A stretch of DNA of 64,000 nt, taken from contig NC_092348.1 in NCBI RefSeq assembly GCF_963676685.1, positions 71,052,001 through 71,116,000 on the forward strand, given 5' to 3'. A model generated the notes under the pieces. It was not told the DNA's origin and searched no databases. It was given only the letters and a program-made list of their open reading frames with translations. The translations under genes were made by a program, and so were the position numbers. How positions within the stretch are numbered: the stretch's first letter is position 1; every line of letters starts with the position of its first letter. This document shows positions 1 through 64,000 of the stretch, piece after piece. This stretch comes from Mytilus edulis. Lineage: Eukaryota.

Positions 1-191
1 TACGTAGTACATTTATAAGACAAGACAAGACAAATTCTGAATTTGTTTTGCCTTTTTTGTTACATTTTGCCATTGCCAAATTATAACTTCATATTAATAT
101 AAAACGTCCAGTTTTCCTTCTGCTGCATCAGCAGTTACAATTTACGTCTGTCATGGTTATATAATTTAAATATATTCTACATTTGACCCAC

Positions 192-262
192 CTTCAATGT
201 TCAAATCGTCATAAACATATGCTTCGTTCTTTCGACCAAGATCTTCATAATGTGTTCCAGAG
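192..262 (-). CDS. Gene A exon 15, ITAM-like repeat 3 (SSGTHYEDLGRKNEAYVYDDLNIE)
   Basis: 71 nt, ttacag acceptor, GTGGGT donor, phase 2-1; paralog 28684-28754. Confidence 0.88.
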
Positions 263-3200
263 CTGTAAATATAAGCAAAAGTAGTTTATCGATTTTCAAG
301 TCTCCTAATAGATAAAGATTAACAAAATCAGAGTTACAAAAACAACTAAGAAAGTCTAATAGGACCGATAGTTCGTCGAAATGATAACCTCCTATATAAC
401 CATCAATCTACTCTCAGTCAAAATCATATTCGAGAATAGGACACACGAGGTAAAAGTACGTATGAGATGACTTTTTTACTACATAATTAAAAATCTACGA
501 CTGCAAAAACATGTCACTAATAAGGTCAGCAAAGACTAAGAGTGTCTATCGATTTTTTTAATGGAAGCGTAAAACGTATGTTGTCGATGTAAGATCCTCA
601 ATGCTCTTCAACTTTGTACTTCTCTGGCTTTATATATATATAAAAAAAAAGGAGATGTGGAATGATTGCCAATGAGACAACTTTCCACAAGAGACCAAAA
701 TGACACAGTAATTAACAACTATAGGTCACCGTACGGCCTTCAACAACTATATAACTAATTTTATATGAGCGTCGCTAATGCGTCTTATGTAGACGAAACG
801 CGTGTCTGACGTACTAAATTATAATCCTGGTACCTGTGATAACTTTTTTAGTATTTTTTGCTAAAACAATATTGCAATATATACTGTGAACATGCACCAG
901 CGTATTGTACCATTTGGAATAAGTGAAGGTCAAACAATTGTCTGTTACTGAGAACATCATGTTTCTCATAGATTATAGTTCTAAGTCTTTCATATATGTA
1001 ATTTTTTTAGAAAAAAATTAAGGTATGAAGCAGGCCTTCTTGTTTTAGTAGAATTCCTAATTTCACGTAAAAGTACATTGTAAGATATTTTATTCTTTAG
1101 ATATTTGGGAATGATTTGTTTAAATTTTCCATAATAGTTGTACAACAATAAATCGGCTACTAAGGGTGCACAATAAATAATCATAGGAATACCGACTGTC
1201 TGTGTGGAATATATATCCATCAACTGCAACAAATATTTTGTTGATAAGAAAATTCAAGCAGTTAAACATACCATTGTCGATGTGTTTGGTCTTTAGCATC
1301 ATTCCGGTACTTAAAAGTAATATTTTTAAAACCTTAACACGAAATATGCGGGTACGGTTCTATTTTTTTAAAAGCTGTTCAGAGTTACAATGTATTAGAT
1401 CTTTCAACTAGTCATCGGGAAAAGGGTGCAAACCAGCAAAAAAACAATAATATTATGATATCAATGCAAAATGTAAAATTATTCATGATTTTAAATTTTT
1501 CATTAAATATTAAGGGTTTGAATATAACTCGTCATAATATCTAATGTTGGACATCTTGAAGACCTTGAAATATATCGTTCGTTGTATGGATTTTCGTGAA
1601 GTAATGTAATCTACTATCAGGACGGGAGATTTTCATCTTGAATAATACTTAGATACCATGTCGTCAATGAATGGGACTACATGCCCAGCTATACAAATAA
1701 CTCATATTATTGTTTCACCTTCACCGTCTATGACGTAACACTCTCGCAACATTTAATTACTAGTTTGATTTATGCCAGTCTCTATGTCTCTGGATAAGAA
1801 ACGTCTTTTTTTACTAACTGTAGGGAACTACCAAAGATAGTAACCTACATATCTTTAAAAAAAAGTGTCAAATTTCCAAGGTCACTAATATTATGCTGGT
1901 ACTTAGTTGATAACATTGACACTTTTAGAAAAGAACAGAAATTTAATTTACTGAAAGAGAAATAGGGGAAACCGTGTTGGTCTCGGGGAAAAAGCACAAG
2001 ATAATTCATATTGAAACTTCATTCACTCAAATTTTAAAATGGTTCAAAGCAGGCCTTTAGATAAATTTATTGATGGTTAAACAAAATTAGAAATTACCTT
2101 TGCCCTCCGATTTTCTGTGACTCTGCAAAATAAAAGAAATAACATATGTTATCACATCATGCAGGTGGTACTAAAACTGGAAATGTCCATATTACAATTA
2201 TTATATTTATTGTATCGTAGAAATAAAGCAATTTAATTGCACACGCGCAAGATATTTATTCGAAAAGTGCTAGATCACGTCAGAAATTCAAAGAAATTGC
2301 CCTGTGAAAAAATTTAAGTTAAGTTTCGTCTCTAATTTACCTACATTGTATCTGGCTAGGTGGTTTCATGGCAGTCAGCTCTCGTCCAAGAGTGTGATGT
2401 AGAGGTTCAAATCGCAGGCCAGCTCAAACCAAAGACTTTAAAAATTATATATCCTTCTTTGATTATACATAGCGCGCGGTTATTAGGAGGAAGAGCAAAA
2501 CATGGTCAGCTCAGTTAGGTGACATTGAATGTTAAAAATCTGGTTCAGTGTTTCGGTTTATTACAAAGCTTGGTTTAACTTAGATATCACATAATCTTTA
2601 TATAATCCTTAATATGCATTGTATCTGCCACTGGACGTTAAACAGTCATCTTTCCATCCATCCTTCAAGCTTACCTCTTTATTGTATACATTTTCAACAT
2701 TAAATGAAACATTTTTTTTTCATGATATCTCTTGTTTTAATAAATTTCATAGAGATAAATGTGACATCACCTTTTTTAGTTAAATCTTCATAAACATTAG
2801 GGACATCTTTTAATCCAAGTTTTTCATAATTTCTTGAGGACCTGTAAAATAAATTTATACACATATTTGTTTTTCTGTAGTATAAATATATGCTTATATA
2901 TATGTTGACTGAATATCATGAAAATGATACAAACTAAATAGAAATTTAACACATGTATCGAGGTTCCGGTTCCAAGAATGATGCATTCGGAATAGGGACA
3001 AAAATGTTCTTCTTATACACTTTTGTTTTCTCTGAAAAAATCTGTTGACTTTGGTTCGAAACATGTTTTGTTCCGCCTCACTTGTATTCTTATATTTCTA
3101 TAACTATATAACATGAAGGGAAGAGCACGATAATGACAGAAAAGTATAAGCTCTGTCTACAGATTTTAACATGTGACCTTTATTTCAAGTCTTTAAATAA

Positions 3201-6200
3201 AACTGAAAACGCAAAAAAATGAAAGAGATAATATATTTTGATTGTATAATAATATACCTTAGATCTCTGTTTGTCTGTAGAGCTGTAAGTTACAAAATAA
3301 ATATAAAACTGCATTACAAAAATCATACAACAGGCATTGGTGTTTGTATAAAAGATGTCAGTGGCATGTACCGGATAACCCTTTTGTTTAAGTACAAAAG
3401 CATTTGAACAATTAAATAAAAAAACCAATCATTCATCAATGAAACAAGTAAAATCTTCACTTTTATTCTTTGATATTAAAGTAACGACAGATACAGAGAA
3501 GAACGCACAATTCAAACTATATAATTTAATTTATCTTTACCAGTTTAAGCACTTGGAATGTATTTCATTTTTTATTTTAAATAAATGCCAAACCATTCAC
3601 ATCGATTTTGTTACGGGAACCAACATATTACTCCTGAATCAGCAGAGCATATTGTTTTCAATCATTTTATGAAATATAAATTCAAATAACCTGACCTCAC
3701 CTTCATTGCTCAAATTGTCATAAACATTTGGGACATCTTGCAGACCAAGTGCCTCGTAATGTTTAGTCGGACTGAAACAACAATGAATACAACAGAAAAT
3801 ATAAAATCAGATATGTAAATAAAGGCAACAGTAGTATACAGGTGTTCAAAAGTCATAAATTGACTGAGGAAAAAAACAAATACGTGTAAAACTATAAAAG
3901 GGGAAAATGGAACAACATGAACACTTAAGTGCAACATCAACAAACACCAATATATATAAAAACGAAAACAACTGTAATATTCATGACTTTGTACCGGACA
4001 TTTTCATGATTTTAAGCTGGTTCGAGACACATTCTTATGCTGTTTCAGGTCACTAATTCTTTGAAAAGGTTACATAAAAATAAATTTTAATGTTATCAAA
4101 TTAAAAGACTTTGGTTACGTAGTATACAACCAATAAATGCGACTATCTTAACTAACTACCTATAGTAGTGATCACATTTTGACCGATCTATAAAAATTAT
4201 AGCTTTGTATCCTTGCTCAAGTACTTTTAGTATACGGACATAATGTGTACTTAGTTGTGCAGTGTTTGAATGTGCTAAATACTTTTCTTTAAATGGTGTT
4301 GGTATGACTAAATAGTTTCACAAAACACTGGTTAAACTACACCATGTAACGCATCTATACTATCGGGACCACAGTTGCTCGTTATTCAGTGTGGTCGGCT
4401 AAATTAGTATGGCGTTCATTATCACTGAACTAGTATATATTTGTTTAGGGGCCAGCTTAAGGACGCCTCCGGGTGCGGAAATTTTTCGCTACATTGAAGA
4501 CCTGTTGGTGACCTTCTGCTGTTGTTTTTTTCTATGGTCGGGTTGTTGTCTCTTTGGCACATTCCCCATTTCCATTCTCAATTTTATAAATGTAATAGAT
4601 TTTTCTATATAAGTTGTAATTCTGGTTAACTGGTTTAATCATCGTGTTTTGTTTTGTTTTAATTTTGTCACTTGAAAATAATTCATCTATTGAACAAAAG
4701 GAAGAAAATCTAGTTAAAAATGTCGTACCTTTGATCCCTGTTTTTGCTTGACGCTGTCAAAAGACAAATGCAATATGTCAATGCACAGGCATATCTAATT
4801 GACAGTTAATCTACATATAGCTATTACTGAAAGCTACGGATGTTAAAGATTGGTCACCAAAAACAATGATAAAATACATAATAGGTTTGAGAAATAATCT
4901 ATTCATCTTCGATGATTACAACGACAAGTGATTTTCTAAAAAAGTTCTAGACCCCATTATCATTCATTTGTCTATCGTAGTCTGTTTTGCTGCATGTTGT
5001 TTGTCTCATTCGTGTATGTTTATCTCTTTTTAGATTTTACTCCCCTTGCGACATATTTATATATAAGACTTATATATACTTCAGTGTATACAATGAAAAT
5101 GAATTAGAGGTGGGGTCTATGACTACATGTGATTCACTGAGAAAATAATTTACTGCATGGTTATGCGATTTTCTGCATTTATTGATAATACAATTATAAA
5201 CAATTGCAAAATTGTAAACATTTCATAAATTTGTCATCTATTCATACCATTTTGTGCACCGCTGCTTTTTTGAACTTCTTCATAGTTGTGTGTGTGATCC
5301 TCAGTATCAGTCTTTTCGAATTTGACTGTGCTAAATATGTACAAACATTATTGTAATTTAGTTTTATGTTTCTTGTTTATTACCACAACTTAGTAACATG
5401 TACGATTCGGCAAAGAATAAAATAAACTAGTGACAACTGATGCGCTTTAAGAAAAAAGTATGTGCATTCGTTCTTCTTTTTCTGAGGCGATATGAGGATT
5501 CCAAACACATAAAAAACAGATGAATCTTATTGAATGCTGATGTTCTTGGTGAGTATGTATACTAAATAATAAAATTTCTAGCTGGTAAATGTTCTATAAT
5601 ACGTACTAGCTGTGAAGAAATAGTTCACAAAAATATTGAACTAAATTTTGCAATACTATTTTTAACAATTATATGACTGTGTCAGTATATGTTATTTGCG
5701 GTTTGAAAATAAAACTATTAGACTTTTCTTGTCTACAGATCTTGATATTTATATTCATCAATTGTCTTTGTTAAATTGCAAACGCACTTACGCTTCACAT
5801 CGTTGATGCCCTGAAAAAAATATGTTCGTATAAGATGGATGTCAAATCCTTAGTAATATATTTTAATTTCTTAAGCCATCAGGACGAAAAAGGTTAACTT
5901 CTTATTCGTGACATTTGATTCGAGCGTCACTGATGAATCGTTAGTAAACGAAACGCTCGTCTTGAATAACAAATCGTAGTCTTCGTATCTATGGTCAATG
6001 TATACACCTTATCGCTACTGTAAATTCAGAAATTATTGCGAGGTTTTTATTATTGCGAATAATGCGACTGAGTTGTAAACGCATTAATTCAAACTCGCAT
6101 TTTGTAATATTTTAACTGAATTAAGCATGACTTTTCTCAAAATTGTAAAAATTAAAATCGCATTCAAGTGTAAAATGACAAAATCGCAATAATTAATGCA

Positions 6201-9200
6201 CGCAATAATTTCTGAATTTACAGTATTTAGTCCATTCCTGGAAAAACAGTTATTTATACAACTTCCTGTTTAGGTCACCGGCCGAAACATGGAGGTCATC
6301 AGTAGTGAGCTGAGGGAGAAAAAACTTTAGAAAGTGATCATCAAGAAACTTTGATATAGTATGATCCACTTTTTTCGAAATTAAAATTGAAGTAAAAAAA
6401 TATTTTGTTTGAAGTATTTACGGTAGTTTAAACAGGTCTCATTAAAAAGTATCATGCATAGTGAATTGTTTCAACAGGGTCCCAGATAGCTTCAACTGGA
6501 TGAAAAAGTTGTGTAATTTTAGAACTTATCCGGAATGGAATAAATAGCGATTAGGTGTATTGTATATGAATATAACACTATACAAGATATGTAAAAGAAG
6601 CCAAAGAGTCATTCAAACTCATCAGTCGGAAATAATTGTCAACGCTATGAAAATAAAAGACAAAGATCAAATGAAAAAGAAAGATGTTGTGCGTCCGACG
6701 CCATTTTTTAAAATTAATTGATGGGTAAACAGACAAATTCTAAACCAAAGGATATATACATTATTGAGTACATGAGACGCTAGACGTCGTTTAGTCGTTG
6801 TTTAATTTTAGATTGTTGTTTGTCATTATGTCGTCTAATCTTTTAATTACCAAACGTGACTTATTCCCGATTGTGACTGTTTTGCTGAGTGTGAATTCGC
6901 ATTACTATAAGACGTGTTACGGTACTTGTCTATCCCAAATTCATGTATTTAGTTTAAATGTTTAATGTTGTATTTAATTCTCATCGGATTTTGTCGAATG
7001 TGTTGACTTCTTTTCTATTATATTTATGTGTTATGGTAAATAATATTAATCACCGCATTCATTTATTAGATTTCAATTTGTTCAACGTAATCAGTGCGAT
7101 ATTTTACGTTTGAAGTGAGATTCAAAACAAACCGGACATAGCTTTATAATATAGTTAATTGCTGCCTTAGTTTGCTATAAATAAATATTGAAATGTGCAT
7201 TGTTATTAAGTGCATTATCAGTATTTAGTTCAAATGTAATCTTGGGTCAGTCCTAGTTCTATCTTATTCATTCAAATAACGTCATTTTCTATTTTTTGAT
7301 GATCTGTTTTACAAATTCAAATGACGTCATAATTTTTTTGTCATTTTTTCCAATTTCAAATATGACGTCACTTGGCGTTTAGGTTTAAACATATTCGGAT
7401 GTGTCTACATATTGTGTTGCAAATGTCTGGTTATGTACTGTATTTCAGTTGTTTCATGTAATTAGTCAATATTTCAGTTCTATCATGTACAGCTTTTGTT
7501 TATTAATTTTATAAATTTACTGTTTGCAAAAGTATAAATTATTCTAAATGATAAGGATGTTCTGGTAACTAACGGAAAACCCTGGCCGTTTTTGGCACAA
7601 CTTTTTTGATCTTTTGGTCCTCGATGCTGTTCAACTTTGTGCTTGTTTCGGCTTTCAAACTTTTGTATCTGGGCATCACTAGTAGATCTTGTGTGGATAA
7701 AATGCACTTCTGGCGTATTAAAATTTTCAACTTGTTGCCTTTTGTTGGCTGTTGTTCGTGTGTTTCTTTGTCAATTGTATTCTCCAATGTATTTATATTG
7801 TAGTCCTGTAGTGTTGAGTTGTCATCTTAATGTTATATTTCACATGGCTATAAAAGGGGAGGTTTGGCATGCCACAAAACCAGGTTCAACCCGCCATTTT
7901 TTTCTTTAAAAATGTCCTGTACCAAGTCAGGAATATGGCCATTGTTATATTATAGTTCGTTTCTGTATGTGTTACATTTTAACGTTGCGTCGTTTGTTTT
8001 CTCTTATTTTTGAGTGTAAATTCACATTGCGATAAGACGTGTCACGGTACTTGTTTTAATTTTTTATTTTTAAGAGCCCAGGACGTAAAACATGAAAGAG
8101 TGAGTAACTCGAACTACGTTTAGATACTGCGCTGATCTTAACATTATTCGGAAGGGTAATTAAATCCTGTTATGTTCTAGCGATACCAATAGACAACTTT
8201 CGAGTTCGATGCATTTCCGTCAAAAACTTTGGTATTAGTGCACGTCATTTGTGTGTTTAGGAGCATCGTCTTTTCCGTTCCAATGTTGAGCGAGTGGTTG
8301 GAAAACTATAATGTTATATTGTACAAATTCTTCTGCAAATTGAATTCTTATAATCAACAATCAGCACTGCTGTCATTAGGAAATAGTGATTAGTACCTAC
8401 AGAACAATTATTATTTCTAGTTTATACTGCACAATGACGATCATTGAGACGCTTGATGAACGTTAATAGTGCAGGGATACAGGTGATCCCCTCTATCTTG
8501 CAAATGACGTCATAAAGGCGCGCATATTGACAAGTTCTGGTGACGGATGAACTCGAAAGTGGTCTATTTGTTTATTTTTTCTCTGTTATTTTTTGTAACT
8601 TTAAAGCGTGCCGATTTAAATTTCGTCTATATCTAAATTTATTAGTATATCATAACGACCTTCGTCCCTTTAAAACTCTTTTGACTTCTTTATTTTATTA
8701 TGTAAATCTCGATTTAGTGTATATGCAAAACATGTAGACAGAACTAAAGTTAAAATGATGGTTGACAAGCTTTCTCGTTTGATAAAACATGTACTTTGTT
8801 TGATGTATAAAAAAGCACTGCATGTTAAATATCACAAAACCCAAGTTCAATATGTCTTACCTTTTCGTATCCTAATGATAAGACAAACCAAAAGCACCAT
8901 TAAAACAATTAAAGCCACCAGGCTCCCACACACAGCACCAATAATTACACCTGATGACAAAGTTGCTGGTTTTGTTGTTGAAGCTTAAACAAATAGAAAG
9001 CATCCGTTCAGTGTTTACCTAATGGTATATATTCTATGACTTCAATTAAAGAAACTATTAGCAAATAATGAACAGTTATAAGAACAAAAGAAGTAACATA
9101 TTGAATTTTCCATTAATATTTTTGGTCGATGTTTATAATTATCGAATGCCGTAAATTCACCATATATATGACCAGAACAATTCATCTGAACCGAATGGAC

Positions 9201-12200
9201 ATTCCGTTACAATGAGCTAAATACATATAATCATCAAGAAATGAACAATTTACATTCGCAAATGCAAATTCGTTCACTTTGGTACCACGAAAGATTTGTA
9301 TATCACTGACACAAATTAAAGGACAAAGATCACTATTTATATTTGATTTCAGTACAATGAGATGTGTTATTGTATTGTAATTATTATAATTATTTATGTT
9401 GGCCTGATTACTGTTGTTTGGCCTGATAGTTGTTTACAGAATAATCTTAGAACTGTGCAGTTTAGAAATTACTGGAACAATCATAGATACTGATGGAATG
9501 AGTAGAACTTTTCATTTAACTTACATAATGCTCCCAGAATGATCCTTATAAAAGATGCGTTATTCAAACTTCTAAAAGTTTCTAGAATCTTCCGTTCTAG
9601 TTTTCCAGAGCATTCTGTTTCTACAGTGTTCTAGAGATTTCCGTTACAACTATATATATACAGACGCTAAAGTAAAACTTTCAGACTAAGACATCGATAG
9701 ACATTAGTATTCACAGCATTTGAATTGACACTTTCATTCTACATTGTACAAACAACATCATACTAGATTGTGACCTTAGTAGTGGACGTAATAGTCTGAT
9801 TGGATTCCCGAGAAGATTTCCGGATACCGATAAAGATTGGACTCATATTTTGACAGTTAAGTTGACAGTTATATTTGTGTTATACTTCTTATAAACTTTT
9901 GTATAATAAAACTTGTTAAATTTTATTATCGATTTGTGTCTTTTGTTGGCTGAAATTTAAAGGTGATTTCTGACCGTAACATATGAAATAATGTATAACA
10001 GAAAATATATCAAATTGATAACTATCGGCTGGTCAATTTTTGGGCATACAATCGGCCGGTTGTTTATAACAAATAAGCAGCAACCAATTCGTTTAAACCA
10101 CAATTTGATATATTTGGAACTCATAGCAGTTTTCGCAGTTTGACAAAGTTTGACCGAAATATTTCGTTGTTCTATGCCTTTTCACTTTCTAACTGGATTA
10201 GATACAGTATCACTTTATAGACTTAACTCATACTTTCTCTTCTGAAGTTATAGTAGTTATTGTTTCGAAAATATACCTTTTGTAGAAAAGTGTTTTACAT
10301 TCTTGTATGAACAAACTACCTAATAATTATACGTTGAAACTATTAATCATGTGAATAGAAAAATAAAAAACAAAACATCATTTTTGAAAAAACAATGTCT
10401 ATTTTTTGTCGTTCTCTCATGTTCCCAAACAATTCATATGTCAGTTAATGATGTTCATTTTGTAAAATACAAGTAGTCTTTTTAAAGTTATAATACACGA
10501 TATACTTTGAACTTTATTAATCTATAATCATATATGGGGTTTTTTTGTAAGTTAGTTATGTCTTACTTGATAGTTCCAAAACCACAGTGTGTTCTACAGA
10601 TTTTCCAATACCATTTTCTAATATTAAGGTATAATTAGTGAAGTCCTCCTTTGTTAAATCATTAATTGTTAGAATTGATTTATAGCCATCTACTTTGACA
10701 GTTTTTCCATGGACAACATCTTCCACCTCGGTAAGGGATTCCGAAAAAAGAAATTTGGTTGATGTTTGAATCTGTTTTCCTTTATTGAACCATGCATTGT
10801 AAATGAACTTAGGAACACTGAACACGTGAACAACTATATGAACAGTTGTACCAATATCTCCATACTGTATATTTCTTGCATCGTTGTCTGAAGTAAATAC
10901 TGGTTGTGCTACATAAAAAAAGTAAGTATCACAGACTCATCAGTGAGTCTCAAATAAAAAAAAATAACTCTAAAAAATGAAGGAGCCTCGGAATGTAAGC
11001 TTATCCCCTAATTGTGTAAGCCTTTCTGTAAAAAAGTGCTGAAGAATAAATGCAATACAAGTGGGTAAAAATTCATCCGAAAAACTGAACTTTGACAACA
11101 TTACATGTAGCTAATTCGACGTCAAATCCGATTTAAATGGTAAAGCTAAGATTTGAAAATACATGTACAGTAATGATGTAGGTTCAACATTGTTCAATCT
11201 ATCCATGCGATTCAAGTGAACTGGCTCAAATCTTTCAGATAGAGTAAACCTCAACTCAGCATAAAAACAATCACTTTCCTTTCTTATTGTTTAAGAACGT
11301 GAACGATAATTATATGCAAATGCTATGTTAGTTTTGTATATTGTGTTTTGTAGTCTGTTACGTTTTTTTTGTGTGTCTTTTTCGTTGTTAGTTTGTCACT
11401 GTTTTACAACTTTTGATATCTTCAATGTATGTGTTGCCTCTCTTTTACATCAGCTGAAGAGGTTACGGAAAACTTGAGAACATTGGTTGCAATTAATGAA
11501 TCCTAGCACAACCGTTGATATAGATGAACATCGATTTCAAGATAGTGACATGAATTGTTGTTCTTCAATTGAGTACAAGATCAAATAGATGCAATCATTG
11601 GCGAGCAGTTTAAAGCATTTGCAATACTTTATTTCATGAAATACAAATAATTGTATAACAACTAATCAGAGAATACCATAAACAGTCATTTTTGCCGCCC
11701 CTTGCCGCTTCTCTACTCCATCCGGTCCTTGAATACCATTACTAACTGTACACACATATTCACCGTTGTCTTGATATCTGAGTGTTGTTGGAACTAAAGG
11801 CAGTGTAAGGATAGTGTCCCCGTCCAGTTCTCGAATTATGTGTCCGTACAAAGACCTATGCTGCCACTTATAAAAGGTGTATGTATCAGGATAACCATCA
11901 GCTGTACAATTTATTATTCGTGTTGGATCAGTCATTTCATAGGTGACATTATAAACTGAAACATCTGGCGGAACTGTAAGAAATTCAATTCAAATTCAAG
12001 TAATCGCTTACACCTCTTTTAAATGTTCATATGATAATCTGATGAAAATATGATAACACATTTGAAGACCATTATCAAGGAAATATTTTGTTCCTATATT
12101 CTATAAAATACTCAATAACGCAATTTTCGATTTAAGAGTTTTTGGATAAACTGAATGAATTGCGTCAATCCATTAATTCTTGTAAAGATTTGACAACACT

Positions 12201-15200
12201 TGTTTCATAGAATTATTTGAAACATTCAATACACAAACTGATAAAACATGCAAATGTAAATGTTTTCTGTTTTACGGTTTTCCCTTTACTGATCACGCTA
12301 ACATATGCTGGCACAAAAGTAAAATTGTTATCATAAGTTCATTGAGTGATAAAACATTCATTTATACTAATACAAAAAAGAAGCTGTAATATGATTTTCA
12401 ATGAGAAAACTCTTCAAAAGATACCAAAAAACTAAAAATATTATAATAACTAATCATAATGTATTAAATTGGATGGTCTGTAAAACATGGTAAAGTCTTA
12501 ACATTTAAAAAAATACGAAACACCTAAAATCAAGAAACCATATTGTTAGATAACTTACATCTTACGAATAAATTTATCTGGTTTAAAAATCCACCAATGG
12601 TGTTGTTTGCTATACATTTTATCGACTGTAAGTTGAAATTTCTGTCCACCGTATATGTTAATGTAGATGTCACCGTGAACGTTTCATCGACCCCTTGTTT
12701 TTCTTTGGATAATGCTAAATTTGTTACATCAGTTTGGCCTATTATCCACCAAATGGCGGCAACAGGACGGCTCCCGGTTGATGTACAAGATATAGAAAAT
12801 GGAACCATCTCAAATGTATTTACGAGCGATGCACTGAACACTGGCATTAAAGGCATTACTGAAATTAATTACGTATTAGAATGATTATTGACATTTAATT
12901 AACATTGATATCCGTCTGTACAGGTGTGTGCTTATACCTTGGTGGCATTCGTCAGTTTTCTGCTCTTTATTCGGGTGTTGTCTCTTTAACACATTCTCTT
13001 TTTTTTATTTTCAATTCTATTATCTGCATATTGATAGTGCATAATATGGACTGCAAGTCAAAATTTGACGTTTTTTGATGTGTGGATGAAGTGAACTAGT
13101 TAACAGAAATACTTCATATGTGTCAAGTTTCAGTATGATAAGTATCTAACAATCTATTTAAAGGATTGAAGTCATGGTATTGCCAATGTTATTTCAACTG
13201 ATCGGGCGGAGCTTACGTTTTAATTTGTATAAGGACAGTCTATTTGACGATGTGTGTGATTAGGATGATTGCCGTTATAATTATTACTGATTTCTTATCA
13301 CCTATCAGTGCCATCAAAGGAATTAACAAAAGAATAACTGGACACTTCATTGATGAGTTATCCTAAAACACATATCTATAGATGGAATGGTTTATTATGA
13401 GCGAAACGGTTAAACTCCGCCCAGTCAAGTGAAATAAATTGAGTAATAGTTGTGTGTAGGTTTTTTAAGATAAAACAATAGAACTTTTTAGGAGAAATAT
13501 ATAAGGGTAAAGGGGTTCAAAGATCCAACCAGCTGTTGTGTGATGGGTTTTTTTTTAAGTAAAATAAAAATAACATTATTGATGGGGGAAAATGCCGGGT
13601 AATTGAAAGTATCAACAATTCTTTGTTGTTGAGAGGCGAAAAGACTATCCGAATATTTAGCATGCTTTATGACATGGTAGTCTATAGTTAGTTATCACTG
13701 ATTGAGGAGTAATTAAAATTCATTCATGGAACAAATGTCTGCTTTTAAATTGCAAAATTATTGTTTTAACAGAACATTACAGTTTAATATGGAATGATGT
13801 TTCCAAAAATGTGGCCAATGTCTGAAATATTTGTATTTTTTTTATGTTTTTTAACCTTTGTAGTAATAATAAAGCTCTTAATATATCCAAAAGAGAAAAA
13901 AAAATCTAAACTTTAGCAGAAAATTCCCCAATGTCAAACTTATGCTTGTTACAAGATGTGGTTCTCTTATATATATCTTTCATAGTTTATATGTCTCTTT
14001 TAATCTTTGTTTCATTATTATAAAAATAGTCGTATCATTTAAAATATTAAATATTCATAGCTTATCCTATAATATAACTTTCCGTCGAGCAGCACCCTGA
14101 AGGAAATTAGGCTGACAATTTTGTAACGGGCCATAATGTTATATTAATCCATATTGAAAAAAATGGCACATTTCATAAATGATCAAATTATGAAAGTTTA
14201 CAAAGTGTACACAAGAAACAAGCTATTAGAAGTTCTTAAAATAGTTATCAATAAACCTATATAACAAGTAACCCGTTTCTAGTACTTTGTGCTAAGTATT
14301 TAAATTTGATGACCATGATATTCCTCATCAATCATTCTGTGCGACTATAATTGGGCATATTCAGTTATCTTATTATAGAAATAAATTTGATACTTACGAT
14401 GAAGATATATTAAAGCAGTAGTTGTCATTGGAATATTCAAAGCAGCACTAATTGCTATACATGAAACATTTGTTGTATCATAAATTCTAGGTATGTTTCG
14501 TAAAACGTATCGCAATTCCTGGAAGCCAGTTTGAACAGTTGTACCAAGTACTACAAGGGATAATATAGGAACAGGAACTCCCTGAACAGCAATACATTCA
14601 ATAAGCAGATCGTGTCCTTCTGTTCCAATCAAGGTGTTATCTGTAGAGGCATTTTGAATAGTCAAACGCAAAGGCTGCTCTAAAGAAAAAAAAATATTGA
14701 TTTATTTGTTTTAACTATATTTTTTGTCTGCATTGCTTTTTTAATTATGTTTTTAAAATTTTTTGGAAGATAGCCAGAAAGATTGTTTCGCTAAAGTGTG
14801 ATCAACTTGAGTGGTTTGATTCAATTTTTTTTAATTCAAAACAAGTTTGCGGTTACTATTATCATAGCAAATGGTAATTTGTATGGGATTCGAAAAATGT
14901 GTCCGGGAAGGTAATATCTCTTACTGTGGATTATTATTTGTTGCAATAATGCCTACGGTATTGATTACTCAATGTGTTAGTCTAGAACTAACATATCTCA
15001 ATGATATGTACCGACCTGCAAATATATATTATATTTCTCAAACTGTCACCAATAGCTAATTTGTCAAAGCGGGTATATGTTACAAGCATTTTCTCAATTT
15101 AGGCATTATGTCAAATTACTGACATGTTTATGCATATTTTAAAATGCCTTAAAAAGTCATTTTGTAAAATGCCTGAGATTTTAAATATTTTATTTTAAAA

Positions 15201-18200
15201 CATAATTGTTTACTTCAGTGTTCATGTAAAGAATTTAATAACAAGTACAAACTTCAAACTTTTAAACTGCATGCTATATTTAATGATAGAATAAATTGGT
15301 ATATGTGATATTTCCAGTGGTTAAATTTTGGGAAATTCTATTCAGTTTTAGGCTTTTAGGCATTTTAGGCATTTACAATTTTGTCAGGTATTTTATAAAA
15401 TGCCTGGACAAAATAGTCAATTTATAAAATGCCTAAATCAGGAAGGCAGTTTACAAAATGCTTTCAAATTTCAGTCATTTTACATAATGTCTAAATTTAG
15501 AAAATGCATGTTACATATATGAAAAGAGGGGCAAAAGATACAAAAAAACAGTCAAACTCATAGATTGAAAATAACTGACAACGCCATGGCTAAAATCAAG
15601 ACGACAAACAGACAAATAATTGTACAGAAGAAACAAAATAGCAAACTAAAGATTGAGCAACACGAACCCCACCAAAAACTAGGGGTACTCGCAGGTGCTC
15701 CGTTAGGGTACACAGATCATGCTCCTCATGTGGCACCCGTCGTGTTGCTTATGTTATTAAAAGGGTATTGTAGTAACGACATAAGGAACATTTCCAATAT
15801 CCTCTGTGAAACGATTATTTCATAAAGCACACAATTCAAGTTTAAGCTGAGAAATCGAACAAATCGTTCATTTTTTTTACCAATTATGGTTATTGTTGTC
15901 ATTATTATTTAGATATAAGAAGATGTGGTATAAGTGTCAATGGGACACTTATCCATCGAAGTCACAATTTATAAAAGTAAACCATTGTAGGTCAAAGTAC
16001 GGTCTTCAACAGGAAGCCTTGGTTTACACAAAACAGCCAGCCATAAAGGGCCTAAAAAAATGACAAGTGTAAATCCATCCAAACGGGAATGCAAATAGTC
16101 TTATTTATATAAAATAAAAACAAGAAACGAGAAACACTTATGAACCACGCCAACAAATGACAACCAGTGAACATTAGTTTCCTGACTTTGAACAGGTGCA
16201 AAGAATTGCAGCGGGTTAAAACGTGTAGATGAATACCAACCTTCACCCTTCTCTGAAACTATAGTGTAACATTACAAAATAGAAAGACACACAATAGAAT
16301 GTCAATTAAAATGGCTAAACTCAATCAATAGACATATTAACACAAGTGAACATACACTGAACGAATAAATTTGATATATGATACAATGTGCGTACACAAT
16401 CAATAAAATAACAGAAAAGTTATTAAATGAACAGTAATATACCGCTGTTAGATGTTACACAATTTCAGAAAAATAACAATAACCTTGAACAAACATCTGC
16501 CATTTACAATAATCTTACACACAGGTGAATGACAATAATTCTGTTGTTAGGTATACAGTTTAAATACTGTCTATATTGATGAAAACGTTGTCATGAATTT
16601 TATTGTTTAATTCAATGACAAGATGAAGTATTTTTCAAAATCATAATTTCACATTTTGAAATTATATATATACAAATAAAAGTTGAAAATGGAAATACAC
16701 ATTGTAATATAATATACAACTGTGCTTAGCTTTTGCTCAGGCAAAGTTATATTTACAATATTACTAAAGGAATCTGATATGCATCAATTTTGGGAATTTA
16801 GTGCTTTGTATTGATTCTTATACGTAAGACACAAGTTTATGAATATTGTAATCTGCCAGATTAAAAGTCTAATTTTGGCTTTAATATTGATTCTAATATG
16901 ACGTGCTTCTTTCTCTTTGTAAACAACACCGTGATAAAATTCTCGATATATCTAGACTTAGCGCAGACTCAAAGATGTACACAAATGGCTGTTTAAATAT
17001 GCCTCCCTCGTAAATCCACATGTATCGTAACCTATAACGGTTGTGGATTTCGCTGTGTTAACAATTACAATTGAATAAAACCCTACAGAACATTTATTCT
17101 GATTCTGATGCATAACAAAAAGAATTAACACATTAGAGAACGGAAAAATGGACAAAAACAAAACAAATTCAAATTCCGCGAAATTCCAGTAATGATTTTT
17201 GCGCATTAACATCATTTCAAAACATGACGTCATACAAATGAAAACGTCAAAGCTGAAGGTTTTTCTATTGCGTTTACCTTCTAAACTCGGATACAATTGC
17301 ATTAAAATAAAGTATTGAGGTAGGTGTTGCTTGTTTTCTGTTCTATTGCAATATTCGCACATTTACTGATTTCAGCAAGTCAACATGGCGGCTCCTTGGT
17401 TACAACATGTCAACAGTGAATTTGACGGTAGCTTACGATAAAAAAGGCAAATCTAAAATTGCAAATGTTGGGTTTACTAAGAAGTAAAAAAAGTAATCAC
17501 ATTTTTTTCTAGCGGTTAGTTAAGAAATCATTCATGCAGGTTTATTAGTTTTGTTTTACATTTATCGAACAGTGGGTAAAATAGAACAGCCACACACACG
17601 GTATACCCATCATCGCTTCAGTTTTTTTCATGATCGTATTTGTCCTATTAGAATCGAAATAATTCATGGAAGCCATAGATTTGTTGGAAATTTACACATG
17701 GCCTGGGCCGTGATATTCGTTAATTTTATCCCTCGCTAACGCTCAGGATAAAATTCGAATATCACGGCCCAGGCCATGTGTAAATTTCCAACAAATCTAT
17801 GGCTTCCATGAATTATTTCTTAATTCACTTATAGGGTCTTTGCATCGGAACGAAACACATGTATTTAAAAAAAAAACAGTTATTGGCATGACACGGGTTA
17901 TGTTCTTCTCATATATCTTATGATAGTATGATACTAAACCCCTAACGGGAGGGATTGTGCCTGATATTCATATGATGAAGACATAATCTTTCAATCAGTT
18001 TAATTTAGGTCTGGAGCTGGCATGTCAGTTAACTGCTAGTAGTCTGTTGTTATTTATGTATTGTTGTCATTTTATTTATTTTCTTTGTTACATCTTTTGA
18101 CATCGGACTCGGACTTCTCTTGAACTGAATTTTAATGTGCGTATTGTTATGCGTTTACTTTTCTACATTGGCCAGAGTTATAGGGGGAGGGTTGAGATCT

Positions 18201-20424
18201 CATAAACATGTTGAACCCCGCCGCAATTTTGCGCCTGTCCCAAGTCAGAAGCCTCTGGCCTTTGTTCGTCTTGTATGATTTTTAATTTTAGTTTCTTGTG
18301 TATAATTCGGAGTTTAGTATGACGTCCATTATCACTGTACTAGTATACATATTTTTAGGGGCCAACTGAAGGACACCTACGGGCGCTGGAATTCTCGCTA
18401 CATTGAAGACCCCTTGGTGGACTTCGGCTGTTGTCTGCTCTATGGTCGGGTTGTTGTCCCTTTGACACTTTCCCCATTTCCTTTCTCAATTTTATTATGT
18501 ATGAACATATGAAAACTCTCATTAGATTTATAATACTATTTTTAATAACATACATCTTCCTACCGTATAAAATCAGATGAATGTAGTATGATTCAGTAAT
18601 CCCTCCTCGACATATGTAAATCCCCTCATCATTGGGTTGAGCGTTCAGTACATGTAATCGGTAGTACAAACCAGTGCTTGTGACTGATACTTTGTACTTT
18701 GTAGGATCAATAACAGAATTCTTATTAGATATAATGGTAATATTTTTGTACCATTTCAGGTTCTCCCTTTCATATCTACACTGAAGAACTGCTTCATGTC
18801 CTTGTTTAACATACGTTCGAAAAGGATCTGACGCTGTACCTGAACCTGTTGCATCAACGTCTAATACAAATATATCTGCAAAATGAATGAAAACATCAAT
18901 AATCACATTAGAATGAACAGTTGAATTTTTAAACAAATAATGAACAATAGATTGGTTTAAGGTATGGACCCTTATTCCAATGAATAATATTCAGCATGAT
19001 AATTCTTTGTAAGTGACATAATTATAATCAGTTTTATACTTTACAAAGATATAGATATATTTTTTTTAAGTTTGCGAGAACAACAATCCCAAACTAAATC
19101 AAGAAAGTGAGTTTAAAACATGTTTTTTTTTTTAAATATTCCGTTTATAACTAATTAACTTATCAAGAAACTGTGGTGCAATTGATCTTAGAAGGATTTG
19201 ACTATTATTTTTAGTTCCCATTCGGACAATGAAATCTATATGCAAAATTAAACTTAAATGTGTAATACTGCGACCAGGTTCAATCAACTCTTTTTTCTTA
19301 AAATGTCCGTTTATGAAATACTTCGTATTTATGTATGTTGGCATTTGTTTGTGTTGTTATTCAGTATTTTTATTGTTCTGTTGTTTCTCTCTTATAGTTG
19401 ATGTGTTTCCCTCGGTTTTAATTTGTATCTCGGATTTGTATTCGCTACATCGATTTATTACTGTTGAAAACCGTATACTACTGTTGCTTTTATATATAGT
19501 CGATTTCTGTTACTTCAGCTTATAAGAAAGAACTTTTTGTGTACATTTCTTGCTGATTTTAAATAATTTTCATACTTCAAAGCGCTTACTAAGTTAACCA
19601 TCACCAGAAAGCATAGTTGCAACATAAATGATGAGTCTGCTCAAAGTATACTTTGCCATTTACTACCTTTCTGGACAATTCTTCTTAACCATGATAGTTT
19701 TAGTGCCATAGTGAAATTCTATTTATAAAGGTCTTACATTTTTAAAAACCCCGCCGAATATGCTATAATCCACACATCAGTGTTTCGTCGATGTGTAGGT
19801 AGATATATATAGGAAGATGTGGTATAAGTGCCAATTATACAACTCTCAATCAAAATCACAATTTATAAAAGTAAACCATTACAGGTCAATGTACGGCCTT
19901 CAACACGGAGCATTGCCTCACACCGAACAGCAAGCTTTAAAGGGCCCCAACAATTAGTTAGTATGTAAAACCATTCAAACGGGAATGTCTATGATATGTC
20001 ATATATTTATTCTTTTGAATTGTCCGAAGTATTTCGCAAAATTAAATTAAAAACCACTTTTAACATCTTGTATGTGGAAGCTATCAAACAAATTCCAAAT
20101 CCAAAAAGCAATACAGGCCGAAATAATCAACTAGAGCCATAAATCGGGTACTTAGTACAAACATATAGAAAGACTTAATGTGATGATAAATACATTCAAA
20201 TATTGTTTTAACTTATTCATAAGTAGAATAGACCTTGGCTTTTCAACATAAAAACATCAAGGTTCATCATAACAACTGGACAAAAAATATGTATTTTTCA
20301 CCTCAAAAATCACTCTGAGTAGGAAAAAAACATGCAACTTGAAATTATTAATTACAATGGTATGTAAATACTTACTGTATGCAGAAATATGTAAAACGAT
20401 TAAGCAGGATTGAATTAAATCCAT
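192..20424 (-). CDS. Gene A (spliced, 3' end outside window): Ig-superfamily type I receptor, leader + 5 Ig domains + TM + at least 3 ITAM-like repeats
   Basis: 15 exons with GT/AG ends and continuous phase: 20376-20424, 18564-18875, 14398-14679, 12559-12858, 11677-11973, 10567-10908, 8861-8983, 5792-5810, 5248-5330, 4729-4753, 3701-3771, 3258-3282, 2771-2841, 2098-2122, 192-262. About 698 codons, no stops; exon-for-exon match to gene B. Confidence 0.92.
593..845 (+). mobile_element. Hammerhead-bearing dispersed repeat, degenerate core (CUAAUGC), with another short repeat inserted at about 650-745
   Basis: Matches 29860-29992 and 35105-35250. Confidence 0.65.
2098..2122 (-). CDS. Gene A exon 14, 25-nt spacer micro-exon (ESQKIGGQ)
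   Basis: ttttgcag / GTAATT, phase 1-2; paralog 30738-30762. Confidence 0.8.
2355..2520 (+). mobile_element. Degenerate tRNA-derived SINE-like fragment
   Basis: Box B-like ggttcaaatc then caaaccaaagactttaaaa; related sequence at about 59890-60020. Confidence 0.45.
2771..2841 (-). CDS. Gene A exon 13, ITAM-like repeat 2 (RSSRNYEKLGLKDVPNVYEDLTKK)
   Basis: 71 nt, ttttacag / GTGATG; paralog 31930-32000. Confidence 0.88.
3258..3282 (-). CDS. Gene A exon 12, 25-nt spacer micro-exon (ALQTNRDL)
   Basis: cttacag / GTATAT, phase 1-2; paralog 32440-32464. Confidence 0.78.
3701..3771 (-). CDS. Gene A exon 11, ITAM-like repeat 1 (SPTKHYEALGLQDVPNVYDNLSNE)
   Basis: 71 nt, ttgtttcag / GTGAGG; paralog 32951-33021. 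Confidence 0.88.
4729..4753 (-). CDS. Gene A exon 10, 25-nt spacer micro-exon (ASSKNRDQ)
   Basis: ttgacag / GTACGA; paralog 33577-33601. Confidence 0.8.
5248..5330 (-). CDS. Gene A exon 9, cytoplasmic, single YEEV motif
   Basis: 83 nt, phase 2-1, ATVKFEKTDTEDHTHNYEEVQKSSGAQN; paralog 34156-34238. Confidence 0.85.
5792..5810 (-). CDS. Gene A exon 8, 19-nt juxtamembrane micro-exon (GHQRCE)
   Basis: tttttttcag / GTAAGT; identical to 34701-34719. Confidence 0.82.
6018..6223. mobile_element. MITE, TA target duplication (Tc1/mariner-like)
   Basis: 23-bp TIR ctgtaaattcagaaattattgcg flanked by TA; same family at 58088-58293. Confidence 0.85.
8861..8983 (-). CDS. Gene A exon 7, transmembrane exon
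   Basis: 123 nt, TSTTKPATLSSGVIIGAVCGSLVALIVLMVLLVCLIIRIRK; hydrophobic run then basic stop-transfer. Confidence 0.92.
9365..9981 (+). mobile_element. Probable solo LTR
   Basis: TGTTA...TAACA termini, gatg/tatg flanks, TATA-like run near 9651, AATAAA 9905-9910; absent from paralogous intron of gene B. Confidence 0.55.
10567..10908 (-). CDS. Gene A exon 6, Ig domain 5 (cysteine-less)
   Basis: 342 nt phase 1-1; W and LTINDLTKEDFTNYTL strand pattern. Confidence 0.92.
11677..11973 (-). CDS. Gene A exon 5, Ig domain 4
   Basis: 297 nt phase 1-1; CTADGYP..W..DNGEYVC. Confidence 0.95.
12559..12858 (-). CDS. Gene A exon 4, Ig domain 3 (C-type, CD80/nephrin-like)
   Basis: 300 nt phase 1-1; CTSTGSRP..IWW..TVTSTL..C. 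Confidence 0.95.
14398..14679 (-). CDS. Gene A exon 3, Ig domain 2
   Basis: 282 nt phase 1-1; CIAVQGVPVP..VSC. Confidence 0.93.
15074..15519. mobile_element. MITE/foldback element with internal aaatgcct repeats
   Basis: About 45-bp imperfect terminal inverted repeats. Confidence 0.6.
17520..17823. mobile_element. Short element ending in a long perfect hairpin (17656-17819)
   Basis: 64-bp perfect arms; ends ttaagaaatcattcatg / catgaattatttcttaa. Confidence 0.6.
17925..18497 (+). repeat. Dispersed repeat family (about 550 bp) ending in ttccccatttcc.ttctcaatttt
   Basis: Near-identical copy 43615-44162; partial copies 4405-4587, 46430-46632 and inverted 35903-35967. Confidence 0.85.
18564..18875 (-). 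CDS. Gene A exon 2, end of leader + V/I-type Ig domain 1
   Basis: 312 nt phase 1-1; LQC..W..LHV..DEGIYIC. Confidence 0.95.
20376..20424 (-). CDS. Gene A exon 1, signal peptide (MDLIQSCLIVLHISAY)
   Basis: 49 nt from ATG to GTAAGT donor, phase 1; same length as gene B exon 1. Confidence 0.85.
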
Positions 20425-20460
20425 TTTTAAATGTATTTTCTTTTTCAATGTTGTGATAAA

Positions 20461-20469
20461 ACTTCCTGT
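20461..20469 (-). promoter_or_regulatory. Putative ETS site ACAGGAAGT upstream of gene A (GATA motif adjacent)
   Basis: About 37 nt upstream of ATG; same motif at same distance in gene B although flanks are divergent. Confidence 0.45.
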
Positions 20470-23400
20470 TACAACACCTATAAAATGTCTGTCATTTAAG
20501 GTAAGTGATACACAGTAAAGTGTAATTCACAAAATAATTAAAACCCGTCTGGCGTAAATATAAAATTTTGATCCTGGTATCTATGATCATGATGATGAGT
20601 TTATTTATAAAAGGATTACAAAAGATATGATATTGGTACGATAAAATTACTTGCAACAACGCACAAAACAATTATGAAAACATACCATAAATGACAGTAA
20701 TAAAATGGAAAATGAAAACAAATGATATTTTGTTTATACGTGTTTATAAAAAAGAATGGTCGTAAATCCTGATTATCATATGGAAGTTTGTCTATTTTTT
20801 TTAAGTTTTGTGGTCCTTATAATTATAATTGGACATCAATTAATAGTAAAGGAGAGGAATTTCAGTGAGTACAATTATACTACAAGCACTAGAAGTATTC
20901 TTCCTATATTGATATGTTGAAGACAACTGACACCAGCTGACTGACACACATTGAATTCTCAAAGCTGATAATTATGACAAATGCCATGATTTCAATTTCT
21001 TATTTTCAACTTTTACTCATAATTATATATGTATAAGTCCTAACAATCCTTTCCAGTTTACGATCGTAACATTTATCTGCTGTTATAAAATGCAGCTCTT
21101 TCTTTCTTTCACTAATATTATATATTTATTACGGTTCAGAATCAAAGGATTAATACTGAAAAGCGACTTAACCCTAAATCACTGGGGGATAATACATAAG
21201 TGTTTTCCTGTTTACAAATATATAAGTGATGCAATTACAGATTTTGTTTATGTACTAGTTCAAATATATGATCTTTATGTTTCATCGTATAGAGTTAAAA
21301 CTTGGGAATGTTACCACTCTTAAAATAAAAGGTACCGGTGGACAATGAATTCTGAGGCAGACCAATGCTAGGGGTAGTACAGAGTTTAATACTACTAGTA
21401 GTTTAAACTCTTAAACGCTTAGAAGTTCGGGCCATTGAAATGTTGATAATATGCCGCACAGCCCTATGATTATAACACTTGAAAAATAAAAAAGAAGTGC
21501 ATATCAACTTTCCGTTCTAGAATATATTTTTGTTAAGAAATTTATAGTAATAGTTGCACAATCTAAGCCATGTTAGCCGCAAAGGGAGTTTCTATTGGAA
21601 ATTACATCGTTTATACTTGCAGAAGTGAAATCTACAAACGACAATCATATAATTGCAGCCTATAGGATTAGGACAGGCACATACATGTACACAATGTGGT
21701 AGGGTTTAACATGTTTGCAGGCACCTTACGTCTTCTCTCCCAATCATATTTTCCACATATTATCAATCAGGTTACACATACAGTTCTGTCATATTCTTGT
21801 TTAATATTCAATTTCGATCAATGTCCAGTGTCGTACGTGGTCTTGTTTTGTGGGAAGTTAATATAATGCTTGTTGTTTTCATTTAAAACCTAATTTGACA
21901 CGAAAAGACGTCATCCGTGTGCTCAATGTAACTGCACAGATAGGATAACTACATAAATTCTTCATTGATCATGAATTTGTAAACTGCTACAAGAATAACA
22001 CAAAAAACTAAACGAAAATCATCAATTTTAGTAGAAAAATATTACCCTAAAATTCCAAAATTTGGATGCAAGATTTGAAATCGAAATTAAATTTTTATTA
22101 ATCTGATCAATACTTTTATAGATTTCTCGGTCTGCATATCGTTTTGCATATTATAACTAAGAATAAAATCTGCAAATATATACAATATTTTCAAAAACGA
22201 ACATATTTGAGGAAAAGGAAAATAAATCATAGGAAGAGAGAAACTGGACATCGGTCACTGTAAACGTCACATATTATAAGGGTGAATTCAGATGGATAGA
22301 TTTGTTCTTTAAATTCTGTACAGGGAACACGACGTCCAGATACCTGTTAGTTTTGTTACGAAAAAAGCAGAATATAGAATCATATTCCGTTTCGTTGAGG
22401 CTAAATAAAATTAAGAAATTACAACAAGTGATTCACAAAGGGTAATACAATTATATGCAAAAAGTGGTTCAAATAATGCCCATTGAAATATCGATTCCTT
22501 ACTGATAAAGTTCATCTCCACAAACAACACGAACATAAATATTATTAAGAAAAAAAATGAAGGCATTTAGTCTGTTTTTAAAAGCAGTCTTTTGTATTAC
22601 TTTTAATACATACAATGAAAGCAAAAATCCGAAAGAGCGGAATTAGAAAATTTAAGACAGGTTTGTGACTTCGTTTGAATATAGATCAATTGAGGTTTAC
22701 TTTAAGGTTATCAAAAAGGTTAAATCCACCCTTTTTAACATATGAAAATATCTGTACCAAATCAGTAATATGACATTTGGTATTCATTCGTTTGATTTTG
22801 GTATTTGATTAGGGACTTTTCATTTTGAATTTTCCTTGAGTTCAGTGTTTTTACATTCCCATCGTCGTCACAAATTGTTATATTCTACCCTGTTATGATT
22901 GTTTCAGTTAATTTTCAATGAAGTGACTTGAATAATATCAAGGAGACATGGTACCGCAGATGCCTTGTACTTGGCCTCAGGTAATAGCATAATATGTTTA
23001 AAAGTAAAAAAAAATAAAATAAATAAAGGCTATATAAAAAGACAATAATTGTATATACATGTATCTCTATTTTGAAGTAACAATTATTAGGGTAAAAAGC
23101 ATAACAACCGACTGATTCATATTGTAAATAAAGGCAACAGTAGTATACCGCTGTTCAAACTCATAAATCCATGGACAAAAAACAAAATCGGGCTAACAAA
23201 CTAAAACTGAGGGAAACGCATTAAATATAAGAGAAGAACAACGACACAACACTACAATGTAACACACACAGAAACGGACCAGGCATCATACAAAATCCCA
23301 CGAGAATAACAAATATAACATCAAAACCAAATACATGAATTTTGGATAGACAAGTACCGTGACACGTCTTATCGCAATGTGAATTTACACTATAATACAC

Positions 23401-23663
23401 ACTTTAATACACACGTTTTGCTGTTCTAAAAGAACCACTCTAAATGATAGAATGATAGACAAATACTTTTTGAATACAAGATGAAAAGTGACTTGAAAAG
23501 TAGATTTTGAAAAATAAACGTCTCTTTTTTCTCTCTTTAATTACTCGTAGTCAAAAATCACTTTTGAGAGTAGATGCATTCTATACGCATTTAATTCTAG
23601 TTTGTGGCATGGACATTTGTGTTGTTTAAACAGACTATTGCAACTGAAGGGACAATAGCTTAT

Positions 23664-24140
23664 CGTCGCTGTTATGCAAAAACCTCGTATCTCAATTTTT
23701 TGCGGAAATCTTTTTATCGATTATTTTGGATTAAGTATGTATGTTCCATTGTATGCGAAAATATCTGATCTTCTAACCAATCATTAATCCGAATTCTGAC
23801 ATATGACGAAAAAGTGTAGTCGGATTGGTGAGACATTATGTTGTGCGAAAATATCGTATTTCAAAACCGGCAGCTGACATTATAACAGGAAGAGTTTAAT
23901 CAATTTCAGGTTCTCAACGCTAATATATTAGCTTAAGAATAAGGAAAAGCTTTGAAAATACAATATAGTAGCAGAAAGTTTTGCTAGTCTTGGTAATTGA
24001 TTGGTTAAAAGATCAGATATTTTGGCATACAAAGGAACATACATATTTAATTCTAAAAAAGCGATAAAAGATTTCAGTTTTTACTGCCTGGTGTAAAATT
24101 ATCAAAACCTTAGATACGAGGTTTTTGCATAACAGCGACG
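23664..24140. mobile_element. MITE
   Basis: 29-bp perfect TIR cgtcgctgttatgcaaaaacctcgtatct plus further internal inverted match. Confidence 0.85.
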
Positions 24141-25593
24141 TTATATTAGATATATGTGAGCTCGTCGTTGCATTGTGCATATTTTACTCATACTGTGGGT
24201 ATTAAAGGTCGTCTCATTTATATAAATATATATATAAATCATATGTATAAGGACGATTTCATATGATCATTAGTTTATGTTGTTTCAATTGACAGTTTCG
24301 TTAAGGAAAAACCATTATAGAAAAGAGAATAGAAGAGGGTAAAATAACAATAGTTTTAACATCATTTGTAAAAGTTTGAATTACTTAATATTGTATTTGT
24401 TATAACAGGAAAGATATTTTGACAATCGTTTGTGTTTAGAGAGATGGATATAAAACAAATGTATTGTCTTCACTTAATATTCGTTTATCAAAGTAATGAC
24501 ACTTCATGTCATCTTGTTATGAATGGTTTTATCTCGTCGTACTTCCTGACACGTGGGAGGAGGGACAATATTTAAAACTGAGATGGATGGCAGTTACTCT
24601 AAACTCGTAAAACAGAAAAGTACAAGTTTGAGCATTTAAGACAAAAGATACCAATGGAAATTTGTAACTTATAAGCCATAGCTAAAGAGAAACAGACTCA
24701 TAGTATTACAAATGTCCAGAAAATGTATGTTGAGATATGTGTATAATTAAGACAGATTACTAGTATTTCAATTAGTTTTGAACTATTCTCTTGATCCAAT
24801 ATCATACACTCAGGTTTTGTGTATATCCGTCTGGTGACACTGATAGATAATTCGAAGTCAATAATATTTATAACGGCATTCATCTTATCACACACATCTC
24901 CAAAAAGACTGCCATCATGCAAATTAAAACGTTAACTCCGCTCGATCAGTTGAAATAACATTGGTATTACAATCTTAATTGCAAGTATTCCAGCATAATA
25001 ATATAAAAAGATTTGATGCTTGTCGTACACACTTTTTGCTGTTTTAAAAGAACCACTCTAAATGACAGAATGATCGACAAAATTAATACTTTTTGAATAC
25101 AAGATGAAAAGTGACTTGAAAAGTAGATTTTGAAAAAAAATATTTGAAAATAAAAAGTATGATTGTAATACAATTTTGTATGGCGAATTAAAAAAAATCC
25201 AGCCTTACTGGTTGAGTGATCTGAGTAATTCATCTAAACTGATCAACACTGAGATTGACAGTTCGAATCCCGCTTATGGCATGTATAGCCGACTCCAATC
25301 CCAATTGTATACGACTTCCATTTTTCCTGTCAAAGGCTAATAGATATCACAAGACAAAACATTATCCTCAATTTATACAATCCCAGCACCCCTTTAATGA
25401 CAAAAGTGCGAAGGTTGTGGTCAGAACCAATAATCATCCAATCAATGTTAGCTCACGTTATAATATAATTTTAAGTAACATAGACATATTTAGGAACTGC
25501 ATATAGTATCCTTTTCAGAATTAAGAGTATGACTGGTCCAAATTGGTCGTTGTGCGCACCTAATATTTATGAGACAATCACTTAATACAAGAC

Positions 25594-26505
25594 CAGGGTT
25601 TCCGCTGGCGGTTGCCATTTGCGAAAAAATAATTATCGTGGCGATTAAAATTCATCATTTGCGAAAGAAGTATCACGATTTTATTTCATCCATCTTGTTA
25701 ATTTACATGATTTTTTTCGGTTTTCTCGGACATTACCTGATTAAACAATACTCGGCAGTCACCTTGAACTCGGTACGATTTTGACATAAAATCAATAATC
25801 AGCTGATTGCATTTTATAGCTGTAGGCAACAAAGAACTAATTAACAAAGGTGTTGATTGCATTGTTTTGACAAAATTTTTAAATGATGTGGTAAAATGGC
25901 GTACATTAAATGTCACATAAAGGATTTATTAATTAACAACGCGCGTGTTTAATTCAAACAATTTACATCTCCTTTCCTTTGGTCCGGTAAGAAAAACGAA
26001 TGAAAAATTATCAAAAGCAAAAAATTCTCCGAATTAAAACTTTATCCTTCAACTTTGATATAGATAATTGATTTGTGAGAGGACGTCTTAAATTTTTGCA
26101 TTTACGATGGTCAAGAAAAGAAAACCGTCGTTATGAAGAAATATATTTTACTGGTACCCCTCCTATGCAATGACGATCCCTTGAATAAAGGATCAATTCC
26201 AAGTGATGAAAAATGTGTTTTGTAGTAAAAAACACTTCTTAGTACAAAAGGGCACATATTTATATTAGTAGAAGAAACTTTCCCCCAAGAACTACCTGAG
26301 GGTTTAATCCAAACTTTTCGACAGAAAGAAAGGTCTCGGTCTTTAGTCTCTATCCTGTAAAAGGAAGGGGGAGGGTAGAAGAATCGAATTTTAACGGGAA
26401 AATTATATTTATGCTACTAGGCGAAAAAAAATATAAAGTGGCGAAAGATATATTGTTTTGCCGAAAGAGGTGGCGAAAAAAATAATTAACCAAGGGGAAA
26501 CCCTG
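25594..26505. mobile_element. Non-autonomous hAT-like DNA transposon
   Basis: CAGGGTTTCC...GGAAACCCTG termini, partial TSD (tacaa), subterminal ggcgaaa repeats. Confidence 0.7.
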
Positions 26506-27150
26506 TACAACTTATAAGACGAGAAGAATATTTCGTCAAGGATTTCCATTATATTATCATGCTAGGATTTCATCTAGAACTTATTCTAACATTTTGTAGA
26601 TCAGGTAATTTTTGTTCAAGCTTCTTGTGGTAGGTACATTTTGTTGCCAGTTGCAATAGTAGGCCATCTTTTTCCTATTTTCAAAATCCCCCGACCTTAC
26701 TGGCGAAAACTAAATTGTCGTCACATTATTCATTATTAGTTGTCACTTGTTGCAAATGTTTCAACAATCAAAATGTTTTAGCATCTTTGAATTTTTAATA
26801 TTTGAAAATTTTACTTGATGCATATTAAAAGAAACAAAAGGAAAAATATGAAATGTCTTGCTGCTGGTCGTACAAATTTTATTGCCGTTTTAATTGAACC
26901 ACTCTTAATGAGAAAATAATTAAAGAATATTGTTTTGAAGCCAAGATGAAAAGTGTCCCTAACATCTTTTCTTTTATTTCATATTTTGAAACGAAGTTGT
27001 ATAACGTTATCATATACTATGTCTTAAACGCAAATATGACAAATTTTCATGTCATATGATACGAATCCGTTAGCTGGTTGTCAAATTACAAATAGTGCCT
27101 TTAGAAAATTGTCAGTATTTTATTTTCATCTGATCAAGATATTCAGTTAA

Positions 27151-27206
27151 TCAGTTTCCCTGTGTCCATTGTTTTGAGTCGTTTTCATACACTTTATTTT
27201 CAGCGT
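27151..27206 (-). CDS. Gene B probable terminal exon (DAENKVYENDSKQWTQGN*)
   Basis: tatttcag acceptor, phase 1, YEN motif, TGA at 27151-27153, AATAAA at 27119-27124. Confidence 0.7.
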
Positions 27207-30200
27207 CTGAAATATATATAACATGTCATATAACAATCTTAAACTGTCTTTGCCAAATTTTGAGTCAATTTGAAAAGAAAGATAAATTCGCCGTCAACAT
27301 GAAACATAGTTCTTTTGACCTTATTTTCTGTAAATTAACCTGCCTATCATGAGAACAACTTTGTCTGAGGTGTAGCTGCATCTGTAGTTTCCATATGATT
27401 AAAAATTTATTAACGGAAAATTCATGAAAGTTATGTTATCAATCATTTTAGAAACTTCGTACTGAGTTGATTATACCCTCTTGGAAAAACAACTAATCAG
27501 CAGCGGAATTGAAACGGTTTGAAATAATAAACAAAATAATAATAAAAAAAAGTAAATGATTTGCAAATCATGATTTATTTCTAGTGGTTAACATTAATAA
27601 TATTACAATAATTGTAATCAGAATAGATAATTGATAGGAATTCTTGCAATTCCTAAAGTTTTTTTTTATTAAACTGCAGACTTACTTCAATGCCATTACT
27701 ATTGTCAAATATAAACGTCTTTCCTAATTCTTTACACAATACGTTCTAATAATTACATGATGTGCTTTAATTTTTTGCATATATGTGTTCTTTTAGCAAC
27801 CATAGAATACAATAGCTTTAGAAATACATTTTTTTTTTATCATAGATGACTCACCCTCATTTATTAAATCATCGTAAACAGTGGGGTTGTTTTTCAAACC
27901 AAGATCCTCATAATGTTGTGTCGGGCTAAAATGAAATATTAAGATGTATTCACTTAGATATTAGATATATTTATGTAATCACAATGTACTAGTTTGGTCA
28001 ATTGAATTGAAACTTTGCTTTGACAAAGATTTTATTAATTACATATAATCGAGTAACTGATTTTTTTTTATTGAAATGTTAACCATTGATAGGATTATTT
28101 TTTGTGGTTTATACTGAATGTTTTTTTGCAAAACCAATCCATTAAATCTTCTTTCTCAGAAATGAATTACAAATATTACCTATTAACTGTGGTTTCTCCG
28201 CAATCTGTAATGAATAATAATAAGAATGAAGCAAACAACATTTATTGTTGGCTTTAGATGAATTTGGCTTTTTATTTTAGGCATTTTTGACATATAGCTC
28301 TTCAACGGTTTCGGTACTTATACATCTTCGGATTTCTTATGTTTGGCTTTGAGCGTTCCTGATGAAGGTAAAATCCAGAAAAGCGCTTCGGACGTAAGAA
28401 ATTATTAAACGTGCTGTTTTTAATTTGTTATTGGAGAAAACAATTTAAACTTGATAAGAATTCGCCTGTTTAAAGTGCTTTCTAAAACTCACTTCAAAAA
28501 CATAGCATTCAAAAACAATGAAGAATTACATTCACAATACCAAGACAAGACCAATTCACTATTTGTTATCCTTTTTTGTACCATTTTTCAATTGCCAAAT
28601 TATAACTTCAAAATATGCATCAACAGTTTCAATTTATGTCTGTCATGACTATATAATTTAAATATACCCCAAAATCGTCCTACCTTCACCTTTCAAATCA
28701 TCATAAACATATGCTGCGTTCTTTCGACCAAGATCTTCATAATGTGCTCCAGAGCTGTTAATTAATGCAAAAATCTCATAGATTGAGAAGAAAATCAGTG
28801 AAACAAATAAAATTAGAGTATCGCATGAAATATAAAAGGACCGAGAGTTCGTCGACAGAATAAATTTCTGCGTATGCATAAGTCCTTTCTTAGTCATAAT
28901 CACATTCGGGAATATGACACACTAGCTATAGGTAAAATTGCGTACCATACGACTATTCTACTGTATTATGTTATATGACTGCAAAATATGTCGATAATAA
29001 GGTGAGATACAGACGTTATGGAATCGTTGATTGTTATGGAATAACCGTTTCACAAATGATATCGGATATGTTCCTTACGTCGTAACTACAATCCCCTTCC
29101 CTTTCATATATGTGACTTACCGAATTAGACTATTTACCGGATTGATTATAACATAAGCAACACGACGGATGCCACATGTGGAGCAAGATCTGCTTACCCT
29201 TCCGGAGCACCTGAATTCACCCCTAGTTTTTGGTGGGGTTCGTGTTGTTTATTCTTTAGTTTTCTATATTGTGTCATGTGTACTACTGTTTGTCTGTTTT
29301 TCCTTTTCTTTTTTGGCATGGCGTTGTCAGTTTATTTCGATTTATGAGTTTGACTGTCTATCTGGTATCTTTCGTCCCTCTTTTAGAATCATTTGGAACA
29401 TGTGAAGGTCGTACAACTGTTGGTTACTGCAATCATCAAGTTTGCATATATTTTAGTTTGAAGTCTTTCATATGTGTCATCATCGCGGAAAAGTCAAGAT
29501 AAGAAGCAGACCTCCTAGTTTTGGTAGAATTCTCAATTTTAAGTAAAAGTTCTTACGATGTTTGAGAATGTCTTGTTTCCATTATGCATAATAGTTGTAC
29601 AAAAATTATTCGGCAACTAAGGGTACACAATAATTGTCGGTGTGTTTGATTTTTGGCCTCAGTACGGCTATTAAAAGTAATATTTGACCTAAAATGAAAT
29701 TTACAGCTACAATTTTAATTTGTTAAAGAGCTGTTCAAAGTTACGATGTTTTCGATCTGTCCAAGTGCATCATAATGTTTTGATGCGCTGTTACATTTAT
29801 CAAAAGACTATAGAATAGATAATTTTGAATAAATGGTATACCTACTTTTTGGAATTTTGGATCCTCAATGCTCTTCAACTTTGTACTTGTTTGGTTTTAT
29901 TAATATTTTGATATAAGCGTCACTGATGAGTCTTATGTAGAAGAAACGAGCGTCTGGCGTACTTAATTATAATCCTGGTACCTTTGATAACTAGTACTAG
30001 TTTATTGCAAATACTGATAATATCTTTCTGTTATTATTGTATAGTCTTACTCCTAACTTAATATATTTGTCGGATTTTGATTGGCTAACACACGTTGTTA
30101 TTATACCCATAGCCTCAGATGTTGTTAACCCATATACTCGAACGTTGATTCCATGTACCCTGGGAAATGTCATGCGCATTTTCGATGGTTTTCCATGTAT

Positions 30201-33200
30201 TGAGTTCTGTAGATTATCCAGGATATCAGTTAGTAGATAAATCCACTTACGAATTTATCTTAATTAGTCAATCATTTGCAGTAAATTTAGGAAATGCATC
30301 ACTTGAATACCACATCGTTGTCAGTTTCACGGTCTCTGGATTTAAAACGTCTTATATTTGACTACCTGTAGTTATCTAACATATCTAGCTTCTTACATAT
30401 CTTTAAAAATGTGTCAAATTTTAAAAAAAAAAGCGTTTTAAAATGATAAAAAAGCTTTTACGTTAAAGTGTGTGCTCAAATTTATCAAATTTGGACTTAG
30501 ATCGGGGATAGGTTCGTTATCTACGTTCATATCCGTAGATATGGTACGATTATCGAATTGATATTTAAAAACAAAAGAAATTCAGTTTACTGAAAGAGAA
30601 AGTGGGAATAGTGTATGAATGTAAAGAAGTAGCAAATAATAAAACATCTTTATCTTTGTTCACTCAAATGTTAAAGTGGTCTAAAGCAGGCCTTTTAATT
30701 ATTCTTTTATTAATGGTTCAAAGAAATTAGAAATTACCTTGAATCTTCGTTTTCCTGTGACGCTGTAAAGTAAAATAAATAACGTATTGTATCAAATTCA
30801 GGTGTTACTTAAACTGAATATGCCCATATTTACATACGTCGTGTTCCTTAATATCTATTAAATCACAGAAATAAGGCAATTCAATTGCCGGCGCGCAGGA
30901 TAATCATACGAAAAGTGATAGATCACATAAGAAATTCAAAGGAACTTAGCCTGTTATAAAATTTAGATGATTTTCGTCTCTAATTCACCTCATTTCCTTG
31001 TTGGTCTCGTGGTAGCGTGCTCGCTTCGGTTAGAGTGACATTTAAGTTAAAACTGTGGCTCAGTGTTTCAGTTTAGTACAAATAGATATAAGAATATGTG
31101 GTATTAGTGCCAATGAGACAACTCTCCAAACAAGTCAGAATTAAACAAGTGAACCATCATAGGTAAAAGTACCGTCTTCAACACGGAGCCTGGTTAATCT
31201 AAATTAAAATATTTAACGTCAAACTGACAGATTTTTATTGAATAATACAAGGGATATAATTTCCTCTGTTCCATTGCTCAGTGGGAAACAATTTTCTAAA
31301 TAGTACCCTGTAATGCAGACCAATCAAAAATCGATAATTCAAAGGACAATGAAGTTAATCTACATCAATAAATCAAAGACAATCATCATGGCCTTTATTT
31401 TGGCCTCAAAACAACGTTAAGTACGTAGACTGTCAATAAAAAAGAAAATGTCTTGCTTCCAATTTGGTTTTTTTTGTAATAGCTGTTCCGTTGGTAAGTG
31501 AGTGACGTAATCGTTAAGTAGTTTCAAAATAAAATTTTACAGTAAAAGACAATGATGATAGAACATTCAGTGTGATAAATTTAATTACACATAGTTGAGA
31601 GAGTGATAGAGCAGATTGCATGGTATCCCTCGGAAAAGCATTTACAACCTCGCCTTCTCCTCAGTTGACAATGTATCATCGCTATAACAATCTGCTCTAT
31701 CACCCTCTCAGCTTTGGTTATTTATATAATATCACATAATCATACTCTTGTCCCTAATACGCGTTATATTTGCCACCAGACGTTAAAGATTCATCTATCC
31801 TCCCATCAATCCAGCTTACCTCATTAATTGTTTTTTTTTCAACAATAAACGAAATATATATATATTTTTCTTTTTTGTAAATAATATCTTTTGTATTGAA
31901 ACATTTTATAAAGATAAATGTGACATCACCTTTATCAGTTAAATCTTCATAAACATTAGGGGCATCTTTCAAACCCAGTTTTTCATAATTTCTTGAAGAG
32001 CTGTAAAAATAAATAAACAAACATGTTTGCCATTATGTAGTACAATATATGCTTCTATGTTTACCGAATATCGTAACTATCAGAAAACTGAATACAAATT
32101 CAATTAATTTATTTACATTTTTCAAGTATAATTCTGGAATTCAGAAACTCTATTCACATATATTTTTCTTAATGCTTTGCGTTTATCTGTTGACTTTGGT
32201 TCGTTTTTTGTTTATTTAGCCTCGATAAATTTCGTATATTCACACAACATTATTATATTTAACTGTTAAAATATATTTGTATCTATATGCCATATAACGA
32301 TGGAGAATGCTTAAAGGGAGAAAAAGGATAGAGACGAAAACATAAGTTCGGTCTACAGAAGTACATCCTTTTTCAAGTCTTAAAAAAAACGTACAAAAAA
32401 GAATGATATATAAAATGTTTCGATAAAATAGTACCATACCTTAGGTCTTTGTTTGCATATGGTGCTGAAAAATACAAAACAAATAAATCACTTCATTACA
32501 TGTAACATAAAACAGATATGGTTACTTTAATAAAAGAGGTCAGTGTTACGTACCTGATTAACCGTATTTTCTAGTTCTTTAGTACAGAAGCATTTGAACA
32601 ATCAAATAATATCGATCTATTATCAACAAGGAAAAACTCATCAAGGCTATGAAGTATCTTGAACTGGCAAGAAATATTTGTAAACAAGAATGTTCGGTGT
32701 TCAAAAATTCACTTTTAATCTCAGATAATAAAGTAGCAGCGGATATAGAGAAGAACGCGCAGTTCAAAATAAGTTATTTCTGTCAATTTCATATATAGAG
32801 CATTTGAATGAAATGCCTTTTTATATTGAATAAGTGAAGAATTATATACATTGATTATTGTGTGTTGACTAAAATATTTCTTTTGAATAAGCACAGCAAT
32901 TTTTTATCAATTGTTTTCAGAAAAATAGATTTAAATACCATTGATCTCACCTTCATTGCTCAAATTGTCATAAGCATTTGGGACATCTTGCAGACCAAGT
33001 GTCGCATAATGTTTCGTCGGCCTGAAACAAAAATGAATACAACATAAAATACAAAATGAAATGTAAGTCTTTGTGTTGTTTCAGATTCCTCAATTTTTGA
33101 AAAAGATAACATACAAATAAACTTAATATTATCAAATTTAAACACTACTGATAAAAGCACATTGTAAGAAATATTTGTTTGTCTTCATAGTATTCGACCA

Positions 33201-36200
33201 AAATACGTCACTACCTTAACTGCCTACAAATAGTTACTGTAGTGATCACATTTGGACCAAGTTGTCCAAATTAATAGCTTTTGTCCTTGCTCAAGGATAT
33301 GGACATACATTGTGTGCCTCGGTTGTACAGTTTGCGAATGTGTGATATACTTTTTCTACATATAGTTTTAATAGGTTCACAAAACAAAATGATTAATCCA
33401 CAGCACGTAGCTCCCCTAAACGTTATTAAGTGTTCGGACATTAAAGGAATATACTTTTCAATATCAGTGGTAATTTCTGTTATCTGCTGTAAGTACTATT
33501 TTCTTTTTAAATTGAGCAACAGGAAAACTATTCATCCGTTTTAAAAAGGGAGGATATCTAATTAAAAATGTCATACCTTTGATCTCTGTCTTTGTTTGAA
33601 GCTGTTAAAACACAAATGCAATATTTCAATGCAAAACAAAATTTAACTGACAAACAATTTACATTTAGCCTTATTGTACGTCAGGGATGTTAAGAGTTGT
33701 CACTCAAAAGGTTGATAAAGATACAGTATAGGTAAAATAAGCCACCATCATCATCTATAATAGCAACTGTCTTTGCATAGTTGATAAGTGTACCTATACT
33801 GAATACAACTTTATAGTATCTATTCCTCTTCGATTGAAACAACTACATAAAACCTTTATAAGAGTTCTAGTTCCCATACAAAATTTACTTGTCTATTGTA
33901 CACTGTTTCGTTGCATGTTGTTCGCGTATTGTCCTCTCTTTAAAGTTTTTACTATCCTTGTGACTAATTTGAGGACAAAACATGTACAGTTTAGTGTGCA
34001 CAAATAATGAGAGTGTAATCTATGACTGCGTGTGATTTAATGGTTAACTTTTTACTGATTTGCTGCGTATGCTGTTTTGAGAATTTATTGATAATTCAAT
34101 TATAAACGATTGCAAATTTATAAATATGTCATAAATTTGTTTATTTTATTCATACCATTTTGTGTACCGCTACTGTTTTGTACTTCGTCATAATTGTGTG
34201 TGTGATCATCAGAATCAGTCTTTTCAAAGGCCACTGTGCTGAAAATGTACAAACATTATTTTAATAGACTTTTGTGTTTTTTGTTTTTACCACAACTAAG
34301 TAACATGCATGATATCTAGTCTACAAAGAATAAAATAAACTAGTGGCATACAACTGATGCATTTTTTAAAAAGTGTATGTGAATTCTTTTTTCTTTTTGT
34401 TTGACGATATGAGGTTTCAAAACAAAACAAAAACAAACGTCTCTTATTTGTTCTTGGTCAATATGTATCTTAAATTATAAAATTTCTAATTAATATATGT
34501 TTTATAATACGTACTAGCTGTGACGAAATAGTTCACAAAAATGTTGAACTAAATAAGGCACAGCAATTGTTTGACAATTTCATGAATGTGGCAGTATATA
34601 TTTTACGCGGTTTGAAAATAAAACTATTAGACTTTTCTTGCCTACAGGTATTGATATTTTTCATCATCATTTGTCTGTGTTAAATTTCAAACGAACTTAC
34701 GCTTCACATCGTTGATGCCCTGAAAAATGTATAAGATGGATGTGAAATCCTTAGTAATATATTTTAATTCCTTAAGCAATCAGGACGAAACAAGTTAGCT
34801 TCTTCATTCGTGATATTTGATTCGAGCGTCACTGTTGAATTGTTTGTACAAGAAACGCGGGTCTACTATAACAAGTTTAAGTCCTCCTGATATCTTTGGT
34901 CAATGTATTTTATATGAAAATAAAACTATATAAGATAGGTGAAAGATGCCAAAAACTCATTCAAACTCATCAGTTGAAAAAAAACCTGACAATGCCATGG
35001 TAATACAAGATAAAGGTCAAAAGATAGAGATAGATGTTCTGCTACCGACGCTATTTTCGGAACCAATTAATGGGTAAATAGAAAAGCCGTATTTGGCTCA
35101 TCTGTTTTGAATTTTTGGTGGCAAAGCTATTCAACTTTATACTTCTTTGTATTTCTAACTTTTTATTATCTGAGCGTCACTGATGAGTCTGATAAAGACG
35201 AAACGCGGGTTTGGTGTATCAAATTATAAGCCGGTTACCTTTTATAACTGTATCAGCGTTACCTATTGTTTCGGTTGGGTTTTTCTTCTGGTACTTGCAT
35301 TGTTGTCACTTTGCAACGTGCCGATTTAAATTTCGTCTATGTGTAAAATTTGTTAGTATATCATTACAACCTTCGTCCCTCATTATTCTTCATGAGTCTC
35401 GATTAATTTTAGATGCTAACCATGTAGACAGAACAAAAGCTAAAATGATGATTGGCACGCTACGTAATCGTTTGATAAAAACATTTACTTTGTTTGATGT
35501 ATAAAAAGCACTATATATTAAGCATCACAAAAGCCGACTTGAACAAGTCTTACCTTTCCGTCTCTTAAAGATTATCAAGACCAAAACCACCATTAAAACA
35601 ATTATAGACACCAGACTCCCGCACACAGCACCAATAATTACACCTGATGACATTGTTTCTGGTTTTATTGTTGAAGCTTAAACAAATTGAAAAAGATATT
35701 ATCAAAGAATCACATTAATGTTCACGTTATATAGGGTACATGTATATATCCTATGACTTTATCTAAACTAACAGTTTGCAAATAATGTACAGGTTACAAT
35801 GTATATGACAAGGTGTTACTTTGATGAAATTTCGGAACACGATGTAATCTTAAATTCTTCAAGATATTTTGTTCAATGAATTTCCACAATTTTCAATTGC
35901 CAACAGGTCTTCAATGCAACGAGAAATTCCCGCACCCGGAGGCATCCTTCAGCTGGCCCCTAAACAAGTATTTACTTTGACCCTTTGACAAAAAATTTCA
36001 AAAAATTAGAACCAATCAATTTATCAGAAAAATTACACTGGTTTTATAGCAGTTTGAGACAAACACTAATTTTGATCATTGAGAAGCTTCATATTCCCTT
36101 AACAAACAACATATTTAAAACTTTTAGCTGATTTTACAGAGTTATCTCCCTGTAGTGTTCGGTTCCAACTTAAACGGGTTTTGATAAATGACCTGTTTTA

Positions 36201-39200
36201 GGCGATTTTGGCTGTTTTCATAATAGTACAGAACTCAAGGAATTAAAATCATTATCGTATTAATCAATATAATCAATAAGTTAATAAAGTCAACTGAATA
36301 TTTGTTTAGGAATAAACTCTGCAGCTTTATTAATACAAGTAATTTATTTTCAAAAATGGTGCGAAATAGCACTTTAATTTGATCTTTGCAGGTGAAATGA
36401 TAATCGAGCGATGCATTTCAACATTATGTGTTAAAAAAAAGTCGACCAATTTTGATTTCTATATTCCTGCATTAAAAATACTAAATTCAATGCTAATAAT
36501 TATCGAAAGCCAAAACTTCACTATATACATGACCATATCGATTCAACTGAAACGAAAGTACATTCCACTTCAATTAGCCAAATACGCATTATCAAATTCG
36601 TTCAATTTGTAACTACGAAAAATTCGTACATCAAAAAAAAAGTTTTTCTTTTACTAAATGCATATGCTCTCTAGGTTATAGTGATATTGGTTGAATAAAA
36701 TGTACTTTTTGTTGATGAATGTGTTACATTCCGGTATGAACAAACTACCTAAAAATAATAAGAAGAAACTAGTTGATTTCGTTAATTTTGATTATTTCTT
36801 TTAAAGATATAGTATGAACTTTATTAATCTATATCCATAGAATAAGTTAATTATGTCTTACTTGATAGTCCCAACACTACAGTGTGTTCTACAGATTGCC
36901 CAAAACCATTTTCCAATATTAACGTATAGTTAGTGAAGTCCTCCTTTGTTAAATCATTCACTGTTAAAATTGATTTATAGCCATTAACTGTTACAGTCTT
37001 TCCATGAAAAACATCTTCAACCTCGGCCGAGGATTCCGAAACAAAAAATTTAGTTGATGTTTGAATCTGTTTTCCTTTATTGAACCAAGCATTGTAGATG
37101 AACTTAGGAACACTAAACACGTGAGCAACTATGTCAACATGTTTCCCAATCTCTCCATACTGTATATTTCTTTCATCATTGTCTGCAGTAAATACTGGTT
37201 GTGCTGTATAAAGAAAATAGGTATCAAAGACTCATTAGTGACGACAACATAAAAAAAATGATGGAGCCTCTGAATGTATGATAATCCTGTAATTGTGTTT
37301 ACCCAGCATAAGAACAATCACTAACCTTTCTTGTTGTCTTAGAACGTGAACGATAGTGGACCTATATATGCAAAATGATATGCTAGTTTTGTATATTGTG
37401 TTTTGTAGTCTGTAACGATTTTTTTTTTTGTCTTTTAACTATAAACATTGATTGCAATTAGCAAATCCTTGCATAGCCGTTTTAAAAGATGAGTATCAAT
37501 TTCAAGATAATGAAATAAATTGTTGTTCTTCAGTTGAGTATAATATTTAAAAAACAATTATACGCGAGCAGTTAGAAGCATTTGCAATACCAACTTTTTT
37601 CATGAAATATCAACTATACATACCATAAACAGTAATTTTAGCCGCTCCTTGGCGCTTCTCCACACCATCCGTTCCTTGAATATCATTACTAACTGTACAC
37701 ACATATTCACCGTTGTCTTGATATCTCAATGATATTGGAACTACAGGCAGTGTCAAGATAGTGTCCCCGTCCAGTTCCCGAATAATTCGTCCATGCAAAG
37801 ACCTATGCTGCCACTTATAAAATGTGTATGTATCGGGATAACCATCAGCTGTACAATTTATTGTTCGTGTTAGATCTGTCATTTCATAGGTGACATTAGA
37901 AACTGAAACATCTGGAGGAACTGTAAGACATTAAATTGAAATTCGAAGAACCTATTACACCACTTTCAAATGTTGTTCGTATGAATCTAACACACAGTTT
38001 TAATATACCTTCGAATACCATTCTTTATCAAATAGTTTGTTCCTATATTCTATTACATCCTCTATGACGCAAAATTTAGTGATTGATGTTTCGAATAAAC
38101 TAGTTAAAAATTCGAATGAATTCCTTTAACCTATTTATTCTTGTAACGATTTGTAATACACTTGTTTTATAAAATTGTTCGAAACATGTTTACTATCACT
38201 GCCTGTATTTTTAAATTCAACACACAAACTCATAAAACATACAAATGTTATTTTGTTTCTGTTTAACAATCTTCCTTTTCTAATCACGCGTACATAGGCT
38301 GCCACAAAAGTATCATGCTACCATAAATACAGTGACTGATAACACATTCATAACTACTAAAAGAAAACAGAATGAGACAACTCTTCACAAGAGACCAAAT
38401 GACACAAAAAGTGTCAACTTTAGGTCACCGTTTACTAGGTTTAATGGCTGTTTATGTTAGCAAGAACGTTCCATTCGTGATTTTTCTTTTAACAAATATT
38501 ACAATAACTCGTCATTATGGATTAAATTTGAATGATCTGTAAAGTTTTTACAAATTAAAAAATATCGAACATATCAAATTAAAGAACTGTATTGTTAAAT
38601 AACTTACATCGTACAAATAAATTTATCTGGTTTGAAAATCCTCCTATTGTGTTGTTCGCTGTACATATTATCGGTTGTAAGTTGAATTTCCTGTCCACCG
38701 TATATGTTAACGTGGAGGTCACCGTGAAAGTTTCATCAACACCTTGAGTTTCATGTGATGATGCTGTACTTGTTACATCAGTTTGGCCTATCGTCCACCA
38801 AATGGTGGCAGCAGGACGGCTTCCATTTGATGTACAAGAAATAGAAAATGGTACCATTTCTAATGTATTTACAAGTGATGCACTGAACACTGGCATTAAA
38901 GGCATTACTGAAATTGATAAAGTGTAAGATTCATCATTGACTTTTAACAAAAATCGATACTCATATCTGCCTGTACAAGCATCTGCTTATGACCAGGTGT
39001 TCTGCATATCAGTTATGTTTAATACGGACTACAAGTCACAATTTGACGCTTTTTGATGTGTGGACGAAGGTAACGAGTCAACAGAAAAGTGTCATAGTGT
39101 GTAATCAAACAACTGATATATCAGGGTTTCAGTATGATATGTGTCTGATAACTTATTTAAAGTATTGTATATGTTATTATGTGTATCTGGAGATAAAACA

Positions 39201-42200
39201 ATAGCATTATAAGACGAATTTATAACATGTATAAGGATTCAGGGGTTCCAAGATCAAACCATCTGTCGTATTTTGAAATGTTTTTTTTTATCGAAAAGGA
39301 AAGTAAAAGTAACTATATGTATGTAAAACTTATATATGTTCTAAAAGTTGAAATTGTAAAATGTTCAATATAAAGAAGTAAAAACACTACCCGAATTTGT
39401 AGAATTCTTTATCAGAAGATATTCCATTGTGATTCGCCACTGATGGGGAGTGTATTTTAACTTTATTCATTGAAGCGAACTAAAATTAAGAAAAATCTTA
39501 TTTCAAATTTGCGAAATGATTGTTAACAGAATATTAGTTTAATATCGAATATGTCATGTATGTCTCACCAAAATATGGGCAATGTTTAAAATAGTTGCAT
39601 TGAAAGAAAAACACCTACATGGTTTTCAACCTTTGTAATGGTAATAACGCATATCTAGGTATCTTTCATAGTTCAAATTACTTTTCTAATCTTTGTAAAA
39701 TAGCTATATATCCCTTTAAAGTGTTAAATATCTCGAGTTTTTCATACAATATTACTTTCCTTCAAGTAGCAACCTCAAGGAACTAACCCATAGGGTTGAC
39801 AATTTTGTTTATTTATTACTTCAATGTTCCATAATTGCATACTATTCCTTATTGAATATTGGCACATATAATAAATGATGAATTAATCAAAATTAACAAA
39901 ACAAAAAAGTAATTGAAAGTGTTTGCATTGATAAATCAGCACAAAAATATCAAAATATCAATATAAAAAGTAACCGACTTCTAAATGTAGTACTTTGTGC
40001 TAACAATTAAAATTTGATTTAAATGTTATTCTTCGTCATTTTGTTCGAGATTGATCAGGCATATTCAGATAGCCTATTATAGAAATAAATTGATACCTAC
40101 GATAAAGGTTTATTACAGCAGTAGTTTTCATTGGAATATCCAAAGCGTCACTGTTTGCTTCACATGAAACATGTGTTGTATCATAAAGTCTCGGTATGTT
40201 TCGCAAAATGTATCGCAACTCTTGGACACCAGTGTGGACAGTTGTTTCAAGAACTACAAGAGATAAAGTAGGAGCAGGAATTCCCCCAGTAGCTACGCAT
40301 TCAATGAGTAGATCCTGTCTTTCTGTACCAGTCAATATATTATCTGTTAAGGCGTTTCGAATTATTAAACTTTTTGGAAGCTCTAAAATAGAACGATTAA
40401 TTAATTTGTGTGTACATGCAGTTTCATATGTAACTGGTTGAATGTAACTACAAAATGCTTAAATATAAATGTATATATATAGAAACCACATTTTCTATTA
40501 CTGTATTTATAATTGTATGATTCATTTCCACCAACTCAAATGTTGTGCAATGTTATTCATATGTGCTAGTTGGTATGCCCCCGATTAGTGTCTTTGTATT
40601 TAATATTTTATGAATCAAGATTTACACTTTAATGTGTTATGATTGCCAATAAAACTGTCAACCAGAGACCTAAACCCGGACGTCGATTTTAAACGGTTTG
40701 TTAAGTACTTTAGTTTATTAACTATCATGTTGATTACATAAGAAATCACATAGAAAGTCAATGTCCCTCTCCCTAAGTCAAACATGACTGGCTGTTTTGT
40801 TCAAGTTCCGTTTTGGTCGTATAAATATTCAAATATGTTTTAATTATCGACCTTCAATATTCTCTTTAGTGTTACTGAGATAAGAGAAATCCAGAACGCC
40901 CGTGGACGCACGTTTCTTTGAATATGCATTCATATTGGAATTTAATGGAATTTAACTATTTGTTTTATTCAAAAAGTATTTAAATTTGGATTGTTTATCT
41001 AACTTTCTGTTAAAAATTAAAATCGAGAAAAAAAATGACAAAACAAAACTGTAGCTATACATTAGTAAACAAAATAAACGTAAGGATTTCGTTTGACAAA
41101 TTTGTAGTGCTGTTTGATTACCAAATTATTGAAAGGTGTTTGTCCTTTAAGTTATATTTCCTAATTTATTTGACTGGTGAGCTGTACTATCTGTTTATTT
41201 TCCCTTTAGTTTTTCGCTGCTTTTAATTATGTCTGATACTAATGATACTAATGATATTTTCCCAACAAATACCCCAGTGACATGAACCATGCATTTTGCT
41301 CACCATACAAAGTCAACTGTAAGAAGTATTCGTCAGTAATTCCTCCTCTGCACCTGTAAATCCCCTCATCAACAGGTTGAGTGTTCACTACATGTAATCT
41401 GTAGTACAGCCCAGTATTAGGATTGGCTGATGTTTTGTACTTTGTATCATTAATAGTTACATACTGATTAGCGATTACAGACCATCCCTCAATCCCATTT
41501 TTGGACCATATCAGTCTTGCATTTTCAATACTACACTGTAGAACTGACTCGTGTCCTCGTTTAACATATTGTTGAAAGGGATCCAATACTGTACCTGTAC
41601 CAGTTGCATATACGTCTGTTAAAAATATACCTACAAAGTACAATAATCATCTGATGGGAGTGAAATGTGGAAATGTTATAATTGTTAGTCATATAATTTC
41701 TTGTTGGTTTGTACACAGGTTCTGTGGAGTTCTTTGTGTCATTCATGAATGATATTGTTTTAAATAATAATTTTGCATTTTTCAAGTTTAGTTCTCACTG
41801 TTGAAATGTGTGTTTGGTTTTTATTTTGTTGAAATGTTGCTTCATCCGCACTAATTTCGTTGCCATTTTTCGGATGGTATGATGAACAATAAACAAACTG
41901 GTCAAAAGAGAGAAGATAAAGTAGTATACATTAGAGAAATCATCTCGAAGTGCATTCGCTTAAGCCGTAAACATATGAATGTCTACCACAAACCTACACA
42001 CGCGGGTTACTACATATATCTTTGTGTTTACATTATGAACACCTGAAGTATTGACATTTAAAAAAAAACATTTAATTTGTTGACACATATTGATTTCATA
42101 ATTATATTGATAAATGATGCATATATACATTTTATATGAATGAATTTCGGAAGATTTGAAGTCCTAAAAAATATCTGAAAACAAAAACTTCACTTTTTTT

Positions 42201-42427
42201 AAATGCGTATTTCATGTTATTCAATTTTGACCAAATTAAGGCAAAAGTAGTTTACCGATGTTTAACTCTCTTAAATCGATCAAAAAGACAAATCAAGGTT
42301 ACAAACATAAGATAATTGTAGTCCCATAATATGTCGAACTCAAAAAGGAGCGAGCTCGCCTGAATGGTACATACTTACTGCACACCATTAAAAGTAAACC
42401 AGTCAAATAGGAGATTGCAAAATCCAT
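27151..42427 (-). CDS. Gene B (complete, about 753 aa): Ig-superfamily type I receptor, leader + 5 Ig domains + TM + 4 ITAM-like repeats + terminal YEN motif
   Basis: 18 exons: 42379-42427, 41304-41630, 40101-40382, 38608-38907, 37624-37920, 36862-37203, 35554-35676, 34701-34719, 34156-34238, 33577-33601, 32951-33021, 32440-32464, 31930-32000, 30738-30762, 28684-28754, 28180-28204, 27855-27925, 27151-27206. Total 2262 nt, open throughout. Confidence 0.92.
27855..27925 (-). CDS. Gene B exon 17, ITAM-like repeat 4 (SPTQHYEDLGLKNNPTVYDDLINE)
   Basis: 71 nt, catttttag-type acceptor, GTGAGT donor. Confidence 0.87.
28180..28204 (-). CDS. Gene B exon 16, 25-nt spacer micro-exon (DCGETTVN)
   Basis: ttacag / GTAATA, phase 1-2. 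Confidence 0.75.
28351..28395 (+). ncRNA. Minimal hammerhead ribozyme motif, second subfamily
   Basis: GCGUUC-CUGAUGA-AGG(uaaaau)CCA-GAAA-A(gcgc)UUC-GGACGU; palindromic loop 3. Confidence 0.6.
28684..28754 (-). CDS. Gene B exon 15, ITAM-like repeat 3 (SSGAHYEDLGRKNAAYVYDDLKGE)
   Basis: 71 nt, taacag / GTAGGA. Confidence 0.88.
29018..29382 (+). repeat. Dispersed repeat, possibly a retroelement 3' fragment
   Basis: Inverted copy at about 15520-15760; absent from paralogous intron in gene A. Confidence 0.65.
29916..29960 (+). ncRNA. Minimal type I hammerhead ribozyme motif (stem II mismatch)
   Basis: GCGUCA-CUGAUGA-GUC(uuaugua)GAA-GAAA-C(gagc)GUC-UGGCGU. Confidence 0.7.
30738..30762 (-). CDS. 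Gene B exon 14, 25-nt spacer micro-exon (ASQENEDS)
   Basis: tttacag / GTAATT. Confidence 0.8.
31930..32000 (-). CDS. Gene B exon 13, ITAM-like repeat 2 (SSSRNYEKLGLKDAPNVYEDLTDK)
   Basis: 71 nt, ttttacag / GTGATG. Confidence 0.88.
32440..32464 (-). CDS. Gene B exon 12, 25-nt spacer micro-exon (APYANKDL)
   Basis: tttttcag / GTATGG. Confidence 0.8.
32951..33021 (-). CDS. Gene B exon 11, ITAM-like repeat 1 (RPTKHYATLGLQDVPNAYDNLSNE)
   Basis: 71 nt, ttgtttcag / GTGAGA. Confidence 0.88.
33577..33601 (-). CDS. Gene B exon 10, 25-nt spacer micro-exon (ASNKDRDQ)
   Basis: ttaacag / GTATGA. Confidence 0.8.
34156..34238 (-). CDS. Gene B exon 9, cytoplasmic, single YDEV motif
   Basis: 83 nt, ATVAFEKTDSDDHTHNYDEVQNSSGTQN. 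Confidence 0.85.
34701..34719 (-). CDS. Gene B exon 8, 19-nt micro-exon (GHQRCE)
   Basis: tttttcag / GTAAGT. Confidence 0.82.
35172..35217 (+). ncRNA. Minimal type I hammerhead ribozyme motif (best-preserved copy) in a dispersed repeat
   Basis: GCGUCA-CUGAUGA-GUCU(gauaa)AGAC-GAAA-C(gcgg)GUU-UGGUGU: core, stem II, short stem III, stem I pairing. Confidence 0.75.
35554..35676 (-). CDS. Gene B exon 7, transmembrane exon
   Basis: 123 nt, TSTIKPETMSSGVIIGAVCGSLVSIIVLMVVLVLIIFKRRK. Confidence 0.92.
36862..37203 (-). CDS. Gene B exon 6, Ig domain 5 (cysteine-less)
   Basis: 342 nt phase 1-1; about 84% aa identity to gene A exon 6. Confidence 0.92.
37624..37920 (-). CDS. Gene B exon 5, Ig domain 4
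   Basis: 297 nt; about 89% aa identity to gene A. Confidence 0.95.
38608..38907 (-). CDS. Gene B exon 4, Ig domain 3
   Basis: 300 nt; about 85% aa identity to gene A. Confidence 0.95.
40101..40382 (-). CDS. Gene B exon 3, Ig domain 2
   Basis: 282 nt; about 68% aa identity to gene A. Confidence 0.93.
41304..41630 (-). CDS. Gene B exon 2, end of leader + V/I-type Ig domain 1
   Basis: 327 nt; LQC..W..DEGIYRC; about 57% aa identity to gene A. Confidence 0.95.
42379..42427 (-). CDS. Gene B exon 1, signal peptide (MDFAISYLTGLLLMVC)
   Basis: 49 nt, ATG to GTAAGT, phase 1, hydrophobic. Confidence 0.87.
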
Positions 42428-42466
42428 ATGCACGTATAAAATTCTTCTTTGCAATCTATTTTTTAA

Positions 42467-42475
42467 ACTTCCTGT
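42467..42475 (-). promoter_or_regulatory. Putative ETS site ACAGGAAGT upstream of gene B
   Basis: About 40 nt upstream of ATG; changed to ACAAGAAGT in the orphan copy (46739-46747). Confidence 0.45.
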
Positions 42476-43614
42476 TTGCACTTTAAATATAAAATGTCAG
42501 ACACACATATATACTACACAAGTGTTATTCATAATAGAATTAGTTTAATCTGTTACGATCTTATTTAAGAGGAATAGATAAATACATCATACATTAAATA
42601 GATAAGGAAACAATTATTAGTGGTGTATGCATTGAAAACACATCAATGAGAGGCCCATAATGCTTGCCGAAACCATCTTTATTGTCATCACATGCAAGTC
42701 CCTATCAGTCCTTTAAAAAAATCCGTCCAATAGCAGCTAGGTCTTTGGACTAAATCTGAAATATCCAATTAGATGTTGACAGACTTCAGAAACAAATTAA
42801 GAGTGTCTGCTTCATTTGTTTGGTATTTTTATTAAAGTTGACTTATCGGGGCCTTTTAAAGCTGACTTTGCGGTATGGGCTTTGCTCATTGTTGAAGTCC
42901 GTACGGTGACCTATAGTTGTTAATTTCTGTGTCATTTTGATCTTTTGTGGATAGTTGTCTCATTGGCAATCATACCACATCTTCTTTTTCTATATAAAGC
43001 TCGGTGGAATAATAACGGTTAGGGATTTTCTAGATGTGTTGGATACTATTTGGTAGGCTTGGAATGTTCTTTGCTCTTTAGTTAAATTGTTGACTCTTTG
43101 ACACATTCTTCCGTTTCCAATCTCATTTATTTTTATATAATAAGTATGACAAAATCAACGATTTAACATTTCTTATCGTTCACCTCCGATTCTTGAGTAT
43201 ACCGGCGTACAAGCATAGTTTTTTTTTCTAGCGTAAGATACTTACTTTCATCAGTTGACAAATATTATATTGCCGCGTTTAAAAGTGTGTTTGAAATTTT
43301 CAACTTAACTCTTTTCAAAATCATTACTTTCGTGGATTTACAAGTTAATGGTAGGATATTTACTAGAGCTAAATAACTCGCGAATATATCATAAAGGCCT
43401 TAAAACATGATATTATATATTTGCATATTGTAACTTTGTCTGATTTAAATATTTATATCCGAGTTTTTTTTTCTTCTTTTAATAATTGCGAAATAATGAC
43501 GAAATATTCGCCTTTTTTACTGGAATAGAGTGGACTAACTAATGACAAAAAACAAAGGATATCAAATGCGTCAAAAGAGAAGTATTAAAATATGAAACGT
43601 ATTGCAAAATATAA

Positions 43615-44162
43615 GGCAGGATTGTGCCTGATATTCATATGATGAAGACATGAATTTTTCAATCCGTTTAATTGAAGTCCGGAGCTGGCATGTCAGTTAA
43701 CTGCTAGTAGTCTGATGTTATATTTGTATTATTGTCATTTTGTTTATTTTCTTTGGTTACATCTTCTGACATCAGACTCGGACTTCTCTTGAACTGAATT
43801 TTAATGTGCGTATTGTTATGCGTTTACTTTTCTGCATTGGATAGAGGTAAAGAGGAGGGTTGAGATCTCACAAACATGTTTAACCCCGCCGCATTGTTGC
43901 GCCTGCCCCAAGTCAGGAGCCTCTGGCCTTTGTTAGTCTTGTATTATTTTAACTTTTAGTTTCTTGTGTACAATTTGGAGTTTAGTATAGTGTTCATTAT
44001 CACTGAACCAGTATATATTTGTTTAGGGGCCAGCTGAAGGACGCCTCCAGGTGCGAGAATTTCTCGTTGCATTGAAGACCTGTTGGTGACCTTCTGCTGT
44101 TGTCTGCTCTATGGTCGGGTTGTTGTCTCTTTGGCACATTCCCCATTTCCATTCTCAATTGT
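43615..44162 (+). repeat. Dispersed repeat, same family as 17925-18497
   Basis: Direct sequence match; interrupts the duplicated 5' region of gene B. Confidence 0.85.
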
Positions 44163-44400
44163 ATGGGTTATAGGAGTTAACAAATCCTATTATCAATTGT
44201 ACATAGCAATAGTCTGTATTAATTGCTGATATCGCCAACAATTGCTGATAAACATTAATTAAGTACGTAGAAACAATTGTGATTAGTGTGCTGCTTCACC
44301 ACTGACTAAGAGGTGTGGATGGTTGAGATATGGCAAACATAGTTTAACCCCGTCAGTGCTTTTAATGACTTTACCAATCATGTACGTTGCTTTTCGTGTT

Positions 44401-44720
44401 TGCTGTGGGTGCTGACATCCATTCCTGTTTTTAGATTGTTTGCTGCTGTTTCTGTCATCCATTCTTGTTTTTATATTGTTTTTTGTTGGTTCTGAAATCC
44501 ATTTTTGTTTTTAGATTGTTTGTTGTTGGTTCTGACATCCATTCTTTTTTTTTTAGATTGTTTGTTGTTGGTTCAGATTACATCCATTCCTGTTTTTAGA
44601 TTGTTTGTTGTTGGTTCAGATGACTTTCATTCTTGTTTTAGATTGTTTGTTGTTGGTTCTGACATCCTTTCTTGTTTTTAGATTGTTTGTTGTTGATTCT
44701 GTCATCCATTCTTGTTTTTC
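44401..44720. repeat. Minisatellite, about 8 copies of a 40-bp unit
   Basis: Unit tctgacatccattcttgtttttagattgtttgttgttggt. Confidence 0.9.
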
Positions 44721-46651
44721 GTTGTTCTCTTTTTTAAATATCAGATTTTTGGTGAACTCGTTTTACATTTTTGTCACTTTTCATATGCCTTTATATATGT
44801 AGCTTACTATATTATGGTTTCAGTACATTGTTTTGTTGTCGTTCTGATCTTCGGTGGATACTTTTCATAGTAGTAATTATAACCATACCACATCGTTTTA
44901 GTATTATATATCAAAATCAATTGGAAAGAGCTTATAATTTATAATTCCTTGATATATTATATTCCGTGATTAACCTTAAAATAGACATCGATTTAGACTG
45001 GGAACAGTATATCTAAGGTTAATTTATATGTTCCTGATCTAGTTATGTTCAAAATATGCGGTTTCAATGTGTGCATGTCTTAATATGTTTGTCAAGAAAC
45101 ACTAAAATATTTAATGTGACAGCCAAAAAGGGACAGAAACACGATAAGATATATACATGACAAATAGTGTTGAAAACAATATAGCAAATATAGATTGGAT
45201 GAGGAAACTGTAATTTTGTTAATTAGTATTTATAACATTTATGTAATATTGAACTCGGTCATTATGACGCAATGTATCACGTCACATCCAGATATACTTT
45301 CCCAAAATCACAAATAACTACATGTAGGACGTGTAAAAGTATATATATATATATATAAAACAGTCGTTTTTAGTACAAATTCACACTATAACATTTTAAA
45401 AAGTACTATTAGCAGTGAGAAATTTACAAAGCGGTAGGGTAATGTATTGTGTTTTCTACTGTCAAAATGTTAGATATAATATACTGCATGAAATAAAACA
45501 CCATGCAGTCAACTTTTGTCTTATCATCATGTTCTACTTATTACAAAATCTGAATTATAATGTTAATGCACATTTGTATGTCTAAACGGCCTCAAAATGA
45601 GAAATTAATTCTGCTATGGCATAAATCAAACTCTTCTTGTTGTTTTAACGATAGAGTTGGTTGAGGCATAATTGCTGTTTCGACCATAGAAACTATATTA
45701 TAAAATTTTGTGAAAAATTAAATTTGGGCAAACATTGGAAAGAGGCATTTCGAAAGTTAAAATCTTCAGAGCAAATTCAGAATTCAAAATTCAAACAGCA
45801 TAATTATGTAAATATCTGAACTTAAAAAACGTTAAGTACTTTATATCAAAATTTAAAATTGATTGACTTCAAAAGAACTGATGATATCTTACTATAATTT
45901 CAGTCTAAAAAAAAACGTTTGCGCCTGTTAAACCGGCTGTGTCTTTTTTACCTTTCGTGACATTTTTCCTATATATATGCCATCGCCTCGGACCTTGACC
46001 TGACTACTCGCGTAGAAAAACTATCTGGCAACGGTTGTTATCGGACTGTTTCTTGGTAACCTATGTATTGTATCTAATACATACATTTGTTGTATCATTG
46101 GCACTCATAACACATCTTCCTATATCTATTTGTATTGGTAAATGATGTATATATACATTTTATTTTGAATAAATTTTGGAAGATGTAAAATCCTATAAAA
46201 TATTTGGAAAAAAGAAATTCTTCTTTTTTAATGCGTATTTCATATTGTTCAATTTTGACAAAATTAAGGCAAAAGTGGTTTACTAATAATCAATTCTCAT
46301 ACATTCATCAATAATTAAGACATATAAAAAAAAGTAACATGTGCTAAAAAAGGAGCGAGATTGCGTGCGTCGATATGGTATGCATGTGCGTTGGATGCGT
46401 CGATATGATGTGTCCCAAGTTAGCATTGTCAGTAGCCTCCGGACTTTGTTAGTCTTCAATAAAGTTGTATGATTTTTAATTTTAGTTCATTTATAAGTTT
46501 TGGAGTTTATTATGGCGTCCATTATCACTGAAGAACTAGTATACAATTTGTTTAGGGGCCTTTGGTTAGTTCCAGTCTGCTCGTTGGTGGGTTTGTTGTC
46601 CCATTGACACATTCCCCATTTCCATTTTCAATCTTAAAATATAATACTTAC

Positions 46652-46701
46652 TGCACCACATGAAAAGTAAACCAGTAAAGCAGTGGTTTGCAAAAAACCA
46701 T
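46652..46701 (-). pseudogene. Orphan duplicate of gene B leader exon with +1 frameshift
   Basis: Homologous to 42379-42427, keeps ATG and GTAAGT donor but is 50 nt (extra T in a T6 run); would otherwise read MVFANHCFTGLLFMWC. Confidence 0.75.
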
Positions 46702-47087
46702 ATGCACGTATAGATCTTCTTTACAATATGTATTTTAAACTTCTTGTTCGCACTTTAAAATAAAAAATGTCAGATAACACATGTACTACACAAGTGTTAG
46801 TCATAATAGAATTGGTTAAATGTAAATCAATCAAACAAGGAATAGATAAACACATCATACATAATATAGATAAGGAAACATTTATAACTATGCATTGAAA
46901 AGACACCAATAAGAGACCAACGCTAAAGTGGCAGACACCATCTTTCTTGGCAACCCATTCACGTCCCTATATCCGTCCTTAAATAATCCTTCTAATAGCA
47001 GGTCCCGGCCCATATTTGCGAGTTATTTAGCTCAATTTTATAGATATCTTACTTTCATTAGTTGTTGATGAATATGATAAGGCAGAG

Positions 47088-47246
47088 CCGTGGCGGATAT
47101 TAGAATTTTTTACAAGGGGGGCCATTAACTGACCTAAGGGGACCGCCCCAGTCATGCTTCAGTGATTCTCTATATAATAGACCCATTTTTTTTCCCACAA
47201 AACACAAAATGGGCCGGGACACAAGATCCCTCCTGGATCCGCCTAT
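47088..47246. mobile_element. Short hAT-like MITE
   Basis: gtggcggat...ggatccgcct ends; absent from the duplicate copy near 43260. Confidence 0.5.
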
Positions 47247-48934
47247 TCAGAGTTTACACTAAACAAAATTGAGCTAAATAACTCTCAAATATATAAGGAA
47301 AGGCCTTAAAGCAAGTTATTGTATGTTTGTATATAGTAACTGAAAGTTTGTCTATTTAAAGATTTATTTCCGAGTTTTTTTCTTATCCCTAAATAATTTC
47401 AAGTAATATAAGTGGGGAAATATTCGCTTTTCCACTGGAAGAGAATGGACTAGCAAATGACAAAAGAGAAAATGATATAAAATGCGTCAAAAAGAAAATT
47501 ATTGAATTATGAAACGAAATAGCAAAATGTGGAGGTTATAATGGGTATAGGACTTCACAAACTCAATGATCATTGTATAGCAAATTGCCAATGGTCGTTT
47601 CGATTAGGATGTATAACTGTATCAATTGCTGCTGTCGTCAACAATAATTATTGCTTATAAACTTGGTTTAAACAATAAAGAAGTTCGTAGAAATAATTGT
47701 GATTAGTGACCATGTGCGAGACTTTGATTAACACAAACTTGAACTTAAAAAAGGTTACCCACGCGATCCTTCATATTACCCCACACGACTTATATAAAGG
47801 AAAATAAGAGTCAATAGGGTTACACTGAAGACCTGAAAGTGGACCTGAAAAGACCTGAAAATATACGACTAAAATTGCAATAACTTTTTTTTTATTGGAT
47901 GGAATTTCTTCAAGTTGGAATTTTATTAATTGCAAATATCCATAGTTCATTGAAATCTAGACATTTTAAATTTAAAACAAATTTTTGATGCCAAAAGTTG
48001 GACCTAAGGGAGAAATGAAAAGACCTGAAAGGATCTGAAAGCACCTGAAAATCTATGGTCGGACTAATTCTTACTTCAATAACTTTTTTAATATGCAATG
48101 ATTCTATTTCAAATTTAGATTTTTTGAAACTAAAAGTTCAGTTTAATGATAAAGTTAAAAAAATATGTATGGAAAATATCGTTGGGGTGTGAAAACTCGG
48201 ACCTGAACGGAAAATTAAATAACATCAATTTGCTTGAAAAGACTGCGGTCAGATTTATTAAAGATCTTAACTGTTTTGAGTCAATCTCCTTGAAATATGA
48301 ATTTTGTTACAGGAAAGATTTCAGGAAAGGTATAATATATCATTGAAATGATAAAGAATTTTATCGAAAATATAATGGTTGAGTTACAAAATTCGGACCT
48401 TGTCGGGGAAATAAAAGTCATGAATTGATCATATATATAGGGGTAGATGTATTAAAAATCGCACAAGACATTGTTTTTTCTATTTGTTTTTATTTTAGTC
48501 AAAAGTCTATTAGAAAACGAATGACTATATTTATACAGGAACATATTTCAATACAAAATACTTGTTGATGATATATCCTGGACCTAAAGAGAAAAAAAAG
48601 AAGATTGCCCGTTGAAATTATTCAAACTAATTCAACTTGCTTAAACTGTATTAATATATATATTAAAGCAGGTCTTAAACTGTTTTATTTATAAAATGAA
48701 AATTAGTATTGCTTCCCCATAAACAAGCATATGTAATTTAAAAATGCGTGTTTGTCGAATGAAATGTCACAGTTTTAATTAAACGAACGTGTGCCGGTTG
48801 TAATTCTCGCCTTGATAATTGGATCATTAGTCTAAATAAACACTTCACTTTAATCTTTTAATTGGATTATCACTATATCTTGTTACACGAACTATAAAAT
48901 ATTGCTCGGTCACAAATTCAACTATAAACTTTAC

Positions 48935-49526
48935 AAAGGAGTAGGTTCAGTAAAACCCCTTTTTGGCCCCAAAATATAGCAGTTTTACAAAATTGTAAAA
49001 ATGTAATCATTTAGCTATTTATTGGAATGACGAATGATTCTGCTACACAAATATGGGCTGTTTTTGACATAGCAATGCACATATATCGGGTACTATAACA
49101 TCATTAAGTCATGCTAAATTACTGAAATCTTCACAATTTTAGCATTTTTATTAGTTAAATTTTAAATGGTTTCCGGCTTAAATGAAAGTGGCCGCATTCG
49201 TGTTCATTCATATTGAAATGTATATTGTATTTTATGATAATACATAACATATATAAAGGTTGAAGATGAACACGAATGCGGCCACTTTCATTTTTGACAA
49301 AAAACAACTGAAAAGTGACGTTTTTTTTTGCATATTTGATAGATTCTTCTTATTTAAGCTTGAATCGGAGCGTTTTAATGACTACATCAGTTAAAATCTT
49401 TCACATAAACTAATTGAATCAATTGAAATAGACACTGAAGTGTTTAAAAAGTATCCAAAATCTTTCGTTAGATAAACCTGAAATTTGAGGCCAAAATCGG
49501 CCCTTACCGGACCTAGCTACTCCTTT
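48935..49526. mobile_element. Nested MITE
   Basis: aaaggagtagg...ctactccttt termini and internal inverted repeat 49181-49291. Confidence 0.75.
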
Positions 49527-50097
49527 AAAATACTGATAAGCATATATCAAATAATAAGTGAATTCAAATCAACGCTCTAACTTTTTATAAATAGTCAACT
49601 TTGAATCGTTTCTAGTCAGCTGCAACTGAATATCATAATAAAAATAAACACAAACAAGGGACACAATACATAATTTATTTTTAAAACCAAACTCTCAATC
49701 CCTAATAGAAGTTAATTTTCAAAATCACATTAATTCTTTTTCTCAATTTGTTAAGTTTTCTATTTAAATTTATTAAAATAAATAAATGTCTTGTTCTTTC
49801 GAGTTTTGATTATTCTTTAGTATCTCCCGTCTTTACTTGTATCTGTTTTGCGTATCTTATTAGTTTCTTCCGTCAATAAAAATTAGTAAGAAGATGTGGT
49901 GTGATCTCAATGAGACAGATCTCCACAAGAGACCAAATGACCTGGAACATGAAAAGTTAACAACCATATTTTTTCGTCTATGTTTATTATTTTCGTTTTA
50001 AAAAAATATTAGCCGAATTTAAGGCTCATTCAGATTTTTAATTTTCCGTTCAGGTCCAAATTTTGAATCCCTTACGATATTTTTCATACATATTTTT

Positions 50098-52040
50098 TGG
50101 AAAGTTTGCTATAGCTTGCTATAGCAATAAACTTTCTTAAGGCATCGGCCTAACCGGAAAAGAGACAGCCTAACTTACTTTAGGAAGTGTGTCCTACTTC
50201 TAGATAATGTAGTACTGGTGTTTGAAAACTAATAATAGAAAGATGCTTTTGAAATTTTGAGCTCTTCTATTTTAATAGCATACAGCTTGAATAAAAAATG
50301 CACTGAATTTTGATCGATAAATCAAATAATTCAACTTCATTTGAAAGACGAACAAAAACTACTTCGCGGATCTGCGCTACGCGGAAAGTAAAATCAATAC
50401 ACACACGAGACAGCAGTTTCTACGTTATGATTTTATCGGTATTCTTCAGACATGCGTCAGATCCATATATGTGTGCCTCCAAACGGGAGTACTACAATCC
50501 CGGTTTCAAAGGTTTCCTACCTTCCTCCGGTTGAAGAGAAAATTAATAGCATGTTTAAAATATTTCATGAATGAACATTTTTCGTCGCTTTATACTACGA
50601 TTTTTACAAATTTCTATTCAATATGTAAAAGCCCGAGAGTATCGGAAGTATCATGGTATCTCATCTGATCTCGGCCCACAACAAACTCGGACTATAATAA
50701 ACTCGGCCTTTTAAAATAAAATAAATCAAAATGAAATATAGAAGAAGTCCACAGGGGTGACCCAACCAACTTTTTTTGGAAAACTTATACGGTCGAGATG
50801 ATCACCCCTAAACCATATATATTCTATTTTATGGGGCAACAAAACAAAACCAATGAAATATAGTGGGAGTACCTCTGAATCATCCCCAACCCCTCATGTT
50901 TGAGAACTTGTAAACGGTTGAGATCCCCAACCCTTAATCATAAATATTCTTGTATTGGACAATAAAACGAATAAAGTGAAATATAATTAAGTCCCTCCGT
51001 GTAACCCCACCCCATCCTGTTTTGAGAACTTGTAAACAGTCAAGATCCACCCCCTTTTCGAAAACTTGAAAACTGTTGAAATCCCCACACTGAAACAACA
51101 TATATTCTTGTACGGAATAATAAAACAAATCAGATGAAATAAAAGGCTAGTCCCCTAGGGCCACTCTTACCCTACCTCCTGCCTGTTTGAGAACTTGTAA
51201 ACTGTCTAGATCCCCACCCCCAAATCATGAATATCACTTTACTAGACCGGACCAATTTGTATTGGACTTTGCTTAATGTCAGGCGACCCGTGGGAATGAC
51301 TAATTTTGAGAGCTTTGTTTGGGAGACTTCGTAGCAGCATCCTGTTACAATTATTTCTTGATAAAGTTTTTTCTTTTTTAAGGGGGTTCGCGGGTCTAAA
51401 TCATTTATATAGGATTTCTCTATATTTTTCTATAAATGAACTTTATCTTATAGTTGATAGAAAAATAAAATAAAAATGTGGGGTCACCGTTCATTTGCGC
51501 TCACAATCTGCCTTCGAAAGAAGCATACATTTTTGTAAAGGAGGTTTTTTTCTGTTGCAGTAATAGGAGAAATAAAGGTAATATCGAAAAAAAAAGAAAG
51601 AAATTTATTACAGAAATCGCTCAAATTTTACAATAATTTAGTTTAAGTACAGCTTATATGGAAATTATATTAATAAATATAGGTCACCGATGAGTTAAAA
51701 AAGATGTTTCAATTTTAAAGCCAAAAAATGGCATTTTTCCACCAAAGGGAGATAATTTGGAACTTTTTCAATGATGCATACATTTTAAAAGTCATCTGGG
51801 GCCAACACGAATTGTTTGTTTTGAATGATTTTTGTACCATATGATAGGTAACAACTACAAAAGGTAACAAATAAAATTTGAAATGAAAAACAAATGTTTA
51901 TTTTTTTTCTGAAATTTTTATACCCTCGAGCCTCCTTAAGTAGGAAAAAAAGGTAACCATGCAATCTACACACTATCTATTTGAAATATTACAATCTACA
52001 GTTGCAAACTTTCCACAGGTGCTATCCAGCACTTTGATTT
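50098..52040 (+). mobile_element. Helentron/HINE-like element inserted in right TIR of the Mutator-like element
   Basis: Subterminal IR tggaaagtttgc / gcaaactttcca, 3' hairpin gtgct-atcc-agcac, T-run insertion site, internal repeats 50730-51230. Confidence 0.65.
51382..51935. mobile_element. Nested MITE with TTAA target duplication (Kolobok/piggyBac-type)
   Basis: TTAA-GGGGGTTCGCGGGT...ACCCTCGAGCCTCC-TTAA. Confidence 0.75.
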
Positions 52041-52551
52041 ATATTATCATTATATTGAACTTTTTGTTTCACAAAAACAAAAGTTTAAAGATATCCACTG
52101 AATATTAAAAATGTTATTGAAGTTGGAATTAGTCCGACCATAGATTTTCAGGTCCCTTCAGGTCTATTCATTTCTCCCTTCAGGTCCAACTTTTGTTTTT
52201 AATTTAAAAAGTTTAAATTTAAATGAAATATGGATATTTGCAATTAATAAAATTACAACTTGAAGAAATTCCATCCAATAAAAAAAAAATATTGCAATTT
52301 GAATACTTTTAGTCGTATATTTTCAGGTCTTTTCAGGTCTTTTTCGGTCCACTTTCAGGTCTTTACTGTAACCCGAGTCAATATAGTGTATTACACAACT
52401 TAATCTAAACTAAAATCTATATATTTGATGTAGAATAGAACTTTCAGAATTAGTTGGGTGTCATTGTGTGGTTTTTCCGTTCAAAACGATTACACGATCA
52501 ACGAGGTTACCGTTGATTATAAAATCAACACTTCAGGGTTGTTGGAAACAC

Positions 52552-52559
52552 ACTTCCGG
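52552..52559 (+). promoter_or_regulatory. ACTTCCGG ETS-type motif, candidate nuclear receptor promoter region
   Basis: Consensus motif in non-repeat sequence 2.3 kb upstream of first identified coding exon; TSS unknown. Confidence 0.3.
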
Positions 52560-52944
52560 TTCAACCAAAACCTAATACTTTTGTTGTTGTTGACGAATAA
52601 TTTTACTCAGGTTGTAAATATATCTGTCAGCTTAGCTGTTATTGTTTTAATGCACGATTTAACATATTCCAAAAATGTCTTGCATGGTGAGAAGAACAAT
52701 GGTGGCCAGACACAAAAGCTTTCTCTGATTTTACATATAAAAGAAGAATGTTCATCAACACACTTTAGACAAAAATACCTGTGTTAACACCCTACAACTT
52801 TTTCTGTGAACAAATAAAACTACAATTTGAAAATTTTAAAAGCGTAGCAGCACCTAGATAAATAAATGACGCAACCTTCATGATCATGTCCATTTCAAGT
52901 TTAAAAAAGTAAAAAACTGTACGTACATAATTTGTATTTTGTAA

Positions 52945-53355
52945 TTTTTATACGACCGCAAAAATTTTAATTTTTTGGTCGTATATTGCTATCACGTTGG
53001 CGTCGTCGTCGTTGTCGTCCGAATACTTTTAGTTTTCGCACTCTAATTTTAGTAAAAGTGAATAGAAATCAATGAAATTTTAACACAAGGTATATGTCAG
53101 ACCACAAAAGGAAGGTTGGGATTAATTTTGGGAGTTTTGGTCACAACATTTTAGGAATTAGGGGCCAAAAAGGGCCCAAACAAGCATTTTCTTGGTTTTC
53201 GCACTATAACTTTAGTTTAAGTGAATAGAAATCTATGAAATTTTGACACAAGGTTTATGACCACAAAAGGAAGGTTGGGATTAATTTTGGGAGTTTTGGT
53301 TCCAACTGTTTAGGAATTAAGGGCCAAAAAAGGGCCCAAATAAGCATTATTCTTG
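52945..53355 (+). mobile_element. Helentron/HINE-like element, 3' truncated
   Basis: 5' hairpin tatacgacc..ggtcgtata, (GTC)n microsatellite, two units of about 160 bp in tandem. Confidence 0.7.
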
Positions 53356-54874
53356 TTTATGAATGTTTTCTTTCCTTCCCACAAAAGATGGTAGAATAAA
53401 CAAACACCTGAGTTTTATTTGATACAGTCCACTTATTGACACTATTTATATCACCTTTTTATGCTGATTTCTATTGTCTATTTTGATCAAAGCAGTGTCT
53501 GGTGGACCAAGCATGTGGGGACGAGTAGACAAATTGGCAATCATAGGCTATGCTTCCCCACATCCGGTTTATAATTGTACATATCTATTTATCGGTCTCT
53601 CACTGTCTATATCTATGCTCAGCTCTTAACAAGCTTAATAAAATTGCTTATCACGGCTTTGTGACGTCAACATTGACCCATCCTTAACAAATGCTTAATA
53701 ACTTTGACCCGAACATATCAGCGACGTCATAATGTTTGAACCGAAGTTGATAAGTTTGACCTGAAGTTATAAAGGCATCTTCTGGTTACTGGTAAAACTA
53801 AGTAAACGCTTCCAAAAGGCTCAAAGCCTCAAATACAGCTTGATAAATCGATTATCACTGATTCACTAGGTTATCTGCATATTGATATTGTAAAATATCA
53901 GCTGTTTGACACAATATGAACATGATGAAGGCTTTTTATCTGGTTCGCTGCACTCAATCGACAAAAAGCTTCATATTGTGACTGGCAGGTGATATTTTAC
54001 AATATACACATGATATAAACATGCAGACAACCTGATAATATGTTCGTATTAAATGTATGTATCACTTCTTCAAGTGTATAAACATGATATTAAAACAAGA
54101 CCTGTATTACATTGTACATCATTTTGTACATTTATAGTATTAAGCCTAGCATAACTATGATGATTGATAAGTATTTGATTACAAATTACATGTACATCAG
54201 TCTACATTAATATATACATGTACTACCAAGGATATTTACAGCTATTCGTAGTGAAATATCAATCCTTTACTGAATATCTGAATACTATTTTATGCAGTTC
54301 ATCAAGCAATCAGACAAAAAATTTCACCTTCATGTCCTTGCTTACATTTCGAACAACATGTACATGTATATATATGTATTACAAATCATTATAAAATGTA
54401 TAACTAAACTTCAGAGTGACATCCTTATTAAAGAATTGCAATCAAACTAGTCCATAACATCAAACAGAATTATCAACATGATCAATGTATTAAATTCTTG
54501 GAAAATACAGGTTGATTGAAATTTTCATAGGTTTTTTTTCACATTTATTTTGTTGATGTAAAAACTTGATAATTTAACAGGTAAAAAAAACTGCAGGTAA
54601 ATGAAGTTACAGGTGTTTTATTGCCCTTCACCTGATATTTCTTGGTGTGAACATTAAATTACATGTGCTAATATAACAACAGCTTTATATTTGCCAGTAT
54701 TTACTGGTACAAATGTATTTACCGCCATCACGGTCAATATTAGTATTGTCAACCTTGAATAATATTATATGTATTGGACCATGCATGGTATTATTATTTT
54801 TTTATCTTTTTCACCTTAAATAACATGAATAATAACTTGTTTTTCTTCTATATTTAGTTTACAGACCATCACAG

Positions 54875-55105
54875 ATGTTTTCAGATGAACAATCTGTTGC
54901 TCAGGATCTGTACCACACAGACATGTCATCATCCGCGATGGGAAATTCACAAATGACATCATCCATAATAGTGCAGCCTTCACAACTATCTGCCACCAAA
55001 ATAGAACAGTTATCTGTCTCAGATATGGGAGATTCACCTGATAATCCTGGTACACTGTACATAGGAGAGCAAATGATGGGACAGCAAATATCACCAACAC
55101 CACAG
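54875..55105 (+). CDS. Nuclear receptor N-terminal A/B exon (S/Q/M-rich); true start may be further upstream
   Basis: 77 codons ending CAG/GTACTA, phase 0 matches DBD exon. Confidence 0.75.
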
Positions 55106-58100
55106 GTACTATATCATGTACATGTACTAAGTCTTATCTTAAAGATATTATATTTATTGACAGAAAATTGATGTGATAAAATGGTCATGATAGTCGTTCT
55201 TTATCCCTTGTTTTGTTAAAGATTTTTGCTCCTATTTATTATGAGAACAAGCTTTTTAAAAAACTGTTATAAATTGATACTTGATGATATTATGATTTCA
55301 GCGTTACTGATCATAATATGATAATAAAGGTAAATCCAGAAAAGAGTTTGGACACATGAAATTTGTTAACATATTTATTTCACTTCATGATAAATATTGG
55401 ATCTTGAAAGTAGAAAAAATGACAGATCTGTGTCCTTTATTTAGAGATAAAAATCAATTGAAAATTTGGTATGACATGTATGGTTGATTCCGTCTAGATT
55501 ATTTATACTTTTAATCTTTGCACCTTTGATCATGTTGATCTTTCTAAAACTCTGAAAAATAAGTAGGATTTTAAAAGATTTTCATACATGAATATGACTT
55601 TTAAAACCATTTGTAATAAAATTATGAAAAGAAAAGTAATTGTTTTATTGGGACTTCATGTAGTCAGGATTCTACTTTGTCAAAATTATCTCCCCATTAC
55701 GCCAGTTCATTTTTACAATCGTAGAAATGGAAGCCATTGTAGGGATGACGCGCTACCAATTTGCTCTTGGAAACAGATAAATTTATCCACATTGCACCAT
55801 TACGATCCTTATATGTCAGTTGTATTTTAAAAGACAAATGTATCAACTAGCTAATGCGCATCAGTTAATGATCTTGTCTGCACTGAGTCAACTTAAAACT
55901 ATTGTCTGATCAGTTGTCAGGTGGAATTTTCGAAAATTCATAAACATTTAAAAAAAAATCTAATGAAATATTTTGTGGAAGGGCAGACTAGATTTTTTCA
56001 GTGTAGTGGTTGAAGACTATAAACCCTAATTATCACACACAAAAAATTATAATTTTCCGAAGATATGCATTTTCATCATCCAACTTGAAAGACTGTCGTC
56101 AATTACTTTTGGTAAAAAAAATAGCTATTCGAACACACCAACTCTTGTTATTGTGATTCATTGGATAGGTATTTCGCTTGACCCATATATTTCATCTTTT
56201 AGTACTGTGATTTTTTTATGTTTTAAAGTCAACTTGTAGCTTTGATATATAAAAATCATGATAGAATCTGAAGCGAGACGATGTATGAAATATTCTTGCT
56301 TTGTACGATATCAAGACAAAATATTAAACTCAAACACGCCCTAACATAAAAAGGTGCACTCGATTTTCTCTTTTCCATACAATTGTTACCAATTTTTTGG
56401 AATTTTTTTCTTGAGTCCCATTATGGAAGGGCAGACACGAAAATTACTGAACTAATCATGCTAATAGATTGATATGTTTTCCGTCCATGTTAATTTAAAA
56501 AAAAAATCAGAGGTTATGCATTTTCTACATCCATCTTGAAAGATACCCATGTCGTCGACTTGATATCTAATTGTTCTGTTTAACTATGTACTAGATAAAT
56601 TGAAAAATTATGCAAATGGTGTTTTTAAAATAAAACACTTCGTAATTGAGAAGAAAATTGTCATTTTATTTGTTTCTGTTACGTTTTAAAATTTTGGTCA
56701 CTATAGTAAACATTACAGTAAGCCTTTATCGCCTTCTCTAACAAAGAGATTCGATTCTTTTGTTCTATTTCAACTGGGTTTCCACCTGCATGGATATCTA
56801 CATTGTAATAAAAAGTAAAAAAAACAATAGAAGTGAACGTCCTGAAACAAACACATTCAATTCATTTATTGTGTTGAGACATTATAACAGCTTGTATCCT
56901 GCTTATATACATGTATGTTAGACAAACACCTGATTACTGATGAATTAAAATAAATGAAATTTAAATATTTTTTCTTCAGAAGTCAGAAATAGAGTGTTTT
57001 GTATTCCTCCTGCTTGATCTTTTGAAATGTTTTGGTTCTAACATGCATGATGCATCCATTCTCAATTTTATAGTAACAAAGTCAAACTTAGTAAGAAGAT
57101 TGATTGATTGCTTAACATGACTTTCAGCACTTTACAATATAGTACTCAGAGTAGTGGTCAGTTTTTATTGTTTGGAGGAAGTCGAAGAGAACCTCAACCT
57201 TTGGCAGGATAAATCACGAGCTATCTTAGTTTATTAAGATCATGAAGTTAGACGTCAAACCCACCTGCCATGATCAGGGTTCAAACTCTCAATCTTGGTG
57301 TTGACATACTGGTGATTAATGTAGATAAACTACTGAGAACACTGACCTCTGAGTCCCATAAATGCGTCATGAACAATATGGAGGAATTGAAAACAAGGTC
57401 CATTTGGAATTATGATTATCAACTTCTATTATGTAACTTATTTTGAAGGTTTCCACAACAGTAGATCTCCATTCCTCAGACTCTGGACAGAGCTCACAAT
57501 TCCAAGAGCCTATAGCCCCATGTCTGGTGTGTGGAGATAAAGGATCAGGGTACCACTACTCTGTATTCTCCTGTGAAGGTTGTAAAGGCTTTTTCAAGAG
57601 GACTGTTCAAAAGTTTCTGTCATACACATGTAAAGGTTCAGGGAATTGTAATGTCAGCAAGTTCACACGTAACAACTGTCAGGCTTGTCGATTTCAGAAA
57701 TGCTTGGAGGCTGGTATGAAGAAAGAGGGTAAGATAATAAAAAAAACTGTTCAATTATGTAACGTGCGTCCTTGAGGGGAGATAAATCTTGAAATATTAT
57801 TGTTTCTAGAAATTTAAATGTAAGAAATATATAAATGTAATGAAACAATATCAGAATGAGTACGCAAAAAGCAACAAGGTATTCATTTAACATTTTGATG
57901 TCATTGTAAAATTTAATAAAATAAAAAAAGAGACAACAAACCACAAAAGAAAGTTGAAAATGCATTCACTCGTGACCACAGAAGTTAGATATTAAATACA
58001 TTATTGACAAGCCAGTTATTTAAAGAATGGTAAAATACTTTTTATTTCTTTTAATTTACAAAGCTTACAAGACATATACTGCATGTACTGTAAATTCAGA

Positions 58101-61100
58101 AATTATTGCGTGCATTTATTATTGTGATTTTTGTCGTTTAGACTTAAATGGAATTTTATTTTTTACAATTTTGAGAAAAATCCTGTTTAATTCATTTAAA
58201 ACATTTCAAAACGCGAGTTTAAATTATTGCGTTTACAACTCTGTCGCATTTTTCGCAATTATAAAAACCTCGCAATAATTTCTGAATGTACAGTATTTAT
58301 AACCTTCTTCTTTTTGTAGTAATACATTTTTGACGATTTTTCATTTTTCTATTCATGCTATTGTCAACTTGTCTGTTTTGTATTTACATGTATCTCTCAT
58401 AGACAAATGATAGACATTCTTTGACAAATTTGTTGTTAAAATGAAAAATCTGTTTACAGCTGTTCGTGATGACAGATCCCCTGGTGGTAAGAACAGGAAC
58501 AAGAGACAACGATTAGAAGACATTCCAGGTTTAATTAATCCAGATGGTACCATTAACATTATACCAGAGAGTATAGAACCAGAAGAAGATAACCTAATTG
58601 TGGGACTGGTACAAGCCAAGCCTGATCTAACTCCTAAATTTGAAAGTGGTAATGTGATAAGAAATGCTCTGTCACTCGTTAACATGTCAAATATTGCTTC
58701 CTTTGTGAACTTAAATTTATTTGCTCACCTGGCCCAAAGGGCCAAGTGAGCTTTTCCCATCACTTTGCGTCCGTCGTCTTTGTTAACTTTTACAAAATCT
58801 TCTCCTCTGAAACTACTGGGCCAAATTAAATCAAACTTGGCCACAATCATCATTGGGGTATCTAGTTTAAAAAATGTGTCCGGTGACCCGGCCAACCAAC
58901 CAAGATGGCCGCCATGGCTAAAAATAGAACATAGGAGTAAAATGCAGTTTTTGGCTTATAACTCAAAAACCAAAGCATTTAGAGCAAATCCGACAGGGGT
59001 AAACATTTATCTGCCCTGAAATTTTCAGATGAATCAGACAACCTGTTGTTGGGTTGCTGCCCCTAAATCAGTAATTTTAAGGAAATTTTGTTTATTTTGG
59101 TTATTATCTTGAATATTATAATAGATAGAGATAAACTGTAAACAGCAATAATGTTCAGCAAAGTAAGATTTACAAATAAGTCAGAATGACCGAAATGGTC
59201 AATTGACCCCCTAAGGAGTTATTGTCCTTTATAGTAAATTTTTAACAATTTTCATAAAATTTGTAAATTTTTATTAACATTTTCCACTGAAACTACTGGA
59301 CCAAGTTCATTATAGATAGAGATAATTGTAAGCAGCAAGACTGTTTAGTAAAGTAAGATGTACAAACACATCACCATCACCAAAACACAATTTTGTCATG
59401 AATCCATCTGCTTCCTTTGTTTAATATTCACATAGACCAAGGTGAGCGACACAGGTACTTTAGAGCCTCTAGTTATTAATGTAAATCAGAAATTATTGCC
59501 TGCATTTATTATTGCAATTTTGTCATTTGAGACTAAAATACAATTTTATTTTTTGAAATATTGAGAAAAATCCTGTTTAATTCATATAAAAAAATATCAA
59601 AATGCGAGTTTAAATTATTGGAATAATAACCATGTAAGTATTAATTTATATATTTTGAAAAGCAAAGTGGCGTCTTAATTCGGTATTTGAAGAGTTGATG
59701 GAAATTGCTGATATTTTATATTATGTCCCAACATTTAGCATAAATAAAGATCACACACATGTTCTGATTAAAAAATAACTCTCCTGTACAAAGTTAAAAT
59801 AATCTATTCTTTCATTGCAGCTATAAACCAAAAAGTTAGTTTGTTAAGTCACAGTATGTATTCGTCTCCTGTATATAGTCAGTCCATTTATATAAGTGTT
59901 GTAAATGCCTCAGTACAGAAGGATAGGGGTTCTTTCTTGGCTAGATCAATCCGAAGACTTTAAAAATGGCATTTACTGATCTACCATGGAGTATATGGCT
60001 TTATGAGTAAGAGCAAACTAGGCGGCACAAACTGAAAAATAAGTTACATATAATACAGTGGTTATCGTTTGTTGGTGTGCTACATACTTGATTTCTGTTC
60101 ATTATGTTGTACATAAATTAGACAGTTGGTTTTCTCATTTGAATTGCTTTACATTTGTCATTTTGGGGTCTTTTATTTCTGACTATGTGGTATGGGCTTT
60201 TTCATTGTTGAAGACCATACAATGAACTATTGTTGTTAATGTCAGTGTCATTTGGTCTATTGTGGAGAGTTGTCTCATTACAATTTGCAATTATACCACA
60301 TCTTTTCTTTAATCAAAGAAGGGCTTGTTTAGACCAAATTGAAAATCGTCCAACCGGTTAAAAAAGGCTTTCTTGCTTTAGGTAACATAGACTACTGTTT
60401 GCTGTTAACATTGAGACAGAATTATCTGTTCAGGTTTTTATACGCCTGTCAAAATTTCGACGGGACTTATTATGGTATACAAATGTCCGGGGTCTGTCTG
60501 TCCGTCCGTCTGTCTGCCCATTGTAAATATGTCGCACCCTAACTTGAGAATCACTTATCCAAATTTTATGAAACTTCATATAGTTGTTTCTTATGATGGT
60601 CAAATGATCTGTATACTTTTTGGTGAAAATAAGATTAAAACTTTTTGGGAACTGCACTTTGTAACTAAAACAGGGGTCTGTTTTTTTCACATGTCGCACC
60701 GTATCTCAAAATAGTTTTTTAATTATTGCTTAAAACTTAACACACTTTTTAGTTATATTTATCTCAAGATCTGTATACTTTTTGGTGATGATTCAAATTT
60801 TCATTTTTGAGTTATTGAGTATTTTGTAAAAAAGGGGGAGGGTTTTTTTTTCATGTCACGCCGTATCTCAAAAAGGATTTATGATTATTGCTTTAAACTT
60901 TACACACCGCTTTGTTATATTAATCTTAAGATCTGTATACTTTTTGGTTTTGATTCAGAATTTTATTTAATGTGATATTTATTTTTGTAAAAAAAAAAGA
61001 GGGGGGTTTCACATGTCCCGCTGTATCTTAAAAACAATATATGGTTATTGCTTAAAACTTTCCCAGAAACTATTTATGATTATTGCATAAAACTTCCACA

Positions 61101-64000
61101 GACCTGCATATCATGCACTCATGGCGCAGCTGTTTATTTAGACATCAATAACCTTGTCAAACTTTCATCAAATTTTAATGAACGATACTTGGACAGAGGC
61201 TAGAAGATATGGATAACTATTAGTTATGTTTTTCTTTTCTGTATTTTACTACTGAATTGACTTTTGTTTTTTGGTAGTACATGTACACATTTACACTGAC
61301 AACAGCAATTACAGGCATGATACAGAGTTCCACTGAACCCTTTACAAACTTTTACAAACTTTTGTTTTATTTCCATAGGAGAGATGACACATATCTTGCA
61401 TTTTGTTGTAAAACAAATACTGTGGTTCACTACTATTTGTGAGATACCAATTTTCGTGGACTTTGTGGATACATAAACCAGTGAACCACAAATTTACATG
61501 TTGAACAAATTTCAAATATTCTGTAGATTGTTTGCAGAATTTTGCAAAACCACAAAATTAAATATTCTCGAAAATGCAAGTTTTCCCCAATCCAAGTAAA
61601 TTGGTACCCACAAAAATAATGAATCCACAGCAGAAATTGTGTCTTGCATTGTACATGCAACAGTTTTTGAGGAGAGAGTTGGTTTTTTTCTTTAAACGAC
61701 CTAACTTTTAATGCTTTTGTATTCACAATACATAAATAAGAATAATTATTTGTTTATTTGTTTGTTTTTATTTACAGGTAACTTGGATTCTGAGTATATT
61801 GACATCAATCAGATAATGCAGCATGGGTATGCAGAGTTAAAGTTTATTATTGACTGGGCCAAGAAAGTTCCAGGTCAGTTCTTTAAAAGTTTAGTGAAGA
61901 ATGAAAAACTGAGAGGTCCAATTGAACATTATTTAAGGCTAGTCAGACAGGTGCATTCATCTAATTTGACATTTAAAAGTAAAGTAGAAACTTATTCATT
62001 GCCATACCTACCAACCTTTCGGAGCTACAGAGTGTAGGGGTCAAAATTATTGAAGCAGCAACCAGATGACAAATTAACCAAAATACAGTCAAACCAGCCT
62101 TTACGATCACTTTGTTTCATTAGTCCAATGCTTCTAACGGTCTCATTCAGACTCTCCCAATTGTTTTCTCTTATAAATATAATTAAACTCAAATCAGCGG
62201 TCACCTATTTATTGCACCAAATTTTCATTTCCATCTTTAAAAACAGACCTTTAAATGTTTCAGCTACCAAAATGATTATGCTAAAAAATAAATCTTCAGA
62301 ATTAGAGTCAAAATGAAAATCAGAACCCATTTACTACCAAGATTCTGTAATGGGAGGTGAATTCATGAATTTCTTGCATTCTGTTTCTATTAAATACCAT
62401 TTATATCACTGACTTATTTATCCACAAATTTGAATGGTTTTTTTTTTCTCACTTTTACAGCGCTGGAATACAGCTTTTAATTATTTTATTAGCGCAAGAA
62501 CCATAACTCTACCAATTGAAAAACTGACATAATTTGCCCATCCAAATATGCATTCATTATATAATAGACTATCTAATGTTAAACAATTGACATTAACATA
62601 AATATTTTATTTTAGGTTTTAAAGCACTTTGTATTGATGATCAGATGTCTCTGTTAAAGGCAGCCTTCATGGAGCTTAATGTATTGAGACTGTCATACAG
62701 GTATTTTATTGCAAATATTTTATGTAGATATCAAAGTGTAAAAATTATTCTTTAAAAAAAATTTGAGAGATAAAAAACAATCCTACCAAAATCAATTTTT
62801 TTGCCAAATCATATAGCCATAAAACTGTTACAGAGGCACCTTCATTTATTTTTTTGTAGTTTGAGAAAAACTTTTTGTGGATTTTTTTTTGTGTTTTTGT
62901 CAAGCTCTGTATGTTTGAAGTTGACTCTTGTATATTTACAATGCAAGCAGGGGTATCTGTTGGCCATTGACACATTATGCAGTTTTTTTATTTACCATTA
63001 AGAATTCTTATTATCAACACTTATTGGCAACACTAATATTAATATTAACTGAGTTAAATATTCAACAATTCAATGTATTAATTTGTATATTTATACATTT
63101 ATAGGTCGATGGAGACTTCAAACTGCATAAAGTTTGCAGAGGGTTTGATTGTACCAACAGAATTAGCACAGGGTGTTGGTTTTGGGAAGGAATTGGTAAA
63201 TGCCACTACAGAATTCGCATCTCGTTTAAAAGAAATAGATATTGACTTAACAGAATTTTGTTGTTTGAATGCAATTGTTCTAACATATCCAGGTAGGCTT
63301 AGTTTGATTGAACCTTGGTCCATTCTTTACCTCAAAGGATTGGACAATGAACTGGAATACTCCGTGTTTTAAAGACATTTTTCTAATACTTGGGTTTTTT
63401 AGCTCAACTTTCCCTTCGATCAATAATCACATTTTTCATTTGTCTGTATAATACATGTAATACTGACAAATGACTTTGCTTCTTTTTTTATACTGAAATA
63501 TACATCTTAAGTTTTTCTGGACAGCTCTGATTTTGTCAAACCTTAAATCAAGTTTTATAGAACCTTGCATTTATTCTGTTTTTCTGTATTTGACTGATAA
63601 ATGGACCTTTACTTTTTACTTGATAAGGCATAAAAAGTTCCAAAAAAAAAGCAAAAATACAGATCTGTGTCACTCACTGAGGAAAATTCCAACAAAAGTC
63701 CATAATCAAATGGCAAAAGCAGAAACTTTAAACACATCAAACAAATGGACACTCCTGACTAGGTAAAGTGTGTTGATTAAACCTGGTTTTATAGCTAGCT
63801 AAACCTCTTACTTGTATGTCGCTTAAAATTCCACTAAATTGACAACATTATGTGAACTAAACAAACAGATATAAACGGTAAAAATGAATGAAATAGGGGT
63901 ACAACATTCAACATTGTGGTATGTATACCATTCTATATGATAACAAGATGATCTTATTTAAATTGCAGATGCTGCAGGGCTTAAAGACAAGCCAAAGATT
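54875..64000 (+). CDS. Nuclear receptor gene (spliced, 3' end outside window), possibly NR7/NR8-like
   Basis: Exons 54875-55105, 57449-57728, 58460-58648, 61778-61873, 62616-62700, 63105-63292, 63969->64000 in continuous phase; two C4 zinc fingers, P-box CEGCKG, LBD signature [21 protein letters not shown]. Subfamily is inferred, not tested. Confidence 0.93.
57449..57728 (+). CDS. Nuclear receptor DNA-binding domain exon (both zinc fingers)
   Basis: [50 protein letters not shown]; donor GTAAGA. Confidence 0.97.
58088..58293. mobile_element. MITE, same family as 6018-6223, opposite orientation
   Basis: Same TIR, TA flanks; partial third copy 59480-59630. Confidence 0.85.
58460..58648 (+). 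CDS. Nuclear receptor T-box/hinge exon ([16 protein letters not shown]...)
   Basis: tttacag acceptor, phase 1-1. Confidence 0.9.
58720..59474 (+). mobile_element. Helentron/HINE-like element
   Basis: gctcacct / aggtgagc subterminal IR, 5' hairpin, gtc microsatellite, 3' hairpin, internal repeats. Confidence 0.7.
60435..61136 (+). mobile_element. Helentron/HINE-like element
   Basis: T-run start, (GTCT/GTCC)n microsatellite, three to four tandem units of about 160 bp. Confidence 0.7.
61420..61630. mobile_element. MITE
   Basis: ctgtggttca...tgaatccacag imperfect TIRs, TA on left. Confidence 0.6.
61778..61873 (+). CDS. Nuclear receptor LBD helix 3 exon (..[13 protein letters not shown])
   Basis: 96 nt phase 1-1. 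Confidence 0.92.
62616..62700 (+). CDS. Nuclear receptor LBD helix 4-5 exon ([28 protein letters not shown])
   Basis: 85 nt phase 1-2; absent from ORF track; completes LBD signature. Confidence 0.92.
63105..63292 (+). CDS. Nuclear receptor LBD helix 6-8 exon (..[17 protein letters not shown])
   Basis: 188 nt phase 2-1. Confidence 0.92.
63969..64000 (+). CDS. Nuclear receptor next LBD exon, truncated by window ([11 protein letters not shown])
   Basis: ttgcag acceptor, phase 1; PD..GL loop typical of NR helix 8-9. Confidence 0.85.
   Translation, partial: MLQGLKTSQR

Follow-up and report, generated by a model that had tools for sequence, protein, structure and literature searches.

The question raised by this locus is why two neighbouring receptor genes differ most in the domain that lies farthest from the membrane. 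The window (the whole stretch of Mytilus edulis DNA that was analysed, 64,000 nucleotides, C5:71052001–71116000) carries two tandem minus-strand genes, A (about 0–20.4 kb, exiting at the left end) and B (27–42.4 kb), each consisting of a leader exon, five immunoglobulin (Ig) exons (D1 to D5) with phase-1 borders, a transmembrane (TM) exon and a tail. The identities between A and B given in a first-pass annotation were reproduced, at 62/103 residues for D1 (60%; 57% counting gap columns), 63/93 for D2 (68%), 84/99 for D3 (85%), 87/98 for D4 (89%) and 95/113 for D5 (84%), and were read there as CDR-like loops of D1 diversifying for different ligands. The answer proposed here, which we hold to be fairly probable, is that D1 likely forms the ligand-binding head of a receptor with five Ig domains and four ITAM-consensus motifs, and that the head difference between A and B comes mostly from likely recombination between heads (D1) and stalks (the Ig domains below it), plus likely positive selection at a few residues.

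The D1 exon of gene A (312 nt on the minus strand, AG/GT ends, phase 1-1) is joined to D2 at 14679, at the predicted sites, in contigs from two runs guessed to be RNA, of unstated tissue; one such contig covers the D1 exon end to end, and another covers 18564–18864. In the tails of both genes, 25-nt spacer exons alternate with 71-nt exons. Spliced in silico, gene A yields a frame of 737 residues with four YxxL-x8-YxxL motifs, each on its own 71-nt exon, the fourth of these ITAM-consensus exons lying just beyond the window edge. With a TM segment and cytoplasmic YxxL/I-x(6-9)-YxxL/I motifs (ITAM consensus as given in the available text of PMC9546547), gene A has the make-up of ITAM-bearing activating receptors; the consensus occurs four times each in A, B and the nearby gene C, and five times in gene D. 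The NCBI annotation already contains gene B (P0012), C (P0004), D (P0015) and part of A (P0173), and automatic database labels on these Mytilus proteins read NCAM1-like, nephrin-like, irregular chiasm-like and CEPU-1-like. A and B are without an FN3 domain (searched for in B) and end in repeated ITAM-consensus tails (Table 1).

Table 1. Features of genes A and B, numbered from the first nucleotide of the window.
Feature	Position	Strand	Evidence or remark
Gene A signal-peptide exon, coding part	20376..20424	minus	P0001 N-terminus matches
Gene A D1, membrane-distal Ig head (V/I-like)	18564..18875	minus	spliced to D2 in contigs guessed to be RNA
Codon E37 in gene A D1, BC loop	18763..18765	minus	positive-class posterior above 0.99
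Codon S95 in gene A D1, FG turn / start of G strand	18589..18591	minus	positive-class posterior 0.99
Gene A D2	14398..14679	minus	exon structure and D1–D2 contigs
Gene A D3 (C2-set_2)	12559..12858	minus	exon structure, Pfam
Gene A D4	11677..11973	minus	exon structure, Pfam
Gene A D5 (I-set)	10567..10908	minus	exon structure, Pfam
Gene A TM exon	8861..8983	minus	
Gene A tail exons inside the window	192..5810	minus	ITAM-consensus exons 3701–3771, 2771–2841 and 192–262
Gene B signal-peptide exon	42379..42427	minus	start codon 42427; 3′ end approximate
Gene B D1, with 4-aa CC′ insertion	41304..41630	minus	head lineage common to M. coruscus P0018
Gene B D2	40101..40382	minus	model P0012
Gene B D3	38608..38907	minus	model P0012
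Gene B D4	37624..37920	minus	model P0012
Gene B D5	36862..37203	minus	model P0012
Gene B TM exon	35554..35676	minus	model P0012
Gene B tail exons, four ITAM-consensus motifs	27150..34720	minus	ends approximate

D1 carries the marks of an Ig fold, a B–F disulfide and a C-strand Trp: it scores 28.9 bits against Pfam ig, above the cut-off, and C32, W41 and C88 are invariant in 12 of 12 D1s. Profile scores are 24.3 bits for V-set (below the cut-off of 26) and 25 for I-set (above 23.7). An AlphaFold model of D1 (pLDDT 81; a single prediction from 12 sequences, with the first ten residues unreliable) places the strands at 18–22 (A′), 28–33 (B), 40–43 (C), 46–50 (C′), 60–64 (D), 70–75 (E), 84–89 (F) and 95–102 (G), with the C″ strand absent. 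The best fold match of the model is pIgR D2 (Z 12.4, rmsd 1.7, 88 aligned), and the matches are tied among pIgR, IgLON, CD80, CD4, DIP/Dpr and CD48 domains, of both V and I types, so that the fold search decides for neither an immune nor an adhesion role.

Genome searches with each domain found, as lower bounds, about twenty related genes on C5 at 69.0–71.6 Mb and more relatives at 18.2 and 77.5 Mb and on C7, C9, C12 and C115. Exon sets were assembled for 18 genes of the family; left out of the counts were a frameshifted gene at 70.29 Mb, a partial D1 copy at 69.704 Mb, a gene at 71.63 Mb whose D3 contains stops, isolated exons, and paralogs at 77.5 Mb (the second gene there), at 70.38 Mb and on C7, C9, C12 and C115. 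The D3 exons of v7144 and v7748 were dropped, their ends being mis-called, and g6987 was retained despite a stop in its FN3 exon. Among the minus-strand genes D, C, A and B (71.00–71.10 Mb), stalk identity in D3–D5 is 73–92%. Heads like that of A are also found on eight plus-strand genes (69.07–70.35 Mb) and on one gene at 18.2 Mb, whose stalks average about 44–47% identity to A's, and an FN3 exon follows D5 in six of the seven plus-type genes for which downstream DNA was fetched; related heads thus occur on two stalk and tail types. Five further genes carry classical V-type heads, which were assigned to them by position. For most of the plus-strand and V-headed genes, exon linkage is given by order and proximity, not by RNA.

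Gene D, two genes downstream of A, was considered to be headless, which was rejected: an unrelated head is present at C5:71009283–71009576, with 27% identity to A's and without the first Cys, while its stalk is A-like (76–87%). The same pairing of head and stalk recurs in M. coruscus P0013 and in M. edulis record P0014, and is therefore not an assembly slip. A-like stalks carry no fewer than two, widely diverged types of head. Separately, a fusion of a D1-type head to a uromodulin-D8C/VWD protein (P0036) was unsupported, its M. galloprovincialis cluster mate being without the head; no close copy of either part was found in this genome (best 55% for the head part and 64% for the D8C part), and P0036 may be a gene-model fusion.

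D1 and the stalk have different histories. Between A, B and C and the eight plus-strand genes, D1 dS (NG86) ranges from 0.28 to 0.74, finite in 24 of 24 pairs, and D1 identity averages 62%, against 44–47% for D2–D5. For the stalk domains, dS between minus- and plus-strand genes is at least 1.32 in D2 (11 of 32 pairs saturated), 0.97–2.04 in D3 (32 of 32 finite), at least 1.55 in D4 (10 of 32 saturated) and at least 1.14 in D5 (1 of 32 saturated). Within the plus cluster, the median dS of D1 is like that of D3 (0.38 vs 0.36), and silent-site constraint is therefore no explanation for the low D1 dS between subfamilies. From D1 to D5, identity runs 71/43/39/46/48% for A versus g7024 and 27/76/84/87/78% for A versus D. 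B versus M. coruscus P0018 gives 79% in D1 and 59/69/80/69% in D2–D5, and the B stalk is nearer P0013 (D4 90%, D5 87%) than P0018 (80%, 69%); P0018 D4 itself is nearer P0013 (85%) than P0017 (76%). The A–B gradient is thus no general rate gradient, as had first been supposed: no domain is as similar between subfamilies as D1, silent sites included, and in B versus P0018 the order is reversed.

Phylogenies agree with separate histories. Per-exon DNA trees separate the subfamilies by long branches for D2 and D3 (0.57 and 0.95), with no branch of that size for D1. In the head tree B groups with P0018 (support 99/95), whereas in the D4+D5 stalk tree forcing B and P0018 together is rejected (p-AU 6e-55), as are a P0011+P0017 constraint (p 6e-4) and the grouping of all V-headed genes (p 9e-6); D4–D5 of the V-headed v7144 and v7748 nest among I-headed plus genes (support 100/99). 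In the head tree, all A-type-stalk genes as one group is rejected (p 0.004), while the eight I-type heads of A-type-stalk genes as one clade is not (p-AU 0.13); given this single-clade result and visible errors in two M. coruscus models (P0017 and P0018), the data fit more than one number and direction of head transfers. A PHI-like test gives p 0.016 for D1–D5 joined (the floor of 60 permutations) and p 0.32 within D1, where recombination is thus not indicated. The introns of A and B can be aligned at about 68–84% from the D2 region through the tail, and around D1 the exon alone aligns; intron homology gave no swap breakpoint, as the sequence flanking D1 can be aligned in A versus C and within a subset of the plus-strand genes only. 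By dS, trees, AU tests, the PHI-like test and identities, domains have likely been exchanged between paralogs in the manner of KIR/CEACAM-like paired families.

The same separation likely accounts for most of the difference between A and B. Heads matched across species are 85% (D–P0013) and 79% (B–P0018) identical, while those of A and B differ by 40% at similar stalk distance; the stalks of A and B are about as far apart as those of cross-species matches, and their heads split earlier. In D1 the A–B comparison gives dN 0.275, dS 0.54 and omega 0.51 (0.28–0.97), and in D3–5 pooled dN 0.076, dS 0.34 and omega 0.22 (0.15–0.33); in 300 bootstrap resamples the two regions differ in dS with P 0.04 and in omega with P 0.013. 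Raised D1 dS with low dN/dS had been named in the first-pass annotation as what would speak for old ancestry over positive selection; half of this was found, in that dS is raised with omega below 1, and the D1 ancestry is therefore older. The A/B gradient is mostly one of old heads on younger shared stalks.

Domain-level mosaicism, clustering and ITAMs bring to mind the Alr genes of Hydractinia, and the fold neighbours of D1 include IgLON, DIP/Dpr, ZIG-8/RIG-5 and Kirrel D1 domains, yet we think it unlikely that the mussel genes are allele-specific self/non-self (allorecognition) receptors of the Alr1/Alr2 kind, or that they form a Dpr/DIP-like neural adhesion code. The fold Z-scores favour no one group, many V/I domains being tied. 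Domain 1 of Alr1 and Alr2 shows extreme allelic polymorphism, whereas gene A D1 differs from M. galloprovincialis P0001 at 2 of 103 residues (D2 to D5 at 1, 1, 0 and 1) and from the RNA contigs at 2/312 and 1/301 letters; in a third run, chosen for its low word share, 4/151 letters differ. Half or more of the words of the D1 exon are held by 17 of the 24 runs listed, under five organism labels, in a search that favours near-identical holders. The near-invariance of gene A D1 among samples argues against allele-level allorecognition, and the allorecognition receptor once suggested for this domain loses ground accordingly, with the reservation that these samples were chosen by similarity or exon presence, by which divergent alleles would be missed, and are therefore weak evidence on allelic variation. 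No ITIM-only partner was seen among the tails inspected (tyrosine-pair exons in 5 of 11 genes within the 10–20 kb fetched, most tails being incomplete).

On top of recombination between heads and stalks, a few head residues are likely under positive selection. In our own F3x4 codon-model code (not PAML), M0 omega is 0.52 for D1 (12 genes) and 0.21–0.32 for D2–D5 (13 genes). For D1, M2a is favoured over M1a (2dL 19.1, p 7e-5; omega2 3.3 at about 8% of sites) and M8 over M8a (18.8), while about half of the sites fit omega near 1; for D2–D5, 2dL of M2a vs M1a is 0, so that there is no positive class. The D1 statistic remains at 17.0 with the gappy CC′ region masked, and null simulations reach at most 3.2 (16 runs) or, with forced recombination, 8.1 (15 runs). 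The signal is weaker in the seven-gene plus-type subset (M2a vs M1a p 0.11, not significant; M8 vs M8a p 0.008). By naive posteriors, E37 and S95 stand out among the D1 sites (A numbering; at least 0.99), followed by K43 (0.97, though sensitive to the alignment) and by Y42, S53 and P57 (about 0.8). The diversifying selection claimed for D1 thus holds in that its dN/dS is about twice the stalk's and it is the sole domain with a positive site class, but it concerns only few positions and the gradient is mostly otherwise explained.

Mapping onto the predicted structure sorted the variable sites further. E37 lies in the BC loop, CDR1-like in the usual Ig nomenclature, and S95 at the FG/G junction, CDR3-like; Y42 and K43 are on strand C. 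The 4-aa indel reported between A and B exists, as does a second of 1 residue before the E strand, but in the predicted model the four extra residues of B lengthen the CC′ turn, at the opposite end from the CDR loops, and with no C″ strand in the model the name CDR2 does not fit. Clustering of differences between the first Cys and strand E was confirmed for A–B (21/37 vs 20/66 elsewhere, Fisher p 0.012; residues 33–69) and did not extend to 12 paralogous D1s (0.42 vs 0.33, p 0.15).

A different account would have the heads as stable gene identities under relaxed constraint, with only the stalks homogenised by conversion between tandem neighbours and positive selection an artefact. The patchy dS of A–C along the stalk (D5 0.04, D3 0.08, D4 0.37), the share of D1 sites near omega 1 and the shallow star formed by M. 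edulis group stalks in the tree would suit it; conversion among A–D, however, cannot bring A's head near heads that sit on the other stalk type 0.8–2 Mb off, and none of the 31 null simulations reached the D1 likelihood ratio. Homogenised stalks probably make up a part of what happened, but as the full explanation this account is distinctly unlikely. Equally doubtful is that D1 is simply the fastest domain, under diversifying selection on CDR1/CDR2-like loops, with a smooth gradient from a single duplication: although omega is higher in D1 (0.85–0.97 for A vs C at dS 0.2), the top site E37 is in the BC loop and A–B differences concentrate in residues 33–69, this reading is contradicted as sole cause by dS, AU tests and identities (D1 most similar between subfamilies even at silent sites, the opposite gradient in B vs P0018, cross-species matched heads differing by just 15–21% against 40% for A–B) and by the indel lying in the CC′ turn, and is retained here as a secondary contribution.

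Recombination of old heads with younger stalks, together with focal selection, suggests the following scheme. Novel receptors would arise by duplication and by the swap of a leader-plus-head block against a stalk-plus-tail block, as the exon data suggest, through unequal crossover or conversion near the D1–D2 intron, whose phase, 1, is that of every Ig exon border. Head and signal exon seem to move together, since the B leader resembles that of P0018 and the D leader that of P0013. High-copy repeats lie within the D1–D2 intron of gene A, one of them common to the upstream region of B, and could seed such exchanges. Substitutions at a small number of exposed residues of the head would add further diversity. 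By analogy with the oyster receptor CgIgR, the head may bind a foreign surface and so cluster the receptor, whereupon the tandem tyrosine motifs could be phosphorylated and recruit a Syk-type kinase in hemocytes. The putative ligands would most probably be molecules on the surface of microbes or parasites.

Mussels face heavy microbial loads and contagious cancers and are not known to have rearranging receptors. The cluster supplies concrete candidates for activating receptors of the cell surface, whose named variable residues and natural head/stalk chimeras make specificity testable. In a bolder and improbable extension, 69.0–71.6 Mb would be a molluscan analogue of the leukocyte receptor complex. 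Ig heads stored in the germ line as interchangeable parts would be re-grafted by recombination, perhaps through inversions between the convergent plus and minus arrays, onto stalks whose ITAM exons number one to five, giving haplotype-specific sets of specificity by signal strength that distinguish self from foreign cells such as parasites or contagious cancer cells derived from other mussels. The locus also carries a caution, as a divergence gradient between two genes may stem from recombination instead of rate.

The cluster is apparently undescribed, no paper on it having been found in the literature searched, whose coverage mostly excludes subscription journals, and the system is apparently one of ITAM-tailed Ig receptors diversifying by domain exchange and focal positive selection. 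An atlas search returned generic Ig-receptor clusters alone, and word-limited database searches with the mussel sequences gave no oyster protein among their matches. In architecture a close likeness is CgIgR of Crassostrea gigas, accession XM_011422710.2, described in the available text of PMC6994640 as having five Ig domains behind a signal peptide, then TM and an ITAM-consensus tail with an 8-residue spacer, all shared with gene A, and reported there to bind bacteria and LPS, to be located in hemocytes and to interact with Syk. That text describes one ITAM for CgIgR, against four in gene A, and mentions neither a gene cluster nor head exchange.

At the level of exons the mussel cluster resembles systems of exchanged Ig parts. 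The Hydractinia Alr family is made up, in the available text of PMC9546547, of Ig receptors encoded in a cluster, with ITAM tails and in some members an FN3-like domain, and Alr12A/B, over 90% identical except in domain 1 (64%), were read as a case of exon shuffling in the part of the preprint available (bioRxiv 10.1101/2022.03.04.482883), a phrase absent from the available PNAS text. The mussel genes share the clustering, the ITAM tails and the head-only divergence of Alr12A/B; they differ, as far as those texts go, in that Alr proteins have fewer Ig domains than the mussel five and include ITIM members, and that Alr domain 1 lacks the Cys pin, whereas the D1s of A and B retain both Cys and gene A keeps Cys32, Trp41 and Cys88. 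Little allelic variation in the samples compared, chosen by similarity or exon presence, also sets gene A D1 apart from Alr. Primate CEACAMs shuffle their N domain by conversion, with positive selection on binding surfaces (PMC8860441, available part), and Botryllus FF/FcoR undergo intergenic recombination of extracellular Ig parts, FcoR having tyrosine-motif tails (PMC12582321, available part). In those accounts both families include opposing ITIM and ITAM members and have ligands known or mapped, whereas the mussel tails inspected hold ITAM-consensus pairs, some overlapping an ITIM-like string. With CEACAM and FF/FcoR, as those sources describe them, the mussel heads likely share the exchange of Ig parts between paralogs, no homology being claimed, and a shuffled or variable distal Ig domain is the familiar pattern that Alr, CEACAM and FF/FcoR likewise display.

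For two genes at 69.40 and 69.56 Mb on the same contig (G000:C5), the D1-D3 domains are of the type found in the plus-strand cluster of relatives, while D4-D5 share only 32-50% identity with those of their neighbours. Judged from these domain identities, this combination suggests that additional points of exchange lie within the stalk.

The cytoplasmic tails vary as well. The last exon of gene A carries a one-base shift relative to B and C (G000:C5:71050450-71050520 and window 5792-5810), by which the final tyrosine motif is cut, yet the four ITAM exons of this gene are still in frame. P0173, the RefSeq model of gene A, runs on past the first tail exon into the intron that follows and ends there; as modelled, it would represent a tailless form of the gene A product. 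A fifth ITAM-type exon persists as a decayed copy in the tail region of gene B, and five such exons are retained in gene D. The number of tail motifs differs through exon gain and loss.

The Cys of strand B is absent from the V-type head of gene D, and no other sequence in the M. edulis genome is closely related to this head (best other match, 38%). The reverse-transcriptase element upstream of gene D is presumably Penelope-like. Within the window, we take the gene on the plus strand to be a nuclear receptor, based on its motifs; the four local tandem repeats have units of about 80-165 bases.

Features of the window and of the gene D region
Feature	Position	Strand	Remark
V-type head, gene D	G000:C5:71009283-71009576	-	
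Long open frame, reverse-transcriptase element	G000:C5:71013791	-	upstream of gene D; GIY-YIG-like end
Decayed fifth ITAM-type exon	window about 29777	-	gene B tail region
C4 zinc-finger DNA-binding domain	window 57437-57775	+	nuclear receptor gene exon
Nuclear receptor gene exons	window 57437-63372	+	ligand-binding-domain-like exons after DNA-binding domain
Local tandem repeat	window 44397-44726		self-alignment
Local tandem repeat	window 50761-51234		self-alignment
Local tandem repeat	window 53029-53358		self-alignment
Local tandem repeat	window 60606-61061		self-alignment

Records of related proteins show other architectures. In the M. edulis record P0036, uromodulin-D8C and VWD domains are preceded by a D1-type head, an arrangement that was not confirmed in the M. 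edulis genome or in the cluster mate of P0036. The scallop (Mizuhopecten yessoensis) protein P0020 consists of a V head, three D2-D3 pairs and then D4-D5-like domains, with a tyrosine pair in its tail; this architecture suggests that the receptor family extends outside mussels.

What the first reader, a model, noticed from the sequence alone, without database searches (positions are those of the whole stretch)
27151..42427. Single-chain invertebrate Ig receptor with four tandem ITAM-like motifs (a natural CAR-like design)
Seen: splicing the micro-exons gives a tail with YATL-x8-YDNL, YEKL-x8-YEDL, YEDL-x8-YDDL and YEDL-x8-YDDL at a 32-aa period, behind five Ig domains and a TM helix. Established: YxxL-x(6-8)-YxxL is the ITAM that recruits tandem-SH2 Syk/ZAP70 kinases. 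In vertebrates, multi-ITAM chains (CD3 zeta has three) are separate adaptors with almost no ectodomain. From memory, an oyster five-Ig receptor with an ITAM (CgIgR) has been reported and should be compared. Inference: this is an activating hemocyte immune or allorecognition receptor family with built-in signal amplification. The tail is nearly invisible to ORF-based annotation.
Basis: partly seen in the sequence, partly recalled or inferred. Interest (0 to 1): 0.92.

Follow-up and report, generated by a model that had tools for sequence, protein, structure and literature searches.

The report
Mussel Ig receptor with four ITAMs
A blue-mussel gene encodes a single-chain cell-surface receptor whose tail carries four textbook immune activation motifs (ITAMs), each built from a repeated pair of tiny exons. 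This is more ITAMs than any single vertebrate signalling chain has, and its function is untested.

Summary
On the minus strand, 18 coding exons (42427-27151) encode a signal peptide, five Ig-size domains, a TM helix without charged residues and a 184-aa acidic tail. The tail holds YATL-x8-YDNL, YEKL-x8-YEDL, YEDL-x8-YDDL and YEDL-x8-YDDL exactly 32 aa apart. Each ITAM is one 71-nt exon preceded by a 25-nt exon.

- **Transcripts:** contigs from three studies contain all seven junctions in the stretch I could lay.
- **Public model:** the gene equals a RefSeq Mytilus edulis model misnamed "neural cell adhesion molecule 1-like", so it is not invisible to annotation.
- **Family:** it is one of four tandem paralogs with 4, 4, 4 and 5 ITAMs. 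Five Mytilus species have versions with 3-5 ITAMs. Scallops and other mussel relatives have one or two ITAMs in the same kind of exon.
- **Selection:** all 34 tyrosines and 34 leucines in the 17 ITAM exons are invariant, and dN/dS is 0.19-0.39 for gene A against its paralogs (up to 0.89 between paralogs B and C, where dS is low).
- **Signalling partner:** the genome encodes a Syk-family kinase.

The activating, Syk-recruiting role is a well-founded inference, not shown. Hemocyte expression, ligand and allorecognition are untested. I found no paper describing this family. Verdict: a new variant of a known kind (ITAM-bearing invertebrate IgSF receptors such as oyster CgIgR). Other first-reader notes in this genome mention ITAM/ITIM tails on other DNA; I did not check them.

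The parts
42379..42427 (-). Coding exon 1 (49 nt): start codon and signal peptide (MDFAISYLTGLLLMVCS)
41304..41630 (-). Exon 2 (327 nt): Ig domain D1, membrane-distal. It is the most divergent between paralogs (54-56% aa identity; dN/dS 0.41-0.57 for gene A against B and C).
40101..40382 (-). Exon 3 (282 nt): Ig domain D2
38608..38907 (-). Exon 4 (300 nt): Ig domain D3 (Pfam C2-set_2)
37624..37920 (-). Exon 5 (297 nt): Ig domain D4 (Pfam Ig_3)
36862..37203 (-). Exon 6 (342 nt): Ig-like domain D5 (partial I-set match, no canonical Cys pair)
35554..35676 (-). Exon 7 (123 nt): stalk, TM helix with no charged residue and a conserved G-AVC-G motif, and the KRRK stop-transfer sequence
34701..34719 (-). 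Exon 8 (19 nt): micro-exon with the same phases as the 25-nt exons
34156..34238 (-). Exon 9 (83 nt): membrane-proximal tail with the single-tyrosine motif YDEV (Y[DE]EV in all relatives)
33577..33601 (-). Exon 10 (25 nt): spacer micro-exon of cassette 1. It lies outside the stretch laid with reads.
32951..33021 (-). Exon 11 (71 nt): ITAM 1, YATL-x8-YDNL
32440..32464 (-). Exon 12 (25 nt): spacer micro-exon of cassette 2
31930..32000 (-). Exon 13 (71 nt): ITAM 2, YEKL-x8-YEDL
30738..30762 (-). Exon 14 (25 nt): spacer micro-exon of cassette 3
28684..28754 (-). Exon 15 (71 nt): ITAM 3, YEDL-x8-YDDL
28180..28204 (-). Exon 16 (25 nt): spacer micro-exon of cassette 4
27855..27925 (-). Exon 17 (71 nt): ITAM 4, YEDL-x8-YDDL
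27151..27206 (-). Exon 18 (56 nt including the stop): C-terminal KVYEND (a YxN motif) and the stop codon
1..18882 (-). Tandem paralog B, collinear with the gene above. Its ITAM exons lie at 3771-3701, 2841-2771 and 262-192; a fourth ITAM exon and the last exon lie just outside the window.

Best explanation
**Shown.** This is an expressed, intact Mytilus edulis gene for a type I IgSF receptor. It has a signal peptide, five Ig-size domains, an uncharged TM helix and a 184-aa acidic, tyrosine-rich tail. The tail is modular: a membrane-proximal Y[DE]EV unit (19 + 83 nt), four ITAM cassettes (25 + 71 nt each, phase 1 to 1, so whole cassettes can be gained or lost in frame), and a C-terminal YEN exon. 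It is one of four tandem paralogs with 4-5 ITAMs. These sit inside a multi-megabase IgSF cluster whose other members carry a single ITAM in a homologous exon. The multi-ITAM tail therefore arose by tandem duplication of the cassette in the mussel lineage. Five cassettes are probably ancestral for the genus, with one lost in paralogs A to C.

**Inferred.** Ligand binding at the divergent distal domains clusters the receptor, possibly helped by the conserved GxxxG-like TM motif. A Src-family kinase then phosphorylates both tyrosines of each ITAM. The mussel Syk-family kinase docks through its tandem SH2 domains. Four or five ITAMs per chain raise the number or dwell time of bound Syk. Y[DE]EV (a Src-family or Nck SH2 type site) and YEN (a Grb2 SH2 type site) would add further docking. 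The output would be an activating signal such as phagocytosis or adhesion-triggered activation, as reported for the one-ITAM oyster receptor CgIgR.
For: - **Gene model:** the exon structure reproduces RefSeq protein P0154 exactly.
- **Splicing:** seven tail junctions appear in contigs of three runs from three studies, with GT..AG ends. Four raw RNA reads show the 32002-to-32951 joint with a variant 25-nt exon between the two sides.
- **Family:** four paralogs carry 17 ITAM exons.
- **Selection:** every Y and L is invariant, and dN/dS is 0.19-0.39 for gene A against the others. Flanking introns are only about 68-76% identical.
- **Other species:** homologs with 3-5 ITAMs occur in M. trossulus, M. 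galloprovincialis, M. coruscus and M. californianus.
- **Ancestral module:** single-ITAM exons with the same acceptor offset and phases occur at nine other loci. Scallop relatives have 1-2 ITAMs plus a terminal YEN.
- **Spacing:** it is x8 in all 17 M. edulis exons, which fits a bidentate tandem-SH2 reader.
- **Signalling genes in this genome:** Syk-family gene at C1:95.99-96.03 Mb. Its N-SH2 exon best matches human SYK at 3.5e-17 and ZAP-70 at 1.9e-11. It also has a C-SH2 exon and a kinase with HRDLAARN, DFG and a DYY loop. SHP-2, CSK and PLC-gamma homologs are present too.
- **No adaptor needed:** the TM has no charged residue.
- **Precedent:** oyster CgIgR (five Ig domains, one ITAM) binds CgSyk and drives ERK and phagocytosis (PMC6994640).
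Against: - No tissue, cell type or protein-level data: hemocyte expression is unknown, and depth in the one raw RNA run is very low.
- No phosphorylation or binding data.
- The acidic residue at position -3 of the extended ITAM consensus is absent in all four ITAMs of gene A.
- The tail is acidic (pI 4.65), unlike the basic, membrane-associating CD3 tails, so regulation may differ.
- The ectodomain's nearest relatives are adhesion molecules (nephrin/SYG-2, DIP, nectin, DSCAM). RefSeq names it NCAM-like or IrreC-like.
- Overall dN/dS of D1 is below 1, so diversifying selection is not demonstrated.
- The link between the tail and the Ig exons in one transcript rests on gene models, not on reads I laid.
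Confidence: 0.6

Rival explanations
1. It is a nephrin/Kirrel-type cell-adhesion or morphogenesis receptor. The tyrosine motifs would serve other readers than Syk: AP-2 YxxPhi endocytosis signals, or Nck, PI3K or SHP-2 docking. The ITAM resemblance would then be a by-product of repeated YxxL motifs.
For: - The closest non-bivalve hits are nephrin, SYG-2, DSCAM and hemicentin-like proteins. The best PDB hits are DIP-theta, SYG-2, neurotrimin, nectin-1 and CADM4.
- The membrane-proximal YDEV resembles the Nck-binding YDxV sites of nephrin (from my own knowledge).
- RefSeq names these genes NCAM-like, IrreC-rst-like or nephrin-like.
- No expression evidence places the gene in hemocytes.
Against: - Single YxxPhi or Nck sites do not need a fixed partner tyrosine. 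Here the pair and its x8 spacing are invariant in all 17 exons and in orthologs of five species.
- The module is one exon that has been multiplied as a unit.
- No FN3 domain is present in this subfamily.
- A Syk-family reader exists in the genome.
Confidence: 0.22
2. It is an inhibitory or dual-function receptor. The ITAMs would act mainly in a partially phosphorylated state ('inhibitory ITAM') and recruit SHP-type phosphatases, so the multiplicity would buffer rather than amplify.
For: - An SHP-2 homolog with tandem SH2 domains is present.
- Inhibitory ITAM signalling and partially phosphorylated zeta chains are known in vertebrates (my own knowledge; PMC2195733 is listed but I did not read it).
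Against: - No ITIM or ITSM consensus ([ILVS]xYxx[ILV]) stands out in this tail. The positions -2 of the tyrosines are mostly K, N, H or A.
- The only tested relative by architecture, CgIgR, is activating.
Confidence: 0.08
3. It is a non-functional or artefactual gene model: a decaying duplicate whose tail exons are spliced only by chance.
For: - The neighbouring paralog B has a truncated RefSeq model.
- Paralog D has a stop inside its last ITAM exon.
Against: - The 753-codon frame across 18 exons is intact.
- Spliced contigs come from three studies.
- The tail and D3-D5 are under purifying selection.
- The gene is conserved in five species.
Confidence: 0.02

Closest known systems
CgIgR, the 'BCR-like' receptor of the oyster Crassostrea gigas (PMC6994640)
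   Same: Both are bivalve type I receptors with five extracellular Ig domains, a TM and a tail ITAM with x8 spacing and LG after the first YxxL (published motif YTELGQCDPETPYEKL). CgIgR was reported to dimerise, bind CgSyk and promote ERK phosphorylation and phagocytosis.
   Different: CgIgR is described with one ITAM; this gene has four and paralogs have up to five. The micro-exon cassette structure was not described for CgIgR.
CD3 zeta (CD247) and other ITAM adaptors (FcR gamma, DAP12, CD79)
   Same: Several canonical ITAMs sit in tandem on one disordered tail (zeta has three). The expected readers are Syk/ZAP-70 tandem SH2 domains.
   Different: Those adaptors have almost no ectodomain, a charged TM residue and disulfide-linked dimers, and they need a separate ligand-binding chain. 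Here the ectodomain is about 540 aa and the TM is uncharged. The tail is acidic, not basic. From memory, vertebrate ITAMs are split between two exons; here both YxxL halves lie in one 71-nt exon. No sequence match to these chains was found in the PDB search.
Fc gamma RIIA (CD32A) and other single-chain ITAM receptors of vertebrates
   Same: An Ig ectodomain, TM and its own ITAM on one polypeptide, with no adaptor needed.
   Different: Those receptors have one (atypically spaced) ITAM and two Ig domains. They are not homologous by any search here.
Hydractinia Alr family (PMC9546547)
   Same: A clustered, expanded invertebrate IgSF family of single-pass receptors. Some have ITAMs (some overlapping) or ITIMs in their tails. 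Syk and Shark homologs are in the genome, and a role in allorecognition has been proposed.
   Different: It is a cnidarian family with one to three domains and very diverse tails. No regular array of 4-5 canonical ITAMs or a micro-exon cassette is described.
Nephrin / SYG-2 / Kirrel (IrreC-rst) adhesion receptors
   Same: There is distant ectodomain similarity, including a C2-set_2 domain (SYG-2 at 2.3e-07 in PDB; nephrin-like names on relatives). The tail has a tyrosine motif of YDxV type.
   Different: Nephrin has eight Ig domains plus FN3 and no ITAM. This subfamily has five Ig-size domains, no FN3 and 4-5 ITAMs.
Drosophila Draper
   Same: An invertebrate phagocytic receptor with an intrinsic ITAM read by a Syk-family kinase (Shark); cited in PMC9546547.
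   Different: Its ectodomain is EGF-repeat, not Ig, and it has a single ITAM with longer spacing.

Membership tests
ITAM-bearing immunoreceptor | YxxL/I-x(6-8)-YxxL/I motif | tested here: met
   Four motifs, all with x8 spacing. All 17 exons of the four paralogs keep both Y and both L.
ITAM-bearing immunoreceptor | Motif lies in the cytoplasmic tail of a membrane protein | tested here: met
   A hydrophobic TM of about 28 residues followed by KRRK lies upstream. The ITAMs are at residues 621-732 of 753.
ITAM-bearing immunoreceptor | Acidic residue at -3 of the first tyrosine (extended consensus D/ExxYxxL) | tested here: not met
   The residues before the first Y are PTKH, SSRN, SGAH and PTQH. 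This feature is not universal among accepted ITAMs.
ITAM-bearing immunoreceptor | A Syk/ZAP-70/Shark-type tandem-SH2 kinase is available in the same organism | tested here: met
   Locus C1:95.99-96.03 Mb. The N-SH2 exon best matches SYK at 3.5e-17. A C-SH2 exon and a tyrosine-kinase domain with a DYY loop are present.
ITAM-bearing immunoreceptor | Both tyrosines are phosphorylated and bound by the tandem SH2; signalling depends on them | not testable with these tools
   This needs biochemistry. Complex prediction was not run because the Syk SH2 module is available only as separate exons.
CgIgR-type bivalve IgR | Five Ig domains, a TM and an ITAM tail | tested here: met
   compared with the description in PMC6994640.
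CgIgR-type bivalve IgR | Sequence homology or orthology to CgIgR | not testable with these tools
   The CgIgR sequence or accession is not held and no supplement text is available. Its motif string is absent from all proteins held (P0001-P0166). A profile search reached no oyster protein.
CD3 zeta / FcR gamma adaptor family | Minimal ectodomain, charged TM residue, pairs with a separate ligand-binding chain | tested here: not met
   The ectodomain is about 540 aa with five Ig-size domains, and the TM is uncharged. No PDB sequence hit to these chains was found.
NCAM (the RefSeq name) | Five Ig domains followed by two FN3 domains | tested here: not met
   Pfam finds Ig families only in P0154 and no fn3. 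FN3 is present in the single-ITAM relative P0163.
Nephrin/SYG-2/Kirrel IgSF adhesion family | Significant ectodomain homology and the family's domain count | tested here: inconclusive
   The matches are weak: SYG-2 at 2.3e-07 and DIP-theta at 6.2e-09. Nephrin-like proteins appear at 1e-14 to 1e-21 in the profile search. The domain count differs.

The most novel reading that the evidence does not exclude
The four multi-ITAM genes would be the activating arm of a polymorphic cell-cell recognition system of mussels, for self/non-self recognition or defence against transmissible neoplasia. They sit in a multi-megabase IgSF supercluster analogous to the vertebrate LRC/NKC. Ligand specificity would come from swappable, fast-evolving distal domains. 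Signal strength would be set genetically by 3-5 cassettes and post-transcriptionally by skipping a 25-nt micro-exon, which frameshifts and truncates the tail, as in the M. californianus X2 model. A dimer of the five-ITAM form would present ten ITAMs, the number found in a whole TCR-CD3 complex.
Probability: 0.12. Interest if true: 0.92.

Novelty: new variant of a known kind. Interest (0 to 1): 0.7.

Why it matters
ITAM multiplicity is a long-debated feature of antigen receptors: why ten ITAMs in the TCR, three on zeta? CAR engineering now varies it deliberately. In this family, evolution has varied ITAM number (1, 2, 3, 4, 5) on otherwise similar single-chain receptors, using a clean in-frame exon cassette. 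That offers a natural series for testing what ITAM number does to Syk recruitment, threshold and output.

The family also extends the evidence for ITAM-Syk signalling in lophotrochozoans beyond the single oyster case. It shows that automated names (NCAM-like, CEPU-1-like, IrreC-like) hide a probable immune-type receptor family in mussels. Mussels are noted for disease resilience, gene presence/absence variation and transmissible cancers.

Tried and rejected
1. **Finding CgIgR.** The paper gives no accession in its main text and no supplement is held. Its motif string is absent from all proteins held. A profile of eight family members reached no oyster protein. A search for 'CgIgR' found only the original paper. 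Homology is left untested.
2. **Genome-wide degenerate DNA pattern for the ITAM exon.** Replaced by DNA and 23-aa exon searches.
3. **Literature search 'Mytilus, SYK, hemocytes'.** It timed out and I did not repeat it.
4. **Locating Syk.** The first tandem-SH2 candidates turned out to be CSK (C4:54.6 Mb), PLC-gamma (C5:47.77 Mb) and SHP-2 (C13:58.01 Mb). The Syk locus was found afterwards.
5. **ITIM-tailed relatives.** P0042 and P0172 are from an unnamed assembly. They have no close copy in this genome (best 55% identity on one Ig exon, no tail hits). A paired inhibitory partner is therefore not shown.
6. **Positive selection on D1.** Pairwise dN/dS is raised (0.41-0.75) but below 1, so no claim is made.
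7. **Complex prediction.** Not run. The mussel Syk tandem-SH2 module exists here only as separate genomic exons.
8. **Searching a self-joined spliced model.** Searches used single exons by reference or database proteins. In one search a script joined only the stretch between two anchor residues around each intron and compared it with P0154.
9. **Cassette skipping in gene A.** No joint in the three contig runs skips a 25-nt or 71-nt exon. Two joints with 23 letters between the sides are variant 25-nt exons, not skips.

Full report
**What is there**

Window bases 27151-42427 hold one minus-strand gene. ORF listing shows five Ig-size open frames, a TM frame and several short frames with paired YxxL motifs. 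A six-frame motif scan places four YxxL-x8-YxxL motifs on the minus strand at 33008-32961, 31987-31940, 28741-28694 and 27912-27865. Three more lie at 3758-202 and belong to a second gene.

Each motif sits in a 71-nt exon with AG and GT borders at fixed offsets: 13 nt before the first tyrosine codon and 10 nt after the last leucine codon. Such an exon starts in phase 2 and ends in phase 1. It therefore needs a 3n+1 partner, and a 25-nt exon with a strong polypyrimidine tract and a GTA donor lies upstream of each one. The last exon supplies KVYEND and the stop codon. Two more small exons (19 and 83 nt, same phases) lie between the TM exon and the first cassette and carry a YDEV motif.

**Is the splicing real?**

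Assembled contigs of three runs from three different studies show joints 27206>27855, 27925>28180, 28204>28684, 28754>30738, 30762>31930, 32000>32440 and 32464>32951. All have CT..AC ends, which is GT..AG on the minus strand.

Single contigs run through several cassettes. One 361-nt contig runs from before ITAM 2 through ITAM 3 and ITAM 4 into the last exon. The runs are only guessed to be RNA, but intron-less joints at GT-AG borders are the mark of spliced transcripts.

Several exon pieces match with zero mismatches. The paralogs differ by more than 5% in those exons, so at least part of the signal is from this gene. The one run of raw RNA reads has very low depth here, but four reads show the 32002-to-32951 joint with a variant 25-nt exon between the two sides. 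Exon 10 and everything upstream were outside the laid stretch.

**Identity**

A search of the D3 exon against 1.84 billion representative proteins found a 731-aa M. trossulus protein with five Ig domains, a TM and four ITAMs. A tail-region search with that protein then returned P0154, a 753-aa RefSeq protein of Mytilus edulis named 'neural cell adhesion molecule 1-like'.

P0154 maps to the window exon by exon. A junction-by-junction check finds exactly one GT-AG solution per intron that reproduces it: 18 coding exons, 2262 nt. The window is therefore M. edulis chromosome piece C5:71052001-71116000.

It also follows that the gene is not invisible to annotation; it is only misnamed. Pfam sees Ig families only and no FN3, so the NCAM name fails on domain content. 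All searches used single exons by reference or database proteins.

**The family**

- **Four tandem genes.** They lie on the minus strand between C5:70.993 and 71.094 Mb.
  - D is P0153: five ITAMs, with a stop codon inside the last ITAM exon.
  - C is P0155: four ITAMs.
  - B has four ITAM exons, but its RefSeq model P0173, 'CEPU-1-like', stops just after the TM and lacks the tail.
  - A is this gene.
- **Fixed positions.** The cassettes are positionally conserved between paralogs. The extra third cassette of D is also present in M. trossulus, M. coruscus and M. californianus proteins. Five cassettes are therefore probably ancestral for the genus, with one lost in A to C.
- **Other Mytilus species.** Predicted proteins carry 3-5 ITAMs.
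- **Truncated isoforms.** Predicted isoforms in M. californianus (X2) and M. galloprovincialis (X2) end early. The former skips a 25-nt exon and so frameshifts. This hints that micro-exon use could set tail length, but I saw no such skip for gene A.
- **Wider family.** An own-genome search finds hundreds of related Ig exons, mostly on C5 between 69.07 and 71.64 Mb. Nine further loci have a single ITAM exon with the same acceptor offset and phases, one codon longer at 74 nt.
- **Scallops.** Scallop 'nephrin-like' relatives have one or two ITAMs and the same terminal YEN.

The module is therefore old, and its multiplication is a mussel-lineage event.

**Selection and chance**

- With the exon-border filter there are 17 motif hits on the minus strand of the 134-kb region, all inside the four genes. 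There are none on the plus strand and 0.18 on average in shuffles. The bare motif occurs about 30 times per strand by chance in this AT-rich DNA.
- All 34 tyrosines and 34 leucines of the 17 exons are invariant.
- dN/dS of the ITAM exons is 0.19-0.39 for A against the others, while flanking introns are about 68-76% identical.
- In the ectodomain dN/dS falls from D1 (0.41-0.57 for A against B and C) through D2 to D3-D5 (0.12-0.28).
- Paralog D has a D1 of a different type that does not align. Patchy dS between B and C suggests gene conversion.
- This is a distal-domain divergence gradient, not proof of positive selection.

**Mechanism**

Shown:
- the architecture;
- an uncharged TM with a conserved G-AVC-G motif;
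- an acidic tail with 12 tyrosines (pI 4.65);
- a Syk-family gene in the same genome. Its first coding exon is an N-SH2 that best matches human SYK (3.5e-17) and then ZAP-70. It is followed by a C-SH2 exon and a tyrosine-kinase domain with HRDLAARN, DFG and a DYY activation loop;
- SHP-2, CSK and PLC-gamma homologs.

Inferred from established SH2 specificities and from the oyster CgIgR work (PMC6994640):
- clustering leads to Src-family phosphorylation of the ITAMs;
- Syk docks through its tandem SH2 domains, and four or five sites per chain increase the number or dwell time of bound kinase;
- Y[DE]EV and YEN add Src/Nck-type and Grb2-type docking.

The strict x8 spacing of a tyrosine pair, kept as one exon and copied as a unit, is what favours a bidentate reader over endocytic or single-SH2 explanations.

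**Comparison and novelty**

- ITAM-bearing single-chain IgSF receptors are already known in invertebrates. Oyster CgIgR has one ITAM, and the Hydractinia Alr family has some tails with ITAMs (PMC9546547).
- Vertebrate CD3 zeta has three ITAMs, but it is an adaptor with almost no ectodomain and a charged TM. The tests for membership in that family fail here.
- Full-text searches for Mytilus or bivalve ITAM receptors, and for four, five, multiple or tandem ITAMs, found only vertebrate TCR/FcR and CAR literature plus the two papers above. The library is open-access only, so absence is not proof.
- Relation to CgIgR by sequence could not be tested.

I class this as a new variant of a known kind. 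What is new is the regular array of four to five canonical ITAMs in cis with a large ectodomain, the 25 + 71-nt cassette that builds it, and the graded series of one to five ITAMs within one family.

**Limits**

No tissue, ligand, phosphorylation or binding data exist here. The tail-to-ectodomain link rests on gene models from five species rather than on reads I laid. 'Hemocyte', 'immune' and 'allorecognition' remain hypotheses.

Other first-reader notes in this genome mention ITAM/ITIM tails on other pieces. I did not check them, and they are not counted as support.

Noticed in passing
window 57443-63372, + strand: A nuclear hormone receptor gene lies upstream of the receptor cluster. One exon holds a complete C4 zinc-finger DNA-binding domain (Pfam zf-C4, 3.6e-31). 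Later exons have weak ligand-binding-domain similarity.
   Followed up: partly
window 46127-47001 versus 42099-42736: A second copy (79-81% identical) of the gene's 5' exon and promoter region lies about 4 kb upstream, with no Ig exons behind it. It may be a remnant of a further duplication or an alternative first exon.
   Followed up: no
window 8859-12865 (paralog B); RefSeq protein P0173: The RefSeq model of paralog B ('protein CEPU-1-like', 371 aa) covers only D3-D5 and the TM. Intact-looking D1 and D2 exons and four ITAM exons lie in the genome around it. The public model is probably incomplete.
   Followed up: partly
G000:C5:70993162 region (paralog D, outside the window): The last ITAM exon of the five-ITAM paralog has TAG where the other paralogs have GAG. 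The protein therefore ends right after the fifth ITAM and loses the C-terminal YEN exon.
   Followed up: yes
window 29026-29385, 29844-29993 and 31083-31128 (introns): Dispersed repeats inside the tail introns reach very high depth in all RNA-type runs, with many loose ends. The same elements recur elsewhere in the window. They are expressed or abundant repeat families, not part of the gene.
   Followed up: no
paralogs B and C, D3 and D5 exons (window 10559-12865 and L002): Synonymous divergence between B and C is very uneven: 0.04-0.08 in D3 and D5 against 0.37 in D4. This suggests patchy gene conversion between neighbouring paralogs.
   Followed up: partly
G000:C1:95.99-96.03 Mb, C13:58.01 Mb, C4:54.60-54.61 Mb, C5:47.77 Mb: Loci of the mussel Syk-family kinase, SHP-2, CSK and PLC-gamma homologs were located while looking for ITAM readers.
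   Followed up: partly
proteins P0042, P0172 and P0166 (unnamed assemblies): Related IgSF plus FN3 receptors from another, unnamed bivalve-like source carry tails rich in ITIM/ITSM-like motifs such as VYADV, LKYADL, TVYSDI and SAYEDI. No close copy exists in this genome.
   Followed up: partly

What the first reader, a model, noticed from the sequence alone, without database searches (positions are those of the whole stretch)
27855..33601. Each ITAM is a two-micro-exon cassette (25 nt + 71 nt = 96 nt) repeated in tandem
Seen: all seven visible ITAMs in both genes sit on 71-nt phase 2-1 exons, each preceded by a 25-nt phase 1-2 spacer exon. Lengths are invariant although spacer sequences have diverged. 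Any 25-nt exon can join any downstream 71-nt exon in frame, whereas skipping a single exon shifts the frame. Inference: ITAM number (0-4) could be tuned by alternative splicing or by cassette duplication between paralogs or alleles, acting as a signal-strength dial.
Basis: partly seen in the sequence, partly recalled or inferred. Interest (0 to 1): 0.82.

Follow-up and report, generated by a model that had tools for sequence, protein, structure and literature searches.

The report
Mussel receptor tail built from ITAM exon-pairs
In blue-mussel immune-type receptor genes, each signalling motif (ITAM) really is encoded by a fixed pair of tiny exons (25 + 71 bases) repeated four or five times; the number of pairs has changed between gene copies and species, but nothing shows that splicing varies it.

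Summary
The window is Mytilus edulis chromosome 5. Gene A on the minus strand (42427-27151) is RefSeq XP_071175231.1. My 18-exon model translates exactly to that protein.

- **Gene A tail:** it holds four 25-nt (phase 1>2) + 71-nt (phase 2>1) exon pairs, at exactly the coordinates given.
- **Tandem paralogs:** gene B and two copies outside the window (C and D) follow the same rule. That makes 17 of 17 ITAM exons at 71 nt and 17 of 17 spacer exons at 25 nt, all flanked by AG/GT.
- **Transcripts:** spliced RNA contigs and reads show the predicted 71-25-71 junctions.
a sixth module of the same phases but different size (19 + 83 nt, one YDEV tyrosine), and a terminal VYEN exon.

- **Evolutionary change, supported:** gene D has five ITAM pairs and genes A-C have four. 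Gene A still carries a decayed relic of the fifth. The M. trossulus model lacks the first pair, and M. coruscus has five.
- **Splicing change, not supported:** no cassette-skipping junction appeared among the listed ones. The RefSeq isoforms of gene D differ only in an Ig exon.

The closest published relative is oyster CgIgR (five Ig domains, one ITAM, binds Syk). Vertebrate ITAMs are split inside the motif, so this exon layout is different. I rate it a new variant of a known kind, of moderate interest.

The parts
33577..33601 (-). Gene A spacer exon S1, 25 nt, phase 1>2 (SNKDRDQ)
   Evidence: junction 33020>33576 in RNA contigs
32951..33021 (-). Gene A ITAM exon I1, 71 nt, phase 2>1 (YATLGLQDVPNAYDNL)
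32440..32464 (-). Gene A spacer exon S2, 25 nt
31930..32000 (-). Gene A ITAM exon I2, 71 nt (YEKLGLKDAPNVYEDL)
   Evidence: junctions at 31930 and 32002
30738..30762 (-). Gene A spacer exon S3, 25 nt
29756..29833 (-). Decayed relic of a fifth ITAM exon (I2' of paralog D). The acceptor and the first 32 nt remain (exon part about 29787-29756, YDAL kept). The second tyrosine and the donor are lost.
   Evidence: blastn against gene D exon, 73% over 90 nt; sequence read
28684..28754 (-). Gene A ITAM exon I3, 71 nt (YEDLGRKNAAYVYDDL)
   Evidence: junction 28204>28684
28180..28204 (-). Gene A spacer exon S4, 25 nt
   Evidence: junctions 27925>28180 and 28204>28684
27855..27925 (-). Gene A ITAM exon I4, 71 nt (YEDLGLKNNPTVYDDL)
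   Evidence: junction 27925>28180
27151..27206 (-). Gene A terminal coding exon, entered in phase 1 (..DAENKVYENDSKQWTQGN, then stop)
   Evidence: paralog alignment; exact match to P0119
34701..34719 (-). Gene A micro-exon S0, 19 nt, phase 1>2
34156..34238 (-). Gene A exon X0, 83 nt, phase 2>1, single tyrosine (YDEV), not an ITAM
35554..35676 (-). Gene A transmembrane exon, 123 nt, phase 1>1; no charged residue in the helix; followed by KRRK
36862..42427 (-). Gene A leader exon plus five Ig-domain exons (D1 to D5), all phase 1>1
   Evidence: Pfam ig, C2-set_2, Ig_3 and I-set hits on four of the five Ig exons; D2 had no hit; exon table
4729..4753 (-). Gene B spacer exon S1, 25 nt
3701..3771 (-). 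Gene B ITAM exon I1, 71 nt
3258..3282 (-). Gene B spacer exon S2, 25 nt
2771..2841 (-). Gene B ITAM exon I2, 71 nt
2098..2122 (-). Gene B spacer exon S3, 25 nt
192..262 (-). Gene B ITAM exon I3, 71 nt. S4 and I4 lie 129 to 451 nt left of the window start.
5248..5810 (-). Gene B S0 (5810-5792, 19 nt) and X0 (5330-5248, 83 nt, YEEV)

Best explanation
These are the cytoplasmic-tail exons of a tandem family of Mytilus edulis genes. Each gene encodes a single-pass receptor with five Ig domains.

The tail is a string of two-micro-exon modules. Each module starts and ends in phase 1, the same phase class as the Ig and TM exons.
- One 19 + 83 nt module carries a single YDEV/YEEV tyrosine.
- Four or five 25 + 71 nt modules each carry one complete ITAM (HYxxLG-x7-YxxL).
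- A last exon carries VYEN.

The array arose by tandem duplication of the exon pair before the genes themselves duplicated. ITAM exons at the same position in different paralogs are 86-100% identical, against 58-75% between positions.

Since then, pair number has changed by genomic gain or loss of whole 96-nt pairs, which keeps the reading frame. ITAM exons are under purifying selection. Spacer exons drift at about the intron rate but keep their length because of the frame. As far as the data show, the pairs are spliced constitutively.

Inferred, not shown: on ligand-driven clustering a Src-type kinase phosphorylates the ITAM tyrosines. Each doubly phosphorylated ITAM then docks a Syk-type tandem-SH2 kinase, as reported for oyster CgIgR. 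Four or five ITAMs in one chain would raise signal gain, as ITAM multiplicity does for the T-cell receptor zeta chain.
For: **Exon sizes, phases and splice sites**
- Established.
- The spliced translation matches RefSeq XP_071175231.1 (P0119) exactly.

**Spliced transcripts**
- RNA contigs and raw RNA reads show junctions at the predicted exon ends, with 25-nt inserts between 71-nt exons from several paralogs or alleles.
- A 2831-nt Logan contig encodes D4 through the five-ITAM tail without interruption (P0131). In gene A the same exons span over 10 kb of genome.

**Array structure and change in pair number**
- Positional orthology is shown by the identity matrix.
- Gene D has five pairs and gene A keeps a relic of the fifth.
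- A 32-residue period and 3 to 5 ITAMs are seen across Mytilus species.

**Selection**
- ITAM exons are 89-94% identical between paralogs, 150-nt intron flanks about 79%, and spacer exons 74-82%. For the closest pair, B-C, the figures are 94%, 88% and 93%.
- Y5, L8, G9, Y17 and L20 are invariant in 17 of 17 exons.

**Domains and functional analogy**
- The Ig domains have Pfam support.
- Oyster CgIgR has five Ig domains, a TM and an ITAM with the same x8 spacing and a YxxLG start, and it recruits Syk and activates ERK (PMC6994640).
- The effect of ITAM multiplicity in TCR zeta is described in PMC4850346 and PMC2396812 (listed; abstracts only were read).
Against: - Phosphorylation, Syk binding, ligand and expressing cell type are all untested here.
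- I did not identify a Mytilus Syk. The SH2 scan shows loci with two SH2 domains close together, but I did not link them to a kinase domain.
- Sequence homology to CgIgR was not tested, because I had no CgIgR sequence.
- YxxL motifs can also serve as endocytic sorting signals.
- Length invariance is not absolute outside M. edulis. Predicted proteins of M. coruscus and M. galloprovincialis show periods of 31, 33 and 34 residues.
- Several counts from other species rest on automatic gene models. Such models can drop a frame-neutral exon pair without penalty, for example P0003 and perhaps the missing I1 of M. trossulus P0001.
Confidence: 0.75

Rival explanations
1. Splicing dial. Hemocytes include or skip whole 96-nt pairs, producing receptors with 0 to 4 or 5 ITAMs and so tuning signal strength cell by cell or on challenge.
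For: Every whole-pair skip preserves the frame. One M. galloprovincialis RefSeq isoform (X2, P0123) ends just after S4 and lacks I4 and the C-terminus. An older M. edulis model (P0003) joins X0 to S2 and I3 to the last exon.
Against: No pair-skipping junction is among the 15 listed junctions in four runs. RefSeq gives single isoforms for genes A and C, and gene D's three isoforms have identical tails. P0003 is a poor model: it lacks the TM exon and contains a piece read out of frame. The X2 isoform is a truncation, not a 96-nt skip, and I4 in that gene has already lost its second tyrosine. All splice sites of the micro-exons look strong.
Confidence: 0.12
2. The repeated YxxL pairs are not activation motifs. 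They act mainly as tyrosine-based sorting or endocytosis signals, or as docking sites for other SH2 or PTB proteins, in an adhesion-type Ig protein. RefSeq names these proteins NCAM-like or Kirre-like.
For: YxxL also fits the YxxPhi sorting consensus (established knowledge). The ectodomain hits generic adhesion-type Ig families. There is no functional data for Mytilus.
Against: Both tyrosines, both leucines and the exact 12-residue Y-to-Y distance are invariant in 17 of 17 exons. That fits the two-pronged ITAM better than single sorting signals do. The oyster receptor with the same architecture and ITAM spacing binds Syk.
Confidence: 0.1
3. The 25/71 regularity has no functional meaning of its own. 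It is simply what remains of fairly recent tandem duplication, with selection removing only frame-breaking indels.
For: Spacer exons evolve at about the intron rate. In-frame length changes of plus or minus 3 to 6 nt appear in other species' models. The S0/X0 module has the same phases but other sizes.
Against: This is compatible with the best explanation rather than opposed to it. Cassettes at different positions are only 58-75% identical, so the duplications are old, yet lengths are still identical in 34 of 34 M. edulis exons.
Confidence: 0.3

Closest known systems
Oyster CgIgR (Crassostrea gigas; PMC6994640)
   Same: A bivalve single-pass receptor with five extracellular Ig domains, a TM and its own cytoplasmic ITAM. 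The ITAM (YTELGQCDPETPYEKL) has the same YxxLG start and x8 spacing as the mussel cassettes. It binds bacteria, dimerises, recruits Syk and activates ERK.
   Different: CgIgR has one ITAM and the mussel genes have four or five, plus a YDEV module and a VYEN end. The paper gives no exon structure (0 occurrences of 'exon'). Sequence homology was not tested here.
TCR zeta / CD3 zeta (CD247) and Xenopus laevis FcR gamma
   Same: Several ITAMs in one chain, each ITAM tied to a repeated two-exon unit. X. laevis FcR gamma gained a second ITAM through an extra exon (PMC4536121). ITAM multiplicity affects signal potency (PMC4850346; abstract only).
   Different: [quoted passage not shown] Here the whole ITAM sits on one 71-nt exon and the second exon is a spacer. 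Zeta is a ligand-blind adaptor with a charged TM residue and a tiny ectodomain. The mussel protein has five Ig domains and an uncharged TM. This points to an independent origin of the array.
Hydractinia Alr family (bioRxiv 10.1101/2022.03.04.482883)
   Same: Tandem clusters of invertebrate Ig-superfamily single-pass receptors. Each Ig domain and the TM is on its own exon, some members have ITAMs in the tail, and some are alternatively spliced.
   Different: Alr splicing swaps whole TM and tail ends. No repeated ITAM exon-pair array is described. The tails are too diverse to align. It is a cnidarian family unrelated in sequence.

Membership tests
ITAM-bearing immunoreceptor (functional class) | YxxL/I-x6-8-YxxL/I motif | tested here: met
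   17 of 17 exons encode YxxL-x8-YxxL
ITAM-bearing immunoreceptor (functional class) | The motif lies in the cytoplasmic tail, C-terminal to a transmembrane helix | tested here: met
   A 26-residue hydrophobic stretch followed by KRRK lies upstream of the array, after the five Ig domains. Topology is inferred from the sequence, with no dedicated predictor.
ITAM-bearing immunoreceptor (functional class) | Tyrosines are phosphorylated and bind the tandem SH2 domains of Syk/ZAP-70/Shark | not testable with these tools
   Known only by analogy with CgIgR-CgSyk. The SH2 scan did not identify Syk.
Vertebrate 'classical ITAM' gene unit (CD3, CD79, FcR gamma, DAP12, TCR zeta) | [quoted passage not shown] | tested here: not met
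   The whole ITAM lies inside one 71-nt exon, and the boundaries fall 13 nt before and 10 nt after it. The rule is quoted from PMC4536121.
Vertebrate 'classical ITAM' gene unit (CD3, CD79, FcR gamma, DAP12, TCR zeta) | Acidic residue in the TM for pairing with a ligand-binding chain | tested here: not met
   The TM sequence GVIIGAVCGSLVSIIVLMVVLVLIIF has no charged residue.
CgIgR-like bivalve Ig receptor | Five Ig domains + TM + ITAM tail | tested here: met
   There are five phase 1-1 Ig-size exons. Four have Pfam Ig-type hits and D2 has none. The TM and ITAM tail follow.
CgIgR-like bivalve Ig receptor | Sequence homology to CgIgR | not tested
   I had no CgIgR sequence by reference. Only the ITAM printed in the paper could be compared by eye.
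Ig-superfamily adhesion molecules (the RefSeq names: NCAM1-like, Kirre/roughest-like) | Ig domains of C2, I-set or Ig_3 type | tested here: met
   C2-set_2 E = 1.6e-10, which clears Pfam's curated cut-off, as does the generic 'ig' family on D1. Ig_3 and I-set hits fall just below their cut-offs. The names are automatic, and no Fn3 domain is present as in NCAM.

The most novel reading that the evidence does not exclude
ITAM-pair number in this family is a variable trait within mussel populations. Haplotypes would carry different numbers of 96-nt pairs, in line with the heavy presence/absence variation of Mytilus genomes. Alternatively, or in addition, hemocytes would skip pairs under some conditions. 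Either way, individual mussels or cells would set the gain of a pathogen-sensing receptor by ITAM count, a natural counterpart of tuning ITAM number in engineered CARs.
Probability: 0.15. Interest if true: 0.75.

Novelty: new variant of a known kind. Interest (0 to 1): 0.5.

Why it matters
ITAM signalling was long treated as a vertebrate speciality, and in bivalves only the single-ITAM oyster receptor CgIgR has been studied.

These mussel genes put ligand-binding Ig domains and four or five ITAMs in one chain. To my knowledge that exceeds the three of TCR zeta, though this comparison is recalled and was not checked.

The exon layout differs from the split ITAM found in all vertebrate classical ITAM genes. 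That argues the multi-ITAM array was invented independently.

The phase-1 exon-pair module explains how ITAM number could rise and fall without breaking the gene. Paralog D, the relic in gene A and the differences between species are worked examples.

The family offers a natural system for asking how ITAM multiplicity sets signal gain outside vertebrates.

Tried and rejected
- **Whole-genome pattern scan.** I used 23-residue exon translations instead. These found the four arrays plus weak single-ITAM exons elsewhere on chromosome 5.
- **Fetching 18 more stretches around those weak hits.** Cassette counts for the wider family could not be made.
- **Loci L022 and L025.** They show one 74-nt ITAM exon of the same phase and no clear partner micro-exon.
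- **Word search with the tail of P0003.** The aim was to catch short transcript-derived fragments with skipped pairs. It returned only P0003 itself.
- **Search for Syk.** The SH2 family scan lists loci with two SH2 domains close together but does not identify Syk. A paper search for Syk in Mytilus gave nothing specific.
- **Relics of the fifth pair in genes B and C.** None was found.
- **P0003 as evidence of pair skipping.** Rejected, because the model lacks the TM exon and contains an out-of-frame piece.
- **Joined models.** The only joining was an in-script translation check against P0119, which printed a match flag and the exon table.
Full report
**Where we are.** The window is G000 contig C5:71052001-71116000 of a 1.37-Gb genome at about 31% G+C. 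Homology searches returned RefSeq proteins of Mytilus edulis that lie on a contig of 97,338,103 nt, which is the length of C5. The species is therefore the blue mussel. Everything discussed here is on the minus strand.

**Checking the observation.** A six-frame scan for Yxx[LI]-x6-9-Yxx[LI] found seven closely related motifs among many random ones. Four are at 33008, 31987, 28741 and 27912 (gene A). Three are at 3758, 2828 and 249 (gene B).

All seven have the same frame around them: an AG acceptor, 13 nt, the 48-nt motif, 10 nt and a GT donor, which makes 71 nt. Upstream of each lies one well-formed 25-nt exon with a pyrimidine tract, a (c/t)ag acceptor and a gta donor.

I extended the sequence to 194 kb with the fetch from genomes. 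This showed two more tandem paralogs to the left of the window, genes C and D, and the fourth pair of gene B just outside the window.

Across the four genes, 17 of 17 ITAM exons are 71 nt and 17 of 17 spacer exons are 25 nt. All 34 are flanked by AG and GT. With the AG and GT offsets imposed, the 194-kb scan on both strands gave only one unrelated hit. Chance is therefore excluded.

**Gene model.**
- Open frames upstream of the tail encode five Ig-size domains. Pfam gives ig, C2-set_2 (E = 1.6e-10), Ig_3 and I-set hits on four of them and none on D2.
- A transmembrane exon follows.
- A profile-free search of 1.84 billion representatives with the D5 exon, given by reference, returned full-length relatives. 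A word search with the tail region of one of them then returned nine Mytilus proteins.
- One of the nine, P0119 (XP_071175231.1, 'neural cell adhesion molecule 1-like'), is gene A. My chain of 18 exons translates to it exactly over 753 residues.

The exon table is:

| Exon class | Length | Phase |
|---|---|---|
| Leader | 49 nt | 0>1 |
| D1 to D5 (Ig) | 282 to 342 nt | 1>1 |
| TM | 123 nt | 1>1 |
| Spacer exons S1 to S4 | 25 nt | 1>2 |
| ITAM exons I1 to I4 | 71 nt | 2>1 |
| Last exon | 56 nt coding | enters in phase 1 |

Between the TM exon and S1 lie a 19-nt exon and an 83-nt exon with the same phases. They encode one tyrosine (YDEV in gene A, YEEV in gene B) and no ITAM. The last exon encodes VYEN.

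The joining was done only inside a script, to compare with P0119.

**Transcript evidence.** The single read-laying run covered 27720-33700 with one raw RNA-seq run and three runs held as contigs.
- Gene A's own junctions appear at the predicted exon ends: 27925>28180 (I4 to S4), 28204>28684 (S4 to I3) and 33020>33576 (I1 to S1).
- Other contigs and reads join 71-nt exons across 23 extra letters. Together with the shared AG these make 25-nt spacers of paralog type: B/C-type S3, D-type S2, D-type S3 followed by the start of the fifth ITAM exon, and a B-like S2.
- The 25/71 rule is thus seen in transcripts of several family members.
- The runs labelled 'RNA?' also contain unspliced pieces, so depth says little about expression level.
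- A Logan contig of 2831 nt encodes P0131, which runs from D4 through a five-ITAM tail to the stop. The same exons span over 10 kb in gene A, so that contig must come from spliced RNA.

**How the array evolved.**
- ITAM exons at the same position in different paralogs are 86-100% identical. Exons at different positions are 58-75% identical. Spacers behave likewise. The four- or five-pair array is therefore older than the gene duplications.
- Gene D has an extra pair. Its ITAM exon, I2' (YDALGQKEAPNVYNEL), lies between I2 and I3 and is followed by an extra spacer (HYENRSQ).
- In gene A the intron between S3 and I3 still holds the acceptor region and the first 32 nt of that exon (29833-29756). 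The second tyrosine and the donor are lost.
- The A/B/C lineage therefore lost one 71 + 25 nt unit. Its S3, which once spliced to I2', now splices to I3.
- Between paralogs, ITAM exons are 89-94% identical and 150-nt intron flanks about 79%. Spacer exons are 74-82% identical, which is intron-like. For the closest pair, B-C, the figures are 94%, 88% and 93%.
- Y5, L8, G9, Y17 and L20 never vary. The ITAM exons are thus constrained in sequence, while the spacers are constrained mainly in length.

**Number across the family.**

| Source | ITAMs |
|---|---|
| M. edulis genes A and C | 4 |
| M. edulis gene B (counted on the DNA) | 4 |
| M. edulis gene D, all three isoforms | 5 |
| M. edulis, older assembly, D-like protein | 5 |
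| M. coruscus | 5 (first period 31 residues) |
| M. trossulus | 4 (I2, I2', I3, I4; no I1) |
| M. galloprovincialis, first gene | 4 (one period of 33 residues) |
| M. galloprovincialis, second gene | 3 full ITAMs; its I4 has lost the second tyrosine |

The period is 32 residues nearly everywhere. Counts from other species rest on automatic models, which can skip a frame-neutral pair, so they are weaker than the genomic counts in M. edulis.

The tail search found relatives only in Mytilus. That search works by shared words and within a length window, so absence elsewhere is not proven.

**Splicing dial.** I found no support for it.
- The 15 listed junctions are all between neighbouring exons.
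- Genes A and C have one RefSeq isoform each.
- The three isoforms of gene D differ only at the acceptor of Ig exon D2.
- One M. galloprovincialis isoform ends right after S4. That is a truncation, not a 96-nt skip.
- P0003, which joins non-neighbouring tail exons, is a faulty model.
- A word search for short tail-bearing fragments found nothing further.
- The test is weak, because expression was low, contigs hide rare forms and 19 junctions were not displayed.

**Likely mechanism.**

Shown: a five-Ig single-pass protein with an uncharged TM helix, so there is no sign of pairing with an adaptor. Its tail runs YDEV module, then 4 or 5 ITAMs at a 32-residue pitch, then VYEN.

Inferred:
- Clustering by ligand would lead a Src-type kinase to phosphorylate the ITAMs.
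- Each ITAM would then bind the tandem SH2 domains of a Syk-type kinase. This is reported for oyster CgIgR, which has five Ig domains and one ITAM with the same YxxLG-x7-YxxL form, and signals Syk to ERK (PMC6994640).
- By analogy with TCR zeta, several ITAMs in cis would raise potency (PMC4850346 and PMC2396812; abstracts only).
- From general knowledge of SH2 specificities, not tested here, YEEV/YDEV resembles the Src-family SH2 optimum and YEN the Grb2 SH2 consensus. The tail may thus also recruit its own kinase and an adaptor.
- I did not identify mussel Syk.

**Comparison with known systems.**
[quoted passage not shown] TCR zeta has three such units, and X. laevis FcR gamma gained a second ITAM with an extra exon (PMC4536121).
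- The mussel array is analogous in being built from repeated two-exon units. However, the boundary positions differ, since the whole ITAM is on one exon. The protein is also a ligand-binding receptor, not an adaptor. It works like zeta but is not a member of that family.
- Hydractinia Alr genes are another invertebrate Ig family with ITAM tails and tail-swapping isoforms. No exon-pair array is described for them.
- Paper searches found no description of multi-ITAM receptors or of this exon layout in Mytilus. The genes exist only as automatic RefSeq models with adhesion-molecule names.

**Earlier notes of this scan.** One note covers the same gene as a 'single-chain Ig receptor with four tandem ITAM-like motifs' (s1-839796). 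Its span agrees with my model. Other notes report ITAM tails in unrelated mussel receptors.

**Verdict.** The structural observation is correct and precise. This is a new variant of a known kind of receptor, of moderate interest.

Noticed in passing
window 34701-34719 and 34156-34238 (gene A); 5792-5810 and 5248-5330 (gene B): An extra two-micro-exon module (19 + 83 nt) with the same phases as the ITAM pairs. It carries a single YDEV/YEEV tyrosine and is conserved in all Mytilus homologs seen.
   Followed up: yes
window 27151-27206; gene D at chr C5:70993105-70993175; gene B about 1.5 kb left of the window: The last exon encodes VYEN. Gene D has a TAG inside its last ITAM exon and so ends before that exon. 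Gene B has a 1-nt insertion in the last exon that cuts the tail short.
   Followed up: partly
L022 (C5:70651895-70654957) and L025 (C5:70507885-70510947): Two nearly identical loci, 0.4 to 0.55 Mb away, each hold a single 74-nt ITAM exon (YEALGTQDKPNVYEEL) of the same phase 2>1. More weak hits lie at 69.4 to 71.4 Mb on C5, which points to a wider family cluster.
   Followed up: partly
window 28920-29520, 29720-30120, 30920-31320: Intronic dispersed repeats reach depths in the thousands in the RNA-like runs, with many loose ends. These are high-copy mobile-element-type sequences inside the tail introns.
   Followed up: no
gene D, Ig exon D2 (outside the window; proteins P0126, P0118, P0127): The three RefSeq isoforms use different acceptors within the D2 Ig exon, removing 13 or 43 residues of the domain.
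   Followed up: partly
window 44389-44774: A tandem array of a roughly 40-nt unit (six overlapping 99-nt copies), upstream of gene A.
   Followed up: no
window 14680-20500 versus 40380-42430: The D1 domain is much more diverged between genes A and B than D2 to D5 are. This shows in tblastn identities to P0001: D1 aligned to genes B and C only, while D3 to D5 are 79-85% in every paralog. It agrees with other first-reader notes on this window.
   Followed up: no
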